NCBI GenBank assembly: GCA_965219455.1
Contig: OZ244744.1
Span: 5,152,001-5,216,000 of the forward strand
Origin: Candidatus Latescibacterota bacterium
GTDB taxonomy: Bacteria; Latescibacterota; UBA2968; GCA-2709665
Length of the DNA stretch: 64,000 nt
Reading direction: 5' to 3'
The translations under genes were made by a program, and so were the position numbers. Shown piece by piece: positions 1-64,000 of this stretch (its first letter is position 1; every line of letters starts with the position of its first letter). The notes beneath the pieces are model-generated. The model did no database searches. It was not told where the DNA came from and worked only from the letters and a program-made list of their open reading frames with translations.

Positions 1-237
1 AACCAGACCCGGTATACGGCCGAGGCGACCGACGATCCAGCCGTGCTGAAGGTTAATCTGGAGACGTACACACCCTGTTTCGCTGGTTATCTGTCAGGGG
101 TTGATCAAGGAGAGTGGAAATCGTGCCCGGAAGCGTTCGACTGGCATTTGCACAACGGGCTGAACACGATGCGGGTGCGTTCTGTCAATAGCGCCGGCGT
201 GAAGGGCCCCGTCAGCAGCCTCACGGTAGCATTTTGA
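1..237 (+). CDS. C-terminal end of a protein entering from the left edge (unknown function)
   Basis: Frame 1 is open from base 1 to TGA at 235-237. Confidence 0.6.
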   Translation, partial: NQTRYTAEATDDPAVLKVNLETYTPCFAGYLSGVDQGEWKSCPEAFDWHLHNGLNTMRVRSVNSAGVKGPVSSLTVAF

Positions 238-371
238 CATTGTGTCTATAGTCTCACGTGCGGCCGACCGAAGTACTTGATTCCCTATTGTGGCTGTTCC
301 TGATCCGGGTTGTGAACGCTCCGATTTGTTTCCTCATCATGTAGCATGTCTCAGATCAGGTCCAACGCCTT

Positions 372-400
372 AGTCGCCCTTTTCAGTGCGGCTTTTTTTT
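372..400 (+). terminator. Putative intrinsic terminator
   Basis: AGTCGC/GCGGCT stem running into a T-tract that ends at 400. Confidence 0.5.
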
Positions 401-518
401 GTCTGGAAAGTATCCGGGACGTGGGACTGATTTTTTTTACTTGTGGGATACTTTTGGCGAAAATGCAGATCTTTATTAGTACCGCGCGGGATGTTCGCAA
501 CATCGTTGGAGTCCTGAT

Positions 519-1886
519 TTGAAGACACTTGAAGATCGAGACCTGGTCCGGCTTGCGGTATCCGGAGAGACGTGGGCGTTTGGCCGCCTGGTGGAGCGCT
601 ATACCCGCCGTATCTACGGCAGGGTCTTGAGTGTCGTCAGGCAGCCTGAAGAGGCGGATGATCTGGTTCAGGAGATCTTCCTGCAGGCGTACCGCCGCCT
701 CGGACAACTGCGCGACGGTCGTCGGTTTTCCGGCTGGCTGCTGAAAATTGCGGACAATGCGGCCTTCAGGTGGCGCCAGCGGCGAATGGTGCAGATCCGT
801 TTCGAGCAGCTCTTGACAGCGGAATGGGGCGAACACGCCGTCGTCGAATCGGAGGCGGAGCGAGAGGCACGCATGATGGTCAGGCAGGCGATTCGCCAGC
901 TTTCAGATGCGCATCGGGACGTGATCGAACATCATTACTTCAAGGGTCATTCCTACGAGGAAACGGCCAGCCAGTTGGGCCTGCAAATGAACACGGTCCG
1001 CAGCCGCCTGCAGAAGGCGAGGCAGCGGATCCGAAAGGAGATGAGCGAGATGAAAAACGGTGGACAGACCTACGATCTTACGGCGCAGGATCTTCAAGCA
1101 CTCTATTGGGCGACCCGGTTTGTGAGCCGGGACGAATCCCGTGGACGGCTTCAGGGGGTCTGCCTGGACACGGGCGGACTCGTTGTGGCGACAGACGGAG
1201 CGAGGTTGCTGCTGCGTACACTGGAGGGCGCGCAGGACCTGGAGACCCAGGTGATCCTGGGGCCCGGGTTTGAGCTTGACTCGCACCGGACAAAACGGGC
1301 AAATCTATCGATCGAGGATGAACAGGCGATGCTGTGCGCCGCGGGAGAGGAGGATCTGGTTATTCCGATTATCAAGGAACCCTATGTAAACTATGAGGCG
1401 GTCATTCCCGAGGCGGCGGGCATTCGTGTTAGGGTGACTGCGGGTGAATTGCTGAGAGCAATTAATCTGATTTCCGAACATCTTGACGCTCGACATCCGA
1501 CCTCCGCGACGTGGACATATCTGCAAAAAGTCGAGATCCAGATTTCCGCGGCGCTCGGGTCGCTTTCTCTGACCACGTCACGAGATATGGGTTATGTTCT
1601 CAGGGAGGGAAAAGGCGGCGGCATGGTCTCAATGGATGATGCCCCCTGGACCGGAGTTCCATATTGGAGGTACACCACATCCGTTGAGAGCGAGGTTACC
1701 CTGGACGACGCACCGCACCCATTCAGGATCTATGTAAATCACGCCTTTCTGAGCGATGTTGTATCCGGAATTGAAGCAGAAGGGCCGCTGGACATTTTCT
1801 TCGGCGACCCGCGGCAAGCTCTCCTTTTCGTCTCAACAGACCATCCGGACCGGAAGGCATTGCTGATGCCGTTGCGGATGGAGTAG
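519..1886 (+). CDS. ECF (sigma-70) sigma factor with C-terminal DNA polymerase III beta-clamp-like domain
   Basis: Region 2 (EEADDLVQEIFLQAY...FSGWLLKIA) and region 4 (SYEETASQLGLQMNTVRSRL). The C-terminal half has DnaN-like motifs VSRDESR..LQGV, VATDGARL, YVNYEAVIP, VNHAFLSD and terminal LLMPLR. TTG start with GGAG RBS. Confidence 0.8.
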   Translation: MKTLEDRDLVRLAVSGETWAFGRLVERYTRRIYGRVLSVVRQPEEADDLVQEIFLQAYRRLGQLRDGRRFSGWLLKIADNAAFRWRQRRMVQIRFEQLLTAEWGEHAVVESEAEREARMMVRQAIRQLSDAHRDVIEHHYFKGHSYEETASQLGLQMNTVRSRLQKARQRIRKEMSEMKNGGQTYDLTAQDLQALYWATRFVSRDESRGRLQGVCLDTGGLVVATDGARLLLRTLEGAQDLETQVILGPGFELDSHRTKRANLSIEDEQAMLCAAGEEDLVIPIIKEPYVNYEAVIPEAAGIRVRVTAGELLRAINLISEHLDARHPTSATWTYLQKVEIQISAALGSLSLTTSRDMGYVLREGKGGGMVSMDDAPWTGVPYWRYTTSVESEVTLDDAPHPFRIYVNHAFLSDVVSGIEAEGPLDIFFGDPRQALLFVSTDHPDRKALLMPLRME

Positions 1887-1921
1887 ATGACATTTCGAAG
1901 ACGGCTTTCTCCATTTTAAAT

Positions 1922-1951
1922 ACCGGGCGCTCCCGTGAGGGAGCGCCCGGT
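1922..1951. terminator. Perfect 13-bp hairpin between convergent units
   Basis: ACCGGGCGCTCCC-GTGA-GGGAGCGCCCGGT; U-tract is weak on both strands. Confidence 0.6.
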
Positions 1952-1983
1952 TCGACTTGCTGAAGGGAAATCGACCGCCTTTA

Positions 1984-2019
1984 TCAGGCGGTCGCCCTCC
2001 ACGTGGTTGTCTCCTTCAT
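1984..2019 (-). CDS. Putative 11-aa micro-ORF / leader peptide MKETTTWRATA
   Basis: GAAAGGAGG Shine-Dalgarno 6 nt before ATG, tandem TGA TAA stops, flanking hairpins. Confidence 0.4.
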   Translation of the reverse strand: MKETTTWRATA

Positions 2020-2193
2020 GACTCGCCTCCTTTCTATCGCAAACAGGTCACGCGCCATGACCTGTCCGGATTCTGTTGACGCATCAACAATTACTTTACC
2101 GAACGGTCCGCATATATACACGCCAGTGGATGCACGTGCGTCCGCCCTTCTCCGGCGGACCGGCTGACGATGGTGATTCCTGTACGCTCCGGG

Positions 2194-3009
2194 TCAATGT
2201 CCGCGAGACGCCGAGCAGGTATCCCTCAAGACCGCGGTCACAGGCTCCAGGGAGGCGCCAGGAGCCAGTACGACATCGTATACAGACCGGTATTGTTCGA
2301 CGTGGTCGCAGTCGGCGGGGAAGGCAAAGCTGAGCAGGCGGGCGTGGCTGATGCCTGCAGCCATCTTTATATCTTCGATCGTGTCTCCAAGGAGCAGCAG
2401 GTTGCGGCGCCCGGCGAACTCGGGAACGATGGCCTCGTTCAGGGTGTGTTTGTTCAGGCTGTGGATAAGCGGCGTCTTGTAAGCCACCGCAATACCGTTC
2501 GGGTCAAAGACCAGCGTGTTGGCAACGATCATGACATTGGCGGTTTGTAAGCCATCTGCGGCGAGTCGGGCTTCGATGATTTCCTTGATGCCCGCGGACA
2601 GAATGATAAGGGGTATGCGGCGATCGTGGAGGGTTTCAAAAAAAAGGCGCGCACCATCTCGAAGTTGCGGCCGATTTTCGCTGACAATCCGATGGATCGT
2701 CTGTGTGCTGAATTTGTAATCGAGCAGCAGATCAAACTGCCGCGACCACCATCGAAGAAAGTGAGGCGACTTAACGCGTTCGGGCAAATCGATCGCGCGT
2801 TCGATTTTTCGATAGCGTTCAAACAATTCCTGGTAACGCCGGTTGAACGCCTGCCCAAGATGCCCACTGTTCGCGATAACCGAACAGGTGGACTGATCGC
2901 TGCCATCCTCCCCGGTGGATCGCGTCAGCGTCCGGTCCCAGTCGCTGACAACCAGGAGCCTGTCCGGGCCGTCGGCGTGAATTTGCTTCAGTTTGTAACG
3001 CCATCGCAT
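2194..3009 (-). CDS. HAD-family pyrimidine 5'-nucleotidase (NT5C3/UMPH-1-like)
   Basis: VVSDWDRTLT motif I, ILSAGI motif II, IHSLNK, LLLGDTIEDIKMA motif IV. Confidence 0.8.
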   Translation of the reverse strand: MRWRYKLKQIHADGPDRLLVVSDWDRTLTRSTGEDGSDQSTCSVIANSGHLGQAFNRRYQELFERYRKIERAIDLPERVKSPHFLRWWSRQFDLLLDYKFSTQTIHRIVSENRPQLRDGARLFFETLHDRRIPLIILSAGIKEIIEARLAADGLQTANVMIVANTLVFDPNGIAVAYKTPLIHSLNKHTLNEAIVPEFAGRRNLLLLGDTIEDIKMAAGISHARLLSFAFPADCDHVEQYRSVYDVVLAPGASLEPVTAVLRDTCSASRGH

Positions 3010-3038
3010 GCGGTATTCAGGCGTTCCGGGATGAATTT

Positions 3039-3350
3039 CTATTGCGAGGTTCCGGATTCCAGGGACTGGGACAGCACCTTTTTCAGAATCTTTCCGGGTT
3101 TGAACATGACTTTGCGGCGGGCGGGCACGTATACCGTTTCGCCGGTGCTGGGATTACGCGCCTGGTTCTTTTCCTTTGTCTCCTTGACTTCCCAGGAGCC
3201 AAACCCACGTATCTCAATACGTTTGCCTTTGCAGATGGAAGACGTCATGGCTTCAAAAAGGACGTCGACGGCTTCTAAGGCTTTGGTTTTGGGATGGCCG
3301 ATGTTGTCCGAAAGGTACCGTGCCAGAGAAGCCTTCGTGATCGTTGCCAT
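3039..3350 (-). CDS. HU/IHF family DNA-binding protein (IHF-beta-like)
   Basis: RIEIRGFGSW...ARNPSTGETVYVPARRKVMFKPGK. Confidence 0.92.
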   Translation of the reverse strand: MATITKASLARYLSDNIGHPKTKALEAVDVLFEAMTSSICKGKRIEIRGFGSWEVKETKEKNQARNPSTGETVYVPARRKVMFKPGKILKKVLSQSLESGTSQ

Positions 3351-3647
3351 ACCCTACCCGTGATTGAGGCCGTTATTGGGAATTCGCGACCGGTGAACGA
3401 TAACTCAGAAAATTTTCAATGTCAATAGAAAAACAAGTAGAAAAACAAACCTCCGGAGTGAGAATCAGGCCATCCGGTCCACCCCAGCCGTCCCGAGAGA
3501 ATGTGAAAGGGATATCCTCCCGCCCTGCAAAGAACACTTGCCCGGGTTTCACGCGGGATTTATATTGAAATTGAACACTGGAGCGGTCCGTGTATACGCC
3601 GATACGCGCGGGCTTCGCGTCGGATTATCAAGAGGAGATCGAATCTA

Positions 3648-4073
3648 ATGAAACCCATTCTGTTGGGTCTGCTGGCAATTTGTGTCTGCGCAGCCTGTGG
3701 CGGCGATGACGACGACAATAACCCCGCGGCTTCCGAGACACTGGCCGGTTCCTACGATCTTTTGAGGTTGACTCCTTCGGGGGGCTCGGCGATAGCACCT
3801 CCCGACGCCTCCGGGATAATGACGTTAACGGAAAACCGGTATTCGGTTACGGCCTCCTTCGTTACCGCCGGGTCAGCCGACGTGAACCGGGTCGCGCAGA
3901 CCGGGATGTACGAGAAATCCGGTGCGAATCTGAGTCTGACGTCGGACAGCGGAGGCGGCGCACAATCCGGCCAGGTTTTGGACGGCGGTAACACGATATC
4001 CATATCAATTTCGGTGCAGGCAGGCGGGCAGGCACAGACGATTTCGATGATCTTTGCCAAGGCCGGTCAATAA
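3648..4073 (+). CDS. Putative lipoprotein, beta-rich (lipocalin-like)
   Basis: Signal peptide with lipobox CAAC-GG; AGGAG RBS. Confidence 0.65.
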   Translation: MKPILLGLLAICVCAACGGDDDDNNPAASETLAGSYDLLRLTPSGGSAIAPPDASGIMTLTENRYSVTASFVTAGSADVNRVAQTGMYEKSGANLSLTSDSGGGAQSGQVLDGGNTISISISVQAGGQAQTISMIFAKAGQ

Positions 4074-4204
4074 GGACCGTTCGGACTCCGGGCGGACGAT
4101 TGCGGTTAATTTCCCGGAACTGTTCAGCAGGGGTCGTGTGGTTCCAGTGGTTTTCTACAAGACGGATTCGTCACGCAGTCCGTGGCTCGATACGTGGTGT
4201 TCGT

Positions 4205-4852
4205 ATGGTGCTTCGCATTCTGAACCCTCTGGTCCTCATACCGCTTTTCTTATTTGCGGCATGCAAGTCCGCCAAGGACACCGATCTGATCGCCATGGTA
4301 AAAAAGGGAGATGAAGAGGGGGTGAAGACACTTCTGGATGAAGGCGCCAACGCGAACAAAGAGGGCAAGGCGGGCACGACCCCGTTGATCGAGGCCGCAA
4401 AAAAGGGTGTTCCCGAAGTGTTGCAGCTTCTGCTCGATGCAGGTGCGGATGTCAACGACGATAACTACAGCCGAACGGCGTTGATGGAGGCCGCAATCAA
4501 GAAGGATTCCACGATCACAGAGATGTTGTTGGAGGCGGGTGCTGTCGTGGATGCCAGAGATCTGAACCATCGAACCCCTCTGATGTTCGCCGCCGACGCA
4601 GGACTGACGGGCGTGGTCCGCGTCCTGCTGGCTGCCGGGGCGGACGTGAATGCCTCTGCACGGTCCGGCTGGACGCCGCTGATCTACGCAGCCTACGGAG
4701 GGCACGGGACGGTGGTGACGCGTCTGCTGGATGCGGGCGCCGACGTGAACGCCATAACCAAAAATGGAAAGTCCGCAGTTTGGCTGGCCGAGTATCGGGA
4801 CAAGTCGGAGGTTGTCGAGATTCTAGGCGAGGCGGCTGCCAGTGATCGTTGA
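4205..4852 (+). CDS. Ankyrin-repeat lipoprotein
   Basis: Repeated TPLxxAA...LLxAGADVN units; lipobox LFAAC after the ATG at 4205. Confidence 0.92.
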   Translation: MVLRILNPLVLIPLFLFAACKSAKDTDLIAMVKKGDEEGVKTLLDEGANANKEGKAGTTPLIEAAKKGVPEVLQLLLDAGADVNDDNYSRTALMEAAIKKDSTITEMLLEAGAVVDARDLNHRTPLMFAADAGLTGVVRVLLAAGADVNASARSGWTPLIYAAYGGHGTVVTRLLDAGADVNAITKNGKSAVWLAEYRDKSEVVEILGEAAASDR

Positions 4853-4883
4853 CCCAATGACACGCTAACGTTGGAGACATTTC

Positions 4884-4909
4884 AAAGGGCGCTCTTCGAG
4901 TGCCTTTTT
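4884..4909 (+). terminator. Intrinsic terminator after ankyrin gene
   Basis: AAAGGGCGCTC-TTC-GAGTGCCTTTTT. Confidence 0.6.
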
Positions 4910-5027
4910 CTCATGCGCGGATGGGTTTCCGGCGGAACCGGAGACACCTGTTTTTCACACCCGATCGGAAATTCGTCCATTTTCGACATCGGCAACAGGG
5001 CCATGTTGTAATGGGAGGGCAGGTTGC

Positions 5028-6149
5028 ATGATGATCTTGAATGCAGCGGTCATCGGTCTGGGAGGGCGGTCAAGGGCGCACATGTCCATTCTGCCGGTAC
5101 TCTCCGACAGGTACAGATTGGTAAGCGTGTGCGATATTGACGAGGACAGGGCGCGATCCGTGGCCGATCAGGTGGGTGCGAACGCGTATACGGATCTGCA
5201 GCTGATGTTGGATTCGGAGGCGCTGGATGCCGGCCTCATCGCGGCTCAACCGGAAATTCATCACGCGATCGCACGCATGTTGTCCGAAAGAAAGATCCAC
5301 ATCCTCACGGAGACTCCGATCGCCCTGACGTTGCCATGTGCGGACATGATGATCCGGGCTGCGGAGGAAAACGGTGTCTTTCTGGAAGTCTCCGAGAACG
5401 CCCGAAGATGGCCTCGTGAGAGGCTGAAACAGAAGATTGTAAAGGAGGGGCTTATCGGCGAGGTTCGGGAGTTCTACCTCTCCTACACCTCGGGCTCGTA
5501 TCACGGAATTAGCGCGATCAGGTCGATTCTGGGATCAGAGCCACGGGTGGTTTCAGGTACGTACCCCGACTCCCATGATGTGAGAGAACGGGGTATCATC
5601 GAGTGGTCGGACAAGCTCCGCGGGACATACGAACACAATGTGCAAAGGAGTAATTACTGGGAGGTTCTGGGTTCCGATGGAGCCATACGGGGAACGCAAC
5701 TCCATCTTTATCGTGGGGACAAGAAACTGGAGATCGTGACCGAGACTCCGGGCGAGGGAACGAAGAGAACGGCGCATCGATCCCGCGTGGGAACACAGCC
5801 GGAGGTCGTCTGGGAGAGTCCGCTCAGGGATTACATGCTTCCCAATGATGATAGCGTTGCCGTTGCCGAAGCCTGGTGCAGCCTGCACGATGCCGTGGTC
5901 CTCGGCAAAGCTCTGGAATATGGCGCGCGTAACGCCAGAAGGGATATCGAGGTGCTGATGGGTATCCGGGAATCGGCCGGCAAGGACGGGATACGCGTGG
6001 CGCTGCCTCTGGCGGATATTACCGAACACGAAAAAGGGATTCACTCGGCATTTGAAGAGGTGTATGGCGTCGATCTCCTTGATTTGACGCCCCGCCATCC
6101 CGCGCGGCGGGAATCGCTTCCCCCGCGGCTGCGTGGGCTATTGTATTGA
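5028..6149 (+). CDS. Gfo/Idh/MocA family oxidoreductase
   Basis: N-terminal VIGLGGR Rossmann motif; HILTETPIA (EKP-like motif). Confidence 0.85.
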   Translation: MMILNAAVIGLGGRSRAHMSILPVLSDRYRLVSVCDIDEDRARSVADQVGANAYTDLQLMLDSEALDAGLIAAQPEIHHAIARMLSERKIHILTETPIALTLPCADMMIRAAEENGVFLEVSENARRWPRERLKQKIVKEGLIGEVREFYLSYTSGSYHGISAIRSILGSEPRVVSGTYPDSHDVRERGIIEWSDKLRGTYEHNVQRSNYWEVLGSDGAIRGTQLHLYRGDKKLEIVTETPGEGTKRTAHRSRVGTQPEVVWESPLRDYMLPNDDSVAVAEAWCSLHDAVVLGKALEYGARNARRDIEVLMGIRESAGKDGIRVALPLADITEHEKGIHSAFEEVYGVDLLDLTPRHPARRESLPPRLRGLLY

Positions 6150-6346
6150 GCAGGATCGCACGCGGAAAAACGGCCTCAGAACCAGCATGGCGACGAGATC
6201 CCCGGTCTCGGCGGCAGGACCCGCCGGTGGGCCCTGCTCCCAAACCCAACACGCCGCCGCTTGACCGCGGGTTGTCTAACGCTGTGGATTTCGAATCAAG
6301 TCCGGTCGGACCGGAACGAAGGTCCGCGTAACCACGGGAGAACAAC

Positions 6347-6724
6347 ATGATCAACAACATCCACAAGATCGCCGTCGTCAGCGACGATATCGAAGGGGCT
6401 GTTTGTTTCTACACCGGGACGTTGGGGCTGAAGGAAATAGAGCGCTTCCCGAATGAGGACGACGAGGACTTCGTCTTCCTCAAGGCCGGAAACATCATCC
6501 TGGAACTCATGCCCAAGAAGACCATGCAGGCGGACGTGGGCTTTCACCACATCTCATTCAAGGTTGGCAGCGTCGACCGCGGCGCCAGCGAACTCGAGGA
6601 CAAAGGCGTGGACGTTACCGTTGCGCCGTTTGATGCGGAGGGGACGGACATCCGGCTGAGCTTTTTCAGCGGCCCGAATGACGTGCTCCTCCAGTTGTTT
6701 CAACGCGAATCCGATCCTGCCTGA
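6347..6724 (+). CDS. VOC/glyoxalase family protein
   Basis: IHKIAVVSDDIEGAVCFYTGTLGL, HHISFKV, FFSGPNDVLLQL. Confidence 0.85.
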   Translation: MINNIHKIAVVSDDIEGAVCFYTGTLGLKEIERFPNEDDEDFVFLKAGNIILELMPKKTMQADVGFHHISFKVGSVDRGASELEDKGVDVTVAPFDAEGTDIRLSFFSGPNDVLLQLFQRESDPA

Positions 6725-6761
6725 GATGCAGCCTGTTTATTAGACGAACCGCACCCGACAG

Positions 6762-6790
6762 AAAAAACCCGTACGCTTGCAGGCGTACGG
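6762..6790 (-). terminator. Terminator for serpin gene (possibly bidirectional)
   Basis: CCGTACGC/GCGTACGG stem with A6 on the plus side (U-tract on minus). Confidence 0.6.
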
Positions 6791-6837
6791 ATTCTGGCGT
6801 CGCGCTTGTCGGATTCGAGTGCGGCCCCCGGCAAGTT

Positions 6838-8166
6838 TTATTGAGTCGGATCCATCACGCGTCCGACAAACAGGATGGCATCCGTGGCGTTGTCCCGAAT
6901 AAGGAAGATGAACGGCCGGTCGGCCGAGAAAGCCGGCGGTAACGAGGTTACCCCGATCGTCCCTCCCGTGGCCGCGGCGGCCTCGGTTCCGCGTTCGTTT
7001 ACCTTGACAAACGCCTTGTGAACGACCGCCGAACAGTAAAGGTCTTTCGTGGCTCTCATTCCTGAAAAATCTGCTGATTCCGGGTCGAATGCGTCCGGCA
7101 TCCCCATTCCGGCCAGGGTGTCGGCCAGCTTGAATTCAGATTTGATCTCGAAGGACGGAATGGAAAGCCTGATACGGACGGGCCGCATGCGCTTCGAAAT
7201 CTCACCGACGAGGTCGGCGCTTAACGAGCTTTCGAACTGATCGTACTTTCCTCTGGCGGGAAGGAGGATAATCATCGACATCTCCTTGCCCGAATAAAGC
7301 AGCTCCACCGCCTGGGCCTGGGACGATCCGTGGCGTGCGTAGTTGAAGGTCCTCGTCTGCCGCATCATCGGAACTTGAACCCGGCTACCGCTTAACAGGT
7401 GAAACGGACCCGTGGAGGTCCGTTTTTCGTCGAAGGGGAAGTGCCAGGCCGCGTTGAAATAGATGGCATTTGCGAGTACCAGCCGCGTCATACGATTGAT
7501 GAGACCCCGCGGAATCAGGTCCTGGATTCTGTCCTCCGTCCGGTCCGAAACCCAGTCGTTGATTGCCTCGCGCGACGCCTCCGGATCGGCGCTGAAATCC
7601 ACGGACCGCATCCCGGCGCCATAGTTCTCGGCCAGCGCGTCCAGAAAGTTAGGCAGGAACGCGTACCCCTTCTGTCCCCAGATGGCATTGGCGATATTCA
7701 GCCGAAATTTCCCTCCGTCCTGACCGGTGCTCTCCTCGCCGCGAGATGAAAGCGCGAGGTCGAGGACGTTGAATGCCGGGTGCAGTTGATCCGGAGGAAG
7801 GTGAAAACGCAGCACTTCTTCCATCTGCCGTGCCGTGCCGTCCCTGGCGCCCGTGTACATCATTGCCAGCGCCACGGAGATGCCGTGCGGTGAATAAAAC
7901 AGATTCCCGTCCTGCTTTCGTAAAACGCTGTAGAGGTCGAACGCGAACGCGCTGTTTCCCCGCACCAGTTCGTCCAGTTTCACGTCTGACGCGGAAAGCG
8001 AGGTAATCCGTGACTTCTCCGACGTGACCTGTTCCCCCGGAACATCATCCCTTTCATCCGGCGCCTCGTTCACAGGTAATTCCGCGCCGCATCCCGGTTG
8101 TGCGGCGATCAGGATCAAAGTCACGAACGCACGGAGCCATCTTCCGGTCGGGAGGCGAAACTTCAT
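6838..8166 (-). CDS. Serpin family serine protease inhibitor, probably exported
   Basis: NLFYSPHGIS, LVLANAIYFNAAW, hinge VNERGTEAAAATG, C-terminal FSADRPFIFLIRD. Start chosen at MKFRLP. Confidence 0.95.
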   Translation of the reverse strand: MKFRLPTGRWLRAFVTLILIAAQPGCGAELPVNEAPDERDDVPGEQVTSEKSRITSLSASDVKLDELVRGNSAFAFDLYSVLRKQDGNLFYSPHGISVALAMMYTGARDGTARQMEEVLRFHLPPDQLHPAFNVLDLALSSRGEESTGQDGGKFRLNIANAIWGQKGYAFLPNFLDALAENYGAGMRSVDFSADPEASREAINDWVSDRTEDRIQDLIPRGLINRMTRLVLANAIYFNAAWHFPFDEKRTSTGPFHLLSGSRVQVPMMRQTRTFNYARHGSSQAQAVELLYSGKEMSMIILLPARGKYDQFESSLSADLVGEISKRMRPVRIRLSIPSFEIKSEFKLADTLAGMGMPDAFDPESADFSGMRATKDLYCSAVVHKAFVKVNERGTEAAAATGGTIGVTSLPPAFSADRPFIFLIRDNATDAILFVGRVMDPTQ

Positions 8167-8388
8167 TCGAGTTGACCTTCTGCTCGTCGAGCCCATGACA
8201 AATTCGATGGCATTGCTTTGAAAGATGTACACGGACGAACCCTCAGTGCCTATATTAGAAAGACAATTTTCTTGTACCTAAAGCTGACATCTCACATGTG
8301 CTATAGACGCCCGGTGGGGCGGAGAGTTGCTTGTTAGCAGTTGGCAGATGCCCCACGGAACATCAAGATTTGTCAGTTCCTTCCTGTC

Positions 8389-8515
8389 GTCCGTGCTCGT
8401 GTTTGTGAATGGCTTTAAAGAGATGCGGTTTTGCCTCAAGATGAAATATCATTATTGGTGTCATTCCTGCTTTTGTCGTATAGCGGGGTTTCTCGGGAAA
8501 CGCCGCGAAAGTTCA
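8389..8515 (+). repeat. Diverged direct repeat A, copy 1 (upstream of AAA ATPase)
   Basis: Ungapped manual alignment to 10535-10661 gives about 93/127 identities. Confidence 0.8.
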
Positions 8516-8664
8516 AGTTGAAATTAACCAGGCAGCTTCGGAATCCCTCCATAGCGACACCTCTCTGCCCATCGCCAAGCCGAGTTCCGCCGGATCGCTG
8601 TGGAAGTGATCAATCACTTGGGTGTCGAGGTGATGATGGTGTTTCGGGTATAGGGAGACGGACC

Positions 8665-9765
8665 ATGGCCAGACTTGATGGGATCATTATCGAAGGCTTT
8701 AAGAGCATTGCGTTTGTCAGGCAAAGGTTGCGTCCTCTCAACGTGCTGATCGGAGCCAACGGTTCGGGAAAGTCGAATTTCATTGCTGCAATTTCGTTCC
8801 TGCGCGCCGTCGTTCAGCGACAGTTGCAACGCTACGTCGGACAAGCGGGTGGAGCAGATCGGATCCTGCATTTCGGATCTAAGGTGACATCAAAATTGGA
8901 TATGCAAGTCTTGTTTGACGGAAACACGGCCGGTTATGCAATCGAATTGCGTAGAGACGATTCCGATGGGCTTTTTGTGAATAATATGGCGTTCCACCCG
9001 TCCGATCCCAATAACGAAATAACACGACAAATGACTTTGGACGAATCTCACAACTATCCTCTGCCGCCAGAGCACATTCGCCGACATATTGAAAGTTGGC
9101 AAACCTACCATTTTCACGACGCTGGCCCCACGTCACCAATGAAGATGACCGCCGATGTCAATGACAATAGGTACCTTCGCCCCGACGGATCGAACCTGTC
9201 CGCGTTTCTCTTTTTTCTTCGAAATAAACATGGCGGCTCCTACACGCAGATTCGGCGAACCATTCAACTGGCAGCGCCGTTCTTCGAAGACTTCGCACTC
9301 GAACCCACGGCGCTGAACGAAGACAAGATTCGTTTTGAGTGGCGGCACTCGGGATCGGAAGCCTTCTTCGACACATCGTCACTGTCCGACGGAACGCTAA
9401 GGTTTATCGCTCTGTCCACTCTTCTCCTTCAGCCGGCTTCGCTGCGGCCGTCCGTGGTGCTCGTGGATGAGCCGGAGCTCGGATTGCATCCTTATGCAAT
9501 TACACTTCTGGCTTCCATGCTGAAGCAGGCATCCGCGGAATCCCAGGTTATCGTCGCGACGCAGTCACCGGTGCTGTTGGATCATTTCGACCCGATTGAC
9601 GTGATCGTGGCGGACCGCGTGAGGGGTGCGACAACGCTCCAGAAGTTTGACGCCGTGGACCTTGCGGCCTGGCTGCAAGAATACAGCCTGGGCCAGCTTT
9701 GGGAAAAGAATGAAATCGGTGGGCGTCCTTCCGCAGAGGAAACAGGCCGTGGATCTTTGCAATGA
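8665..9765 (+). CDS. AAA_21/ABC-type ATPase (defence-associated)
   Basis: Walker A GANGSGKSN, signature LSDGTLR, Walker B VDEPELGLHP, VATQSP. ATG 8665 preceded by GGGAG. Confidence 0.9.
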   Translation: MARLDGIIIEGFKSIAFVRQRLRPLNVLIGANGSGKSNFIAAISFLRAVVQRQLQRYVGQAGGADRILHFGSKVTSKLDMQVLFDGNTAGYAIELRRDDSDGLFVNNMAFHPSDPNNEITRQMTLDESHNYPLPPEHIRRHIESWQTYHFHDAGPTSPMKMTADVNDNRYLRPDGSNLSAFLFFLRNKHGGSYTQIRRTIQLAAPFFEDFALEPTALNEDKIRFEWRHSGSEAFFDTSSLSDGTLRFIALSTLLLQPASLRPSVVLVDEPELGLHPYAITLLASMLKQASAESQVIVATQSPVLLDHFDPIDVIVADRVRGATTLQKFDAVDLAAWLQEYSLGQLWEKNEIGGRPSAEETGRGSLQ

Positions 9766-10469
9766 CCCGGCTTCTTGTGCATGTTGAAGGACAAACCGAA
9801 GAGCAATTCGTCAACGAATTGCTGGCGCCACACTTATATTTTTTCGGGTTTACCAAGATCAGCGCACGTTTGGTCGGAAACGCTCGGCAACGGGACCGGC
9901 GTGGCGGAGGCAGGGCTTGGCGCAGCGTGCGTAAAGACATTGCAAATCACTTGAAAGAAGATCCCCGGTGTCTTGCCACTACAATGGTGGACTACTACGC
10001 GATGCCCAAAACTGGTTCAAGAGCATGGCCCGGACGCCTGCAAGCTACCGGGCAGGGGTCTTCGTCGGACAAAGCAAAGATTGTGGAAGACGCGCTCTTG
10101 GAAGACATCGCCAATGGTATGGGCGCGGATTTCGATCCGAGGCGATTTATCCCGTATGTGGCAATGCACGAATTCGAAGCGTTGCTGTTTAGTGATTGTG
10201 AGCGATTCGCTCAGGGAATAGGGTATCCTGAACTAGCGCCGAGATTTGAGGAAATTCGAGACCAATTTGCCACTCCAGAAGAAATCGACGACTCGCCCGA
10301 CACCGCACCCTCCAAGCGCGTAGAGGCGCTCGTTCGTGGATATCAAAAGCCGTTGATGGGTAGCTTAGCCGCACGTGAAATCGGCCTCAAAGCGATTTGC
10401 TCCGCTTGCCCACACTTTCGACACTGGCTGAAACTCCTGGAACGTCTCCCTGACCGAATGGGTGAATAG
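9762..10469 (+). CDS. DUF4276 family (TOPRIM-like) protein, ATPase partner
   Basis: VHVEGQTEEQF, TMVDYY, MHEFEALLFSD, PEEIDDSPDTAPSKR, CPHFRHWL; ATGA overlap with the ATPase. Confidence 0.85.
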   Translation: MTRLLVHVEGQTEEQFVNELLAPHLYFFGFTKISARLVGNARQRDRRGGGRAWRSVRKDIANHLKEDPRCLATTMVDYYAMPKTGSRAWPGRLQATGQGSSSDKAKIVEDALLEDIANGMGADFDPRRFIPYVAMHEFEALLFSDCERFAQGIGYPELAPRFEEIRDQFATPEEIDDSPDTAPSKRVEALVRGYQKPLMGSLAAREIGLKAICSACPHFRHWLKLLERLPDRMGE

Positions 10470-10534
10470 AGGAGCGACTGGAACTCGAAGACGCCTGCTT
10501 GTGCGTTCTGATCACCTGCGCTTTTAACTACGAT

Positions 10535-10661
10535 GTCCGTGCTCGTGTATGCGAATGGCTTGATGGACATGCAGTTTTGCGTTGACACCAATTGTTATAA
10601 TTAATGTCATTTCTACTTTTGCAGCATATCGAAGTTTCTCCGGGAACGCTGTAACAGCTCA
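10535..10661 (+). repeat. Diverged direct repeat A, copy 2 (upstream of res)
   Basis: See copy 1. Contains imperfect palindrome TGACA-N17-TGTCA. Confidence 0.8.
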
Positions 10662-10732
10662 CGAGGGGTTCGGTTCCCGTACCTATACGAAAATACCGGT
10701 CAATGTGATTTTCGTGCAAGGAGTACATTGAT

Positions 10733-13700
10733 TTGAGCGATCAATTCTTCGAACAACCGATACTCAACTCGCCGTACGAGTGCCCGAGCAAGCACTGGGA
10801 ACTGGACGAGACAGGCCAGCCGACACAAAGAATCGTCGAAAGTCGCAGGCGCGCCGAGTTCATTTCGCCGATTCCGAAACCGAGAAAGCAAAAGGGTGCA
10901 CCTTTAGAACAATCGGCGATTGTTTTCGACGAGGCAGCCAGCAAGCTCGGAACGGAAGGACAAAAATACGACCTGACGGAAATCATCAACGGCGTTCGCA
11001 TTCAGGTCGACAGATGGCGAAAGTTGCCAAATCCGAAACAATGGCGGGTGTCGTCTGAAACGGCACGACTGCTCCAGCATTGGCGGCACCATTGGTTCAA
11101 TGACATTCGGCCCTTCTTCTGCCAGATCGAAGCTGTGGAGACGGTCATTTGGCTGACAGAGGTTGCACCTCAAGCCGGTGCTACCGGTAGGAGATTTCTC
11201 GACCATTTGGCCAGTGCCAACATCGAAGTGAATACTGGTTTGCAGCGGCTGGCGCTTAAATTGGCAACCGGGGCTGGCAAGACAACTGTCATGGCGATGT
11301 TGATCGCCTGGCAAACCGTTAACGCGGTTCGCCGTCCCCAAAGTAGCAGATTCACGACCGGTTTCCTTGTTGTTGCGCCCGGCATCACCATCAAGGACCG
11401 TCTTCGCGTTCTTCAACCCAACGATCCTGACAGTTATTATCAGCAACGCGAACTGGTTCCTAACGACATGCTGCCTGACCTGGAAAAAGCCAGGATCGTC
11501 ATCACGAACTACCACGCATTCAAGCTGCGTGAGCGCATGCAACTCTCCAAGGGCGGCCGCTCCTTGCTTCAGGGTCGGGGTGAGTCGTTATCTACTTTAG
11601 AAACTGAAGGACAGATGCTCCAACGAGTCATGCCCGAACTTATGGGAATCAAGAACATCATGGCCCTCAATGATGAGGCGCATCACTGCTATCGCGAAAA
11701 GCCAGGGGAAGGGGAGGAAGGCACACTCAAGGGAGATGAACGGAAGGAAGCGGAGAAGAACACGGAAGCCGCGCGGCTGTGGATTTCGGGTCTGGAGACG
11801 GCGGGCGAAAAGCTTGGTATCAGCCGGGTAATGGATCTTTCTGCAACGCCGTTCTTTTTGCGCGGTTCGGGCTATGCGGAAGGGACACTATTTCCATGGA
11901 CGATGTGCGACTTCTCATTGATGGATGCCATCGAATGTGGCATCGTCAAACTGCCCCGCGTGCCGGTCGCAGACAACATCCCCGGCGGGGATATGCCGAA
12001 GTTCCGCAATCTATGGGAACACATTCGTCCCACAATGCCGAAGAGGGGTCGGGGCAAGAACAAAAATCTCGATCCTTTGAGTCTTCCCGTTGAGCTCCAG
12101 ACGGCACTGGAGGCGCTTTATGGGCATTATAGCAAGACCTTCGATGTAATGAAGAAAGCAGGGATCACGGTTCCGCCGTGCTTCATTATTGTATGCAACA
12201 ACACGTCGACGTCCAAGTTGGTGTATGATTACATCTCTGGCTTCCATCGTGAAAACGATGACGGTTCGACCACGTTCGAGAACGGACGCCTGGAGTTGTT
12301 TCGCAACTTCGATGAGTACGGCAACCAATTTGCGCGGCCTCGTACCCTACTGATCGATAGCGAACAGTTGGAGTCCGGTGATGCACTTGACCGGAATTTC
12401 CGAAAGATGGCTGCCGATGAAATTGCACGTTTTCGACGTGAAATCATTGAACGTACAGGCGATCCGCAACAAGCCGAAAGGATCAGCGACCAGGAACTGC
12501 TCCGCGAGGTCATGAACACCGTTGGCAAACCAGGCAGACTGGGGGATTCGATTCGTTGTGTGGTTTCGGTATCTATGCTCACCGAGGGTTGGGATGCAAA
12601 CAATGTCAGCCACGTATTGGGCGTTAGGGCGTTCGGAACCCAATTGCTTTGTGAGCAGGTTGTCGGTCGTGCGTTGCGCCGGCAATCCTACGAACTCAAC
12701 GACAAAAGTCTGTTTGATGTCGAGTACGCTGATGTTTTGGGGATACCCTTCGACTTTACTGCTAAGCCTGTCGTCGTCGCGCCGCCGCCGCCTCGAGAAA
12801 CCGTCCACGTTAGGGCCGTGCGACCCGAAAGGGACGCGCTCGAAATTCGTTTCCCGCGGGTCGCAGGATATCGCGTAGAACTACCGGACGAGAGGCTTAC
12901 TGTCGAGTTCACCGAAGACTCCGTTCTGGAATTGACACCGGATCTGATTGGTCCGTCGGTTACCGTCAATCAGGGGATAATCGGCGAAGGCGTGGACCTC
13001 GACCTCGTACATACAAATGACGTTCGCCACTCGACGCTACTGTTTCACATCACTCAGAGATTGTTGTATACCAAATGGCGGGACCCGGGCGAGAAACCCA
13101 AACTTCATTTATTCGGACAACTCAAGAGCATCACCAGAAGATGGCTTGAAAACTGCCTTGTCTGTAAGGGAGGCGCCTACCCTGCGCAATTGATGTACCA
13201 GGAACTTGCGGATATGGCCTGTGTACGCATCACCGCCGCCATCACGCGGGCGGAAATTGGTGGTCGTCCGATAAAGGCCGTTCTCGATCCTTACAATCCG
13301 GCAGGCTCAACGGCACAGGTTAGTTTCAATACCACCAGGACCAGCCGTTACGAAACGGATTCGCGTCGTTGTCACGTCAATTGGGTGGTCCTGGACAGCG
13401 ATTGGGAGGCCGAGTTCTGCCGGGTCGCTGAATCCCATGCCCACGTAAAGGCGTATGTCAAGAACCACAATCTCGGGTTCGAGGTGCCCTACCGGTACGG
13501 TTCCGAAACGCGGACTTATATCCCTGACTTTATCGTCGTCGTAGACGATGATCGAGGGGAGGGCGATCTCCTGCACCTCATTGTGGAGATTAAGGGTTAC
13601 AGAGGGGAAGACGCAAAGGCGAAGAAAGAGACAATAGAAACGTACTGGGTACCGGGAGTGAACAACCATGAAAACTATGGGCGCTGGGCTTTCGCTGAGT

Positions 13701-13810
13701 TCACCGACGTATATGAGATGCAAGCCGACTTTGAGTCCAAAGTGGAAGCGGCGTTCTATGAAATGATCGAGCCGTTTCAGCCACGTTTGGAGACCGAAAC
13801 CAAAAAGTAG
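10733..13810 (+). CDS. Type III-like restriction endonuclease Res subunit (SF2 helicase + PD-(D/E)XK; BPTD_3080-like)
   Basis: KLATGAGKT, NDEAHHCY, MLTEGWD, QVVGRALRR, C-terminal YIPDFIV...VEIKG. Confidence 0.9.
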   Translation: MSDQFFEQPILNSPYECPSKHWELDETGQPTQRIVESRRRAEFISPIPKPRKQKGAPLEQSAIVFDEAASKLGTEGQKYDLTEIINGVRIQVDRWRKLPNPKQWRVSSETARLLQHWRHHWFNDIRPFFCQIEAVETVIWLTEVAPQAGATGRRFLDHLASANIEVNTGLQRLALKLATGAGKTTVMAMLIAWQTVNAVRRPQSSRFTTGFLVVAPGITIKDRLRVLQPNDPDSYYQQRELVPNDMLPDLEKARIVITNYHAFKLRERMQLSKGGRSLLQGRGESLSTLETEGQMLQRVMPELMGIKNIMALNDEAHHCYREKPGEGEEGTLKGDERKEAEKNTEAARLWISGLETAGEKLGISRVMDLSATPFFLRGSGYAEGTLFPWTMCDFSLMDAIECGIVKLPRVPVADNIPGGDMPKFRNLWEHIRPTMPKRGRGKNKNLDPLSLPVELQTALEALYGHYSKTFDVMKKAGITVPPCFIIVCNNTSTSKLVYDYISGFHRENDDGSTTFENGRLELFRNFDEYGNQFARPRTLLIDSEQLESGDALDRNFRKMAADEIARFRREIIERTGDPQQAERISDQELLREVMNTVGKPGRLGDSIRCVVSVSMLTEGWDANNVSHVLGVRAFGTQLLCEQVVGRALRRQSYELNDKSLFDVEYADVLGIPFDFTAKPVVVAPPPPRETVHVRAVRPERDALEIRFPRVAGYRVELPDERLTVEFTEDSVLELTPDLIGPSVTVNQGIIGEGVDLDLVHTNDVRHSTLLFHITQRLLYTKWRDPGEKPKLHLFGQLKSITRRWLENCLVCKGGAYPAQLMYQELADMACVRITAAITRAEIGGRPIKAVLDPYNPAGSTAQVSFNTTRTSRYETDSRRCHVNWVVLDSDWEAEFCRVAESHAHVKAYVKNHNLGFEVPYRYGSETRTYIPDFIVVVDDDRGEGDLLHLIVEIKGYRGEDAKAKKETIETYWVPGVNNHENYGRWAFAEFTDVYEMQADFESKVEAAFYEMIEPFQPRLETETKK

Positions 13811-13865
13811 ATAAGGAAATACGGATGTAATTTGGCTCTTTGAAACACTCGCAGGGGGAGCGCCA

Positions 13866-15617
13866 ATGCCGTGGACAAGCGAAAGCCTGTTGCAGCGCCT
13901 CAAACTAGGTGAGGACAGTCGCGTTGAGTTTAAGGAGGTCGTGTTTAGTGCCAACAAGGTCCGTGAGCCTCGCCGAAACACGGTTGCAGACGAGTTGGCA
14001 GCTTTCGCCAACACCAACGGCGGTACAGTAATTTTCAGCGTATCCGACGCTGGTGAGGTGCGGTCGATGAATCGACAACAGCTGGATACATTAGAAGCGT
14101 ACGTCGGTGAGATTTCCTCGGATAGCATCCGTCCTCCGTTGGCGTTCGTGACTCAACGGCTGGTTCTGGCGGACGGTTCTTATATACTGATCGTCGAAGT
14201 CGAACAGAGCGCGCTGGTTCACAAGAGTCCTGGGGGGTATTTTTCCAGAAAAGGCAGCGCTAAACGTGAACTGTCGTCGGAAGCGTTGAAACGTCTGTTC
14301 CAACAGCGTGGGCGTTCTGGCATACTTGGTCCTGACGAAGCGATCATTGCTGAAAGCGGACCAAACACGTTAGACGAGACGTTAGTTGATCGTTTTCTGA
14401 GCTCGCGCGCCACCGAGCCTGCAGTAGTCCAACTCGCAAAGCTGGGGTTGGTGCGGGAGGATGACAGCGGCGTGATCCGCGCAACTGTGGCCGGGGTGTT
14501 GCTTTGCACCGCACGTCCGGATGAGTACATACCAGGCGCCCTGGTGGAAGCAATTCGATATCGAGGCACGGTACTCGGCCGTGCGGGGCAGCACGATGCC
14601 GCGTCGATCACCGGTCCGTTGGACCGGCAAATTCGCGATACCGTAAACTTCGTAAGGCTCAACACGCGGGTGGCGGCGCGCAAGGATCCTGGGCGGGTTG
14701 AGATTCCCCAATTCAGCCAGAGAGCAGTATTCGAAGCCATTGTGAACGCGGTTGTACACCGCGACTACTCGATAGTGAACGGAAAAACAAGGCTTTTCAT
14801 CTTTGACGATCGCCTTGAGTTGTACTCACCAGGTGCCCTGCCAAACACTCTAACCATCCAGACCATGCGCAATCTACAAGCCACCCGAAATGAAACGCTC
14901 GCATCCATCCTCCGGCGGCTCGAAGTGGGCGATATCAAAGGCTCTGGTGATCGGCAGTACTTCCTGGAACTACGCGGCGAAGGGGTACCAATTATCTTTG
15001 AACAGACACGGGAACTTACAGGGCACGATCCGGATTACGAACTGATCGGGGGTGCGGAACTACGACTGACTATACCATCCGCCCCTGCGCCGGTAGCAGG
15101 GATCACAGGGGAAGTGTCGGTATTCGCGGGCGGCCAGCCGCTTACAGGTGCGCAGGTAGTTACGTTATATCCCAACAAGACCTGGATGGAGGGGAAAACC
15201 GATACGTTTGGCCGGGTCGCTTTTGGGTTCCACTCGGAACTCCCGATTACCGTATTTTGCGCTGCACCCGGATACAGCGCTCGCGTGGAGCGGGACTGGC
15301 GCCCGCCGGAGTCGCTGCAAGTGCAGCTTGAATCACTTTCGATGGGTGGCTCTGCCGTGTTCACGGAAGGAACTGGTCATTTGCCCAATCTAACCGGTCG
15401 ACTAAACCCTATACTGGACAATCTCGACCGCATGTACCTTTACGCGACAAACATCGCGATCGACGAAGGCATGCAGCAACCCGTTCATTTTAAGTTGAAT
15501 CAGTCCTTGCGTCTCACGGATGTTAATGGCTTTGAGTGGATCGTGCGGTTTGTTGAGATGATTGGTAAGTCGACTCTATTGGAATACGAACATCCCGAGT
15601 ACAAACCTGGATCGTAA
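13866..15617 (+). CDS. AlbA_2/Schlafen domain + HATPase_c_4 ATP-binding protein with extra C-terminal beta domain
   Basis: GEDSRVEFKE, AFANTNGG, EAIVNAVVHRDY, DRLELYSPG, RN..LASIL, RGEG. Confidence 0.85.
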   Translation: MPWTSESLLQRLKLGEDSRVEFKEVVFSANKVREPRRNTVADELAAFANTNGGTVIFSVSDAGEVRSMNRQQLDTLEAYVGEISSDSIRPPLAFVTQRLVLADGSYILIVEVEQSALVHKSPGGYFSRKGSAKRELSSEALKRLFQQRGRSGILGPDEAIIAESGPNTLDETLVDRFLSSRATEPAVVQLAKLGLVREDDSGVIRATVAGVLLCTARPDEYIPGALVEAIRYRGTVLGRAGQHDAASITGPLDRQIRDTVNFVRLNTRVAARKDPGRVEIPQFSQRAVFEAIVNAVVHRDYSIVNGKTRLFIFDDRLELYSPGALPNTLTIQTMRNLQATRNETLASILRRLEVGDIKGSGDRQYFLELRGEGVPIIFEQTRELTGHDPDYELIGGAELRLTIPSAPAPVAGITGEVSVFAGGQPLTGAQVVTLYPNKTWMEGKTDTFGRVAFGFHSELPITVFCAAPGYSARVERDWRPPESLQVQLESLSMGGSAVFTEGTGHLPNLTGRLNPILDNLDRMYLYATNIAIDEGMQQPVHFKLNQSLRLTDVNGFEWIVRFVEMIGKSTLLEYEHPEYKPGS

Positions 15618-15634
15618 CGAACTACGAGGAGAAG

Positions 15635-15790
15635 ATGAAGTTGAAAGTAATTGTCCATCAGGCGGAAGAAGGTGGTTATTGGGCAGAAGTACCCTCGATC
15701 CTTGGATGTGCGACGCAAGGTGAATCCTTTGAAGAGTTGCTGACCAACCTCTACGAGGCCGTTGAAGGTTGCCTGTCCGTTGACGTCTGA
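15635..15790 (+). CDS. HicB-like antitoxin (51 aa, not in ORF track)
   Basis: Translates as MKLKVIVHQAEEGGYWAEVPSILGCATQGESFEELLTNLYEAVEGCLSVDV; GAGGAG RBS. Confidence 0.8.
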   Translation: MKLKVIVHQAEEGGYWAEVPSILGCATQGESFEELLTNLYEAVEGCLSVDV

Positions 15791-15817
15791 CCTGTAACCA
15801 AACGAATTTGTGATACG

Positions 15818-16612
15818 ATGGAGAGACCGGAATCAATGAGGAAACGAAGATCGAGCAAAACCATCGAAACCCTCCAGCACAAGGACGCATCGCGAAAGAA
15901 TATCCCCACAGCTGAGTATCAGGCGGTGATGGCGGAAGGCGACCGGAATCCCATTAGGGTCGCGTATGAGCGGCGCAACCGGGAACTTGATCCACAGCTT
16001 GTCTGGCGGGGTAAGGACGAGCAGAACTGGGCGGGTCTGGTGGTGCAAGCGCCGCCGTTGTTCATACAGGACAAGGTCCAACCAAAGGTGCTCATCGACG
16101 ACTTGCGCCAGCGGAGTAAGGAGTCGGATACTAAAAATGGCGATTCCGAATCCCAAGCCGACCTCTTCGCGGATTTCAACGGGCTACCCAGCGCGGACGC
16201 CCAGACGGAGTTTTATCAACACGACGCCAACTGGTCGAATCGGATGATACTGGGGGACAGCTTGCAGGTCATGGCGTCGCTGGCGGAGCGGGAGGGGTTG
16301 CGTGGTAAGGTACAATGCATTTACATCGACCCACCCTACGGCATCAAGTTCAACTCCAACTTCCAGTGGTCAACGACAAGCCGCAACGTCAAGGACGGAA
16401 AGGCAGAACACATTACACGCGAGCCAGAGCAGGTAAAGGCGTTTCGGTATACATGGAGCGAAGGGATTCACTCGTATCTGACGAATCTCCGAGATCAGCT
16501 GACGGTGGTGCATTCCAACGAACTTTCCTTCAAGAAACGCGTACCTGATGGAACTGGTAAACCCTGCCGAATGCCATCAACCCGGACCCAGAGCGAGATG
16601 AGAAATCCATGA
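15818..16612 (+). pseudogene. Truncated 5' duplicate of the mod methyltransferase gene
   Basis: About 15811-16510 is colinear with 17280-17970 (includes IDPPY), then runs into unrelated sequence. It lacks the TRD and the SAM-binding motif. Confidence 0.85.
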
Positions 16613-17082
16613 AAGAGAAAGTCTATCTCGAAACGACTGTTATCAGCTATCTGACTGCTTGGCGAAGTCCACAACTCTTGATGGCTGCACATCAGGAAGC
16701 AACGAGAGTCTGGTGGGACGAACAGAAAAATAGATTCGACATCTTCACGTCAGAGGCAGTCATTGAGGAAGCGTCAGGAGGTGATCGGGAGGCCGTGCAA
16801 CGGCGACTTTCGGTGCTGGAGGGGATTCCTGAACTCGATGTCACCGATAACGTCCGCGATTTAGCCAAATCTCTACTTGCCAATACTCCATTGCCCGAAA
16901 GAGCCCAAATTGACGCACTGCACATCTCCGTGGCTACGGTTCATGGGATGGATTATTTGCTGACATGGAACTGCCGCCATATTGCCAATGCAACTTTCCG
17001 CCACCGAATTGATTCGGTTTGCGAATCCGCCGGGTACCAAGCTCCCGTTTTTTGTACCCCCCTCGAATTGATGGAGGAATAA
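16609..17082 (+). CDS. PIN-domain (VapC-like) nuclease/toxin
   Basis: VYLETTVISY, S..VIEEA, DALHISVA, DYLLTWNCRHIAN. Confidence 0.88.
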   Translation: MKEKVYLETTVISYLTAWRSPQLLMAAHQEATRVWWDEQKNRFDIFTSEAVIEEASGGDREAVQRRLSVLEGIPELDVTDNVRDLAKSLLANTPLPERAQIDALHISVATVHGMDYLLTWNCRHIANATFRHRIDSVCESAGYQAPVFCTPLELMEE

Positions 17083-17086
17083 GATC

Positions 17087-17263
17087 ATGCAACCAGATCC
17101 AATCGTCGAGGAAGTTCGTCGAATACGCGATGCGTACGCCAGGAGCTTCAACTATGACTTGGATGCGATCTGCAGTGATTTACAAGAGAAGCAGAAGCGG
17201 GGCAAGAGGAGAGTGGTTTCTTTGCCCCCCAAACGCCCGAGAAAAGTGGACGACAGTGGTTAG
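17087..17263 (+). CDS. Small protein downstream of PIN gene, probable antitoxin (58 aa, not in ORF track)
   Basis: MQPDPIVEEVRRIRDAYARSFNYDLDAICSDLQ...; GGAGG RBS; typical partner position. Confidence 0.7.
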   Translation: MQPDPIVEEVRRIRDAYARSFNYDLDAICSDLQEKQKRGKRRVVSLPPKRPRKVDDSG

Positions 17264-17286
17264 AGTATCCCGGAGGCGATGATACG

Positions 17287-20064
17287 ATGCCCAGAGTAAA
17301 ACGAAAACGCACCACCAAGACCGTCGAGAGTCTCCGCCACCAGGACGCATCGCGGAAGAATATCCCCACCGCAGAGTATCAGGCGGTGATGGCGGAAGAC
17401 GACCGTAGCCCGATCGGAGTCGCGTACGAGCGGCGCAACCGGGATCTGGACCCACAGCTTGTCTGGCGGGGGAAGGATGAGCAGAACTGGTCGGATCTGG
17501 TGGTGCAAGCGCCGCCGTTGTTCATACAGGAGAAGGTCCAACCAAAGGTGCTCATCGACGACTTGCGCCAGCGGAGTAAGGAGTCGGATACGAAAAATGG
17601 CGATTCCGAATCCCAAGCCGACCTCTTCGCGGATTTCAATGGGTTGCCGAGCGCGGACGCTCAGACGGAGTTTTACAAACACGATGCCAACTGGTCGAAC
17701 CGAATGATCCTCGGAGACAGCTTGCAGGTGATGGCGTCGCTGGGCGATCGGGAAGCGCTGCGAGGCAAGGTGCAGTGCATATACATCGATCCGCCGTATG
17801 GGATCAAATTCAACTCCAACTTCCAGTGGTCAACGACCAGCCGCGACGTAAAGGACGGAAAAGCAGAACACATTACACGCGAGCCGGAACAGGTGAAGGC
17901 CTTTAGGGATACGTGGCGTGACGGGATTCACTCGTATCTTACTTACCTGCGGGATCGGCTGGCCGTCGCGCGGGATTTATTGACGGAAAGCGGGTCGGTC
18001 TTTGTACAGATTGGCGACGAGAATATGCATCGAGTGCGGGCGTTGATGGACGAGGTGTTCGGGGAGGAGAATTTCGTTAGTTTGATTTCCTATTCGACGA
18101 CGACCGGCAGAACCTCTTCCTTCGTACCAAACGTGACCGATTACGTTCTCTGGTTTGCAATGAACTCAGAAATCGCGAAATACAGAACTTTATTTGGGGT
18201 TCCAAAACCAAAGGAACATCTGATTGTCGAAAGCGATGATTCGTACCAGCTTAGAGATTTGACGTCACAGGGCGCTGCCAGCAAGCCACAGCCTTTCGTC
18301 TTTCAGAATGAGATCTTTCATCCTTCCGCAGCTCGCCACTGGAGCAATGACCATTTGAACGGTATGCCTAGATTGGTTAGAGCTGGACGGATCGTCAAAG
18401 TTAGCGACACGCAGATTCGAGCAAAGATATTTGACAAGGAACGAGTGGCGACGCCACTTACTAATCGATGGCTGGACACTCAATTTGGTGCCTTCGCAAG
18501 GGATAAGATCTATGTCGTGCAGACTGCTACGAAGGTTGTCCAACGCTGCATACTAATGACCACGGACCCCGGCGATCTCGTTCTAGACCCCACCTGCGGT
18601 TCCGGAACCACTGCATATGTTGCCGAACAATGGGGCCGACGCTGGATCACCATCGACACCTCTCGCGTCGCTCTTGCGCTCGCCCGCGCCCGCATCATGG
18701 GCGCGCGCTACCCCTACTACCTGCTTGCCGACAGCAGAGAAGGGCAGATAAAGGAAGCCGCGCTCGCCCGCAAGGCCCCGTTGGAAGCGCCCACGTACAG
18801 CGACATCCGTCAGGGCTTCGTGTACGAGCGCGTCCCCCACATCACCCTCAAGTCCATCGCCAACAACGCCGAAATCGACGTAATCTGGGAGAAATTCCAA
18901 GAAACGCTGGAGCCGCTAAGGGAACAGTTGTCAGTGGTCAGTGGCCAGTGGTCAGGAGGCGACGAAGGGACACATGACACTGGCCGGCCATTGGAAGAGT
19001 GGGAAGTGCCGCGTGAGAAGCCGGAAGACTGGCCACCGGCCACTCAACCACTGCTCACTGAATTCTGGGAACAGCGCATCGCGAGACAAAGGGAAATCGA
19101 CGCGTCGATCGCTGCAAAGGCGGATTACGAGTATCTTTACGACAAGCCTTACGAGGACAAGAAAAAGGTCCGCGTCGCGGGTCCTTTCACGGTAGAGAGT
19201 CTGTCGCCGCACCGACTTCTTGGTGTCGATGAAGATGACGCATTGATTGATAATGTCGCAGAAGGAAAGCTTGGCTATAGCCCAAAGCAGGACTTCGCGG
19301 GGAAAATCCTTGAGAATCTAAAGACCTCCGGAGTACAACAGGCGCACAAGGAGGACCGAATATCCTTTTCCGGAATGAGACCCTGGCCCGGCAATCTCGT
19401 TTGCGCTGAGGGTTCTTACGTCGAAGGCGACTCGAGGTACGGCACCGAAAAACGCGCGGGTATCTTTGTCGGACCGGAATTCGGAACGGTGTCCCGTCCC
19501 GATCTCGTTGAGGCTGCTCGGGAGGCAGCTGATGCTGACTTCGACGTGCTGATCGCCTGCGCCTTCAATTATGACGCACACGCCTCTGACTTCAACAGCG
19601 TAGGCCGCGTCCCGATCCTGAAGGCCCGCATGAATGCTGACCTCCACATGGCGGAAGACTTAAAGAACACGGGACAAGGAAACCTCTTTGTTATTTTCGG
19701 CGAACCCGATATAGATATCCTTGAAGCGGAAGACGGACAGATTCAGGTAAGAGTAAACGGTGTCGATGTATTTCACCCCAATACCGGCGAGGTGCGTAGC
19801 GACAATGCCGACGGGATAGCCTGCTGGTTTGTCGACACTGACTACAACGAGGAGAGCTTCTTCGTTCGCCAGGCCTACTTCCTCGGCGCAAACAACCCCT
19901 ATGAATCCCTCAAGACCACCCTCAAAGCCGAAATCAATCAGGAAGCCTGGGAAACGCTACATAGCGACACATCCCGGCCTTTTCCCAAGCCGTCATCCGG
20001 ACGGATTGCGGTAAAGGTAATCAATCACCTTGGAGATGAGGTGATGAAGGTGTTTCGGGTATAG
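17287..20064 (+). CDS. Type III-like Mod, adenine-specific DNA methyltransferase (beta class)
   Basis: Catalytic IYIDPPYG, variable TRD, SAM-binding VLDPTCGSGTT, long C-terminal domain ending KVINHLGDEVMKV. Confidence 0.92.
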   Translation: MPRVKRKRTTKTVESLRHQDASRKNIPTAEYQAVMAEDDRSPIGVAYERRNRDLDPQLVWRGKDEQNWSDLVVQAPPLFIQEKVQPKVLIDDLRQRSKESDTKNGDSESQADLFADFNGLPSADAQTEFYKHDANWSNRMILGDSLQVMASLGDREALRGKVQCIYIDPPYGIKFNSNFQWSTTSRDVKDGKAEHITREPEQVKAFRDTWRDGIHSYLTYLRDRLAVARDLLTESGSVFVQIGDENMHRVRALMDEVFGEENFVSLISYSTTTGRTSSFVPNVTDYVLWFAMNSEIAKYRTLFGVPKPKEHLIVESDDSYQLRDLTSQGAASKPQPFVFQNEIFHPSAARHWSNDHLNGMPRLVRAGRIVKVSDTQIRAKIFDKERVATPLTNRWLDTQFGAFARDKIYVVQTATKVVQRCILMTTDPGDLVLDPTCGSGTTAYVAEQWGRRWITIDTSRVALALARARIMGARYPYYLLADSREGQIKEAALARKAPLEAPTYSDIRQGFVYERVPHITLKSIANNAEIDVIWEKFQETLEPLREQLSVVSGQWSGGDEGTHDTGRPLEEWEVPREKPEDWPPATQPLLTEFWEQRIARQREIDASIAAKADYEYLYDKPYEDKKKVRVAGPFTVESLSPHRLLGVDEDDALIDNVAEGKLGYSPKQDFAGKILENLKTSGVQQAHKEDRISFSGMRPWPGNLVCAEGSYVEGDSRYGTEKRAGIFVGPEFGTVSRPDLVEAAREAADADFDVLIACAFNYDAHASDFNSVGRVPILKARMNADLHMAEDLKNTGQGNLFVIFGEPDIDILEAEDGQIQVRVNGVDVFHPNTGEVRSDNADGIACWFVDTDYNEESFFVRQAYFLGANNPYESLKTTLKAEINQEAWETLHSDTSRPFPKPSSGRIAVKVINHLGDEVMKVFRV
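18925..19061. repeat. Heptamer tandem repeats (CAGTGGY)n and inverted complementary arm inside mod
   Basis: CAGTTGT CAGTGGT CAGTGGC CAGTGGT CAG at 18925-18955; ACTGGCC ACCGGCC ACTCAACC ACTGCTC ACTG at 19028-19061. Confidence 0.7.
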
Positions 20065-20073
20065 ACTATTAAC

Positions 20074-20149
20074 TGACAGGAACCGGCGAACACATGCATC
20101 GGGATTTCCGAGCGACCTGGTGCACTAGCCGCAAAGGGTTCATTTGTCA
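20074..20149 (+). ncRNA. Candidate structured RNA immediately upstream of the RT
   Basis: Nested pairings TGACA/TGTCA, GAACC/GGTTC, GGC/GCC, TGCA/TGCA and inner TCGG/CCGA hairpin. Confidence 0.4.
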
Positions 20150-20167
20150 CAAAACATAGCGCGACGG

Positions 20168-23155
20168 ATGCCGACAAGGGATGAACTCTACCTAGCCTAC
20201 AGACAAGCGAAAGTGGCGCTGTTTTTTGAGCGCCGTGGCGTTGGGCTAGTTGAATTAGCGCGTTTCGAGCGAAATTTGGGAAGAAGGCTTGACGAGTTGG
20301 CGTCGCGATTGGCGGACAACGGCGGCTGGTTCGATGGGCTGCCTGAGGGGGAAGTCTGGGTCGTGCCGAAGAAACTTAGGTTGAATGTTGACGACAACAT
20401 TGGCTACATTGGTGGTAAGCCGTCGAATAATACGATTAGAGGATTGGACGTTCAGATTCGCTACACGCCGAGCCCGGAGTGTGCGATTGTAGAGGTACTG
20501 TTTTTGTGGCAATTTGGCCCGATTCTTGAATCACTTCTATCTAAAAGTGCTCTCGGCTACCGGCTAGAACTTCAAAGCGGACGCATTAGTAAAACCCGTA
20601 GATGGCTGTTCGAATACTGGCCAAAGCGGTATGAAGAGTTCCGAACTATACCGATTGACGTTGCCACGCAAGAGATATCGAAGGGTCATTCGGTTGTTCT
20701 TCTCTGTGCGGACCTTACGAGCTTCTACGATACCGTGGACCCATCATTTCTTCTCAACGATGACTTTGTTGGCGAACTCGAAGAGTCCGTGTCTTCATCA
20801 TTGGAGAATTCGAACCTCCGAATTTCACAGTATCGCTCTGCTGCAGCCTCGCTTCTTCGATTCTATCGCAGGTTTCAACATCGTGCCGCACGCCGGACAG
20901 GTCTTAGTTGGACTACAGGTATTCCGATTGGTGCGCTTACGAGTCGCCTAGTGGCGAACCTGGCATTATCCAATCTAGACCAGTCCATTGAAAAGCGGCC
21001 GAACACGCGATGTTACAAGCGATACGTCGATGACTTAGCGATTCTCGCCCGTGTAGAAGGGGATCAGTCTCGTGATGTGGATCAGGTCATTCTCGATCAT
21101 ATACCCCATCTACATACCGAGAATTCAACGTTTCGTATCGATGAGAGTGCGATTAAGAGACCGGGTTCTGAATTTCGAATTCAAAGGGCAAAGTGTAAGG
21201 CGTACTACCTTTCTGATGTTTCAGGTAGTGATTTCCTCGCAAGTGTACGCAGGGATTTTGGACGCTTGGTAAGTGGCAGCCGCGCGTTCTTGGATCCGAC
21301 GATTTTTCACGAAAACGGACAACAAAGTCTACTTCACGTTGGACCGCCAGGGCGTCCTCTGACAGTCTTACGTGAAGCGGACCGGACTCGCCTCGAACAT
21401 TTCGAGCTTGCTACAAGGCTACGTTCACTAGAGCGAGCTACCATTCTTGCTGAGAGAGATAGTGCGAGTGGATTGGTAAAGCGGGCCTTGGATGAGACCA
21501 TTCGCTTCTTAAGTAGCGAAGTCGATTGGGTAGAGAATTTAGACGTGGCTCTTCGTATGTTAAGGTTAGGGATTCGTGCACGCGACTGGGAACACACAGA
21601 TGATCTGTATAGCTACATGGACGATATTTGGATTGATGTGGAGAAACTCCGAGGTGCAGCAGGAAGACTCTTCCATCGAGACAGGGAAATTACGTTGTCC
21701 AACAGTTGGGTGTGGCTTCGAAATTATCTACATACAATGAGAATCGAGGCGATATGCAGCGTCTTGTCGCCACATTATCCTGATTCGCCGCCAAGGTGGC
21801 TTCGCAGTGGCGTCTTGAATCGGACTCGAACCATTCAGTGGAGTACGCTACTCGCGCGGGCGAGGTTACTTGCGGCTGCCGACCTTAGAGCGTTTGATCG
21901 GGAGGACGACGCCTTTGACGACGCCTCCAACAATGTACGCTTGCAGAACGATGGCTTTGGCAACTACGATGCGGAACTCAGACAGCGCTTTAGTCTTGTC
22001 AACGAATTCGTTGAGATATGTCGACGGCTTGACGATAGGCCATGGATTATGTCACCAGTTCGTTTGTTTTTGTCTACTCGTCCGCCTTCGTACTTTGATG
22101 TAGCACGTCGTGTATTGTACCGGACCGAAGCTGGTCTGCGTTCTGAAGTATTCACCGAATTACTGGAAATGGTCAATGCGATTCGTGGCACTCAGTACTC
22201 CGATCCAGTTGGCGAGGTAATCGATGATTACACGGTCCATATACCCGGAAGGCTCGAATTAGGCGATGATGATTTCGCCAACCCGCAACTCATTTTGGGT
22301 AATCTGGTATTGTCGGAAGAATTCTTCACGCGAGCGGCGACTCGAAAGTCCGCGTCGAACACTGGTGATCCAGTACTGACAGTGGAGCGACTCCGGGACT
22401 TAACTGAGATTCTAGCCAAGAGTTACGAATTAGCACAACGCCATCAACCCTCTCCAAGCCTGCTTGTTCTACCAGAATTATCGCTTCCCCGTGCTTGGTT
22501 CCGCGAAGTTGCTACCCATGTCTCCAAGTATGGTAGCTTTGGTCTAATCGTCGGACTCGAATATCTACATCGTCCAAGTGATCGTTTAGTATTCAACCAG
22601 GTATACGCGGTTATACCTGGTCCATTTAAATCGACGGCTACTTGGCCTTGGACAAAGGAATTTCCCGCGAGAGAGGAATTTACGAAACTCAATGAACTAA
22701 ACGTCTCGTTCGAAAAAAGGGATAATCGCGAGTCACGACCCCGTACGGTCGTCGAAAGCCAGTACGGCAGCATTTCAGTATTGATTTGCAGTGAATTGAT
22801 TGAGGCGTACCGAATCTCTGATCTTGCAGGGCGGGTCGAAGTCGTCGCTGTACCTGCGTGGAACAAAGACACGTCATCCTACGACCACCTGATACAAACG
22901 GCGGGTTTGCAACTTAATGCAATCATTGGTGTCGCCAATAACGGACACTATTCCGATTGCAGAGCTTGGGCACCAAAACGAACTCGCTGGGAGAGAGATT
23001 TGTGCCGTCTTGTTGAACGGGACACAAACGCAGTTATTGCGGTCACTTTGCCATTGGAATCGCTTCGTGAATGGCGTTATTCTGCCCACTCTGGGGGATT
23101 GTCGGACGAGTCGGAGTGGCGACCACTCCCCCCAGATTGGCGACTCTTGTATTAG
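20168..23155 (+). CDS. Reverse transcriptase fused to C-terminal nitrilase (C-N hydrolase) domain; UG1/UG5/UG6 class, DRT1-like
   Basis: RT motifs ADLTSFYDTV, GIPIG, YKRYVDDL (YVDD at 21023-21034). Nitrilase triad VLPELS / WTKEFPA / LICSEL, plus VPAWN and ANNGHYSD. ATG 20168 preferred over TTG 20144. Confidence 0.9.
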   Translation: MPTRDELYLAYRQAKVALFFERRGVGLVELARFERNLGRRLDELASRLADNGGWFDGLPEGEVWVVPKKLRLNVDDNIGYIGGKPSNNTIRGLDVQIRYTPSPECAIVEVLFLWQFGPILESLLSKSALGYRLELQSGRISKTRRWLFEYWPKRYEEFRTIPIDVATQEISKGHSVVLLCADLTSFYDTVDPSFLLNDDFVGELEESVSSSLENSNLRISQYRSAAASLLRFYRRFQHRAARRTGLSWTTGIPIGALTSRLVANLALSNLDQSIEKRPNTRCYKRYVDDLAILARVEGDQSRDVDQVILDHIPHLHTENSTFRIDESAIKRPGSEFRIQRAKCKAYYLSDVSGSDFLASVRRDFGRLVSGSRAFLDPTIFHENGQQSLLHVGPPGRPLTVLREADRTRLEHFELATRLRSLERATILAERDSASGLVKRALDETIRFLSSEVDWVENLDVALRMLRLGIRARDWEHTDDLYSYMDDIWIDVEKLRGAAGRLFHRDREITLSNSWVWLRNYLHTMRIEAICSVLSPHYPDSPPRWLRSGVLNRTRTIQWSTLLARARLLAAADLRAFDREDDAFDDASNNVRLQNDGFGNYDAELRQRFSLVNEFVEICRRLDDRPWIMSPVRLFLSTRPPSYFDVARRVLYRTEAGLRSEVFTELLEMVNAIRGTQYSDPVGEVIDDYTVHIPGRLELGDDDFANPQLILGNLVLSEEFFTRAATRKSASNTGDPVLTVERLRDLTEILAKSYELAQRHQPSPSLLVLPELSLPRAWFREVATHVSKYGSFGLIVGLEYLHRPSDRLVFNQVYAVIPGPFKSTATWPWTKEFPAREEFTKLNELNVSFEKRDNRESRPRTVVESQYGSISVLICSELIEAYRISDLAGRVEVVAVPAWNKDTSSYDHLIQTAGLQLNAIIGVANNGHYSDCRAWAPKRTRWERDLCRLVERDTNAVIAVTLPLESLREWRYSAHSGGLSDESEWRPLPPDWRLLY

Positions 23156-23525
23156 GCGTGAGTCAGTGACTGCACGATGGCGACCACCCAGATCTTCGTC
23201 TATCATTTGGCGGGTGTGTATCGCACGTGCGGCTCGACGTCAGTTATTGATTCTCGGTCGCGATAAATGTCGCCGACTGTGAAAACAACTGGATGGGCGG
23301 GCCCCTAATACCGAACCGCGGACTTCCATTGAGTATGTGTGACAGCGGCACCATCATGACTAGATGGTGTCGGCCGAATCGTGCGCGACGTGTATGCCGG
23401 CCCTCGACGAATACAGTAGCGCTTGATTCGCTATCGTGTTACTTGTCATTGTATCAAAGGCCAAGTGGATCCGAACGCCGAAGTTGAAAGCACATTAGCT
23501 GAAAAAGCAAGTGTCGAGACTTGAG

Positions 23526-25595
23526 ATGGAATTCCGAATAGCAGACACATTTACCGACAGCCTCGCAAGCCTGACGGGAAACGAACAAAAGGCCGTGAAG
23601 ACCACGGCCTTTGATTTGCAGATGAATCCGGCCCAGCCTGGATTGAAATTCCACAGGGTTGACAGAGCCAAAGACCCGAACTTCTGGTCCGTTCGCGTCA
23701 ATCGGGACGTTCGAATCATTGTGCATCGGACACCCAAGAGTCTGATGATGTGCTACGTGGATCACCACGACAACGCTTACAAGTGGGCCGAAAAGCGTAA
23801 ATTGGAAGTCCATCCAAGAACCGGAGCAGCGCAATTGGTCGAAGTAAAGGAGACGGTCAAGGAAGTTGTCGTACCGGTGTATGTGGAAGCGGCACAGAAA
23901 CCCCCGGTCAAGCCGCTCCTGTTCGCCGAGACCCCGGAAGAAGATCTCTTGCGGTATGGTGTCCCTCCGGAATGGCTTGATGACGTACGTAACGCGAATG
24001 AAGACAGTCTGTTAGACCTTTCTGAACATCTGCCCGACGAAGCGACCGAGGCGCTGTTACAGATCGCCGTTGGGGAAACGCCGAAGCCCGTTGCGCCGGT
24101 GGTAACCGGAGATCCTTTTGAACACCCAGACGCAAAGCGGCGCTTCCACGCGATTTCAAACGAGGATGAGCTCGAGGTTGCGCTCGACTTTCCGTGGGCG
24201 AAATGGGCGGTTTTTCTGCATCCGACGCAGCGGAAGATTGTGGAGCGTGACTACAACGGTCCCTTCAGGGTCTCCGGACCCGCTGGCACAGGCAAGACCG
24301 TTGTTGCGATTCACAGGGCTGTTAACCTGGCACGCAACAATCCGGACGCTCGGATTCTGCTCACGACTTTCTCGGACACGTTGGCGGATTTTCTCCGTTC
24401 GCGAGTGACGCGGCTGATTCGCAATGAACCGCGACTCATGGAGCGCCTGGAAGTCGCCGCGATTCATCAAGTCTGCGAGCGACTCTACAAGGCGCAGTTT
24501 GGTGTCGCAGAAATTGCGACAATGGAGGTCGTTCGAAAGTTCCTCGCTGCACAAACAAAAAAAAAGGAGTCGTATCGATTTTCTGTCCCGTTCCTGATGG
24601 ACGAGTGGGAGAACGTCGTTGACGCATGGCAGTTGGATAGCTGGGAGGCCTATCGCGATGTCAGACGACTCGGGCGAAAGCCGCGTCTGCCCATCGAGCA
24701 ACGATCGAGGCTGTGGGGTATATTTGAGGGTGTCAAGGGCGAGTTGAAGAAAAAGGGGATAATCACCCGGTCAGCCATGTGTGGCAAACTGGCAGATGGA
24801 CTCACCGAGCGTCGCCATCCACCGTATGATTTCATTGTCGTGGATGAGGCTCAGGAAATCGGCGTCACCCAACTTCGTCTTCTGGCAGCAATGGGTGGCC
24901 AAAGGCCGAATGGCCTCTTCTTCGCAGGCGACCTCGGGCAACGGATTTTTCAGGCGCCGTTTTCCTGGAAGGCAGCTGGGGTCGATATCCGTGGGAGATC
25001 CGAGACACTAACGTTGAATTATAGAACGTCCCATCAGATCAGGATGCAGGCGGATCGACTCCTGGGATCGGAAGTCGCCGACGTGGACGGTAACGTCGAC
25101 GATCGCCGGGGGACGGTCTCGGCGTTTAATGGCGAACCACCTGAAATAACCTTGTTCGATAATGTGCAGCAGGAGGGTCAGGCCGTCGGAGATTGGCTGA
25201 AAGCGTTGGAGGACAAGGGGATCGATGCCGGTGAGATGGGCGTATTTGTTCGATCAGCCGCGGAACTGGACCGAGCGCGTGAGGCCGTACGGGAATCGGG
25301 ATATTCGTTCCAGATTCTGGATGAATGCAGTGAGTTGGCCGCCGGTCAGGTGTCGGTTGCGACGATGCATCTTGCCAAGGGGCTGGAGTTTCGAGCCGTT
25401 GCCGTCATGGCGTGTGACGATGAAGTGATACCACGACAGGAGCGCATTGAAACCGTCGCGGATGACGCGGACCTTGAGGAAGTCTACAACACGGAGAGAC
25501 ACCTGCTGTATGTTGCGTGCACACGCGCCCGTGACTACCTGATGGTTTCCGGCGTCAAGCCCGCTTCCGAATTCCTCGATGACCTGGGAGAATAA
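23526..25595 (+). CDS. UvrD/SF1 helicase with N-terminal RelE/ParE-like domain
   Basis: SGPAGTGKT, VDEAQE, AGDLGQRIF, LNYRT, TMHLAKGLEF, LLYVACTRA; N-terminal WSVRVNRDVRII...VDHHD. Confidence 0.88.
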   Translation: MEFRIADTFTDSLASLTGNEQKAVKTTAFDLQMNPAQPGLKFHRVDRAKDPNFWSVRVNRDVRIIVHRTPKSLMMCYVDHHDNAYKWAEKRKLEVHPRTGAAQLVEVKETVKEVVVPVYVEAAQKPPVKPLLFAETPEEDLLRYGVPPEWLDDVRNANEDSLLDLSEHLPDEATEALLQIAVGETPKPVAPVVTGDPFEHPDAKRRFHAISNEDELEVALDFPWAKWAVFLHPTQRKIVERDYNGPFRVSGPAGTGKTVVAIHRAVNLARNNPDARILLTTFSDTLADFLRSRVTRLIRNEPRLMERLEVAAIHQVCERLYKAQFGVAEIATMEVVRKFLAAQTKKKESYRFSVPFLMDEWENVVDAWQLDSWEAYRDVRRLGRKPRLPIEQRSRLWGIFEGVKGELKKKGIITRSAMCGKLADGLTERRHPPYDFIVVDEAQEIGVTQLRLLAAMGGQRPNGLFFAGDLGQRIFQAPFSWKAAGVDIRGRSETLTLNYRTSHQIRMQADRLLGSEVADVDGNVDDRRGTVSAFNGEPPEITLFDNVQQEGQAVGDWLKALEDKGIDAGEMGVFVRSAAELDRAREAVRESGYSFQILDECSELAAGQVSVATMHLAKGLEFRAVAVMACDDEVIPRQERIETVADDADLEEVYNTERHLLYVACTRARDYLMVSGVKPASEFLDDLGE

Positions 25596-25707
25596 CCTCG
25601 GCAAAGGGTAAATTGTCTCGTTAAATTAGGCACAGAGGGGTAGAAGGTCTCGAACGTGAGGTGGAGATGGCAGAAAAAAGATCTGGTCTTCCGTATGTAT
25701 GGGTGAC
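25374..25707 (+). repeat. Direct repeat C, copy 1 (helicase 3' end + spacer + first codons of nuclease gene)
   Basis: Near-identical to 27690-28022; the nuclease start here breaks off after ...LPYVWVT. Confidence 0.9.
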
Positions 25708-25846
25708 CCCTACGTGCCAATATAGAGTGAGACAACTCTCCATCCGAGTTTATCGCATATTGGAAGGTGGAGATGCGAACGTGAAATGAGGTTTCGAAGG
25801 ATCAACTAGCTGATTAGGCGAGACGAATCCTGGAGGTGGAAAGTTA

Positions 25847-27544
25847 ATGAACTTTAACACGACCAATAACACATTTCGCCAATTAATGGGCAACGGGCTG
25901 AGCTATCGCGTGCCGAAGTTTCAACGCGACTACTCCTTGGGTCTCGACGAATGGGACGACCTGTGGCAGGACATTGTTGCACTGTTCGGCGAGGACCCGG
26001 AACCCGCTCACTACATGGGCTATCTGGTACTGCAATCGTCGGACAACAGGTCATTTGACATTATCGACGGACAGCAGCGAATGACCACGCTTAGCTTGAT
26101 GATGCTGGCGGCGGTAGCGCATCTGGCGGACCTGGCGCCGCCGGGTGATCCGAATGACCCACAAAATCGACGCGCTGAGCAGTTGCGTAGCAACTACATC
26201 GGCTACCTGGACCCAGTCAGCCTGGTGTCGCGCTCAAAGCTAACGCTTAATCGGCATAACGATCGCTTTTACCAGAATTTCCTGGTACCCCTGGAACGTC
26301 TGCCGCAACGGGGCTTAAACGCCTCGGAACATCTGCTGCGTCGTGCTTTCATCTGGTTCAAGGAGCATATCAAGGAACGATCAGGCAATGACGGTGAATC
26401 CGTAGCGCGTTTTGTTGACGTCGCTGTAGATAAGCTGTTCTTTACGATCATTACCGTGACTGACGAACTAAATGCCTTTAAGGTGTTCGAGACTCTAAAC
26501 GCCCGCGGCGTGCGCTTGTCCGCTACCGATTTGCTCAAGAATTACTTGTTTTCGGTTGTCTCACGCGGAAATCCGCACGAATCTGAGATTAGCAACTTGG
26601 AAGATCGGTGGGAGGCCATTGTAGGGTTGCTGGGCAGTGAGAGTTTTCCCGAGTTCTTGCGGGTGTTCTGGAACAGCCGCAACAGGTTGGTGCGAAAGGC
26701 GGACTTGTTCAAGGTCATTCGGAACGCGATCTGCAATAGGTCCAAAGCGTTTGAATTGATCCGCGACATGGACAGGAGTGCCCGCATGTATGCGGCCTTG
26801 CGGAGCCCGGAGGACGACTCCTGGACACCAGACGAACACGCCAGCCTGGTCCAGTTACAGATGTTCAACGTGCGTCAGCCGTTGGCATTACTATTGGCGG
26901 CATGGGAGCGATTCTCGGAAGACGACCGTGTCGGCTTTGGACGACTTCTACAGGCGGTAGCGGTAGTATCATTTCGATACAACGTGATTTGTAGCCGCCA
27001 AAGCAACGAGCAGGAGGTCGTCTACAACCAGATTGCCCGGGGAATCTCGGTGGGCCGTGTAAACAGCACGGCCGCAGCGATTGCGGAACTTCGGCCTGTC
27101 TATCCCGATGATCCGGAATTCAGGTCGGCGTTTGCTGACAAGGCGCTGCGAACGACCAGTAGTCGTAACAATAAGGTCGTGCGCTTTATGCTGTTCCGGC
27201 TGGAAGCGCAGTTGTCGGGACAACGCTTTGAATATGAGAGCGCGAGACACGGCATCGAACATGTGCTGCCGGAGAATCCCAACGATGACTGGGAGCAGTT
27301 TGACGACCAGCAGCGAGAGGCGTCCACCTACCGTCTCGGAAACATGACCCTGATGGCGACCGCTGACAATCGCAATTTGGGAAACGCGGGATTCGACGAA
27401 AAACGACCGGTCTATCATAAGAGTAACTTCGCCATCACCCGCAGGCTAGCAGAAGACTACGACGCTTGGACCGTAGAGAAAATTCGCACACGCCAGGCTT
27501 GGATGGCGAAACAGGCTACGGGTATTTGGCGGGTCAATCTATAA
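25847..27544 (+). CDS. DUF262-DUF1524 protein (GmrSD-like type IV restriction / SspE-like)
   Basis: VPKFQRDY, IIDGQQRMTT, FETLNARG, IEHVLPEN...LGNMTL (HNH-like). Confidence 0.9.
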   Translation: MNFNTTNNTFRQLMGNGLSYRVPKFQRDYSLGLDEWDDLWQDIVALFGEDPEPAHYMGYLVLQSSDNRSFDIIDGQQRMTTLSLMMLAAVAHLADLAPPGDPNDPQNRRAEQLRSNYIGYLDPVSLVSRSKLTLNRHNDRFYQNFLVPLERLPQRGLNASEHLLRRAFIWFKEHIKERSGNDGESVARFVDVAVDKLFFTIITVTDELNAFKVFETLNARGVRLSATDLLKNYLFSVVSRGNPHESEISNLEDRWEAIVGLLGSESFPEFLRVFWNSRNRLVRKADLFKVIRNAICNRSKAFELIRDMDRSARMYAALRSPEDDSWTPDEHASLVQLQMFNVRQPLALLLAAWERFSEDDRVGFGRLLQAVAVVSFRYNVICSRQSNEQEVVYNQIARGISVGRVNSTAAAIAELRPVYPDDPEFRSAFADKALRTTSSRNNKVVRFMLFRLEAQLSGQRFEYESARHGIEHVLPENPNDDWEQFDDQQREASTYRLGNMTLMATADNRNLGNAGFDEKRPVYHKSNFAITRRLAEDYDAWTVEKIRTRQAWMAKQATGIWRVNL

Positions 27545-27689
27545 GATAAAATGGGGTTTAACGCCTTTGCGCATTGAACATCAGACAACACGTGACAATT
27601 CCACTGAAAATCTCACGGTCGCCCACTACCGATGATCCGCCGAGCACAACCAAGAATACGAATTTCATGTGGTCGCGGATCTCGTGGAC

Positions 27690-28022
27690 GCCAAGGGGCT
27701 GGAGTTTAGAGCCGTTGCCGTCATGGCCTGCGACGACGAAGTTATCCCGCGGCAGGAGCGCATTGAAACCGTCGCGGATGACGCGGACCTTGAGGAGGTC
27801 TACAACACGGAGAGACACTTGCTGTATGTTGCGTGCACACGCGCCCGTGACCATCTGATGGTTTCCGGCGTCAAGCCCGCTTCCGAATTTCTGGATGACC
27901 TCGGAGCGTAAACTCGCCAGGGGGAAATTGTCTCGTTAAATTAGGCACAGAGGGGTAGAAGGTCTCGAACGTGAGGTGGAGATGGCCGAAATGAGATCTG
28001 GTCTTCCGTATGTATGGGTGAC
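27690..28022 (+). repeat. Direct repeat C, copy 2; includes orphan helicase C-terminal fragment (to 27911)
   Basis: AKGLEFRAVAVMACDD...SEFLDDLG is duplicated from the helicase end. Confidence 0.9.
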
Positions 28023-28638
28023 GTGGTTAACGAAGTTGCTAACTGGAGAAACGTCATGTGAGTGGGCAAACTGGTTTCAAGCCCATCATGACAGCAGGAC
28101 GTGGACTGCTTTGCCGGGTGATTTTGATTCTACGGCATGGCAACTCAATCACACGGCAGCCACCAATGCATATCGGCAAAAGCTGGAAGATCTAGGATTT
28201 GACCTGTCAACCGAGACTCAGAATCGTTTCCACCTTAAAGGAAAGACGGCGACGGTTGGGGGAAAGCCCGATTTAATTGCAAAGAAGGGAAATCGCGGCA
28301 TAATCGTAGATATCAAAACGGGTCAACCAAGGACATCAGATCACGTTCAGGTAATGCTTTACATGTATGCAGTTCCCAGAGCGTTTCCTGAAAAATACAG
28401 AGATGTTGTCTTTGAGGGGCGGGTTGTTTACGGAGAGCAGGAGGTCCCTGTCCCGTCATCGGCTGTTGACGATAAGTTCGTCGAGCGATTTTCGGAGTTA
28501 ATACGCAGGCTGGCATCGAATGAACCGGCCAGAAGAGTTCCAAGTTATGGGGAATGTGGGTTTTGCAAAATTCCCGTGAGCGAATGCCCCGATCGTGTGG
28601 AGGAAGACACATCTACTGCAGCAGTTGATGATTTTTGA
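27982..28638 (+). CDS. PD-(D/E)XK nuclease, Cas4/AddB-like with four Cys
   Basis: GKPDL..IVDIKTG..QVMLY; Cys in TSCEW and CGFCKIPVSEC. Confidence 0.8.
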   Translation: MAEMRSGLPYVWVTWLTKLLTGETSCEWANWFQAHHDSRTWTALPGDFDSTAWQLNHTAATNAYRQKLEDLGFDLSTETQNRFHLKGKTATVGGKPDLIAKKGNRGIIVDIKTGQPRTSDHVQVMLYMYAVPRAFPEKYRDVVFEGRVVYGEQEVPVPSSAVDDKFVERFSELIRRLASNEPARRVPSYGECGFCKIPVSECPDRVEEDTSTAAVDDF

Positions 28639-28685
28639 CGTGGGAAAAACGTCCCGTCAGTTTCAATTTATATACACCAACGGTT

Positions 28686-28719
28686 AAAGAGGGAGCCGAT
28701 GGATTCTCGGACTCCCTCT
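28686..28719 (-). terminator. Terminator hairpin downstream of tRNA
   Basis: AGAGGGAGCCGA / TCGGACTCCCTCT stem with AAA on the plus side. Confidence 0.55.
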
Positions 28720-28728
28720 CTGGTGTTC

Positions 28729-28805
28729 TGGTGGGCCCTGCAGGACTCGAACCTGCGACCAACGGATTATGAGTCCGCCGCTCTAACCAACTGAGCTAAG
28801 GGCCC
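28729..28805 (-). tRNA. tRNA with CAT anticodon, most likely tRNA-Ile2 (lysidine-modified)
   Basis: GGGCCCTTAGCTCAGTTGGTTAGAGCGGCGGACTCATAATCCGTTGGTCGCAGGTTCGAGTCCTGCAGGGCCCACCA: cloverleaf, encoded CCA, resembles ileX-type. Confidence 0.93.
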
Positions 28806-28855
28806 GGTAACAGAGAAATTTACGCGATCTGCCGGAAAGGACAAGCTTTTTGTGG

Positions 28856-30670
28856 TCAACGCGGCTGCGTTTCGGTTGTTCCGCGCTGGACGGCGAACAG
28901 CGCTTTGCGTTGTCGGGTCAGATCTTTGTGTTCGGCCATCAACGCCATCGGATCCGTTCCGCCGCCGGCCGTGCGAAGTTGTGCCTCCAGGGCGTCGATA
29001 CGCGCGTCCAGAGCTTTGAGCTGCATTCTGGCGAGATAATCCTGCAGCGGGATCTGCGCCTCCGGGTTGAGAATGCCGATTTCCATTGATACCGCGGATA
29101 TGATGTTGGCCATTCCGGCGTCCTCGCATTGATTCAGCAGGGAAGCGGCGGCCGTGGTCCGCCCCTCCTCTCGCGCCGCCGCGATCATCCCCGCGATCCG
29201 CCGGTACACACTGTTGGTAAAGTGACCGCCGTCAATCTGTGCAAGCACCGTTTCGGCCGTGCGATCGTCCGCCATCATCATCGTGATCAGTTCCCGTTCC
29301 ATTCGAGGGCGGGGATCGAAAGACGCGGACCCGGATTCTGTCTCTGCCGCGTCGGCCGTCCGTCTGCCCGTACCAAAACGTGCCGCACGCTGGACCGCCT
29401 GGATGGCGATGGCTTCGTCGACCCCCAGTTTCTCCGCGATTTCCTGAGTCAGAAAACGCCTTAGGGTACTGTCCTTCGCGCGTGCGACGAACTCCGAAAT
29501 GGTTTCAACGGCACGGGTCTTGCCGTCCGACGTGGACAGGTCCTCCCGCGACCGCACCCAATCGAAGAGAAAATCCATTATTGGCGCGGCGGTTTCGGTC
29601 AGTTCGTTAAAGGCGTCCGAACCCCGCTGTCGGACGAAGCTGTCCGGATCCTCATCGCCGTCGAGCGTGACCACGCGAATTTCCAGCCCGAATTCCACCA
29701 GGGCGCCTACACCGCGCACGGTGGCGGCGGTACCCGCCGCGTCGCCGTCGAATACAAGTACGGCCAGGTCGGTAAACCGCTTGAGCAGGCGCGCATGTTC
29801 CGGAGTGAGCGCGGTTCCGGAAGAGGCGACAACGTTGCGGATATCGAATTGAGCCAGTGCAACGAGGTCCATATACCCTTCGACGACAACCGCCGTCCGG
29901 GTCGAACGGATCGGGTCCCGGTTGTTCCAGAGGCCGTAAAGCGTGGCGCTCTTGTTGTAGATTGGGGTCTCGGGAGAATTCAGGTATTTGGGCTGTTGCT
30001 CCGGATCGAGGGCGCGGGCGCCGAAAGCGACGGTCCGACCTGTGTGCGATTCGATGGGAAAGATCACGCGGTCGCGAAAGCGGTCGTAGTATCGGCCGTC
30101 CCCGCGGTGGGTGACGAGCCCGGCCCGTTCAAGCATCTGTGCGCTGAAGCCGCGCCTTCCAGCCACGTTGAACAGGCCATCCCAGGCTTTGGTGGCGTAT
30201 CCCAGCGAGAAGGCGTCCATCGTGGATTCTGAGACGCCGCGGCCAACGAGGTATTCGCGCGCTGCTGCGCCCGATTCGTGTCGCAGCAGCATGTGACGGA
30301 AGTATTTTCGGGCGAATTCGACCGTCCTGTAAACCTCGTCGTTGGTGTCCTGTGCCGCCTTGTCGCGGGGCTGAAATTCGGGCAGCGAAATGCCGGCCTG
30401 GTCAGCAAGCTTTCGTACGGCTTCGATGAAGCTGATGCGTTCGAGTTCCATCAGGAATATGAAGGCATTTCCGCCCGCGCCGCAGGAAAAACACTTGTAA
30501 ATCTGTTTCTCCTGGGAGACGTTCAGAGAGGGCGTCCGGTCGTCGTGAAAGGGACAGAGCCCCAGATAGCTCTTGCCACGTTTGACGAGTGCGACATACT
30601 CGGAAATGACGTCGACGATATCCAAGGAGTCGCGAATCTGTTCCACTGTATCTTCGGGAATACGGGGCAT
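28856..30670 (-). CDS. dnaG: DNA primase
   Basis: CPFHDDRTPS..CFSC zinc finger, KYLNSPET, EGYMD, FDGDAAG. Confidence 0.97.
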   Translation of the reverse strand: MPRIPEDTVEQIRDSLDIVDVISEYVALVKRGKSYLGLCPFHDDRTPSLNVSQEKQIYKCFSCGAGGNAFIFLMELERISFIEAVRKLADQAGISLPEFQPRDKAAQDTNDEVYRTVEFARKYFRHMLLRHESGAAAREYLVGRGVSESTMDAFSLGYATKAWDGLFNVAGRRGFSAQMLERAGLVTHRGDGRYYDRFRDRVIFPIESHTGRTVAFGARALDPEQQPKYLNSPETPIYNKSATLYGLWNNRDPIRSTRTAVVVEGYMDLVALAQFDIRNVVASSGTALTPEHARLLKRFTDLAVLVFDGDAAGTAATVRGVGALVEFGLEIRVVTLDGDEDPDSFVRQRGSDAFNELTETAAPIMDFLFDWVRSREDLSTSDGKTRAVETISEFVARAKDSTLRRFLTQEIAEKLGVDEAIAIQAVQRAARFGTGRRTADAAETESGSASFDPRPRMERELITMMMADDRTAETVLAQIDGGHFTNSVYRRIAGMIAAAREEGRTTAAASLLNQCEDAGMANIISAVSMEIGILNPEAQIPLQDYLARMQLKALDARIDALEAQLRTAGGGTDPMALMAEHKDLTRQRKALFAVQRGTTETQPR

Positions 30671-30785
30671 AACGGGTACTATGGAATGGATGGAAAGACA
30701 GTGTTGCGAAAGTCCCGGAGCCGTTCATCCTTCGCCAGAGAGGGGCAGCGGAGCGTCGATCGTCAGGAGCCGACGCGTCCGGCGC

Positions 30786-32726
<1,941 letters not shown>

Positions 32727-33021
32727 AGGGCACGTTCACGCTAAGGGCAGAAAGGAGGGGCTTTTATATCCGACTCGGTACTAATATAGAGGAAACCGGA
32801 TGACGTGTCAATCGGCTCCAACGCGTTAACCGCATACCACCGCACCGGGGTGGTGATTCACGTTATCGGGGGAAGGAACGTGGGAGCGGAAGGGGCGGGA
32901 TTTCGGCGAATCGGCCCAACGCCTGCAGTGAAAAATAGAGGAAGGGTACCTGTCGCCTGAGACCCGCAGGGAGAGAAGGAATTGGATTTGTGTGTTTACC
33001 CATGTGCCGCCAGCCCCGCCT

Positions 33022-35394
33022 TTACGGGTCCAGGGCGAGCGTGATGACCGTGACACCGGCGCCGCCTTCGTTGTGCAGTCCCAGGCGCTGAGATTTGATG
33101 AATTCGTGGCTCTGGAGGTGGGCGCCGATGGCCCTGCGCAGGGCACCGGTGCCCTTTCCATGAATCACTGCCGCGTGCTCCATTCCGACCAGGTAGAGTT
33201 CGTCGATGTATCTGTCGACGGCTTCCACCGCCTCATCCACGGTCATTCCTCTCAAATCCACTTCGGTGGCAACGGTGCCGCGTGCGGCGAACCCGGTGCG
33301 GGCGGCTTCTGAAGGGGTCTCTTCTGCAGGTTCCAGCAGTTCGAGGTCCGCCCGCCTCACCTGCAGCCGCACGTTGCCGACTTCGACCGACACCCTGGTT
33401 TCCTCAATTCGGCCTTCTGCCACGATTCCCTCTTTTTCGAGGCTCCGCACCCGCACCCGGCACCCCGGTTTGAGTGCGGGCGGGGGCGCTTCGGGTGTTT
33501 CGACCGTGTCCGCCAATTCGCGCCGGGCCTGCTGCACCTCCGCACGGGCTTTCTTAATGGCGCCCCTGTCGGCGTTGCGTTGTCTGAGTTCGGAAACGGT
33601 GCGTTCGATGAGGGCATTGGCTCCGTCCAGAATGCGCCGCGCTTCTTCCTCCGCGCCACGTTTGAGCGCCCGCTCCCGTTGTTCCACCTCTCTAAGGCGA
33701 CCTTTATACTCTGCGCTAAGGCTTTCCATTTCACGTCGGTTGGATCGCGCCCGCTCCAGTTCTTCGTTATAGCGCTGGTAGGTGTCGTCAAGATCCGCAA
33801 TGAGGGCTTCCATGCGGCCTATATCGCTGCCCGCAATACGCTCGGCTTCGTCGACAATGTCGGATGGCATCTGAAGCCGGCGGGCGATTTCGAAGGCATA
33901 GCTGCTTCCGGGCGTATTGAGACGAAGCTGGAAGGTGGGGGTCAGGGTAGCCGCATCGAAGGCCATGGAGCCATTGGCCATACTCTCCGTGCGGTGCGCA
34001 TAGGCTTTGAGTGCCCCGTGATGGGTGGTCGCGACGGTATGGCATCCCCTTTCATTGAGTGTACTCAGGAGGGCCATCGCCAGGGCCGCGCCCTGGTCGG
34101 GGTCGGTGCTGGCCCCAACTTCGTCGAGAAGGACAAGGGACCGGGCTTCGGCATCGTTGGTGACCTCAACCAGATTCGCCACGTGGGAGGAAAAGGTGCT
34201 GAGGTCGTTCTCGATGGACTGTGCATCGCCGATGTCTGCAAAGACACCGGTGAAGATCGGAAACTGCGACTGTTCCGCGGTCGGCACGGGCAAGCCGGCC
34301 TGAGCCATCAGCGCAAGTATGCCGACTGTTTTGAGGGCAACGGTCTTGCCGCCGGCGTTCGGACCTGTCAGGACGAGGGTGCGAATGGCATCGTTGCCCA
34401 TTGTAAGGCTAAGCGGAACAATGGAATCGGACCGGTTCTCACCGCGCAGGCGGTGGACCAGAACGGGATGCCGGGCGTCGTGCAGTTCGAGGCGTCCTTC
34501 CAGGTTGAAAATAGGCTCGCTGCACTTAAGTTCGCGCGAAAAGTCGGCCTTCGCGTACACGGCATCGAAATTTCCCAGAATGCGCAGGTTTTCAAGCAGG
34601 CTGTCGCCGATTTCAGCGACCTTCCCGGTAAGTTCGCGAAGGATGCGTTTCACCTCCTGTTGCTCGGCCAGTTCGAGTTGCCGCAGCCGGTTGTTGAGCG
34701 CCAGTGTGGCCATGGGTTCGACAAAGAGTGTGGCGCCACTGGACGATTGATCGTGTACCAGGCCTTCCAGCCGGTGTTTCTGATTTTCCCGGACCGGTAT
34801 CACGAAGCGGCCGTTCCGGATGGTGATCAGCCGTTCCTGCACCACGGTGTCGGGGAGCCGCTTCAGGATGCTCTCAACGGAACTGCGGATGCCGGACCGC
34901 GTCTGTTCCAGGCTTCGCCGGATCCGCCTCAATTCGACGCTGGCGGAGTCCTTGATGGTTTCCGTCGGGGGATCGATGGAACGATGTATGCGCGCTTCCA
35001 GATCGGGGTGCTGGGACAACCCGGCCACGAGCGCCTGGAGTCGGGGATATTTCGCCTTCCGTTTGAAAAAGTATCCCACAAAGCGGCGAGACATCCGCGC
35101 AATTTCGTCAATCTGGATGAGTTCACCGATGGTGAGCGTCGACCCTGGAACCGAGGCGGTGCGGATCGAGGCGCGAATGTCGGGCATGCGTCCGATTGGA
35201 ATGGGATCGTCATACCCGATCAGATCCATGGCTTCGAGCACCGGACGCAGCCGGGCTTCAATGCGTTCGGGGTTGTCTGCCGGAGCGAGGCTTTCGACTT
35301 GGTCCCGACCGGGAACGGAAACGGCGCGTTTCGCGATAAGGCCGAGAATCTTACTGAATTCGAGGGTCTGGAGGGTTTTGGGCGGTAGGGTCAT
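33022..35394 (-). CDS. mutS2: MutS2 with Smr domain
   Basis: TGPNAGGKT, LSTFSSH, DEVGASTDP, C-terminal DLRGM..IHGKGTG. Confidence 0.95.
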   Translation of the reverse strand: MTLPPKTLQTLEFSKILGLIAKRAVSVPGRDQVESLAPADNPERIEARLRPVLEAMDLIGYDDPIPIGRMPDIRASIRTASVPGSTLTIGELIQIDEIARMSRRFVGYFFKRKAKYPRLQALVAGLSQHPDLEARIHRSIDPPTETIKDSASVELRRIRRSLEQTRSGIRSSVESILKRLPDTVVQERLITIRNGRFVIPVRENQKHRLEGLVHDQSSSGATLFVEPMATLALNNRLRQLELAEQQEVKRILRELTGKVAEIGDSLLENLRILGNFDAVYAKADFSRELKCSEPIFNLEGRLELHDARHPVLVHRLRGENRSDSIVPLSLTMGNDAIRTLVLTGPNAGGKTVALKTVGILALMAQAGLPVPTAEQSQFPIFTGVFADIGDAQSIENDLSTFSSHVANLVEVTNDAEARSLVLLDEVGASTDPDQGAALAMALLSTLNERGCHTVATTHHGALKAYAHRTESMANGSMAFDAATLTPTFQLRLNTPGSSYAFEIARRLQMPSDIVDEAERIAGSDIGRMEALIADLDDTYQRYNEELERARSNRREMESLSAEYKGRLREVEQRERALKRGAEEEARRILDGANALIERTVSELRQRNADRGAIKKARAEVQQARRELADTVETPEAPPPALKPGCRVRVRSLEKEGIVAEGRIEETRVSVEVGNVRLQVRRADLELLEPAEETPSEAARTGFAARGTVATEVDLRGMTVDEAVEAVDRYIDELYLVGMEHAAVIHGKGTGALRRAIGAHLQSHEFIKSQRLGLHNEGGAGVTVITLALDP

Positions 35395-35467
35395 AAGGTC
35401 ACCAATCGATAGGAAAACCCGTGTGGTTTCCCCGCACGAATAAACCCCGCGTCAGCACCGGGCACCA

Positions 35468-36136
35468 TTATTTCTGTTTGCCGGTAGATGAGGACGATTG
35501 GGGATCCCGTGGCGTTTGTTTTTCTTTCCCCTGAGATTCCTCGATGAGTCCCTTCAACTTGGCGCGTGCTTTTCCGGTTCCCCGGGTCATACTTTCCACA
35601 AAGGGATGGACCGATGACTTCTGTTCGTCTGGTACGAGGTATTTGTAGAGCTCCGATGCACGTGGAACACCGTCTTTGACGGCATCCATCAGGACCAGGC
35701 AAGCCTGCTGTACGTGACGCGTTAGCCGCGCATCGTCAATGTATGCCTTCACCCCGGGGTGAGGGGCATACGCCCTCAGCAAAAGGATCAGTAATCCCAG
35801 CAGAAGTACCCCCTGCGCCATGCCGAGTACGCCGCCGCACAGCGTGTCCACGACGCCGAAGGGAGTGGCCTTGAGCATGACCTGAAGCATGCGTCCGAGA
35901 AGGTAACACGCGATCAACGTCGAGAGGAATGCACAGACAAAGCCGAGCAGGGCAGGGCCATGACCCGCATTCTCACCCGAAATCCACTCCGCGACCACGC
36001 CACCGTACGCGAGGCCGAGTCCGTAAGCCAGAACAAAGCTGGCGAGACCAACCAGGCCCCTGACCAGTCCGATGCGGCACCCTCTGAAAACCATCCAGCA
36101 GAGCCCGATCAGCAAGATCAGGTCGACTATGTTCAT
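35468..36136 (-). CDS. cvpA: CvpA family membrane protein
   Basis: MNIVDLILL...GLVR, four TM segments, DTLCGGVLG; located upstream of mutS2. Confidence 0.8.
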   Translation of the reverse strand: MNIVDLILLIGLCWMVFRGCRIGLVRGLVGLASFVLAYGLGLAYGGVVAEWISGENAGHGPALLGFVCAFLSTLIACYLLGRMLQVMLKATPFGVVDTLCGGVLGMAQGVLLLGLLILLLRAYAPHPGVKAYIDDARLTRHVQQACLVLMDAVKDGVPRASELYKYLVPDEQKSSVHPFVESMTRGTGKARAKLKGLIEESQGKEKQTPRDPQSSSSTGKQK

Positions 36137-36343
36137 TCGGTCCTCCCTCTGACCTCGTGTCCCGTCCCGAAAATATATCACCATTCAGCAATCTATTTCC
36201 GGAACAGAACACCAGATGGAAACACGGGGGTACCGCGACGTCATTGATTGAAACTGTCGACCTCAATGACGAAGCCCAAAAAAATACAACCGCATCCGAA
36301 GGCGAATCGGTGCGGTTGTCGTTGCCGTACTCACAATTTTGAT

Positions 36344-36541
36344 TTATTGGTTGAAGCGCGTTTCGAATTTCATGCGTTTGCGCTTTGCCGCGGCGATTTT
36401 TCGTTTCCGGCGCTCGCTGGGTTTCTCGAAATGCTGATGCTTTTTCATCTCGGTCATTATACCTGCTTTTTCGCAGGTTTTCTTAAACCTTTTCAGCGCT
36501 TTTTCAAATGGCTCGTCATCTCTCACCACAACCTTGGCCAT
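36344..36541 (-). CDS. rpsU: 30S ribosomal protein S21
   Basis: EPFEKALKRFKK...HFEKPSERRKRK. Confidence 0.97.
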   Translation of the reverse strand: MAKVVVRDDEPFEKALKRFKKTCEKAGIMTEMKKHQHFEKPSERRKRKIAAAKRKRMKFETRFNQ

Positions 36542-36990
36542 AAGCTGGACTCCCTCCTTTCCGTTTCCTGCAGAAACAAGCCATGCTTAAGAGCAATAGA
36601 AATTGACGACCGAAGGCCAGCCCATTTTCTTGCCAACATTGCATTGGCTTGCAGGAATTTGATGGTTCTAAATATATAAAAATGAAAGATATTATGCAAA
36701 CGTTTTTCTTTGGTTGACTGGATGCTTGTAAAATTTGTATACTTCCTGTACGCCGACAGACTGTTTTGTCCGAGTCTTCCGGCCTCTGCAAAACTCCGGG
36801 GTGAACGCCTCGTTGCCGTTCTGTGACGTGGGGACCGGATCGGAGACGCGATGACGGCAGGTTGTCATAGCGGATCGGGTAGTATCGAATCTGCTGCCGG
36901 CGCTGTGCGGACTCGAACAGTGTTGTCAAGGGAATGGTACGGAACTTAAGGAGACCCAGGACGTTGAGGTAGGAGAAGGGAGCCAAAACG

Positions 36991-38328
36991 ATGGGCGCAC
37001 GAACAAAGGATGTCACAGGTCGAACAGATGGGCCCGGGTACACCGGTTCCACGGGCGCGCCGGTGGTGCGGCGAGGTCGTCTGAAGGTGGGGCTCCAGAA
37101 CTCTTACAGTCTCGGTGCCTATCTGTTTCTGGCGGCAACGGTGATTATCCTGGCTTTCCTGGTATATATGCAGATCTTCGTTGTGGATCCGATGCGTCGA
37201 GATTCCCGCGACATTATCAAACGGCTGGCCTTCTTCTACGGGATGGCCACCCAGGATACCGTGGTTGTCAGCGACCTCGACGTCGAATTTATCTTCCAGA
37301 CCATTTCCAATACCAATTTCCCCGTGGTTATTACCGGGTCCCGGGGTGAACCCCATATGTGGAAGGCTATCGAGATTCCGCTCGGCAACCCGGGCGACCT
37401 CGGTCCGGACGACCTGAGGCGGATGCAGGGGATCGTTCGCCGGCTGGATACCGAGAATCCGCCGTATTCGTTTGAAATTCCGCAGATCGGTCCGCGCGTC
37501 CTGCACTATGGCGATTCACCGCTGGTACGACGGCTGGCATGGCTGCCGTGGGTTGCGCTTTGCGTCACGGCGCTCTTTGTCGGGGTGGGTTATCTCGGAT
37601 TTCGCAATATCAAAAACAGCGAACAGAGATCGATCTGGGTAGGGATGGCCCGCGAGACCGCTCACCAGCTCGGCACCCCTCTTTCCTCGCTGTATGGTTG
37701 GATCGAATTGATAAAAACGGAACTCGAGCATTCTTCCGGCCCGGTGGATGAACAGACGCGCAGGCGGTTCGACCAGATCGTGGTCTCGATGGAGGAGGAT
37801 ACCAGCCGGTTGAATAAGATCGTTTCCCGTTTCAGTCTTATCGGCTCCACGCCGGAGCTCCGCCTGGAGAACCTTCGTCGTGTGGTTGAGGAGACGGCAT
37901 CCTATCTGCGCGGTCGACTCTCGCGGGAGGTCCAGATCGTACAGCGAGACTACGAAGTTCCGCTGGTCCCGTTGAATCGGCAGTTGCTGGGCTGGGCTTT
38001 TGAGAATCTGTTCAAGAATGCCGCGGACGCCATGGAAGGCAAGGGTGGAAAGATAGAGATTTCAGCGGAGGTGCGGTCAGAGGGCGAGTGGGTGGACGTT
38101 CGGGTGCGAGACAATGGCAAAGGGATTCAGCCCCATCTCCTGAAGCAGGTTTTTCTACCCGGCTACAGTACAAAGGAGCGGGGCTGGGGGCTGGGGCTCG
38201 CATTTGTCAAACGTATAATCGAAGACTATCATCGGGGCAGGATTTCCGTCCAGGAAAGTCTGCCTGAAATGGGAACCACGTTCCTGATTTCATTACCCCT
38301 GAGGCCAGCGGAAGAGCGGGTTTCTTAA
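36991..38328 (+). CDS. Membrane sensor histidine kinase
   Basis: Two TM segments, H-box ETAHQLGTPLSSL, N-box NLFKNAADA, DNGKG, GWGLGL. Start uncertain. Confidence 0.9.
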   Translation: MGARTKDVTGRTDGPGYTGSTGAPVVRRGRLKVGLQNSYSLGAYLFLAATVIILAFLVYMQIFVVDPMRRDSRDIIKRLAFFYGMATQDTVVVSDLDVEFIFQTISNTNFPVVITGSRGEPHMWKAIEIPLGNPGDLGPDDLRRMQGIVRRLDTENPPYSFEIPQIGPRVLHYGDSPLVRRLAWLPWVALCVTALFVGVGYLGFRNIKNSEQRSIWVGMARETAHQLGTPLSSLYGWIELIKTELEHSSGPVDEQTRRRFDQIVVSMEEDTSRLNKIVSRFSLIGSTPELRLENLRRVVEETASYLRGRLSREVQIVQRDYEVPLVPLNRQLLGWAFENLFKNAADAMEGKGGKIEISAEVRSEGEWVDVRVRDNGKGIQPHLLKQVFLPGYSTKERGWGLGLAFVKRIIEDYHRGRISVQESLPEMGTTFLISLPLRPAEERVS

Positions 38329-38348
38329 CGGCCGGGAGCTTGAACACC

Positions 38349-39905
38349 ATGAGAGAAAAGCAGGTTCTGTGGGCGGATGACGAAATTGACCTTTTGAGGC
38401 CGCATACGATGTTTCTTGGATCACGCGGCTATAAGGTAACGCCGGTTACGAACGGGGACGACGCCATTGCGATGGTGAAGCAGCGGGGGTTCGACATCGT
38501 CCTTCTGGATGAGATGATGGCCGGTCGAGGTGGGCTTTCCACGCTTGCAGTGATCAAGGAAATCAACCCCGATATCCCCGTAATCATGATAACGAAGAAT
38601 GAAGAGGAGCGCCTGATGGAGGAAGCGCTGGGCCATCGGATCGACGATTATTTAACCAAACCGGTGAATCCCAGCCAGATTCTGTCGGCCTGCAAGAAAC
38701 TACTCGACGCACGTCAGATTGTGGCGGGGCGAATGGGGCTGGATTATGCCGCCGTGTCCAAACGTATACGTGCGTCCATGGCCGGCGACGTTACCTGGAA
38801 GGATTGGATCGATATCCATGTGAAGCTATCCGAATGGGATCTGGAACTGGACCGGTTCTATGATGCCGGCCTGAGAAAGATGCACGAGGATTTGCGGCGG
38901 GCGTGCAACAGGGCGTTCGGACGCTTCGTAGAAGCCAATTATGCGAACTGGCTTCAGGACGATATGGATTCTCCGGTGTTATCCCTCGATGTCGTAAGCG
39001 AGTTTGTGTTGCCCGCGCTTCAGGACGGCCAGCAGGTATTCTTTGTGGTTGTGGACTGTATGAGATTGGATCACTGGTTGGCCATCGCACCCCTCTTGTC
39101 CGAACTGTTTAATATAGAGCAACACTACCACTATTCCATTCTCCCTACGGCCACACCCTATTCCAGAAACGCCATTTTCAGCGGTCTTTTCCCTAGCGAT
39201 GTAGCCGGTTTGTATCCGCAGGAGTGGCGTTCGGGTTGGGACGACGACAACAGCCGAAACCGGCACGAGCATCAGCTCCTGGATAGCCAGATTCAAGAAC
39301 TGGATCCAACGTTGAAGCTGGATACCCGATACGTTAAGGTGCTGGATATTGCCGAGGGCAACCATCTGGTTAAAAAGGTGCATTCATACCGGTCTTTCCC
39401 TCTGATGTCGGTGGTGGTCAATTTCCTGGATATTCTGGCACACGGAAGGTCGGAATCGGATATTCTGAAGGAAATGGCGCCAAACGAGTCCGCGTACCGG
39501 TCGCTCAGCCGATCCTGGTTTTCCCATTCATCGTTGTTCGAGATGTTGCGAAAGCTGGCGGAAACCGATACCACGGTGGTGTTGACAACCGACCACGGCT
39601 GCGTTATGAGTAATCGCGCGACCGTAGCGCATGGAAACCGTGAGACGTCGACCAATCTCCGATACAAATACGGCAAACACCTTCGATGCGACCCCCGGCA
39701 CGCCCTCTATATTGCGGATCCGGATGTCTATCGCCTGCCCAATTTAGGAATGGGCACCACATACATCATTTCTCGGGAGGACTACTATTTCGTCTATCCC
39801 ACGAAATTCAACGAATACCAGCGGTATTACGCGAATAGTTTCCAGCACGGCGGCATTTCTCTCGAGGAGATGGTCCTGCCGGTTGCGGTTCTTAGAGGCA
39901 AATAG
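38349..39905 (+). CDS. PorX-like response regulator with PglZ/alkaline-phosphatase domain
   Basis: Receiver (WADDE, LLDEMM, KP) plus VVDCMR, LPTATPYSRNAIF, TTDHG, FQHGGISLEEM. Confidence 0.9.
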   Translation: MREKQVLWADDEIDLLRPHTMFLGSRGYKVTPVTNGDDAIAMVKQRGFDIVLLDEMMAGRGGLSTLAVIKEINPDIPVIMITKNEEERLMEEALGHRIDDYLTKPVNPSQILSACKKLLDARQIVAGRMGLDYAAVSKRIRASMAGDVTWKDWIDIHVKLSEWDLELDRFYDAGLRKMHEDLRRACNRAFGRFVEANYANWLQDDMDSPVLSLDVVSEFVLPALQDGQQVFFVVVDCMRLDHWLAIAPLLSELFNIEQHYHYSILPTATPYSRNAIFSGLFPSDVAGLYPQEWRSGWDDDNSRNRHEHQLLDSQIQELDPTLKLDTRYVKVLDIAEGNHLVKKVHSYRSFPLMSVVVNFLDILAHGRSESDILKEMAPNESAYRSLSRSWFSHSSLFEMLRKLAETDTTVVLTTDHGCVMSNRATVAHGNRETSTNLRYKYGKHLRCDPRHALYIADPDVYRLPNLGMGTTYIISREDYYFVYPTKFNEYQRYYANSFQHGGISLEEMVLPVAVLRGK

Positions 39906-40016
39906 CCGAGGGCGCATATCTCGCGTTCCCTGCCGATTTACAGGGGCAGGCGTTGCATGGCGATTCGCCCCGGGAATTTCCGGCGAAGCTTCAACGCAAC
40001 CTGGTAACGTATCCTG

Positions 40017-40472
40017 ATGCGGAACTCAAGGGCTGAATTCAATACGACGTCGCCGGATCAGACGCGAGCGTTCGGCAGAGAGTTGTCCGCTCGTCTGCGG
40101 CCAGGTGACTGTGTCGGACTGATCGGAGAACTCGGCAGTGGCAAAACCTGCCTTGCACAGGGCATTTGTGAAGGGTTGAACGTGTCGGACCGGGTGACCA
40201 GCCCCACGTTCATCCTGGTGAATGAATACCTCGGCAAGGACGTCGCGTCGCGTCCAATATCGATTTACCACCTTGATCTGTACAGGCTCCCGGACGTCGA
40301 GGCCCTCATTGACCTGGGATGGGATGATTATCTTGCCAGCAACGGCATCTGTCTGGTCGAATGGGCGGAGCGCGCCGGATCGCTGCTTCCGGAGCGGACG
40401 CTACGCATCCGGATTGAAATTCCGGAATCCGGTTCACGCAGATTCATACTTGAAGATGGAGAAGGCGCATGA
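40017..40472 (+). CDS. tsaE: tRNA threonylcarbamoyladenosine biosynthesis ATPase
   Basis: GELGSGKT, VTSPTF, HLDLYRL, VEWAE. Confidence 0.95.
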   Translation: MRNSRAEFNTTSPDQTRAFGRELSARLRPGDCVGLIGELGSGKTCLAQGICEGLNVSDRVTSPTFILVNEYLGKDVASRPISIYHLDLYRLPDVEALIDLGWDDYLASNGICLVEWAERAGSLLPERTLRIRIEIPESGSRRFILEDGEGA

Positions 40473-41233
40473 TACGGTACGCGAGGTGGATGTTGTTGTT
40501 GGTTGCCGTTTGGTGGTCGTATTGCGACTCGGCCTTTGCACAGGGGAATGTACCACGATGGCTGGTGGATGGACCCACCGCCGGAATGCTGCCTGCGGGC
40601 CGCCTGGCAGCGGATCTGCGCTTGTACGGCGACAGTGGAATTCTCTCCCAGATCGAAGTCGGCGTACACAATCGTGTCAGCATAGGGGTTTCATTCGGCG
40701 GACAGCATCTTGTGGGCAGCCGTGAGGCTGCATGGAATCCACGCGTGGAAGTGGCGGGCCGTGTCCGGGTGATCGAGGAGGAATTGAAGATACCGGCTGT
40801 TGCCGTGGGCTATCACTCCCAGGGATATGGGGAGTACGACGAGGGACTGAAGCGATACGCGGTCAAATCCAAAGGCTTTTATGCAGTGGCGAGCAAGAAC
40901 TACGGGTTTCCGCTTGGAGACATGGGGGTACACGCCGGATTGAATCGCAGTCTGGAAGATGGCGACGGCGACGGGGATATTTCGGGGTTTTTGGGCGCTG
41001 ATTTAGAGGTCAAGCGCGTCTTTGCATTGTTAATGGAATATGACTTCGCGATCAACGACAACGAAGACAATTCCCTGGGTTCGGGCAGAGGGAGGCTGAA
41101 TCTGGGCGGGCGCTGGATGCCTTCCGATCGGCTTAACCTTGAAGTGGATGTCAAGAACCTGTTTCGGGACGGCAAGCGGTCGAAAAGTATCGATCGACAG
41201 ATCCGGTTGGTGTATTATACGAAAGTCTGGTAG
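40469..41233 (+). CDS. Exported YjbH-like outer-membrane beta-barrel protein
   Basis: Signal peptide, LVDGPTAGML, amphipathic beta strands, aromatic C-terminus. Confidence 0.6.
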   Translation: MIRYARWMLLLVAVWWSYCDSAFAQGNVPRWLVDGPTAGMLPAGRLAADLRLYGDSGILSQIEVGVHNRVSIGVSFGGQHLVGSREAAWNPRVEVAGRVRVIEEELKIPAVAVGYHSQGYGEYDEGLKRYAVKSKGFYAVASKNYGFPLGDMGVHAGLNRSLEDGDGDGDISGFLGADLEVKRVFALLMEYDFAINDNEDNSLGSGRGRLNLGGRWMPSDRLNLEVDVKNLFRDGKRSKSIDRQIRLVYYTKVW

Positions 41234-41265
41234 GGTTCTGACCAGGGCATTTCCCGAGTCCCGCG

Positions 41266-42993
41266 CTAAGCTTCAGTTCTCTTGAGCTGGCGGGGGGCGA
41301 CAAAGAGGGTGAATTCATTTCGGATCGTGACGAGCCCCGGGGCGGCACCTCGGGGTTTTTGTACGTACCGGACCTCGGTGCAATTGACCGGCACGGTCCC
41401 GGAATGCCTGGCTTTGCTCCAGTAAGCAGCCAGGCTTGCTGCTTCCCTTAAAGCGTTGTCGGAGGGTTTCTCGTGTTTTCCTTCACGCTTGAGGATGACG
41501 TGTGAACCCGGGCATCCCTGGGCATGAAAAAAGAGGTCGTCTTTGGCAGAGCCTTTCGTGAGCAGGTCGTTCTCGACGTTGTTGCGGCCCACCAGAATGG
41601 TCCAGCCGTCTGAGGTCAGGTAACGTCTGGGATGCGTTTCGGAAGGGGCGTTTTTTCCGGTGGTCGCTTTCCGTTTGCGATTCTTGAGCCATCCTGTTTC
41701 TGCCAATTCGTTTCGCAGGATCGTAAGCTCATCCTGGCCGTTGGTTTGTTCAAGCCGCTCCAGGAAGGCTTCGACCCTTGCAAGTTCCGTTCTTGTGGTT
41801 TCCCGTCGCCGCGTGAGGATGGGACGCGCCTTCTCTGCCTTGCGGCTTCGTTTCAGGTAGGCGGCGGCATTCTCATGGGGCAGTTTGTTGGTCTTGAGCG
41901 GGATGGTAACAGGCGGCCCCGCCGGCTTGTACACGTCGGGAAGGGTAATGGACGCGTACCCCAGACGGATCCTGTGCAGCCCTGCCATAAGGATATGCCC
42001 GTATCTCCTGTAGAGTTCTGCTTTCTCCGAATCCTCAAGATCGGCCTGGATGCGCGCGATCTTGTTCGAAAGTGATGCGCGGCGTCGGTTCAGTTCCGTG
42101 ACCATTTCGCGCCGGTCCGCGTTGAGGTGTTGTTGGTTTTCTTGCAACTGGACAAGCCGCTCGATCGCTTCGCTGACAGATTCGCAGACGTGTTCCACGT
42201 CACCCGTCCTGTGTGGTAGACTCAGAATTCGGATGGATGGCGAGCCATCGGGAATGCTGAGTATTTCGGGTCGCTCCAAAAAGGGTGGGTGGTCAAACAC
42301 GTTTTGGATCCGGCCGACCAGATACTCGATCGCCTCGGGCGCTGCTTCCTCGATCTGTCTGACGTCCGCTTCCGCAATCAGCGATGCGGCGGTCAGGGTG
42401 TCCAGTCCGGCAACGGCATTCGCGAGGGTCCGGACGGGTTGGTCGTTCCCATGCCGGAACGCACTGGCGAGATCGGCAGGCGTGAGTTCATGGGGAGAAA
42501 TTCGATCCTGTGCGGGTGGAGGCCGATAGGGTTCGCCGGGCATAATACGCCGCTGGCGGTTCATTTTTCCGCCGACCCGGCGCAGCGCCCCCAATATCCG
42601 CAGATCCGGCTCCGAGGTCAGGATGACGTTATTGTACCGATGGATCATTTCAACGTACAGGCGATATCGGCGTTCTCCACCCAATCGGTCTCGTTTTTGC
42701 AGGGCGAATGACAGGATGCGCTCCAGAGGGATCTGAGAGATCTCCCGTATTACGCTGTTGCAAAGGTGGTGTTCGACCCACGTCGGTAGGGGCTGTACGG
42801 CCACGGGAAGGCAATGTGCCCTCTGCAGGTGGCCTGTGGTGGGCGAGGCGGAGAGCAGCAGGTGTATTCCGTCGGTTGTTTCGAGAGCCAGTTCGTACGT
42901 TCCTGAGAGGACGGCCCGTCGGATGCGTTTTCCAGGCAGGATTTCGTTCAGTTCGTGGCTCAACCGTCGCAGTGTGAAGTAGCTGAGGTTCAT
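41266..42993 (-). CDS. NFACT/RqcH (FbpA) family ribosome quality-control protein
   Basis: ERIL..., NVILT, ENAAAYLKRSRK, VGRNNVEND, FHAQGCPGSHV. Confidence 0.9.
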   Translation of the reverse strand: MNLSYFTLRRLSHELNEILPGKRIRRAVLSGTYELALETTDGIHLLLSASPTTGHLQRAHCLPVAVQPLPTWVEHHLCNSVIREISQIPLERILSFALQKRDRLGGERRYRLYVEMIHRYNNVILTSEPDLRILGALRRVGGKMNRQRRIMPGEPYRPPPAQDRISPHELTPADLASAFRHGNDQPVRTLANAVAGLDTLTAASLIAEADVRQIEEAAPEAIEYLVGRIQNVFDHPPFLERPEILSIPDGSPSIRILSLPHRTGDVEHVCESVSEAIERLVQLQENQQHLNADRREMVTELNRRRASLSNKIARIQADLEDSEKAELYRRYGHILMAGLHRIRLGYASITLPDVYKPAGPPVTIPLKTNKLPHENAAAYLKRSRKAEKARPILTRRRETTRTELARVEAFLERLEQTNGQDELTILRNELAETGWLKNRKRKATTGKNAPSETHPRRYLTSDGWTILVGRNNVENDLLTKGSAKDDLFFHAQGCPGSHVILKREGKHEKPSDNALREAASLAAYWSKARHSGTVPVNCTEVRYVQKPRGAAPGLVTIRNEFTLFVAPRQLKRTEA

Positions 42994-43142
42994 ACGCGAA
43001 CATCCGAAAGAGAGGTCTGAAGTGTGAGGGACAGATTAACGTTGAATTCCTTGACAATTCTGGTAGGACCTGGTATCCTTAGACGGCCAAAGACGTGAGT
43101 CGAATGTCGATCTGAACGGCCCAAGTGTGGAGATGGTGAACG

Positions 43143-44690
43143 ATGCCGGAACAACGACCCGTGAATCCCAAGGAACTGCAGAAAGATCTGAAAGATCTTA
43201 TCGAGCAGAAGTATGGCGCTCAGGTTGTGTTTCCACAGGCGGAGGCCGACGGAAGCAATGAAGGTCCGCGTACGCAGGAAGCGCAGGATGAGACGATTGA
43301 GTTTGACCTGAAGCCGGAGGAACTCGAGGCCTTTCTTGATGAATACGTGATCAAGCAGGACGAGGCCAAGGAAGTGCTCGCCACCAAGATCTGCACCCAC
43401 TTCAACCGGATGAAGCTGGATCGCGAAGATCCTGAATTCGAACATCGCTCCGTGGGAAACATCAAGAACAACATTCTGCTGATCGGTCCGACGGGGGTGG
43501 GCAAGACCTATCTCATAAAATTGATCGCCCATCGTATCGGTGTTCCCTTTGTGAAGGGCGACGCAACCAAGTTCAGTGAAACCGGATACGTGGGCGGCGA
43601 TGTCGAAGACTTGGTGCGTGAATTGGTGCGCGAGGCCGGCGGCAGCATTGAGAAAGCACAGTATGGTATCATCTACGTAGATGAGATCGACAAGATCGCT
43701 TCAACCCCCAACCTGGTGGGCCCGGACGTTTCGCGAAGCGGCGTTCAGCGTAACCTGCTCAAGCTGATGGAAGAGACCGAGGTGGACCTGAAGGCGCCTC
43801 ATGATATGGCTTCGCAGATGGAAGCCATGATGCAATATCAGCAAAGCGGCAAGATGGAGCGCAAGAAAATCAATACACGAAACATCCTCTTCATCGTAAG
43901 CGGGGCGTTCAACGGATTCGAGGATCTGGTCAAACGCCGTCTCAATCGAAACAGCCTTGGATTCAAGGCCGAAACGGAGCGGGCGCAGAACCATGAAGCG
44001 GACCGCGTGTCCTATCTGAAGCAGGCGATGACGGAAGACCTCATCGCGTTCGGTTTCGAGTCTGAATTCGTGGGGCGCCTGCCGGTCGTGGCCGTGCTCG
44101 AGCCGCTTTCCGTTGAGGATTTATATCAGATTCTGAAGAGTCCGACCAGTTCGGTCATTCTTGGAAAGACACGGGATTTCCTGGCCTACGGGATTGAATT
44201 GAGCTTCGAGGACGCCGCGCTACGCGTGCTGGCCGAACAGGCGTCCACGGAACAGACGGGCGCGCGTGCGCTGGTGAGTATGTGTGAACGGGCGTTGTTG
44301 AAGTTTGAAAAAGCGCTACCGTCAACCGACATCCGTTCGTTTACCGTTACCGCCGATGTTGTGGAAAACCCGACACTGGAGTTGCGCCAGTTGCTTGTTC
44401 ATCGGGATATCTCTTCTTATACGGCGCATTTTCTGAATACGTATGAAATTTCGTTAACGTTTTCGGATGCGGCAAAGGCCGTTTTGGCCGAAACCGCCGC
44501 CCTCGACGGCGTTTCGGTTGAGGCGCTCTGCCATGCACGATTCGACGATTACGGGCACGGCCTGAAGCTGGTGGGCAAGTCCGAGTTTGCGATCGACAAA
44601 GATGCGGCAGAAAACGCCAAAGTACATATGGATCGGATGGTCAAAGCCTACTACAGCACAATTGGAGAAAAATCAGTGCGGACGCAATAA
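43143..44690 (+). CDS. ClpX-like AAA+ ATPase lacking the N-terminal zinc finger
   Basis: GPTGVGKT, DATKFSETGYVGGDVE, DEIDKI, GVQRNLLK, LGF loop, EFVGRLPV. Confidence 0.85.
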   Translation: MPEQRPVNPKELQKDLKDLIEQKYGAQVVFPQAEADGSNEGPRTQEAQDETIEFDLKPEELEAFLDEYVIKQDEAKEVLATKICTHFNRMKLDREDPEFEHRSVGNIKNNILLIGPTGVGKTYLIKLIAHRIGVPFVKGDATKFSETGYVGGDVEDLVRELVREAGGSIEKAQYGIIYVDEIDKIASTPNLVGPDVSRSGVQRNLLKLMEETEVDLKAPHDMASQMEAMMQYQQSGKMERKKINTRNILFIVSGAFNGFEDLVKRRLNRNSLGFKAETERAQNHEADRVSYLKQAMTEDLIAFGFESEFVGRLPVVAVLEPLSVEDLYQILKSPTSSVILGKTRDFLAYGIELSFEDAALRVLAEQASTEQTGARALVSMCERALLKFEKALPSTDIRSFTVTADVVENPTLELRQLLVHRDISSYTAHFLNTYEISLTFSDAAKAVLAETAALDGVSVEALCHARFDDYGHGLKLVGKSEFAIDKDAAENAKVHMDRMVKAYYSTIGEKSVRTQ

Positions 44691-44693
44691 CCA

Positions 44694-45608
44694 TCAGGTG
44701 CTGTCTACCAGCGCGAGTTTTACGATGCCGTCGTTCTTCACGAGCAATTGACGGGCCGTCTCCTTTGAGACGGCCCGTTTTGACATCACAATGGCGGTCT
44801 TGAGGTCGCCGGCCGCAGCGAGCAGCCGGCTACTGTCTTCGCGGGGGAGCCCTGTCGTTTCCATCAGGATCCGCTGGGCGCGGTCATTCAGTTTTGCGCA
44901 GGTGGGTGCCAGGTCCACCATCAGATTGCCATATACCTTGCCCAGCCTGACCATGGCTGCTGTCGTGATCATATTCAGCACGAGTTTGGTGGCAGTACCG
45001 GCCTTCAGGCGTGTGGATCCGGTGATCGCTTCCGGGCCGACTTCCGGCACAATCCTGATATTCGCGTCGACCCGGCCCGCCGCTGCCGGGTTGCAGGTGA
45101 AAAAGAGGGTCGCCGCGCCCTTGCGACGGGCGTAGGTGAGCGCGCCCAGCACAAAAGGTGTAACTCCGCTGGCGGCGATACCCATGACAACATCCCGCGC
45201 CGACAGATGTCGGCGGCGGAGTTCGGACGCGGCGTCTTCCGGCCGGTCCTCGGCGCGTTCCGCTGCACGGAGAAGCGCGCCGCCACCACCCGCGACAATG
45301 CCCTGTACCATTTCAGGCGGGGTTCCGAACGTGGGCGGGCACTCGGCGGCATCCATGACACCGAGCCGGCCACTGGTTCCGGCACCGACATAGAAAAGCC
45401 GCCCGCCGTTCCTCAGCGCACGGACCACGAGGTCGACGGCCTCCGAGACCTGCGATAAGACGGCATTCACCGCCAGCGGGACCCTGTGGTCTTCCGCGTT
45501 GAGGATCTCGAGGATTCGCTGCGTGGATGCCTCGTCGATACGCGCGCTGTCGGGATTTCGTTGTTCGGTTACCAGCGAAGCCCATTTGGATGCGTTGACA
45601 TCCGCCAT
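44694..45608 (-). CDS. murQ: N-acetylmuramic acid 6-phosphate etherase
   Basis: TEQRNP, GAGTSGRLGVMDAAECPPTFG, GPEAITGSTRLKAGTATK, NLMVD. Confidence 0.96.
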   Translation of the reverse strand: MADVNASKWASLVTEQRNPDSARIDEASTQRILEILNAEDHRVPLAVNAVLSQVSEAVDLVVRALRNGGRLFYVGAGTSGRLGVMDAAECPPTFGTPPEMVQGIVAGGGGALLRAAERAEDRPEDAASELRRRHLSARDVVMGIAASGVTPFVLGALTYARRKGAATLFFTCNPAAAGRVDANIRIVPEVGPEAITGSTRLKAGTATKLVLNMITTAAMVRLGKVYGNLMVDLAPTCAKLNDRAQRILMETTGLPREDSSRLLAAAGDLKTAIVMSKRAVSKETARQLLVKNDGIVKLALVDST

Positions 45609-45612
45609 TCAC

Positions 45613-48375
45613 TTATTTTCCCTCTGTCTCCGCGTTTTTCCGCAGTTGTTGAAGGGTCTTCCGCAGGCTTTCAACGGCTTCACCGTAACCCGAGAAGTCG
45701 CCCTCTCGAAGTCGGGACTGCGCCGTGTCGAACTGCTTGAGGGCGGTTTGGCTCAATATTCGTAAACCCGTCGTCGTTGTCGCAGGGTTGTGCCCGAGGT
45801 CCGGGACGGTTCCGTGACTTTCGAAGGCCAGGTTCAACGCCTCTTCGAGGTCTTCGGCCATTGCGAGTCTATCGCCGTGCGCCACCAATACCCGCTTCAG
45901 TTCGGGCATACCGCTCTGGGTGGCCCTCAGATAGAGAGGTTCAACGTAGATGAAGCCTTTTTCGATGGGAACGACGAGAAGGTTGCCACGGAGCACGTCC
46001 GAACCCCTCTGGCTCCAGAGCGTAATTTCCCGTGAGACATCCGTATCCTGATCGATACGGCGTTCGATCAGCATGGGTCCGTAAATAAGCTTTTTTTTGG
46101 GCAGCTTGTAAACCATAAGCCGGCCATAGTTGGGGCCGTCGCATCTGGCAAGGAGCCACGCGATCATGTTGGCTTTTCCGGCTGGGGTGGCTGGCAGCAT
46201 CAACACAAATTCCTCTCGCTCCGCGTCCGGCAATTTGACGATGATGTAATAAGGCGCCATAACCCGGGGACGTTCGGAAACCCCGTAAATTTCCGTGGCC
46301 GGTTCCCAGACGTCTTCACGGTTGTAAAATACCTGAGGTGAGGCCATATGGTAAGTGTTGTAGAGAGAAGCCTGGATTTCAAACAGGTCTGCAGGGTATC
46401 GAACATGGGCGCGCAGTGCCTCCGGCATGTCCTCCTTTGACCGATAGAGATCCGGGAAAATTTCCATGTAGGATCGGATGAGCGGATCGTCCGGATCCCA
46501 CACGTAGAACGTGACGGTACCATCATAGGCATCGAGGGTAGCCTTGACGGCGTTGCGGATGTAATTGGCTTCTCGCACATAGGGCCTGCCGTAAGGCTCG
46601 GCGTAGGGGTACATGTTGCTTTCCGTATAGGCGTCCTGTACCCAGACAAGTCGTCCGTTCACCGTGACGAGATAGGGGTCTTTGTCGAAACGGAGATATG
46701 GCGCCAGTTTCTGGAAACGCCTGGGGCCTTCGTCTCGAAAACGACGACCGATGTGCCGGTCGAATTGTATTCGGCTTTCGGGCTTCAGGTTCTTCGTGAC
46801 CAGCAGATACGGATCGCCAAAGCGCAGAGCGAACAGGAGCCGGCGCAAGAACGTGTTAACGGGCACGCCGCCGGTTCCGCGGTAGGTGGTGTAGGCGTTT
46901 TCGTCGCCACGAGGGTAGTCGAATTCCTCTGTTCTGGTGTTGACAATCACGTAGTCCTGCTTGGCTTCGCCATAATAGATCTCCGGGCGACCGACCTGGA
47001 TGTCCACTGACGGGCTCGGCGGAATGTCTTTGACATAGAATTCAGGAAGACCCTCTGCGCCGACTTTACTTGCCGGGCTCATGCAGAAGCCGTAACCGTG
47101 GGTGTAGACCAGGTGGCGGTTGACCCAGGTTTCCCCCTGAATTGCCAGCTGTTCTCGTGAGAATTCGCGGGCGGCCACCATCACTTGCTGGTACTCGCCG
47201 TTTATGGAATAGCGGTCCACGTCGATATTGCCGAAACGATAATAGGAACGAATTTCCTGAAGTTGGCTGTAGGTGGCGATCAGGGGCCGGCGGTCCCAGA
47301 GGGGGATGTTGCGGATGGTGGGCAGATTGTTCCGGATATCCTCGAAATCCAGATCGGCCTCCACCGGAAACGGGACTTCTTCGATTCGATCCAGCCCGTA
47401 CGCTCTCTGCGTGTGTTCGATAGTCCTGCGAATGTAGGGTTCTTCAAGTCTCAATTCGTCGGGTTTGACCACGAATTGATCAAATAGAATTGGAAAAAGC
47501 CAGCTGAGCAGAAGAATTGCCGAGAAATAAGCGCTGCCGCCATATGCGATCGGCCACCATTTCCTGTCGCGAAGGTTGTACATCAGCAGAGCGCCGAGAA
47601 GGATAGAGAGGACCATCATCAACCGGTAGGCGAATATCTGCACATGGACGTCGGTATATCCAGCGCCGAAAAAGGCGTCTTTGCGAAAGGAATAGAGAAT
47701 TTCGTATTCCTTGAGCCAGTACCACCAGGCGCAGACGAACGCGAGAATTGCCGTCAGGACCGACAGGTGGGCGCGGACAAACGGGGTGGATGACCAGCCT
47801 CGTTTTTCTTTGCGCAGTGCACGGTCCTGGTGATAGGAGAAGCTGACGAGGATGATGGTGAGGATAACGGCGAATGCCAACCAGCCTTGCACAAAGTTGT
47901 AGGCGGGGAGGCTGAAGAAGTAAAAGCTGAGATCGTTGTCGAAGACAGGGTCGGTGAATCCGAATGGAATGGGATAGAAGTAGCGCAGCAATGGCATCCA
48001 CGCCGCAGCGCCGATCAGGCCGACAGCGCCCGTTAACAGGGCTATTGTGCCGGACCAGAGGAGCAACTGACGCTTACGTCGTTCCGGCAGCACCGGTTCG
48101 TCGTCCGCAACAATGACCTCAAGAGGCATCTCACGGGTGTGTCGGCCATACTTGCGAGCAATGCAGATGTTGACCGCCGCCATGACCGCAAAGGTGGTTC
48201 CAAAAGCGACAAGGGCAAGAAGGCGGGCGAGGGCTGTGGTGACGAGAACGGATCCGAAGCCGAGATTCTGAAACCAGAGCCAGTCGGTATAAAAGAAGAC
48301 AATCAGGCGAAGGCCCGTGTATCCCAGAAGCAATCCGGCAACGGGAAGAAGAAACTTGAGAACTCGTTTTGACAT
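45613..48375 (-). CDS. UPF0182 family membrane protein
   Basis: YTDWLWF, DPVFDNDLSFY, GAGYTD, HLVYTHGYG, NYIRNAVK, YVEPLYL. Start at MSKRVLK. Confidence 0.93.
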   Translation of the reverse strand: MSKRVLKFLLPVAGLLLGYTGLRLIVFFYTDWLWFQNLGFGSVLVTTALARLLALVAFGTTFAVMAAVNICIARKYGRHTREMPLEVIVADDEPVLPERRKRQLLLWSGTIALLTGAVGLIGAAAWMPLLRYFYPIPFGFTDPVFDNDLSFYFFSLPAYNFVQGWLAFAVILTIILVSFSYHQDRALRKEKRGWSSTPFVRAHLSVLTAILAFVCAWWYWLKEYEILYSFRKDAFFGAGYTDVHVQIFAYRLMMVLSILLGALLMYNLRDRKWWPIAYGGSAYFSAILLLSWLFPILFDQFVVKPDELRLEEPYIRRTIEHTQRAYGLDRIEEVPFPVEADLDFEDIRNNLPTIRNIPLWDRRPLIATYSQLQEIRSYYRFGNIDVDRYSINGEYQQVMVAAREFSREQLAIQGETWVNRHLVYTHGYGFCMSPASKVGAEGLPEFYVKDIPPSPSVDIQVGRPEIYYGEAKQDYVIVNTRTEEFDYPRGDENAYTTYRGTGGVPVNTFLRRLLFALRFGDPYLLVTKNLKPESRIQFDRHIGRRFRDEGPRRFQKLAPYLRFDKDPYLVTVNGRLVWVQDAYTESNMYPYAEPYGRPYVREANYIRNAVKATLDAYDGTVTFYVWDPDDPLIRSYMEIFPDLYRSKEDMPEALRAHVRYPADLFEIQASLYNTYHMASPQVFYNREDVWEPATEIYGVSERPRVMAPYYIIVKLPDAEREEFVLMLPATPAGKANMIAWLLARCDGPNYGRLMVYKLPKKKLIYGPMLIERRIDQDTDVSREITLWSQRGSDVLRGNLLVVPIEKGFIYVEPLYLRATQSGMPELKRVLVAHGDRLAMAEDLEEALNLAFESHGTVPDLGHNPATTTTGLRILSQTALKQFDTAQSRLREGDFSGYGEAVESLRKTLQQLRKNAETEGK

Positions 48376-48701
48376 GGTTTGTGGTTGTGTCTTCGTTAAG
48401 GAGGAAACTTTCTCTAGCTTATGAAATATAAGCAGGATAAATAATCCGAACAAGCGGATTCTCCCGGAAACGGGAGCCAACGCTGGAAAACCCTTGACAA
48501 TTTTCGCAAGGATGATATCATATGTTGCTCTGAAAGTTTCTCGGCGCGTGGAGCATCCGTGGAGGAGCGAGACGCAACGTGCATCCGTGTTATTTGACGA
48601 CAACAGTCGTCTGAATTACATCGCTACCCCGCCAGAATAAGATATTCCGCTGAGACAGATGTGTCATTTGAACACCCTAACCGAAAGGGTTAGCGTCAGG
48701 T

Positions 48702-50069
48702 ATGGAAACCGCAGGCGTCGATGTTGCCGACGGGGCTATGGCAGACGTGGCTGAAATGGAGGCTGCATTTGCACATCGCCGGTTACGCAGGGATGCGTTC
48801 TGGAAGTCGATCCCGGCATACGCGAATGTGGACGCAGAAACGTTTCACTCACACCATTTTCAAGCCCGAAATTCACCAACGAGCGTGGAGAGTCTGCTAG
48901 AAGTCCTTGGCGGACTCGTCGGGCCGGGCTTTTACGAAGACTTGCGCGACGGGTTACGTTGGGCTCCGATGAGCATACGGATTTCGCCTTATATCCTGAG
49001 CCTGATTGACTGGAATGATCCGTACGAGGATCCGCTGCGGACCCAGTTTTTGCCTTTGGCCTCGCAGCAGTTGCCGGATCACCCCGAGCTTTACCTGGAT
49101 TCACTGAACGAACAGGGCGATTCTCCCGTTCCCGGGCTTACCCACCGATATCCCGACAGGGCACTTTTTCTAACGTTGGATACCTGTCCGGTCTACTGCC
49201 GTTTCTGCACGCGCAGCTACGCCGTGGGGCTCGATACGGATGGCGTGGAAAAGGTGCATCTGAGCGCCAATAAGAGACGCTGGAGTCAGGTGTTCGATTA
49301 CTTGAGGTCGCGCCCCGAGGTTGAAGATGTCGTGGTCAGCGGCGGCGACGTATACAATCTCAGGGCGGCGCAGATCCGGGAGGTGGGCGAAACCCTGTTG
49401 GACATATCGCATATTCGGCGGTTTCGATTCGCTACCAAGGGTCCTGCGGTCATGCCGGGGAAGATCTTGAGCGATGTCGAATGGGTGGATGCGCTCGTAG
49501 GTGTGGTGGACAGGGGGCGCATAATGCACAAGGAAGTTGTAATGCATACCCATTTCAACCATCCCAATGAAATAACCGGCGTCACGCAGGATGCGATGGA
49601 ACTGCTGATGGAGCGGGGCGTAACGGTACGGAATCAGGCCGTGCTTCAGCGAGGCGTTAACGACGACGCGCTGACAATGCAGCAACTGGTGAAGCGGTTG
49701 AGTTACCTGAATGTACAGCCCTATTATGTATTTTTCCACGATCTGGTGCAAGGGGTCGAGGATCTGCGGACAACGCTGCGCGCCGGTCTTGAAATTGAGA
49801 AGACCCTCCGGGGTACGACGTCCGGATTCAACACGCCAACATTCATTGTGGACACATTGGGCGGCGGCGGAAAGCGAGACGGGCATTCCTACGAACACTA
49901 CAATGAAGATACGGGCATTGCGGTATTTTCGAGTCCCACCGTGCGGCCAGGAGAGCTTTTTTTCTATTTTGATCCCATCGACTGTCTGGCGCCCGATATT
50001 CAAAAGCGCTGGATGGATTCAAATGAAAAACAGTCGATGATGGATGAAGCACTTGCGGTGGTCCGGTAG
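48702..50069 (+). CDS. KamA family radical SAM aminomutase
   Basis: THRYPD, CPVYCRFCTR, SGGD, HFNHPNE, GGGGK. Confidence 0.9.
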   Translation: METAGVDVADGAMADVAEMEAAFAHRRLRRDAFWKSIPAYANVDAETFHSHHFQARNSPTSVESLLEVLGGLVGPGFYEDLRDGLRWAPMSIRISPYILSLIDWNDPYEDPLRTQFLPLASQQLPDHPELYLDSLNEQGDSPVPGLTHRYPDRALFLTLDTCPVYCRFCTRSYAVGLDTDGVEKVHLSANKRRWSQVFDYLRSRPEVEDVVVSGGDVYNLRAAQIREVGETLLDISHIRRFRFATKGPAVMPGKILSDVEWVDALVGVVDRGRIMHKEVVMHTHFNHPNEITGVTQDAMELLMERGVTVRNQAVLQRGVNDDALTMQQLVKRLSYLNVQPYYVFFHDLVQGVEDLRTTLRAGLEIEKTLRGTTSGFNTPTFIVDTLGGGGKRDGHSYEHYNEDTGIAVFSSPTVRPGELFFYFDPIDCLAPDIQKRWMDSNEKQSMMDEALAVVR

Positions 50070-50089
50070 CGTTCTGTCTGGTTGCGCCG

Positions 50090-50634
50090 GTTGACATCGA
50101 GGACGCGGACATGGCCGTCCAGGCGGCGGAAAGGATGATTCGCACCCACGGGGTTGTCGTACTCATTGGTCCCAATCGCTCGACCCATGCGGTGGCGGTG
50201 GGCACAGTCGCAAAACGCATCCGGAGAGCCAGCGATCTTTCTCGGGGCCGACGCGTGGGACAATCCGGCGCTTCTGACGGGTGCGACCGCTGAGGTGGAG
50301 GGAAGGCTACTTCAGCGGTCACTTTTCATCCCATACGGACGAACCGGGCGCACGGGCGTTTATCGATGCCTACGAAGCCGCCTACGGGACCGTGCCCGGG
50401 GGTGGAGACGCGGTGAGTTACGATGCGGTCAAGCTGTTTCTGGAGGCGGTGGACCGGGCGGGAAGATTCGATGCCGAGGCGATACGAGACGAGTTGGCGG
50501 CAACACGGGACTTTTCGGGTGCAACGCGCATCGCAAGTTACAACGAAAGCCGTCATCCAACCAAAAGCGCGGTAATCCTGACCATCAGGAACGGCGAGAT
50601 ACGGTTTTTCAAGGAGATTGATCCGGGTCAGTAA
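50090..50634 (+). pseudogene. Degraded branched-chain amino acid ABC substrate-binding protein
   Basis: Homologous-looking pieces in three frames (VVVLIGPNRS; FLGADAWD; AFIDAYEAAYG..YDAV..), no N-terminus. Confidence 0.7.
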
Positions 50635-50664
50635 CGTAATGACGGCGTCCGGCGCCCGACATTC

Positions 50665-51339
50665 TCAGGAGTCAAAGGGGATGGAGTCGGGGATACCGGC
50701 CGTCTTGAAAGCCTCCAGACGGAGGATGCAGCTATCGCAGCGACCGCAGGCGCGGTCGCTGCTTCTATAGCATGACCAGGTGAGGTGAAGTGGGGCGCCC
50801 AGTTCCACACCCAGTCGGACGATCTGGTGCTTTTTGAGGTGGATAACAGGAGCGAGGATTCTTATATGGGATTCGGGGCGAGTACCCGTATCAACCGCCC
50901 GGGCGAACGCGTCACAAAACGCTCGCGTACAGTCGGGATACCCTGAACTGTCTTCTTCGACAGCGCCCAGATACACACTCGTGGCGCCAAAGGATTCGGC
51001 CCAGGAAACGCCCATGCTGAGGAAAAGGGCATTTCGAAAGGGCACATATGTAACTGGGATGTCCTTCCGGTCGATGTTGGCGTCGGGAACGGGAACGTTG
51101 CGGTCCGTCAGCGCCGAGCCGCCGATTTGTTGGAGTGCGTCCGTTCGGGCAGTGAGGCGACGGCGTTTAGGTACACGGTAATAGTCGGCGATATCGCGGA
51201 ACGCACGGTGTTCCCTGGCGTTTGTGCGGTGGCCGTAGTCGAGGAAAAAAAGAGCAAGGTCGTAATTCTGTCGGGCGACAGCTGCGGTAACGCAGCTGTC
51301 CAACCCGCCACTGAGCAGGACAACGGCAATCTGTTTCAC
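50665..51339 (-). CDS. queC: 7-cyano-7-deazaguanine synthase
   Basis: LLSGGLDS, TYVPFRN, SGYPDC, TWSCY..CGRCDSC. Confidence 0.95.
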   Translation of the reverse strand: MKQIAVVLLSGGLDSCVTAAVARQNYDLALFFLDYGHRTNAREHRAFRDIADYYRVPKRRRLTARTDALQQIGGSALTDRNVPVPDANIDRKDIPVTYVPFRNALFLSMGVSWAESFGATSVYLGAVEEDSSGYPDCTRAFCDAFARAVDTGTRPESHIRILAPVIHLKKHQIVRLGVELGAPLHLTWSCYRSSDRACGRCDSCILRLEAFKTAGIPDSIPFDS

Positions 51340-54300
51340 ACGCCTCTCACGGTTGCAACCGTCCGCTTCATGTATGCCGCCAGATCGTCTATTAGCGAGT
51401 ACATGGTCGGCAGGATGACCAGCGTGAGAATGGTCGAGACCATCAGCCCCGAAATAACCACAAATCCTATCGGGCCCCAGCGACGCGCGGTTCCTTCCGC
51501 CGTGCCATAGATCATTGGCAAAACCAGGGGCGTCAGGCCCAGAATAGTTGTGGTCGCGGTCATCAGGATAGGACGCAATCGGTCCTGCCCGCCTCGGATA
51601 ATGGCGTCGCGACGGTACAGGCCCTGTTTCCGATAGCGGTTGATATGGTCGACCAGGACGATGCCGTTGTTCACAACGATGCCGAAAAGTATGAGCAGAC
51701 CATAGGTTGCGTTACTGTCCATGGGGATATTGAAGGCATATAGACCGAAAGAGACCCCGATGAAGGCGAAGCAAATGGAAAACATAATTGTAAAGGGGTG
51801 TGCGTAGGACTCGAACAGGGCGGCCATGATCATATAGACCAGTAGCGCCGCGAAGATCATGGTGAGGTTGGTTTCTCCCTGTTCCTGGTTCATCCAGCGA
51901 AAGCGCCGGTCCATTTGCCACGAGTACCCTGCCGGTAGCGGCATCACGCGCATCCGTCTGCTCATTTCACGGCCAACGGAGAAGACGGCCTGCTGTTCCG
52001 TGTTGGCAAACACGGTCAGCGTGGACATCCGGTTCTCGCGTTCGAGCGCCTGAGGACCCTTACTGACGCGGAAATCCGCCAGGCTGGCGAACGAGACCAT
52101 ATTTCCCGTGTCGCTCTCAAAGTACGTGTTTCTGAGTTGCTCCAGGGTGGCTCGGTCCTCTTCCTTGAGTTGAACGGCAATGTCGATTTCCCCGTTCTCG
52201 GTCTTGAACTTGCTATTGCCCCGGGTTCCCAGCGCACTGGCAACCGTGGTGGCAACCTGCCAGGGTGTAAGCCCATACCGCCTGGCACGGCGGCGGTTGA
52301 TGGTTACCTGGATTTCTTCGTTTCCGGATTCCAGGCTGGTTTCGACTTCGTGTACCCCGCGGATGTCCTGAAGCCGCAGGCGGATGTCCTCTGCCAGCAT
52401 AGCGAGTACGTCCGGGTTTCGGCCCTTGATTTCAACGCCGGCTCCGGTGGAACTGCTACCCCAGGTTCTTCCCGACTTGAACCTCACGCCTGGGATATCC
52501 GTCGGCAACAGGCCTTTGACCTTGCGTTTGACCTCGTCGGTGGAGAGGCGGCCTTTGTCGGGAGGAACCAGATAGAGCGTGATGCGATTGCTTCTCCGGT
52601 CGCTGAACCGGCTGCTCATGGCCGCGATGTCCAGGTTGTCCTTTTGTGGCAGCAGGATGCCCTCGACCCGTCCAAAGAGCGCCAGCGCATCCTGGATGTC
52701 GTAGCTTCGCGGCAATTCGACGGAAATATCAACCCGTCGGGTGGGTTGCCACCTGTAGGGTTGCTTGTCAATCTGAGTGTAGAAATAGACTCCCGCGCCA
52801 AGCAGCGCGCACGCGGTTGCAACCGTGGTCCATCTGTAGCGAAGCGTCGTAACGACGAGACGGGAATAAAGGGCCTTGATTCCACCGGCCGCACGGGAGA
52901 AATGAAACAGGCTCACGACACCCGCGGCCACAAGCGCCAGAAACAGCCACGCCCCGGCCGGTATGCCAGCCAGACCGGCCAACAAGCCGTTTGCGCCATC
53001 CCACAGCCAGGTGGCGATTTCTGTTGCACCCTCGGCGTAGACCTTGTAAGCGGCGAAGCTCAGGAACAGAAGCAACAGCGCGACCTTCAGCCAGCGGTCC
53101 AGGTGCGAGGGGCTGTCTTTGAAAGCCCGCGACGCCGCCAGAGGGATCAGGGAAAGCGCAACGCAAAAGGACGCGCCAACGGAAATGCACACCGTGAGGG
53201 CAAAGTCCCGCATAAAAAGGGCGCTGCGAGAGTCGGCGACAAATATGATGGGCACAAAGACACAGATCGTCGTCAGCGAGGCGGCAAGAACCGGAATTCC
53301 GATCTCACGGCTTCCATCCAGAGCAGCGTCCCAGGGCGTCCGGCCCTCATCGTAGCGCTTCCTGAAGATGTTCTCCAAAGCAACAACCGCAGGGTCGACA
53401 AGCATTCCGATGGCGACCATCAGGCCCATCATCGACATCAGATTGAGCGTTATATTGGAGCCAAAGACCTGGCGGATCACGTACATCACCATAAAGACGG
53501 CGACGGCGGAAATTGGGATGGCGGATCCGATGATGAGGGTGCTGCGGAAGTTTCGTAGAAAGACAAAGATGACACATATGGCCAGCAGACCGCCCATCAC
53601 GGCGGACTGCGTGAGACTTTGAATGCCCGTGGTGACGTCAAGCGATCGGTCCCGGATGGCCTGCGCCCGGAGCTTGTCGCCTCCAATGTCTTTCTGGATG
53701 CGCTCGAATTCGGCCTTGACCCGGTCAGCAGTCGCCACCAGGTTGGCTGAGGAGGACTTGCGGATGGCAATCGTCACTGCGTCCCGCCCGTCCAGGCGTT
53801 CGAAGTCCTCTTCTTCCGGAAAGTCGTAGGTGACGTCTGCCACGTCGCCGACTTCTACGCCTGTGCCCAGCGGGAGGTGCCGGATCTGGTCGACATTTTC
53901 AAATTCTCCGATCGTGCGTGCCGCAAGGCGTTTCTCGGCTTCGTTGACGTATCCGGCGGAAATATTGACGTTATTGGCGCTGATCGCCCTGTTGAGCGTG
54001 CGGATGTCCAGATTGTGTGTATGCAACAGGTTCTGGTCGACTTCAATTAGCAGATCTCTCTCTCGCAGGCCCCGTACCTCCACGCTGCCAACGCCTTCAA
54101 GTCGCTGCACGCGTGGAAGAATGGTGTATTCGTAAACGCTTGCCAACTCGTTTGGATCTTGACCCTGCCAACTCAGCGCGTAGGTCAGCACCGGGAAATC
54201 TTCGGTGTTCCACCTGCGTATCGTGACGCGTTCGACGTCGTCGGGAAGGTCGTTTCGAACCTGATCGAGACGATCCCGCACGTGGACCGCCATGAGGTCC

Positions 54301-54602
54301 ATGTCGGTATTGAGTTCGAACTCCAACCGCACGTAGCCCCGATTGGCGTAAGACCGTGAGCTCAGTGTCTTCACATGGGAGAGTGTACCCATCACCTCTT
54401 CCAGGGGCCTGACAATCTCTCTCTCGATTTCCTCGGGCGAAGAAGAAGGGTAGTCGACATTGACGTACATAACGGGGAACGTAATGTCCGGCAGGTACTC
54501 GAGGGGCAGGCGAAAGAGGGAAATAATGCCGAGGACCACGACGCTGATGGTAACCATCACCGTGGTGATGGGCTTATGTATGGCGTATTCGGAGATTTTC
54601 AT
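51336..54602 (-). CDS. RND efflux transporter permease (AcrB family)
   Basis: SPEEIE, IGMLVDPAVVALENI, GIVVNNGIVLVD, RLRPILMT. Confidence 0.93.
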   Translation of the reverse strand: MKISEYAIHKPITTVMVTISVVVLGIISLFRLPLEYLPDITFPVMYVNVDYPSSSPEEIEREIVRPLEEVMGTLSHVKTLSSRSYANRGYVRLEFELNTDMDLMAVHVRDRLDQVRNDLPDDVERVTIRRWNTEDFPVLTYALSWQGQDPNELASVYEYTILPRVQRLEGVGSVEVRGLRERDLLIEVDQNLLHTHNLDIRTLNRAISANNVNISAGYVNEAEKRLAARTIGEFENVDQIRHLPLGTGVEVGDVADVTYDFPEEEDFERLDGRDAVTIAIRKSSSANLVATADRVKAEFERIQKDIGGDKLRAQAIRDRSLDVTTGIQSLTQSAVMGGLLAICVIFVFLRNFRSTLIIGSAIPISAVAVFMVMYVIRQVFGSNITLNLMSMMGLMVAIGMLVDPAVVALENIFRKRYDEGRTPWDAALDGSREIGIPVLAASLTTICVFVPIIFVADSRSALFMRDFALTVCISVGASFCVALSLIPLAASRAFKDSPSHLDRWLKVALLLLFLSFAAYKVYAEGATEIATWLWDGANGLLAGLAGIPAGAWLFLALVAAGVVSLFHFSRAAGGIKALYSRLVVTTLRYRWTTVATACALLGAGVYFYTQIDKQPYRWQPTRRVDISVELPRSYDIQDALALFGRVEGILLPQKDNLDIAAMSSRFSDRRSNRITLYLVPPDKGRLSTDEVKRKVKGLLPTDIPGVRFKSGRTWGSSSTGAGVEIKGRNPDVLAMLAEDIRLRLQDIRGVHEVETSLESGNEEIQVTINRRRARRYGLTPWQVATTVASALGTRGNSKFKTENGEIDIAVQLKEEDRATLEQLRNTYFESDTGNMVSFASLADFRVSKGPQALERENRMSTLTVFANTEQQAVFSVGREMSRRMRVMPLPAGYSWQMDRRFRWMNQEQGETNLTMIFAALLVYMIMAALFESYAHPFTIMFSICFAFIGVSFGLYAFNIPMDSNATYGLLILFGIVVNNGIVLVDHINRYRKQGLYRRDAIIRGGQDRLRPILMTATTTILGLTPLVLPMIYGTAEGTARRWGPIGFVVISGLMVSTILTLVILPTMYSLIDDLAAYMKRTVATVRGV

Positions 54603-54764
54603 AGAGTAACGATTTCCTTCTACACGAACACCCGTGCTGGAGTCCGCACGTGGCGTGAATCAGAAATCCGTTGCCGAATACTTCTGTGGCCGGACATCCC
54701 CGTTGAGGCCGTTCCGTACCGACAAATTTCGGGCTCTGATCCCGCGGCTTCCGTTATCCGGGCC

Positions 54765-56615
54765 CTAATTATCGTCTTCCCGTTCGCTCAACATATCGCC
54801 GCGCTGGAGCCGTTCCGCGTTTTCGGTCGACCAGAGAATGGCTTTCATGACCTTCTGGGCGGTGATGTAGCGGGTGGCCGCAAGCAGGTGCATGCGTTTT
54901 TCTTCCGGGTCGTCCGTAAGGTCGAAGTGACGAAAGGCCGCTTCCAGGACCTGGAACATATGGAGCTCGGCATCTTCCCGCAGCATAATGTGGGCAAGGG
55001 CGTGTTTAAGGAGGGTAATGTCGCGTCCCTCCTCCAGGTACTGGTTCACGAGTATTTCGGCTTCGTAGACTTTCTGAAAGTCCGCGAATTCCTGTAGCCT
55101 GGCGAGCATCTGGGCCTCGGAGTCAAACGTGCCGTTCAGACGCTGACCGGGTTTCGGTACGCGGGCCGCCGGCATGTTGAGCCAGCGCAAATAGGTGAGA
55201 AATACGGCGCCATGGAAGATGCCGCGAAGCAGATCCCTGGACGGGGCGCGTTGAAAAGCGCAATATAGGGCATGGGAGTAGGAATAAATATTGGCCACGT
55301 CGTGCCAGTCGCCTTCGTTTTTCAGATGAAAGCGAGCAGTGCGTATGGCACTGGCGTAGACCATGGATCTGCATATTTGCGCGGGGTCGACCCCCTGCCG
55401 AAGAAGTGTTTCAATTTCCGAGACAATGGGCGCGACCTCTTCACCCAGAAGAACCTGGGTAAAAGCCGAAGTGTCGACGATCGCTTCGTTTTCCCGGTTT
55501 TCCTGCCAGATGTCGTCCAGCCGCGTGAAAATGTCTTCCAGGATCGGCACGCTGTCCTGCCAGCGGGCCGTCTCCTCGTGGCGCGTGCGGGTGATGAGGT
55601 CGATGACGATGGGGCGCAGGATTTCGCTTGCCCCTTGCCAATCGACATAGTCGAGGGCTTCGAAAAGCTTGTTGGCAAAGTCCAGCGCGTGGCCGTCCCC
55701 CGTGAAATAGTAGTCGGTCGCACCGGTGAAGACCGCGTCGGCGATGGCCGACTTGGGAAAGCCGCGGTCGTTCAGAGTGATCAGTATTCGCTGGGCCGCG
55801 TTGCTGTTCCGTTGTTCCACCAGACGCCTGAACCAGCGTTTGTAGGTTGCCAGATCCGGTTCGTCTGTTGCTTTGGGCAATGGAAAGCCCTGTCGGCGGG
55901 ACCCTCCGGTGGAGCGCCGGGAGATTTGCACGAGGCCATGAACGAGGAATAGATTGTGGTCACGGTCGGCGATGTCGTGCCAGAGGTTCGCGCACAGCGT
56001 CAGGATGGCGAGACCTGAGGAGTAGCCTTCGGTGGTTTTGTACGACCCGTAGAACAGGCCCTGCTGGATGATTTCCTGCGGCGACGCGCCCGCGTGGCGC
56101 AGGGCGGTCACGCCCTTGGCAATAATGAGTGAACTTCGATCCTTCAATCCCTGTTCGAGGATATACCTGCCACGGTCAATCATTCTCTGGCGGGCGGCTT
56201 GCCGTTCATCGGCGGCCATGCCGATGTAGAGGAAACCGTTTTCTCTCACTTCCACGGGAAAGCTCTTCAGATCGTTTCCCGAACCCGACGTTTCGAAACA
56301 GCCTCCGGTCTTGAGATCGAATTCCCAGTGATGCCAGTGGCAGATCAGCACGCCGTCTCGGACGCTGCCTTTGGACATTGGATAACCCATATGAGGACAG
56401 CGGTTGTCCACGGCCTGAAACTCGCCGTTGTAAAGGAAAACGGCGATGTGGGAGCCATTGACGGTAAAGGGTTTGCCTTCGCCCTCCTTGAATTCGTCGA
56501 CCCGGCAGAGCCGGTGGTAGACGAGGCTATCCAGATCGATATCGTCCATGGGCGCCTGCGGGATCAATTCCCCGTCGAGCGAGGCCGACGCCGAGCCGTG
56601 TGCGGTGGTATTCAT
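54765..56615 (-). CDS. Rieske [2Fe-2S] domain protein with long helical C-terminal region
   Basis: NRCPHMGYP...CHWHHWEFDLKTG. Confidence 0.85.
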   Translation of the reverse strand: MNTTAHGSASASLDGELIPQAPMDDIDLDSLVYHRLCRVDEFKEGEGKPFTVNGSHIAVFLYNGEFQAVDNRCPHMGYPMSKGSVRDGVLICHWHHWEFDLKTGGCFETSGSGNDLKSFPVEVRENGFLYIGMAADERQAARQRMIDRGRYILEQGLKDRSSLIIAKGVTALRHAGASPQEIIQQGLFYGSYKTTEGYSSGLAILTLCANLWHDIADRDHNLFLVHGLVQISRRSTGGSRRQGFPLPKATDEPDLATYKRWFRRLVEQRNSNAAQRILITLNDRGFPKSAIADAVFTGATDYYFTGDGHALDFANKLFEALDYVDWQGASEILRPIVIDLITRTRHEETARWQDSVPILEDIFTRLDDIWQENRENEAIVDTSAFTQVLLGEEVAPIVSEIETLLRQGVDPAQICRSMVYASAIRTARFHLKNEGDWHDVANIYSYSHALYCAFQRAPSRDLLRGIFHGAVFLTYLRWLNMPAARVPKPGQRLNGTFDSEAQMLARLQEFADFQKVYEAEILVNQYLEEGRDITLLKHALAHIMLREDAELHMFQVLEAAFRHFDLTDDPEEKRMHLLAATRYITAQKVMKAILWSTENAERLQRGDMLSEREDDN

Positions 56616-56784
56616 CGGAACATCTCCTGTGGTTCAAAATGACGGTTACGGGTATCCGTGGAAAATATACGACTGTATGTCAAGTATGGCAATGGGTAAT
56701 CGGCGATCAGAAAGTCCCTGGCGAACCCGTCCGTGAATGCCTGGAACGCGGGCGGCCCCGGACCTTCCGGCCGGACAGCTGCGA

Positions 56785-57291
56785 TCAGATCAACGTCTCG
56801 ACCAGGGCGCGGCTGACGGGATCCAACTCTCTGTAGTCGGGAATCTCATAGCGATTTCCATCGGCATCCCTGAGCAGAATCCGGCCTCCCTGCATGATGC
56901 GAATGTCGCGTCTGCGGCTGCGGACCTCGAATACGCGATGGCCGCTATCGGTCTCCACGTCCCATTTCGGGATGTGAAAGTTTTCTTCGAGCTTGTTTAC
57001 CTGAAGTATGACCGGCGCGAAATAAGTGCGCTCCAGGTCGGACTCGAGGATGTTGCGGCTTTCGTCATCCAGGCTTGCAATGTCCCGGATAGCGCCAATC
57101 TCCGTGCCGTCGACACCCTTGAGGACGATGAATTGACCGGTAGCCGTGAGCGGAAAGGCGCGATGCGCCGTAACCGGTTGGCGCTCATCCCGGTATTCCA
57201 GGATCAAATCCGTGAATTCATCCCGACGGAGGCGGGTCCGGTCAGGATCCAACAGCGTCAGTTCCTGCTCGAGATGATACTCTTGTTGCAT
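56785..57291 (-). CDS. DUF1854 family protein
   Basis: RAFPLT, YFAPVI, WDVETDSG, DADGNRYEIPD; follows the ABC gene. Confidence 0.8.
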   Translation of the reverse strand: MQQEYHLEQELTLLDPDRTRLRRDEFTDLILEYRDERQPVTAHRAFPLTATGQFIVLKGVDGTEIGAIRDIASLDDESRNILESDLERTYFAPVILQVNKLEENFHIPKWDVETDSGHRVFEVRSRRRDIRIMQGGRILLRDADGNRYEIPDYRELDPVSRALVETLI

Positions 57292-57332
57292 AGCAGAACC
57301 GGGATTCCGGGATGCGCCCCGTAGACATGCGG

Positions 57333-59702
57333 CTACCAGGCGCGCAATTGCGACATTTCGGATTGCATGCGGCAGAGACGGGCATAGATCCCGTCGCGTT
57401 TGATAAGGTCGTCGTGCGTGCCCATCTCGGCCAATTCGCCTTTGTCAAGGATCAGCAGGCGGTTGGCATTTTTGAGCGTCGACAGACGATGGGCAATTGC
57501 AAAGGTAGTTCGGCCCGTAATCAGGCGTGCGATGGCGTCCTGGATCTGAGCTTCGGTTTCCGTGTCCACGCTGGCCGTTGCTTCGTCCAGGATCAGAATG
57601 CGGGGGTTCCTCAGGATAGCCCGCGCGATGGAAAGTCGCTGGCGTTCGCCGCCGGAGACACGCAGGCCTCGTTCGCCCGCGGGCGTGTCGTAACCTTCGG
57701 GAAAATCCAATATGAAATCGTGTGCATTTGCCGCTTTCGCGGCCGCGACGATCTCGTCCAGCGTTGCGTCCGGTTTGCCGTAGGCGATGTTTTCCGCAAC
57801 GGAACCGTTGAACAGAAACGGATCCTGCAGGACCACGCCGATCTGCTCCCTTAGGGACTTTAGAGAGACTTCCGTGATGTCCCGGCCGTCGACAAGGATT
57901 GAGCCTTTCTGGATATCGTAGAAACGGCAGATCAGGTTGATGAGTGTGCTCTTCCCTGCGCCGCTATGACCGGCGAGGCCGATCATTTCCCCCGGTTCCA
58001 CTCTGAAATTCAGATCATTGAGGATGGGTGTGCCGGGCTCGTAAGAGAAGGTGACCCCGGAGAATTCTACGGAACCTGAAATTCGCGGCAGGGAATTGGC
58101 ACCGGGCCGGTCCGCGACGTCGGACTGTGTATCGAGGACCTCGAAAATACGCTCGGCCGACGTGGCCGCACGCTGGAAACGGTGGTTGAGACGGCACAGG
58201 CTTTCCACGGGACCGTAGAATTGCCACATGTATCCCGTGAACGCCACGAATTCACCGATTGACATCCCGTCGTTCAGAACTTTGTTGCCGCCCATCCACC
58301 AGATGATGAGGGTGCCTAGAGAGGTGAGGAAGGTCATAATGGGTGTAAACGTGCTTCGAACTCTCGCCACACGGATTTCGCCCGAGAGCAGGCCCCAACT
58401 CCTGTTCTCGAACTTGCTTACCTCTCGCTTTTCCTGGGCAAAGGCCTTAACGACGCGCACCCCGGGGATCGTATCTGCCAGCAGAGCGTGGATATCCGCC
58501 CACCGGCGCCAGAGACTATGATATAGGTCATGCAGCCTTCGTCCGAAGTAACGCGTCACCAGGATCAGCAGGGGGGTGGGCACCAGGACGAAAGCCGCCA
58601 GAGCGGGGTTCAGCGAAAAGAGAATGATACAGATGATTATGATGGTGGCGATGTCCCGGATGATTTCCTGGAGGCCGTCCGAGATGAAGTCCTGGAGGCG
58701 GTTGACGTCCTGGGTGATGTTCGACATGATGCGCCCGGTTTCCCGTTCGTTGTAGAAACTGAGCGAGAGATAGTGGAGATGTCGATAGACCTGTTTGCGA
58801 AGATCGAACGTGATTCGTTGGCCGAGTTGCGCGAGCAGATACGTGCGCACGGCGCTGAGCCCGTTGCGCGATATGTTGACCAGCAAAAGGAGCAACACCA
58901 GCACGGCGAGCATCGTGCGTTTATCGAGACCCCTGGTCGGCGCCGGACCCGGCGTCTGGCTCCTTGGAACGGAAGAACGCGGCTCGGCGGGAATTAAGGA
59001 CACCCCCGTTGTCGAGCCGCTCGTGTTGGCCACCAGGACGTCATCGATGAGGGAGCGCATCAGCAGAGGCGGCGTCAGGCCGATAAACGTGGCGGTCAAA
59101 AGAAGGATGAGGCTGACGACCCCTATTTGCCAATAGGGCTTCGCGTAACCCAGGAGGCGGAAGAACAGTTTGCGGGAATCAAGGCACATCGGACAGACAC
59201 CCATCCAGTGTGGGATCACCTGCTGGCACCGTTCACATCGCCGCTTTCGGGCGCCAAATCCGTCTACACTCGATTTTGCGATTCGCGTATCGGCCGGTAC
59301 GGGTTTGCAGTGTCTGACGAGGCGTTCAATTTGAGGGGGAACTTTCGAGAACTTGGGAAGCAGCGTCTTGGTGAAAAAGGCCAGCGAAGAACCGTTTTGC
59401 GAGGTCCGTATTTTGAGCACACCGCTGCCGAACAGTTCAAGCACCTCCACGCGGGTAATCTCCGCGAGGCGAATACTGAGGATCTCAGGAAGCCCGTTTT
59501 CAGTCGGGCTGATACCGATCAGTTGCCGACCGGTCCCCACCAGCCACGCCGGCCCATAAACACCATCGAACCGGAGATCGGTTGAGACGGACAGAAGAAT
59601 CTCCTCGTCGGGCTCAAGAACATTATGGGTGGCGGCGAGAATGTCTTCGGGGATTTCCTCGCGGATTGGAGTTTCAGAGACGAGGTGATTTGGGTTGTCC
59701 AC
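57333..59702 (-). CDS. ABC transporter, fused TMD-NBD with N-terminal extension
   Basis: GHSGAGKS, SGGERQR, ILDEATASVD; CxxC..CxxC before the TMD. Confidence 0.92.
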   Translation of the reverse strand: MDNPNHLVSETPIREEIPEDILAATHNVLEPDEEILLSVSTDLRFDGVYGPAWLVGTGRQLIGISPTENGLPEILSIRLAEITRVEVLELFGSGVLKIRTSQNGSSLAFFTKTLLPKFSKVPPQIERLVRHCKPVPADTRIAKSSVDGFGARKRRCERCQQVIPHWMGVCPMCLDSRKLFFRLLGYAKPYWQIGVVSLILLLTATFIGLTPPLLMRSLIDDVLVANTSGSTTGVSLIPAEPRSSVPRSQTPGPAPTRGLDKRTMLAVLVLLLLLVNISRNGLSAVRTYLLAQLGQRITFDLRKQVYRHLHYLSLSFYNERETGRIMSNITQDVNRLQDFISDGLQEIIRDIATIIIICIILFSLNPALAAFVLVPTPLLILVTRYFGRRLHDLYHSLWRRWADIHALLADTIPGVRVVKAFAQEKREVSKFENRSWGLLSGEIRVARVRSTFTPIMTFLTSLGTLIIWWMGGNKVLNDGMSIGEFVAFTGYMWQFYGPVESLCRLNHRFQRAATSAERIFEVLDTQSDVADRPGANSLPRISGSVEFSGVTFSYEPGTPILNDLNFRVEPGEMIGLAGHSGAGKSTLINLICRFYDIQKGSILVDGRDITEVSLKSLREQIGVVLQDPFLFNGSVAENIAYGKPDATLDEIVAAAKAANAHDFILDFPEGYDTPAGERGLRVSGGERQRLSIARAILRNPRILILDEATASVDTETEAQIQDAIARLITGRTTFAIAHRLSTLKNANRLLILDKGELAEMGTHDDLIKRDGIYARLCRMQSEMSQLRAW

Positions 59703-60111
59703 GCGACGTCCTGTTCACACGGAATAGGTGCTTTGGCAAGCGTTGATGCAACATGCAAGTGATTGCTTACTTAACATAATCGGGCAACGCGCCCAAGTCA
59801 AGGCCTATATACCTGAGAAGCGTCCGCGTTCCAATATGTACATGACCGGTGTAAGGGGATTGAATTGGCGCCAATGCGGCGGCTGTTCGCCGGCGCCTCC
59901 GCCATGTTCTCGCGCGGCCTGCCATCCCTCAGACAGGCAGCGCGCCGGGCGGGCACCGGTCTCACGGAGAATCCGTCGGTCCGATCACGCGTCGCACGGA
60001 TTCGCTGCTTCGCAGCAGGAATGCGGCAAACTCGCCCGGGAACTCGCCGGGAAAACTGGAAGCTTGCCGCATTCCTTCAAAATACCTATAATGGATAACG
60101 AAATGGGGGAA

Positions 60112-61149
60112 ATGTCAATCAAGTATCGCCGGCCGGGGACGTCAGTGCGTGAGCGAGCGCGGGATATCGCGCCTCAGCAGCGGACGCGTGCGTCCGCTCG
60201 CCAACCTGTTACCGGCGAGATCGAAACCAGGGAGTTCAACCTGGGGTATACGTTGGCCGGAGGACAGGTATTTCGGTGGGGCCGTGACATGGATGGGTGG
60301 TGGAAGGGCGTTGCCTATGAAACCGTGTTCCATCTACGTCAGGTGGGTGACACGATGCAATACCGCACGGTGGCATCGAGCGTCGCCACGTACCAGGGTG
60401 AGATGTCCGTTGCTGAATTTCTCACCTGGTACCTGAGATTGAATGAAATGCCCAGAATCCGCGTCCCACGCGGAGACGGATACCTGCGCCGCGCAAGGGA
60501 TCTGTTGAAGGGATTTCGGTTTGTCCGGCAGATGCCCTTCGAGTGTGTGATTTCGTACGTATTGTCCGTGCAGGCGCATATGAATCTGACCAGGCGTCGG
60601 GTGAACTTCCTGGCCGAAACGTGGGGCCGCGAAGTCGAGTTTATGGGAAGAAGATACTGTACGTTTCCCGAACCCGATGCATTGGCCCGGTTGAACGGTC
60701 CGTATTTCAGGTTAAACCGTTTCGGGTGGCGGTCCGAACGCGTGGCTGCAACGGCGCGGTTTATTTCGGAGCGAACGGGAGGCGATCCGGCGGGGCTGTC
60801 TCTGGATGACTGGCGGGAAATCGTGGATGCGTTGAAAGCACGGGCCGGAACCGGCGTCGGTCTGAAGGTCGGCAAGTGCATAGACCTGTTCGCGCTGGAA
60901 CGGCTTGATGCCGTGCCCGTGGATACGTGGGTACTGAAATTCGCCCGGGAGTGGTACAATGTGAAGGGTCCGGACAGGAAGGTATGTGCGTGGGCGGAGG
61001 AGCGCGGAGGCAGGTACGCCGGATACATGAACGAGTACCTGTTCGCGTACTACAGAGAGCTGAACGGCGCTTCCCTGCACGATCGCGTCATTTCGTTCTG
61101 TGCTTCGGATGCGCCGTCTTCGGAACTTCCCATGCTGGATGGAGGTTAG
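60112..61149 (+). CDS. OGG1-like 8-oxoguanine DNA glycosylase (HhH-GPD)
   Basis: TLAGGQVFRW, RQMPFECVISY, FPEP, GVGLKVGKC..L..VPVDTWV. Start estimated. Confidence 0.85.
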   Translation: MSIKYRRPGTSVRERARDIAPQQRTRASARQPVTGEIETREFNLGYTLAGGQVFRWGRDMDGWWKGVAYETVFHLRQVGDTMQYRTVASSVATYQGEMSVAEFLTWYLRLNEMPRIRVPRGDGYLRRARDLLKGFRFVRQMPFECVISYVLSVQAHMNLTRRRVNFLAETWGREVEFMGRRYCTFPEPDALARLNGPYFRLNRFGWRSERVAATARFISERTGGDPAGLSLDDWREIVDALKARAGTGVGLKVGKCIDLFALERLDAVPVDTWVLKFAREWYNVKGPDRKVCAWAEERGGRYAGYMNEYLFAYYRELNGASLHDRVISFCASDAPSSELPMLDGG

Positions 61150-61436
61150 AATACTGTCCGGTTTTCCGGCATCGTCACGTTTGACGAAGACGGTTTAGGC
61201 AAAGTGTTCCCCCCGGGCGCCTCCCTTCCGGTACCGGTCCGGCAACAACAGCCGGGGTTTCGCATAGCGGGCGCCGCTGTCTGCGGGCCGGCGGAAATGT
61301 CGACCCTTGCAAGTATGCCGCAAACAGGCATGGCAGGTATTGCCCGATTACATTAATCTCTTGTCACCTCTTTTCCGATGATATCCGGCCGACGCCGTCG
61401 TAGAAAGCCGGATACCGCGATCTGACTGCTTCCGAT

Positions 61437-62357
61437 ATGAAACACGTATCGGTCATTATTCCAACCTACAACCGCTCGGTGTTCCTGCGCAGAACGCTGG
61501 AGCAGGTATTGCGGCAGACGTATCCGTCTTTCGAAGTGATTGTGATTGACCAGTCCACAGAGCACCCACCGGAAGTCCGGGCGTATCTGACGTCCATCCG
61601 CGCGCGCATTCGTTACGAACAAACGGATACGGCCAGTCTGACGCGGGCAAGAAATCTGGGCATGAAGATGGCTCGTGGGGAGGTGATTCTCTTTCTGGAC
61701 GACGATGTTGATCTGCCCGGCGGCTTCATCCGGAGACATTTGCGCAATTACGAGGCGGTGGATGTCAGTGCCGTGGCCGGTGGAATTCTGAATGCGCACA
61801 GCCATGGCCGCCCCGAACCGACACGCTGTGGTTCGGTGACGTGGTCTGGCCGCGTGATTTCGAACTTCCATGCAACAGGACGCCGGAATGTCTCGCACGG
61901 TCCGGGAGGGAATTTTTCATTCCTCCGCGAGCAGGCGTTGCGCTGTGGCGGTTTTGACGAACAGTTCGCGGGAAGCGCGCTTCGCGAGGATACGGATTTC
62001 TGTCTCCGATATCTTAAGGCCGGGACCGGCCTGATGGTCTTCGAACCGGAAGCCGCGGTTTTTCACCACGCAGCGTCGTTCGGGGGCTGCCGGGTCTCGG
62101 ACCAGGCGGCCGATCCGAGGACCTATTCCAATGAACTATATTTCTGGTTGAAACACTTTGACAAGCGGATGGTGCCGTACTTTATCCTCAATCTGGCGGT
62201 GCGTTTTTTTATTTTACGCGGCCAATTGAGCACGTTCGGTTTCTGGCGGACCATGCCGATGAAGCTGAAGGCGCTGTCGCAGGGCATACGGAACGGGATG
62301 GGCCTCTATCGGAAAACCCGCAGGAATGGGGGGCGGATTTTGAGACGGAATGGCTGA
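61437..62357 (+). CDS. Glycosyltransferase family 2
   Basis: SVIIPTYNR, ARNLG, FLDDD, GGFDE, EDTDF. Confidence 0.93.
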   Translation: MKHVSVIIPTYNRSVFLRRTLEQVLRQTYPSFEVIVIDQSTEHPPEVRAYLTSIRARIRYEQTDTASLTRARNLGMKMARGEVILFLDDDVDLPGGFIRRHLRNYEAVDVSAVAGGILNAHSHGRPEPTRCGSVTWSGRVISNFHATGRRNVSHGPGGNFSFLREQALRCGGFDEQFAGSALREDTDFCLRYLKAGTGLMVFEPEAAVFHHAASFGGCRVSDQAADPRTYSNELYFWLKHFDKRMVPYFILNLAVRFFILRGQLSTFGFWRTMPMKLKALSQGIRNGMGLYRKTRRNGGRILRRNG

Positions 62358-63870
62358 ATATAACGAAGAAGAAGCGCGCAACGCGCTGGATCTTGCGACA
62401 CTTACACGCGGCGTGGGTGTCAATCTCCTGACCCTTTTCTCGAAGCTGGGTCGCCCGGCATTTTATCTCATTGCCGCACGTTTATATTCTCCTGCATCCT
62501 ATGGTCTCTATTATCTCGCCTGGACCTGGGTGAATCTGTTTTCCCGGTTTGCGTTTTTCGGTCTCGACAAAGCGTTGCTCCGGCACCTGGCCTACCATCA
62601 GTCGCGCGGTGAGAAACAGCGGGCCCTGGGGAGCGTCAGAACAGCCCTTTTTGCCGGAGGCGTTTTGAGCCTCTGCGTAAGCCTGGGCTGTTTTCTCTTT
62701 TCCGACGCTCTGGGGGGGTTAATCGGTCGAGAGCGGGTGGAAATTGCACTGCGATGGATGGCATTCGTCGTCTTCTTCCAGACCATGGCCGGGCTGCTGC
62801 TTCAGATACCAATCGCGCACAAGGTTATGGAATATCAGCTATACGTCAAAGGCCTTACCGAGCCCGCGCTGTTGATCGGCTTTGCGATCCTGTTCTACCT
62901 TCTCGGCATGGACCTGACTGGGATCTGCGGGGCGTATCTGGTTGCCATGGCTATCGTGTTTTGTTGTTCCATAATGCCGGTTCTCAAGTTCTTTCCATGG
63001 CGAACGTGGTCCGAAAGTGGGGTTGGATTTGAGCGAAAGCTCTTTCGTTTTTCGTTTTCGATGTTTCTGATCGACCTGATCGCGGAACTCAACGGACGAT
63101 TGGACGTCGTCATTGTCGGATCGTTCATCGAGCCCGAAACCATCGCCGTATATGGCGTGATGATACAGCTGGCCGGAATCGTTCGCGCCGTCTCCGGTGC
63201 ATTCGATCCAATTGCGAACCCTTTTTTTGCCGAATACCACGCCCGAGGAGAGATTTCGCGTCTGGGTGATTTTTTCAAACTGGTGACCCGCTGGGCGACG
63301 CTGGTAACCATTCCCATTCTGCTCGTATTTGCCTTCAACGGGAGCCAAATTGCCGCATTCGTGGGGTCGGAATTCTCAGCGGGATATCCCTGGTTGATGA
63401 TTCTGTTGCTTGGCGCTGCCGCATCTGCCCTATTGGGTTTGTCGGGCTATGTTCTGGTGATGACCGGGCATCCCGACGCCCTCATGGGTGTCAGAATTGT
63501 CACGCTACTGGTCAGCGGGATTGGTACTCTTGTTCTGGTTCGCCGGTTCGGACCGATGGGAGCCGCGATCGGTGCCGCATTCACGGCAATTATGTCTCAG
63601 GCACTCTCCTCCTGGTGGGTATTTCGACGGCTGAAAGTACACGCGTTTTCAATCAAGCTTTGCAGGCCACTGCTTGCCGGCGGCGCGACCGCGGTATTGA
63701 TGAAGGTTTTCGGCCCTTTGGCTTCGTTCGCACCTTTCTGGGATGTTATGGGCCACGCCCTGCTGATTTTTCTGTGCTTCGGCGGGTTTCTCTGCCTGCT
63801 GGGCATTGAAGATGAAGAAAGGCAGTTCGGGTTGCGGGTCTATCACCGGATCAGACGGATCTTCGTGTGA
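62350..63870 (+). CDS. Wzx-like polysaccharide flippase
   Basis: Many hydrophobic segments, MOP-family pattern, lies between glycosyltransferases. Confidence 0.85.
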   Translation: MAEYNEEEARNALDLATLTRGVGVNLLTLFSKLGRPAFYLIAARLYSPASYGLYYLAWTWVNLFSRFAFFGLDKALLRHLAYHQSRGEKQRALGSVRTALFAGGVLSLCVSLGCFLFSDALGGLIGRERVEIALRWMAFVVFFQTMAGLLLQIPIAHKVMEYQLYVKGLTEPALLIGFAILFYLLGMDLTGICGAYLVAMAIVFCCSIMPVLKFFPWRTWSESGVGFERKLFRFSFSMFLIDLIAELNGRLDVVIVGSFIEPETIAVYGVMIQLAGIVRAVSGAFDPIANPFFAEYHARGEISRLGDFFKLVTRWATLVTIPILLVFAFNGSQIAAFVGSEFSAGYPWLMILLLGAAASALLGLSGYVLVMTGHPDALMGVRIVTLLVSGIGTLVLVRRFGPMGAAIGAAFTAIMSQALSSWWVFRRLKVHAFSIKLCRPLLAGGATAVLMKVFGPLASFAPFWDVMGHALLIFLCFGGFLCLLGIEDEERQFGLRVYHRIRRIFV

Positions 63871-63880
63871 GAGAGGGGGT

Positions 63881-64000
63881 ATGGTGAGAATCTGTATTGA
63901 CGCGCGCGAGGTCCGGGACGTCGAAACCGGCGTCGGTCGGTATGCGTTCAGCCTGGTCCGCGCCATTGCCCGGCTGGATAAGCATAACGAATACCTGCTG
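63881..64000 (+). CDS. N-terminus of glycosyltransferase family 4 (partial)
   Basis: MVRICIDAR...TGVGRYAFSLVRAIARLDKHNEY; open at the window edge. Confidence 0.75.
   Translation, partial: MVRICIDAREVRDVETGVGRYAFSLVRAIARLDKHNEYLL

Follow-up and report, generated by a model that had tools for sequence, protein, structure and literature searches.

The gene described here raises the question of what half of a replication sliding clamp might do at the end of an ECF sigma factor. It lies in the window, a 64,000-nucleotide stretch of the genome of a Candidatus Latescibacterota bacterium, and a preliminary description had read it as an ECF sigma factor fused to domains II and III of the beta clamp, DnaN. 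That architecture is confirmed, in that the window protein is an ECF sigma factor followed by diverged beta-clamp domains II-III, without domain I. Much bacterial signalling runs through ECF sigma factors, and the fused extensions known so far have, type by type, proved to be distinct sensing mechanisms. The half-clamp is best read as a new type of built-in regulatory domain. The more specific proposal, that it is the sigma factor's own switch, packing on sigma and shifting its activity when the groove is occupied, is put forward tentatively, at a little under even chances.

Architecture and fold of the fusion protein

The open frame begins with a TTG codon, which is invariant in 13/13 aligned close relatives, and contains two sigma regions followed directly by the clamp-like tail:

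508..511, + strand, Shine-Dalgarno sequence GGAG, 7 nt 5' of the TTG and conserved in the alignment of relatives
519..1886, + strand, sigma/half-clamp fusion ORF, 455 aa, stop included
588..785, + strand, sigma region 2, residues 24-89 (Pfam PF04542, Sigma70_r2, E 9.4e-14)
873..1031, + strand, sigma region 4, residues 119-171 (Pfam PF08281, Sigma70_r4_2, E 1.3e-13)
1059..1409, + strand, equivalent of DnaN domain II, residues 181-297 (by hhalign onto E. coli DnaN 125-249, with VIA-align ranges)
1410..1883, + strand, equivalent of DnaN domain III, residues 298-455, ending LLMPLRME (by hhalign onto E. coli DnaN 250-366)

The sigma part, residues 1-178, has the features of the ECF (group IV) class, given that only the region 2, region 4 and ECF models match it; regions 1.1 and 3 are absent from it in the domain model search. 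With 91.3 bits it exceeds the 42.9-bit cut-off of TIGR02937, the NCBIfam model for the ECF superfamily. All 24 specific NCBIfam sigma models listed stay below their cut-offs, PRK11922 scoring best (99.3 vs 204). Members of the family are annotated at the source just as "sigma-70 family RNA polymerase sigma factor", and the family has been overlooked by standard annotation.

The clamp-like tail is 275 aa long. When its single sequence is used, no DnaN model of Pfam matches at E of 10 or below, and a phmmer search of the PDB barely sees DnaN (E 0.009). A family profile finds beta clamps in the PDB from E 4.2e-12, and comparison of the tail family with a DnaN alignment by hhalign (99.3%, E 1.8e-20) places tail residues 3-274 on E. 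coli DnaN 125-366, at about 17% identity. All matches listed by Foldseek for the tail model are beta clamps (best E 3.2e-12), and VIA-align lays model residues 181-454 onto chain residues 121-364 (Z 16.6, rmsd 6.0, 229 residues aligned). The best protein-atlas score is 0.86 where 0.9 is required, to DNA polymerase III beta-like clusters, and such matches serve as leads only. The profile and Foldseek comparisons bear out the DnaN-like fold that had been proposed for the C-terminal region. Each of the motifs on which that proposal was based, including VATDGARL and YVNYEAVIP in the domain II equivalent, sits on its DnaN counterpart in the hhalign alignment. The absence of domain I, likewise proposed, is upheld by the spacing, with sigma region 4 ending about five residues before the domain II equivalent, and by a domain-I HMM that matches 0/78 family representatives.

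The fusion gene was found in 55/151 sampled genomes of the phylum, and in all of these (55/55) it is present in a single copy as one long open frame. The 48 homologues found are nearly all 442-480 aa in length. Distant members include Verrucomicrobiota and Lentisphaerae records, and the most distant subfamily carries one organism label, that of a Gammaproteobacteria MAG. A related-locus search for this subfamily with a generic sigma2 pattern returned ordinary ECF factors only, covering residues 1-210. Synteny around the fusion gene is seen in close relatives only, and the genes downstream of distant members have no common theme (an aminotransferase, CBM9, a RecJ-like protein, a BlaR1-type peptidase, ankyrin and other ECF factors). 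The observation that no anti-sigma gene is adjacent stands as far as such genes can be recognised, since none of the seven neighbouring genes scanned with Pfam belongs to an anti-sigma family. Two of the seven are without a Pfam match, and one of these could conceivably be an anti-sigma factor of a novel kind.

The peptide groove and the lost ring features

The peptide-binding pocket of DnaN, made up of subsites I and II, is listed as 18 residues in the available text of PMC11139829. At these positions the window protein has 11 identical residues, 3 conservative substitutions and 4 changes, which are H175A, P242V, R246A and V344R (DnaN to fusion); H175 of DnaN is described in the same text as bridging the two subsites. 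The supposition that the pocket is kept therefore holds for the identical and conservative positions and fails at the four altered ones. Conservation within the family is 0.75 at the 18 pocket positions vs 0.59 over all positions, a value equalled by 10/20000 random sets. Residues N407, M450 and P451, which correspond to DnaN N320, M362 and P363, are at least 90% conserved in the 77 sequences of the wider family, some members of which are just 23-30% identical to the window protein. Judged from these alignments, the half-clamp appears to keep most of the hydrophobic peptide-binding groove and is probably a peptide-sensing domain. Clamp-binding proteins, toxins or antibiotics, as first suggested, would be putative ligands. 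In DnaN the pocket positions belong to the best-conserved structural residues, and part of their retention may come from the needs of the fold.

Besides domain I, the half-clamp has lost two further features of the replication clamp, the interface at which it dimerises and its basic channel for DNA. The interface pair I272/L273 of DnaN is replaced by E320/H321, and 2/5 acidic positions of the interface cluster E298-E304 stay acidic in the window protein. The net charge of the channel helices, counted over four segments that were taken from the alignment and not from a solved structure, has a mean of -5.3 (range -11 to 0) in 28 fusions vs +1.3 in 16 DnaN sequences. Where domain II of DnaN has its second helix, the AlphaFold models predict none. 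The earlier characterisation of the tail as a non-ring clamp agrees with the E/H pair at the interface and with the acidic channel helices. Two inserts have been gained:

1485..1520, + strand, insert PRHP..W.Y, residues 323-334, unaligned to DnaN and just after the I272/L273 position
1608..1682, + strand, second insert DDAPW.G.PYW, about residues 364-388, at the DnaN acidic interface loop E298-E304

Both are rich in aromatic residues and histidine, and by alignment they would lie on the edge that formerly met domain I. H326 and Y334 of the first insert and W383 of the second are invariant in 28 sequences.

Regulation of the sigma factor and rival readings

Upstream of the fusion gene is a conserved bipartite promoter:

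446..451, + strand, -35-like element GGATAC
467..472, + strand, -10-like element AGATCT (family form ..RWCW), 15 nt 3' of the -35-like element

The motif occurs at fixed spacing 5' of the fusion gene in 24/28 loci by a loose pattern and in 20/28 by a strict one, against a background in the rest of the same loci of 0.037 (loose) and 0.008 (strict) per 300 nt, and the loci that carry it include Verrucomicrobiota and Lentisphaerae records. Conservation across phyla of this ECF-type promoter (GGATAC-N15-..RWC) suggests that the sigma fusion is autoregulated. Within the 5.84-Mb genome, the strict pattern is found once, at the fusion gene itself, and the gene's own site is the top PWM site genome-wide, with 28.5 bits vs 17.9 for the next. 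The sites that follow lie inside a long open frame (17.9 bits) and upstream of a 1158-aa PIN_12 protein (17.0 bits), and a looser pattern with the 15-nt spacing shows no excess (19 matches vs 12-35 at other spacings). As the genome has no second strong promoter site, no regulon backs any particular signal. The PIN_12 protein was considered as a conserved target and rejected, given that a relative was matched in just 5/19 family genomes. A scan for consensus sigma-70 promoters and terminators gave no more than shuffles did. Separately, RNA contigs from runs X19 and X20 leave positions 200-487, 946-1003 and beyond 1905 of the window uncovered, and no conclusion is drawn from them.

A second conserved element joins the two sigma regions:

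771..827, + strand, sigma2-sigma4 linker motif W..RR..Q.RFE..L..EW, residues 85-103

Across 43 sequences, every column of this motif is either invariant or conserved to at least 90%, and Q92 is at least 90% conserved in the 77 sequences of the wider family. Complex prediction of sigma with the tail gave a score of 0.48 (runs of 0.48, 0.54 and 0.26; best of 3 controls 0.00), a weak pass of a kind that is false more often than true when the pairing had little prior likelihood. In the calibration, the mark is reached by 58/80 solved complexes and 2/110 mismatched pairs, and by 7/80 solved complexes and both of the passing mismatches at scores of 0.60 or below. At least 45% of the contacts agree among the sigma-tail runs, with partner pLDDT of at least 77, and deepening the alignment raises the pTM of the whole protein from 0.49 to 0.60. 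The pLDDT of the linker is below 50 at residues 94-114 in the first AlphaFold model and at residues 103-110 in the second, so the linker is not confidently docked in these models. At this level of modelling, the half-clamp may dock on the sigma core, and the conserved linker motif points in that direction too.

A built-in switch would work as follows. The ECF sigma factor would be self-contained, without a partner anti-sigma factor, and its C-terminal 275 residues, the DnaN domains II-III exapted from the replication sliding clamp, would work like the fused extensions of ECF41, ECF42 and ECF238. The half-clamp would pack against the sigma core and the conserved arginine-rich linker and would thereby fix sigma in an inactive or an active conformation. 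A peptide or protein tail entering the retained groove would shift the balance of sigma conformations, and active sigma would direct transcription from GGATAC-N15-..RWC promoters, its own promoter included. We infer the contact with sigma, the binding of a ligand and the direction of regulation. Because peptide and drug binding to the clamp groove is well understood, the sensor hypothesis can be tested directly, and the conserved promoter offers a ready reporter.

The boundary between sigma and the half-clamp contains what resembles a second translation start:

1035..1040, + strand, in-frame internal Shine-Dalgarno AAGGAG (codons K173 and E174)
1050..1052, + strand, junction ATG (Met178), possible start of a 278-aa free half-clamp

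With the Shine-Dalgarno sequence and the ATG placed precisely where the two parts meet, translation may yield a free half-clamp as well. One gene would then yield two proteins, with the free 278-aa half-clamp acting in trans as an anti-sigma factor or as a competitor of the fused copy. This reading is unlikely, and it can coexist with the built-in switch; the junction start site, if used, would be a further case of nested genes in regulation. The sequence (A/G)AGGAG is found exactly 9 nt 5' of the junction ATG in 26/27 loci and in about 6/7 separate lineages, the loci being related sequences, not independent ones; among the remaining in-frame internal ATG codons of these genes, just 41/267 have an SD-like core. 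The wobble bases of the junction Shine-Dalgarno are fixed, although in these genes GAG accounts for just 60% of Glu codons and AAG for 58% of Lys codons. M178 never varies in 43 sequences and is conserved to at least 90% in 77, unlike the residues around it, but K173, E174 and M178 may be kept for protein reasons, and the Shine-Dalgarno and ATG may date from a time when there were two genes. Gene callers began 278-aa products at the junction ATG in three cases (P0014, P0025 and P0034). The short "stand-alone" half-clamp entries, which might have been taken as natural free forms, are on short contigs and look like fragments, and at least one is a fragment; P0052 (288 aa) is on a 969-nt contig and is at least 90% identical to a 466-aa member of its cluster. 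Another entry, P0073 (324 aa), has a CxxC...CxxC N-terminus in place of sigma, with no Pfam match.

A half-clamp that needs no ligand would also fit some of these data. It could be a scaffold that stabilises or oligomerises the protein, or a handle for its degradation, and positive autoregulation of transcription would be the sole control. A switch could arise from the conserved autoregulatory promoter alone, neither a ligand nor a partner was found, and the conservation of the pocket may be structural. Such a passive role is nonetheless rather improbable, given that purifying selection has kept the surface pocket residues, as well as the two family-specific aromatic/histidine inserts, across sequences that are only 20-35% identical, and that the conserved linker motif co-occurs with the tail.

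The largely kept pocket could instead tether sigma to the replisome by docking it on proteins with clamp-binding motifs (polymerases, clamp-loader delta, MutL) or on DnaN itself. That would tie transcription of the targets to replication or DNA damage, as a cellular counterpart of the clamp-activated late transcription of phage T4. Sliding clamps do activate transcription in that phage (available text of PMC7892883), and the RecJ-like gene is downstream of the fusion at one distant locus (L026). A tether of this kind is quite unlikely, however, as no replication or repair gene was found as a conserved neighbour, the surface for pairing with domain I of DnaN is not conserved, and the T4 clamp is a ring loaded on DNA whereas the channel face of the fusion is acidic.

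A slim chance is also given to the half-clamp being a sensor of replisome state. Peptide tails that dock on DnaN, or phage or toxin mimics of them, would fill the groove and free or activate sigma, and the half-clamp made from the internal start would set the threshold. Such a sensor would be a one-gene sigma/anti-sigma/sensor circuit made from a replication protein.

Six clamp domains form a ring both in DnaN (2 x 3) and in PCNA or gp45 (3 x 2). The earlier statement that ring closure needs domain I is valid for the DnaN dimer, but for a protomer of two domains a trimer in the manner of PCNA is conceivable. Three tails of exactly two clamp domains each would supply the count, yet a six-domain ring with three sigma factors riding DNA is very improbable in view of the negative channel helices, the second helix of domain II that is not predicted as helix, and the two inserts on the would-be interface edge of domain III.

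Comparison with known systems

ECF factors with C-terminal extensions include ECF41 SigJ (SnoaL-like), ECF42 (TPR) and ECF238 CorE (Cys-rich), as described in the available text of PMC7826278 and PMC8999054; the latter also pairs a linker motif with the extension in ECF41 and CorE-like factors. As far as these texts go, the fusion is like these factors in having an extension of more than 50 aa after sigma2 and sigma4 (275 aa in the fusion), no adjoining anti-sigma gene, a conserved sigma2-sigma4 linker motif that goes with the extension, and probable autoregulation. It differs in what the extension is, with a SnoaL-like, TPR or Cys-rich extension in ECF41/56/294/295, ECF42 and ECF238, respectively, and a two-domain beta-clamp fold in the fusion. 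An extension of this class is expected to contact the sigma core or linker and to modulate activity; in the fusion such a contact is tentatively suggested by the complex prediction.

The words "clamp" and "DnaN" are absent from the main text of the searched ECF papers (PMC7826278 and PMC8999054 among them). The literature search found no published description of an ECF-DnaN fusion, nor one of a replication hub protein reused as an ECF extension, and no paper on the MerR-DnaN fusions that the preliminary description had mentioned was among 10 of the 214 matches. The conserved promoter, the linker motif and the putative junction start site are new findings of the present analysis.

With DnaN itself (E. 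coli b3701), the fusion tail has in common the fold and order of domains II and III and the motifs VATDG.RL, Y..V.P and LMP.R. DnaN has three domains (PF00712, PF02767 and PF02768), whereas the fusion is without domain I, is joined to sigma and falls below all Pfam DnaN thresholds; its interface residues are replaced, its channel helices are acidic and its domain III carries two inserts. The organism's own DnaN is at L051:1456-2652.

Phage T4, with the sigma-like factor gp55, gp33 and the gp45 clamp, is like the fusion in linking a specificity factor to a clamp-fold protein, and a hydrophobic pocket of its clamp binds short motifs (available text of PMC7892883). The T4 clamp is a protein of its own, a trimeric ring that is loaded on DNA, and the binding motif is on the sigma-like proteins, whereas in the fusion it is the sigma factor that bears the pocket, on a non-ring half-clamp.

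The fusion gene and the fold of its tail

The fusion gene joins an ECF sigma factor to a C-terminal tail, here called the half-clamp, with these elements:

519-1886, + strand: fusion open reading frame of 455 codons with a TTG start
7 nt 5' of the TTG start, + strand: Shine-Dalgarno sequence GGAG
Residues 24-89: sigma region 2 (Pfam)
Residues 119-171: sigma region 4 (Pfam)

The TTG start is unchanged across 13 of 13 aligned close relatives. The protein passes the TIGR02937 model for the ECF superfamily (91.3 bits against a cut-off of 42.9), and none of the specific NCBIfam sigma models reaches its cut-off for this protein. The closest solved sigma factors in the PDB to the sigma part are RpoE/AlgU-like.

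The tail is hardly recognizable as the beta sliding clamp, DnaN, by single-sequence searches, which is why the databases give these proteins no name beyond 'sigma-70 family RNA polymerase sigma factor'. Pfam gives zero matches to the single tail sequence at E<=10, phmmer against the PDB matches DnaN with an E of 0.009, and a precomputed PF02768 match exists in just one of 48 homologues. A profile of 43 family sequences matches beta clamps in the PDB, from an E of 4.2e-12. An hhalign comparison of a 28-sequence tail alignment with 16 DnaN sequences headed by that of E. coli reaches 99.3%, with E 1.8e-20 over 233 columns at 17% identity, and maps E. coli DnaN 125-366 to tail residues 3-274. AlphaFold models of the fusion protein have mean pLDDT of 79.2 and 86.8. 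With the predicted model, Foldseek returned only beta clamps among the matches listed (best E 3.2e-12), and VIA-align gives a Z of 16.6 and an rmsd of 6.0 over 229 aligned residues, pairing chain residues 121-364 with model residues 181-454; for E. coli DnaN chains the match spans 123-365. The agreement of hhalign, Foldseek and VIA-align bears out the preliminary description, which had proposed a DnaN-fold C-terminal region on an ECF sigma factor. Its remark that clamp domain I appears to be missing also holds, as an HMM for that domain matches 0 of 78 family representatives; about five residues separate the end of sigma region 4 from the start of domain II. There is one ordinary dnaN elsewhere in the same genome, where the fusion tail is the sole diverged copy.

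A word-index search with the tail finds 48 homologues, of which every one of 366 aa or more (43 in all) has sigma domains. In an exhaustive profile search the representatives number 49 at E<=1e-30; at E<=1e-10 they number 773, ordinary DnaN included. Above the first ordinary DnaN stand 78 representatives, 46 of which have the sigma part, including all 35 of at least 400 aa; the 32 without it are all of 348 aa or less, and at least one represents only part of a protein of 466 aa. The fusion gene is present, as a single copy each, in 55 of 151 genomes of a phylum sample. Positive genomes all fall within four families, which belong to a single class (16/18, 14/30, 22/64 and 2/2), with 0 of 36 in the ten other families sampled, and all 14 genomes of the window's own genus carry the gene. 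The closest loci are labelled Candidatus Latescibacterota in their records, some Gemmatimonadota; members of 25-30% identity come from Terrimicrobiaceae, Opitutaceae and Lentisphaerae records, and one representative bears the label Gammaproteobacteria. In a 324-aa metagenome protein, P0073, the same diverged half-clamp follows a zinc-ribbon-like CxxC...CxxC N-terminus in place of the sigma factor. P0073, encoded on a contig of 2.1 kb, is without a Pfam match and may therefore represent a second architecture for the half-clamp module.

Promoter motif, neighbouring genes and a possible internal start

The elements around and within the gene are as follows:

446-451, + strand: -35-like element GGATAC, a motif conserved across loci
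467-472, + strand: -10-like element AGATCT (general form ..(A/G)(T/A)C), 15 nt after GGATAC
1035-1040, + strand: internal Shine-Dalgarno sequence AAGGAG, codons K173-E174, in frame at the sigma region 4/half-clamp junction
1050-1052, + strand: ATG of Met178, 9 nt after AAGGAG
Upstream of the fusion gene: transglutaminase-like gene
2194-3350, - strand: UMPH-1-type (pyrimidine) 5'-nucleotidase and HU-family DNA-binding protein, convergent, just downstream of the fusion gene
Further along: small protein without a Pfam family, then an ankyrin-repeat protein

The bipartite motif 5' of the gene occurs in loose form in 24 of 28 loci and in strict form in 20, against a background of 0.037 and 0.008 per 300 nt, respectively, elsewhere in these loci. 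It is kept in Verrucomicrobiota and Lentisphaerae loci, where upstream regions are otherwise unalignable. GGATAC-N15-..(A/G)(T/A)C looks like an ECF-type -35/-10 pair, similar to the RpoE-type GGAAC...TCT pattern, and its conservation upstream of the gene suggests positive autoregulation. The motif scores 28.5 bits at the fusion gene and at most 17.9 elsewhere in the 5.84-Mb genome. In that genome, a gene for a 1158-aa PIN_12 protein (L078:3380-6856, - strand) has a partial motif of 17.0 bits, which lies about 78 nt ahead of the start codon. A search with the first 319 residues of the protein as query yields a relative in just 5 of 19 genomes from the family, which makes it look like an accessory gene.

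Metatranscriptome contigs from two runs of one study ('sponge metagenome'; X19 and X20) cover 488-945 and 1004-1905, and hint that the habitat is sponge-associated and that the fusion gene is expressed. Their left ends, 488 and 493, fall 16-21 nt past the -10-like element, a faint hint of transcription from the motif, given that contigs cannot show starts and that DNA is possibly present in such libraries. One contig pair is at about 92% identity, and therefore comes from a related strain.

In line with the preliminary description, no recognizable anti-sigma gene is adjacent; no anti-sigma family is found among the neighbours scanned with Pfam. Synteny is limited to close relatives. In a subgroup of 46-48% identity, one locus (L015) has both the nucleotidase and the HU gene downstream of the fusion and another (L016) just the nucleotidase, and distant members have unrelated neighbours. 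One distant locus (L023:4114-9650) is a cluster of extension-bearing sigma factors, where two other long ECF sigma genes flank the fusion gene, one of them (634 aa) with TPR repeats behind sigma region 4. In another distant member (L026:8874-12119), a RecJ-like gene encoding 1081 aa (DHH, DHHA1, RecJ_OB), a long extension at the N-terminus included, is found downstream, in the same orientation as the fusion.

At the junction, (A/G)AGGAG-N9-ATG is found in 26 of 27 loci, which are related and non-independent and place the feature in about 6/7 lineages, against a Shine-Dalgarno-like core at 41 of 267 other internal ATGs. Among the codons of these genes, only 60% of those for Glu are GAG and 58% of those for Lys are AAG. 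All 43 sequences aligned share Met178, with variable adjacent residues. This conservation suggests a possible nested start at Met178, which may yield a free 278-aa half-clamp; a two-product circuit from one gene would rival or complement the reading of the tail as a fused regulatory extension.

Peptide pocket and ring interface

By the hhalign map, 11 of the 18 peptide-pocket residues listed in section 11 of PMC11139829 are identical in the tail (R152, L155, T172, G174, R176, L177, V247, N320, M362, P363 and R365, in E. coli numbering), three are conservatively replaced (V360L, Y323F, M364L) and four are altered (H175A, P242V, R246A, V344R). Within the fusion family, conservation is 0.75 at pocket positions, a value that 10 of 20000 random sets reach, against an average of 0.59. 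N407, M450 and P451 keep a conservation of 90% or more across 77 sequences, some of which share just 23-30% identity with the window protein.

The hydrophobic interface pair of DnaN, I272/L273 (PMC11139829, section 5), corresponds on the same map to E320/H321, and the acidic interface loop is mostly lost. Exactly at the interface-pair and acidic-loop positions stand two inserts specific to the family, in which H326, Y334 and W383 are invariant. The net charge of the four channel-helix segments is -5.3 for the fusions, which range from -11 to 0, and +1.3 for DnaN. Judged by these losses, inserts and acidic helices, the half-clamp is not a clamp that encircles DNA.

The tail as a proposed regulatory extension

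The best-supported account is that the tail is a fused regulatory extension of a new type: the half-clamp would no longer contact DNA, would retain its peptide groove, and would act on the sigma factor to which it is fused. Rival or complementary readings would make the tail a replisome tether, part of a PCNA-like trimer or a passive appendage. The protein was split at residue 180 and the halves were predicted as a pair, with three controls. The complex of sigma core and tail scores 0.48 (runs 0.48, 0.54 and 0.26) and the best control 0.00. Of 80 solved complexes 58 reach the mark used, as do 2 of 110 mismatched pairs; scores of 0.60 or below account for only 7 of the 80 and for both passing mismatches. 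Contacts agree by at least 45% between runs, and partner pLDDT is at least 77. The prediction faintly suggests that the tail docks on the sigma core. With a deeper alignment the whole-protein pTM rises from 0.49 to 0.60, and linker residues 103-110 are still below a pLDDT of 50. Conceivably, the arginine-rich linker could be cradled by the acidic, former DNA face of the half-clamp.

A literature search found no paper that brings ECF sigma factors and a sliding clamp together in this way. The terms 'clamp', 'DnaN' and 'polymerase III' are missing from the main texts of the ECF reclassification (PMC7826278) and of a paper on ECF evolution (PMC7671368), as are 'clamp' and 'DnaN' from that of a review of non-canonical ECFs (PMC8999054). 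The supplementary tables of these papers cover all groups and extensions, and an unnamed extension of the half-clamp kind could therefore stand there.

The linker between sigma regions 2 and 4 has a conserved motif (W85, R88, R89, Q92, R94, F95, E96, L99, E102 and W103), of which Q92 is kept in a wider family of 77 sequences. ECF41 and CorE-type (ECF238) factors, as described in PMC8999054, pair a linker motif with their extension. The fusion factor is like them in having a conserved linker motif alongside a C-terminal extension.

Follow-up and report, generated by a model that had tools for sequence, protein, structure and literature searches.

Organization of the RT-nitrilase locus

The window is a 64,000-nt stretch of a Candidatus Latescibacterota contig (OZ244744.1, positions 5,152,001 to 5,216,000), and all coordinates below are counted from its first nucleotide. 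The host is an uncultured bacterium. A UG5-large gene encoding a reverse transcriptase (RT) fused to a nitrilase is located on the plus strand at 20168..23155, identified by its ORF and translation, by the PADLOC model RT_UG5-nitrilase and by dN/dS. It lies between a Type III-like mod gene upstream (17287-20064, +) and a gene for a UvrD-type helicase downstream (23511/23526-25595, +), in agreement with the original prediction. The spacers are 103 nt upstream and ~370 nt downstream of the gene. The gene is a single intact ORF of 995 amino acids plus the stop codon. The ORF list gives a longer frame, 20144..23155 (+), opening at an in-frame TTG at 20144. The ATG at 20168 was taken as the start because the homologues open at the same 'PT..DLYLAYRQAK', and the predicted coordinates 20168-23155 thus proved exact.

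The GC content of the gene is 0.501 (GC3 0.484), compared with 0.551 (GC3 0.648) for mod, 0.560 (GC3 0.623) for the helicase gene and 0.574 for the window outside the island, so the AT-richness seen at first inspection is real. Comparison with a 95%-identical copy in a genome of the same genus (L001) gave a dN/dS of 0.17, indicating purifying selection. The AF2 model of the 995-residue protein had a pLDDT of 87.4 and a pTM of 0.90.

Conserved motifs of the RT domain

The RT domain (fingers, palm and thumb) occupies residues ~1-372 (20168..21283, +), as delimited by its motifs and by a match of residues 171-299 to Pfam RVT_1 (E 2.3e-7, 31.2 bits, cut-off 29.6). The motif ADLTSFYD with D182, F186 and Y187 is found at residues 181-188 (20708-20731, +), GIPIG at 251-255 (20918-20932, +) and YVDD at 286-289 (21023-21034, +). 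No substitution was seen at D182, Y187, G251, P253, I254, G255 or Y286-D289 among the 51 aligned homologues, and the RT motif residues are likewise invariant in 38 of 38 sequences spanning both major clades of the family described below. The RT motifs are therefore intact, as had been read from the sequence at the outset.

Where the thumb helix ends, alignments and the AF2 model place Ser369 (21272..21274, +) in a motif of the S-E-x-R type, which reads S-G-S-R here. This serine is also invariant, both in the 51 homologues and in the 38 sequences, which include DRT11 and an E. coli plasmid homologue. The pLDDT falls over residues 361-400, giving a low-confidence loop right after Ser369. In DRT1 the priming residue, Ser402, is reported to sit in an unresolved loop past the RT (PMC13275509); here the invariant serine stands before the low-confidence loop. 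Ser369 may be the priming residue, but we offer this only as a guess, because Ser402 of DRT1 is reported in the same source to be unconserved in other class 3 DRTs (PMC13275509).

Helical middle, nitrilase domain and C-terminal tail

DSSP analysis of the AF2 model showed that residues ~403-673 (21374..22186, +) are mostly helical, with helices at 403-427, 430-450, 458-470, 474-488, 512-530, 558-570, 602-620 and 661-673. The long helical middle region of the original prediction was thus borne out; it corresponds to the alpha-helical repeat domain in DRT1.

The C-N hydrolase (nitrilase) domain follows at residues ~705-995 (22280..23155, +). PADLOC RTasNitrilase matched residues 749-989 (E 7.4e-28), and no match to Pfam CN_hydrolase was obtained with the protein at E<=0.01. 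Foldseek retrieved nitrilase-superfamily amidases (5nz5, E 2.3e-8, TM by target 0.64), Nit2/Nit3 and Lnt, confirming the nitrilase fold, from a PDB set that ends in April 2026 and does not contain the DRT1 entry 9YFD. The predicted catalytic residues are E770 (22475-22477), K830 (22655-22657), C874 (22787-22789) and E876 (22793-22795), all on the plus strand. All four are invariant in 51 of 51 homologues and in 38 of 38 sequences across both clades, which upholds the E-K-C triad first noticed and adds E876 to it.

The protein ends in a conserved tail, R-P-L-P-P-D-W, at residues 985-991 (23120..23140, +), identified from the alignments and a homodimer model. L987, P988, P989 and W991 are invariant in all 51 homologues, and the pattern [WFY][KR]P[LVI]P..[WFY] is retained in both clades. 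In the modelled homodimer of residues 700-995, tail residues 985-992 of one copy contact residues 831-836 and 875-884 of the other. The model scored 0.45 against 0.00 for the best control, a level that 20 of 30 solved one-chain pairs attained vs 1 of 23 single chains; at least 93% of the contacts agreed between runs, and the pLDDT of the partner was at least 87. This pass may reflect likeness only, because nitrilase dimers have been solved many times over. According to the model, the tail is likely to form an inter-subunit lid over the nitrilase site.

Assignment to the UG5-large family

The PADLOC model RT_UG5-nitrilase (PDLC03780) matched the protein over residues 3-992 with E 3.7e-114 and 381 bits, collinear with profile positions 22-891 of 907, while the next-best PADLOC RT models gave 59 bits or less, which puts UG5-nitrilase ahead of UG1, UG6, UG29 and the remaining UG models. 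RT_UG5_small matched the RT part only (E 7.1e-17). The score of the window protein is about one third of those obtained with the same model for DRT11 (1016 bits) and the E. coli homologue (1034 bits). The protein has the ~1000-residue size of UG5-large with its extension between RT and hydrolase (995 residues, helical region 403-673), an intact YxDD and a fused C-terminal C-N hydrolase with Glu-Lys-Cys. None of the NCBIfam families passed; Drt3a scored highest, with 38.8 bits where 200 are required. A phmmer search of the PDB with the single sequence returned no match. A profile of 51 homologues found the DRT1 structure 9yfd_A as the best PDB match (E 1.5e-11), covering both RT and nitrilase parts, with the RT part aligned at 152-316. 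Identity with DRT1/UG1 was nevertheless ruled out: PADLOC Drt1a covers only the RT part (54.5 bits, residues 155-354), and the protein has 995 residues vs 1200-1300. The original prediction, a defence RT of the UG1/UG5/UG6 group with a fused nitrilase and distinct from DRT1, is therefore supported by the full-length UG5-nitrilase match.

A midpoint-rooted FastTree tree of 80 rows, built without UG1 and UG6, separated two major clades with a support of 100 and a long branch between them. One contains DRT11 and the E. coli row, which is an E. coli plasmid UG5-large homologue; the window protein falls in the sister clade. That clade is large and mostly metagenomic, with members from Acidobacteriota, Myxococcota, Burkholderiales, Xanthomonadales and Latescibacterota-like genomes. 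Identity between the window protein and DRT11 is ~26% by tblastn; in BLASTP it was 30% for the nitrilase part and 25% for residues 1-485. In total, 306 representative homologue clusters were found at E<=1e-30, most of them full-length and of the same architecture.

These results do not sustain the description of the gene as a variant or uncharacterised system, given the full-length UG5-nitrilase match and the fact that the partner-less DRT11 has been tested (PMC13436386). The original prediction had tied novelty to the relation with DRT1. Tight clustering with DRT1 was not found, but an equivalent match at the level of the family, to UG5-large/DRT11, holds. The family is already catalogued and detectable with PADLOC, and its partner-less form has already been tested experimentally. 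The gene thus carries little weight as a discovery, since the partner-less form is validated and structure and mechanism are available for the sister family DRT1. Its value is as material, being a divergent member (~26% identity to DRT11) from an uncultured lineage.

Neighbouring genes and the exchanged cassette

One blastn segment between the window and L001 spans the last 209 bp of mod, the 103-bp spacer, the RT-nitrilase gene and 68 bp downstream (19856..23223, +). This cassette is 93.9% identical, whereas the flanking mod sequence is 78-83% and the helicase gene 77.6% identical. Together with the contrast in GC content, this fits a horizontal acquisition. Of 40 relatives searched, one had the RT gene. 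A full-length helicase occurs in nine relatives, one with the RT gene and eight without it, and in relatives the gap between mod and helicase is occupied by GmrSD, by IetA and IetS (IetAS), by an unknown gene trio, or by a Type I S subunit and a transposase. The gap is thus a variable slot for exchangeable defence cassettes, into which the RT-nitrilase was probably acquired horizontally. The island scaffold occurs both with the cassette and without it, a clean natural comparison.

Since the RT gene, mod and the helicase gene are adjacent on the same strand, the RT-nitrilase might instead be part of a multi-gene system, needing the helicase or the Type III-like restriction-modification (RM) genes and unable to defend alone. 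The order mod-RT-helicase recurs in one genome, the same-genus L001, and the helicase matches the PADLOC model RTasHel ('RT-associated helicase', E 1.2e-23). There is also a precedent in UG5-large, as E101 of E. coli is reported to require a second gene (Mestre 2022, PMC9226505). However, generic UvrD models fit the helicase better (C3a187, E 2.4e-30; GajB, E 2.2e-26), and in L001 three further ORFs (2.5 kb) separate RT and helicase. Mod and helicase are missing from nine of the ten related RT loci and accompany the RT gene in one. In eight relatives the full-length helicase occurs without RT, with unrelated defence cassettes in the gap, and the RT cassette differs from its neighbours in identity to L001 as given above. 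In an all-vs-all blastp of the flanking ORFs of the 10 loci and the window, no neighbour family was shared among distant loci. We consider a multi-gene system very unlikely, and the same counts speak against the proposed role as a backup to the RM system. The helicase was rejected as a functional partner, being absent from 9 of the 10 related RT loci and full-length in 8 relatives without RT.

The gene could also be a passenger without a role in defence: what is left of a retroelement, decaying or selfish, or a metabolic nitrilase that became fused accidentally. The uncultured host leaves some room for this. Against it, the frame is intact, all catalytic residues are invariant, dN/dS is 0.17 and the architecture is the same in most of the 306 clusters. 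Furthermore, the island contains restriction, PIN, GmrSD, AAA_21 and Cas4-like genes and adjoins a tRNA gene, and no endonuclease, integrase or intron RNA was found beside the RT gene. We regard the passenger reading as the least probable of those considered. Gene identity, intactness, conserved catalytic residues, purifying selection, the lack of conserved partners or flanks and the cassette-like context are supported directly by the data.

Search for a membrane partner and a flanking RNA

No membrane ORF was detected near the gene in a Kyte-Doolittle scan of ORFs of at least 50 amino acids in ~3 kb around it; the only candidates were antisense ORFs inside other genes. This fits the earlier remark that no membrane partner is evident. 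With the same method, neither the window nor the 10 related loci showed a transmembrane (TM) ORF beside the RT gene. The scan ran without a working positive control: the 156-amino-acid ORF that follows the E. coli plasmid homologue did not exceed the threshold in any segment, which means either that this ORF encodes no TM partner or that the threshold was stringent. A membrane partner is reported for only 31 of 299 UG5-large loci, with 268 of 299 lacking one (Mestre 2022, PMC9226505). The partner-less state is thus the usual one in UG5-large; the TM gene is optional and not defining. Standing alone, which had been taken as a feature of a variant, does not mark the window gene as one.

The RT might copy a non-coding RNA (ncRNA) encoded in its flanks, as in retrons, DRT2 and DRT9, the cDNA being effector or sensor; the original prediction had the RT possibly using flanking RNA. 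Both spacers could hold such an RNA. The downstream spacer folds at z -1.90, with 1 of 100 shuffles as good, and the 68 bp past the stop codon are ~94% identical in L001. On the other hand, the upstream spacer folds like its shuffles (z -0.77), and promoter-like and terminator-like sites occur at shuffle frequency. Across 9 loci (223 nt upstream and 390 nt downstream) no flank was conserved beyond close pairs, with a mean column identity of 40% and 3-4 invariant columns. In Rfam at E<=1 over 15000-29000, only a tRNA and, at the same position but below threshold, a plastid match were found, and no Rfam family matched the flanks. For DRT11, the data reported are RNA-seq without an ncRNA and a tolerated 179-bp upstream deletion (PMC13436386), and the tested relatives are described as making template-free DNA (PMC13275509). 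A flank-encoded template is, in our estimate, even less likely than a multi-gene system, and the use of flanking RNA was not upheld.

Proposed mechanism

The gene is probably a single-gene anti-phage module of UG5-large (class 3 UG/Abi RT, DRT11 type), a horizontally acquired cassette that would work independently of mod and helicase. The mechanism set out here is transferred by analogy only, because no tested member is close to this protein; DNA synthesis, priming site, control by oligomer formation, trigger and substrate are all inferred from those relatives.

On this model, the RT would make short DNA of no defined sequence, template-free and primed from a residue of its own, for which Ser369 is the best candidate. 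The covalent DNA adduct might then drive assembly through the nitrilase domains, holding the nitrilase poised but closed, each active site lying under the conserved C-terminal tail of the adjacent subunit. A component of phage replication could lift this block, after which the E770-K830-C874 hydrolase would destroy or make a small molecule and the infected cell would stop (abortive infection).

Two concrete features that do not vary in UG5, Ser369 and the C-terminal tail, may be useful for locating the priming site and nitrilase lid of UG5 proteins. We suggest, tentatively and as a less than even prospect, that the sister clade differs in trigger or substrate, that Ser369 and the tail, invariant across both clades, are the UG5 priming residue and a swapped nitrilase lid, and that a cassette carrying the 3′ end of its neighbour fits homologous recombination at gene-end repeats in the island.

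Comparison with known systems

One of the closest known systems is DRT11 from Sinorhizobium meliloti RMO17 pSymA (PMC13436386; L011:1501-4518), a single polypeptide of 1005 residues, as is the window protein with 995. Both have collinear RT, helical linker and nitrilase and share YVDD and K-C-E(+E), and one PADLOC model ranks first for both. Both genes lack a membrane partner and a detectable flanking RNA and lie in a variable defence region. They differ in that DRT11 belongs to the other major clade and another host phylum, at ~26% identity. DRT11 is reported to defend as a partner-less UG5-large system whose protection is MOI-dependent, and defence is abolished by RT DD>AA or nitrilase C876A (PMC13436386, 2026).

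DRT1 (UG1, solved by cryo-EM, PDB 9YFD, PMC13275509) has the closest solved structure by profile search. Its domains follow in the same order and its C-terminal tail is conserved, but it has 1229 residues vs 995. DRT1 is the likely model for the mechanism, with protein-primed DNA synthesis that uses no template and nitrilase control by way of oligomers. Purified DRT1, DRT5S and DRT5L are reported to make template-free, protein-linked DNA, and in DRT1 the DNA adducts and swapped C-termini keep the nitrilase closed (PMC13275509). That DRT5L is UG5-large is our own reading, as the word UG5 does not occur in that paper.

In E. coli E101 the RT-nitrilase is reported to require a downstream TM gene (Mestre 2022, PMC9226505), and some UG5-large members are therefore not self-sufficient. 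E101 belongs to the same UG5-large group and carries the same fusion; it differs by the required TM gene, none of which was found beside the window gene. UG5-small and UG6 are related lineages of RT and nitrilase in which the nitrilase is a separate gene, whereas in the window protein the two are fused.

Gene, domains and composition

The open reading frame extends on the plus strand from a TTG at 20144 to 23155. The likely start is the ATG at 20168, because homologues begin there, and translation from it gives 995 residues; the coordinates of the original prediction (20168-23155) were thus exact. The RT motifs ADLTSFYD (residues 181-188), GIPIG (251-255) and YVDD (286-289) are invariant across an alignment of 51 homologues (47-65% identity to the window protein), and so, in the C-terminal domain, are E770, K830, C874 and E876. 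From this alignment AlphaFold2 gave a confident model (mean pLDDT 87.4, pTM 0.90), comprising an RT fold, a largely helical segment at about 403-673 and an alpha/beta C-terminal domain. Foldseek against the PDB matched the model to nitrilase-superfamily amidases (5nz5, E 2.3e-8, TM 0.64 by target), Nit2/Nit3 and Lnt, with RTs, e.g. G2L4 and DRT9, also among the matches. In Pfam, RVT_1 was the sole match (E 2.3e-7) and the nitrilase model gave none. The RT motifs, helical middle and E-K-C nitrilase read earlier from the sequence are therefore present. The gene is also AT-richer, as had been claimed: its GC is 0.501 (GC3 0.484) versus 0.551 for mod (GC3 0.648), 0.560 for the helicase (GC3 0.623) and 0.574 for the window outside the island.

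Family placement

The PADLOC model RT_UG5-nitrilase matched the protein over its whole length (residues 3-992, E 3.7e-114, 381 bits), whereas the Drt1a model (UG1) reached 54.5 bits only, in the RT part. No NCBIfam model matched at its cut-off. Searched as a single sequence, the protein found no match among solved structures; a profile of 51 sequences retrieved the cryo-EM structure of DRT1 (9yfd_A, E 1.5e-11) as its best solved relative, covering both RT and nitrilase parts. On the full-length UG5-nitrilase match, the weak partial Drt1a match and the profile search, we assign the protein to UG5-large, not to DRT1. UG5 belongs to class 3 of the UG/Abi RTs according to Mestre et al. 2022 (PMC9226505). 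Placement near UG1/UG5/UG6 had thus pointed to the right family neighbourhood.

Identity to DRT11 (S. meliloti pSymA) is about 26% by tblastn; BLASTP puts it at 30% in the nitrilase and 25% for residues 1-485. Against RT_UG5-nitrilase, the window protein and three kin reach 370-414 bits, compared with 1016 bits for DRT11 and 1034 for a homologue on an E. coli plasmid. Judged by sequence, the window protein is a distant UG5-large member. An 80-row FastTree tree was built from full-length sequences: 77 proteins of 900-1120 aa (one from a word-indexed search, the others from a representative library) together with DRT11, the E. coli homologue and the window protein. Rooted at the midpoint only and with sampling biased towards kin of the query, it separated with support 100 a 21-row clade holding DRT11 and the E. 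coli protein from a 57-59-row clade holding the window protein. The family is large. The word-indexed search gave 283 proteins at E<=0.001 among 8000 candidates scored; the best 120 of these are nearly all full-length (about 1000 aa, 46-65% identical), with a few fragments of 623-821 aa. In the representative library, 1389 proteins passed E<=0.001, of which 853 passed <=1e-10 and 306 passed <=1e-30. Named sources include Sorangium, Minicystis, Hydrogenophaga and Stenotrophomonas.

Flanking sequences

The suggestion that a flanking RNA is used was not supported. With Rfam at E<=1, the tRNA-Met at 28729-28805 was the sole find in window 15000-29000. Alignments of nine loci showed no conservation beyond close pairs in either the upstream 223 nt or the downstream 390 nt (mean column identity 40%; 3 and 4 invariant columns, respectively). 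The upstream 103-nt spacer folds like its shuffles (z -0.77), and the downstream 370-nt spacer slightly better than its own (z -1.90; 1 of 100 shuffles as good); the latter is shared with L001, the same-genus locus, for 68 bp only. Promoter-like and terminator-like sites were no commoner than in shuffles. There is thus no evidence for a template RNA. For DRT11, RNA-seq reportedly detected no ncRNA in the flanks, and deleting 179 bp upstream was tolerated (PMC13436386).

Neighbouring genes and the cassette slot

Ten loci with related RT-nitrilase genes were taken from genome contigs and their neighbours compared. By tblastn, mod and helicase occur in one of the ten, L001, which comes from a genome of the same genus (label: Candidatus Latescibacterota) and has an RT 94.8% identical to that of the window; a backup wired to the restriction system, as had been proposed, is therefore not supported. 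All-against-all blastp of flank ORFs from the ten loci and the window found no neighbour family common to distant loci, only three sporadic pairwise matches. A hydropathy scan, run without a valid positive control, found no membrane ORF adjoining the RT-nitrilase in any locus. According to Mestre et al. 2022 (PMC9226505), 31 of the 299 UG5-large members have a TM protein encoded downstream, and E. coli E101 is a system that requires its TM gene; drt1b is stated to accompany about 18% of drt1 genes (PMC13275509).

The RT-nitrilase gene is single-copy in its own genome and was found in 1 of 40 relatives, the same-genus G001. Of 21 relatives searched for the helicase (a subset of the 40), nine have it at full or nearly full length, and among these nine G001 alone carries the RT. 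Four relatives were examined upstream of the helicase. Between mod and helicase, G013 has a transglycosylase-like gene, a 154-aa ORF and GmrSD; the same-order relative G029 has an Iet defence pair on the minus strand (L028 2063-5631; IetA, AAA ATPase, E 4.5e-75; IetS, subtilase, E 4.2e-38); and G009 has a Schlafen-like gene, a mod 3' fragment and a trio of ORFs. G003 gave no hit to mod; there, the interval from a Schlafen-like gene to the helicase is occupied by a Type I specificity subunit, a DDE transposase and a 297-aa ORF. Given these varied contents, the mod-helicase frame is a scaffold whose slot takes exchangeable defence cassettes, the RT-nitrilase being one of them. The boundaries of this cassette are visible as an identity step: window 19856-23223 is 93.9% identical to L001, and mod 78-83% and the helicase 77.6%. 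The gene is under purifying selection, because dN/dS between the two RT copies is 0.17 (dS 0.14).

The ORF trio (263, 280 and 149 aa) lies in this slot at L001 11233-13243 and, on the minus strand, at L027 (from G009) 2331-4341, thus beside the RT in G001 and without it in G009. It has no match in Pfam or PADLOC and is a candidate for an uncharacterised defence cassette.

Other features of the island

The island (8389-28022) lies between a serpin gene (6838-8232, minus strand, 464 aa, Pfam Serpin E 1.2e-116) at its left edge and tRNA-Met (28729-28805) and dnaG (28856-30670). Single defence cassettes within it are bracketed by direct repeats built from neighbour-gene pieces: 8389-8503 and 10535-10649 (115 bp, 75%) around AAA_21 and DUF4276; 15856-16501 and 17316-17961 (646 bp, 87%, mod 5' part) around a PIN gene; and 25374-25707 and 27690-28022 (334 bp, 93%, helicase 3' end) around GmrSD. 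The mod 3' end occurs at 8520-8653 and again at 19930-20064. The repeats would be consistent with cassettes arriving through single-crossover recombination of circles bearing a piece of a neighbour gene.

The duplicated mod N-terminal piece, a 264-aa ORF (15818-16612) corresponding to positions 74-253 of the PADLOC MTase_III profile, precedes the PIN-domain gene (16609-17082) and the full 925-aa Type III-like mod (17287-20064). The matching endonuclease (BPTD_3080 family, 10733-13810) is parted from mod by a Schlafen/AlbA_2 gene. At 8431-10469, an AAA_21 ATPase (444-aa ORF, its 5' end overlapping a mod 3' remnant) precedes a DUF4276 protein, and the pair looks like a defence system. The UvrD-type helicase (23511-25595) is widespread in relatives; about 235 N-terminal residues have no Pfam match, and comparison with L001 makes ATG 23526 the probable true start. 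Its last 80-100 codons or so are left as remnants in three relatives (G002, G006 and G012) and at window 27690-27926.

Proposed mechanism and comparison with known systems

Purified DRT1 is described as making semirandom DNA without template, primed on Ser402, which lies beyond the RT in an unresolved loop (Neville et al. 2026, PMC13275509). The adducts lead to tetramers and filaments via the nitrilase domains, the nitrilase site is closed by swapped C-termini, and activation needs the T4 Dda helicase. The same source reports protein-linked DNA made without template by purified DRT5S and DRT5L; DRT5L is UG5-large on our own reading, the term UG5 being absent from the text of that source. By analogy, the RT studied here would make a short covalent DNA adduct without template, the adduct would govern how the nitrilase oligomerises, a phage factor would free the nitrilase, and the hydrolase would then halt the cell.

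Three observations, an invariant Ser, a C-terminal tail and a dimer model, fit this mechanism; none proves it. S369 (consensus S-E-x-R) is invariant in all 51 homologues and in 38 of 38 sequences across both clades, DRT11 included; in the AlphaFold2 model it ends the thumb helix, ahead of a low-confidence loop. That S369 is the priming residue is a guess by analogy, and it is opposed by the DRT1 authors' report that the other class 3 DRTs do not conserve Ser402 (PMC13275509). The tail [WFY][KR]P[LVI]P..[WFY] is kept in both clades. A two-copy model of residues 700-995 passed its test with a score of 0.45 (best control 0.00). Among 30 solved one-chain pairs, 20 reached that mark, as did 1 of 23 single chains; across the homodimer runs contact agreement was at least 93% and partner pLDDT at least 87. 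In this model, tail residues 985-992 contact segments 831-836 and 875-884 of the partner copy, next to K830, C874 and E876. The pass may merely reflect likeness to solved nitrilase dimers, because these are well represented among solved structures.

The gene had been proposed as an uncharacterised variant, which is not supported: UG5-large is known, and a partner-less member (1005 aa), named DRT11, was tested by Sanchez-Nieto et al. 2026 (PMC13436386). As described there, DRT11 protected S. meliloti against podovirus-like phages at low MOI, protection was absent at high MOI, and RT DD296-297AA or nitrilase C876A abolished it. What remains of value is a tidy cassette slot in this genus, and a divergent clade together with two UG5-wide invariant features as possible priming site and lid. 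By its sequence, the window gene is a new, divergent member of a known and tested kind.
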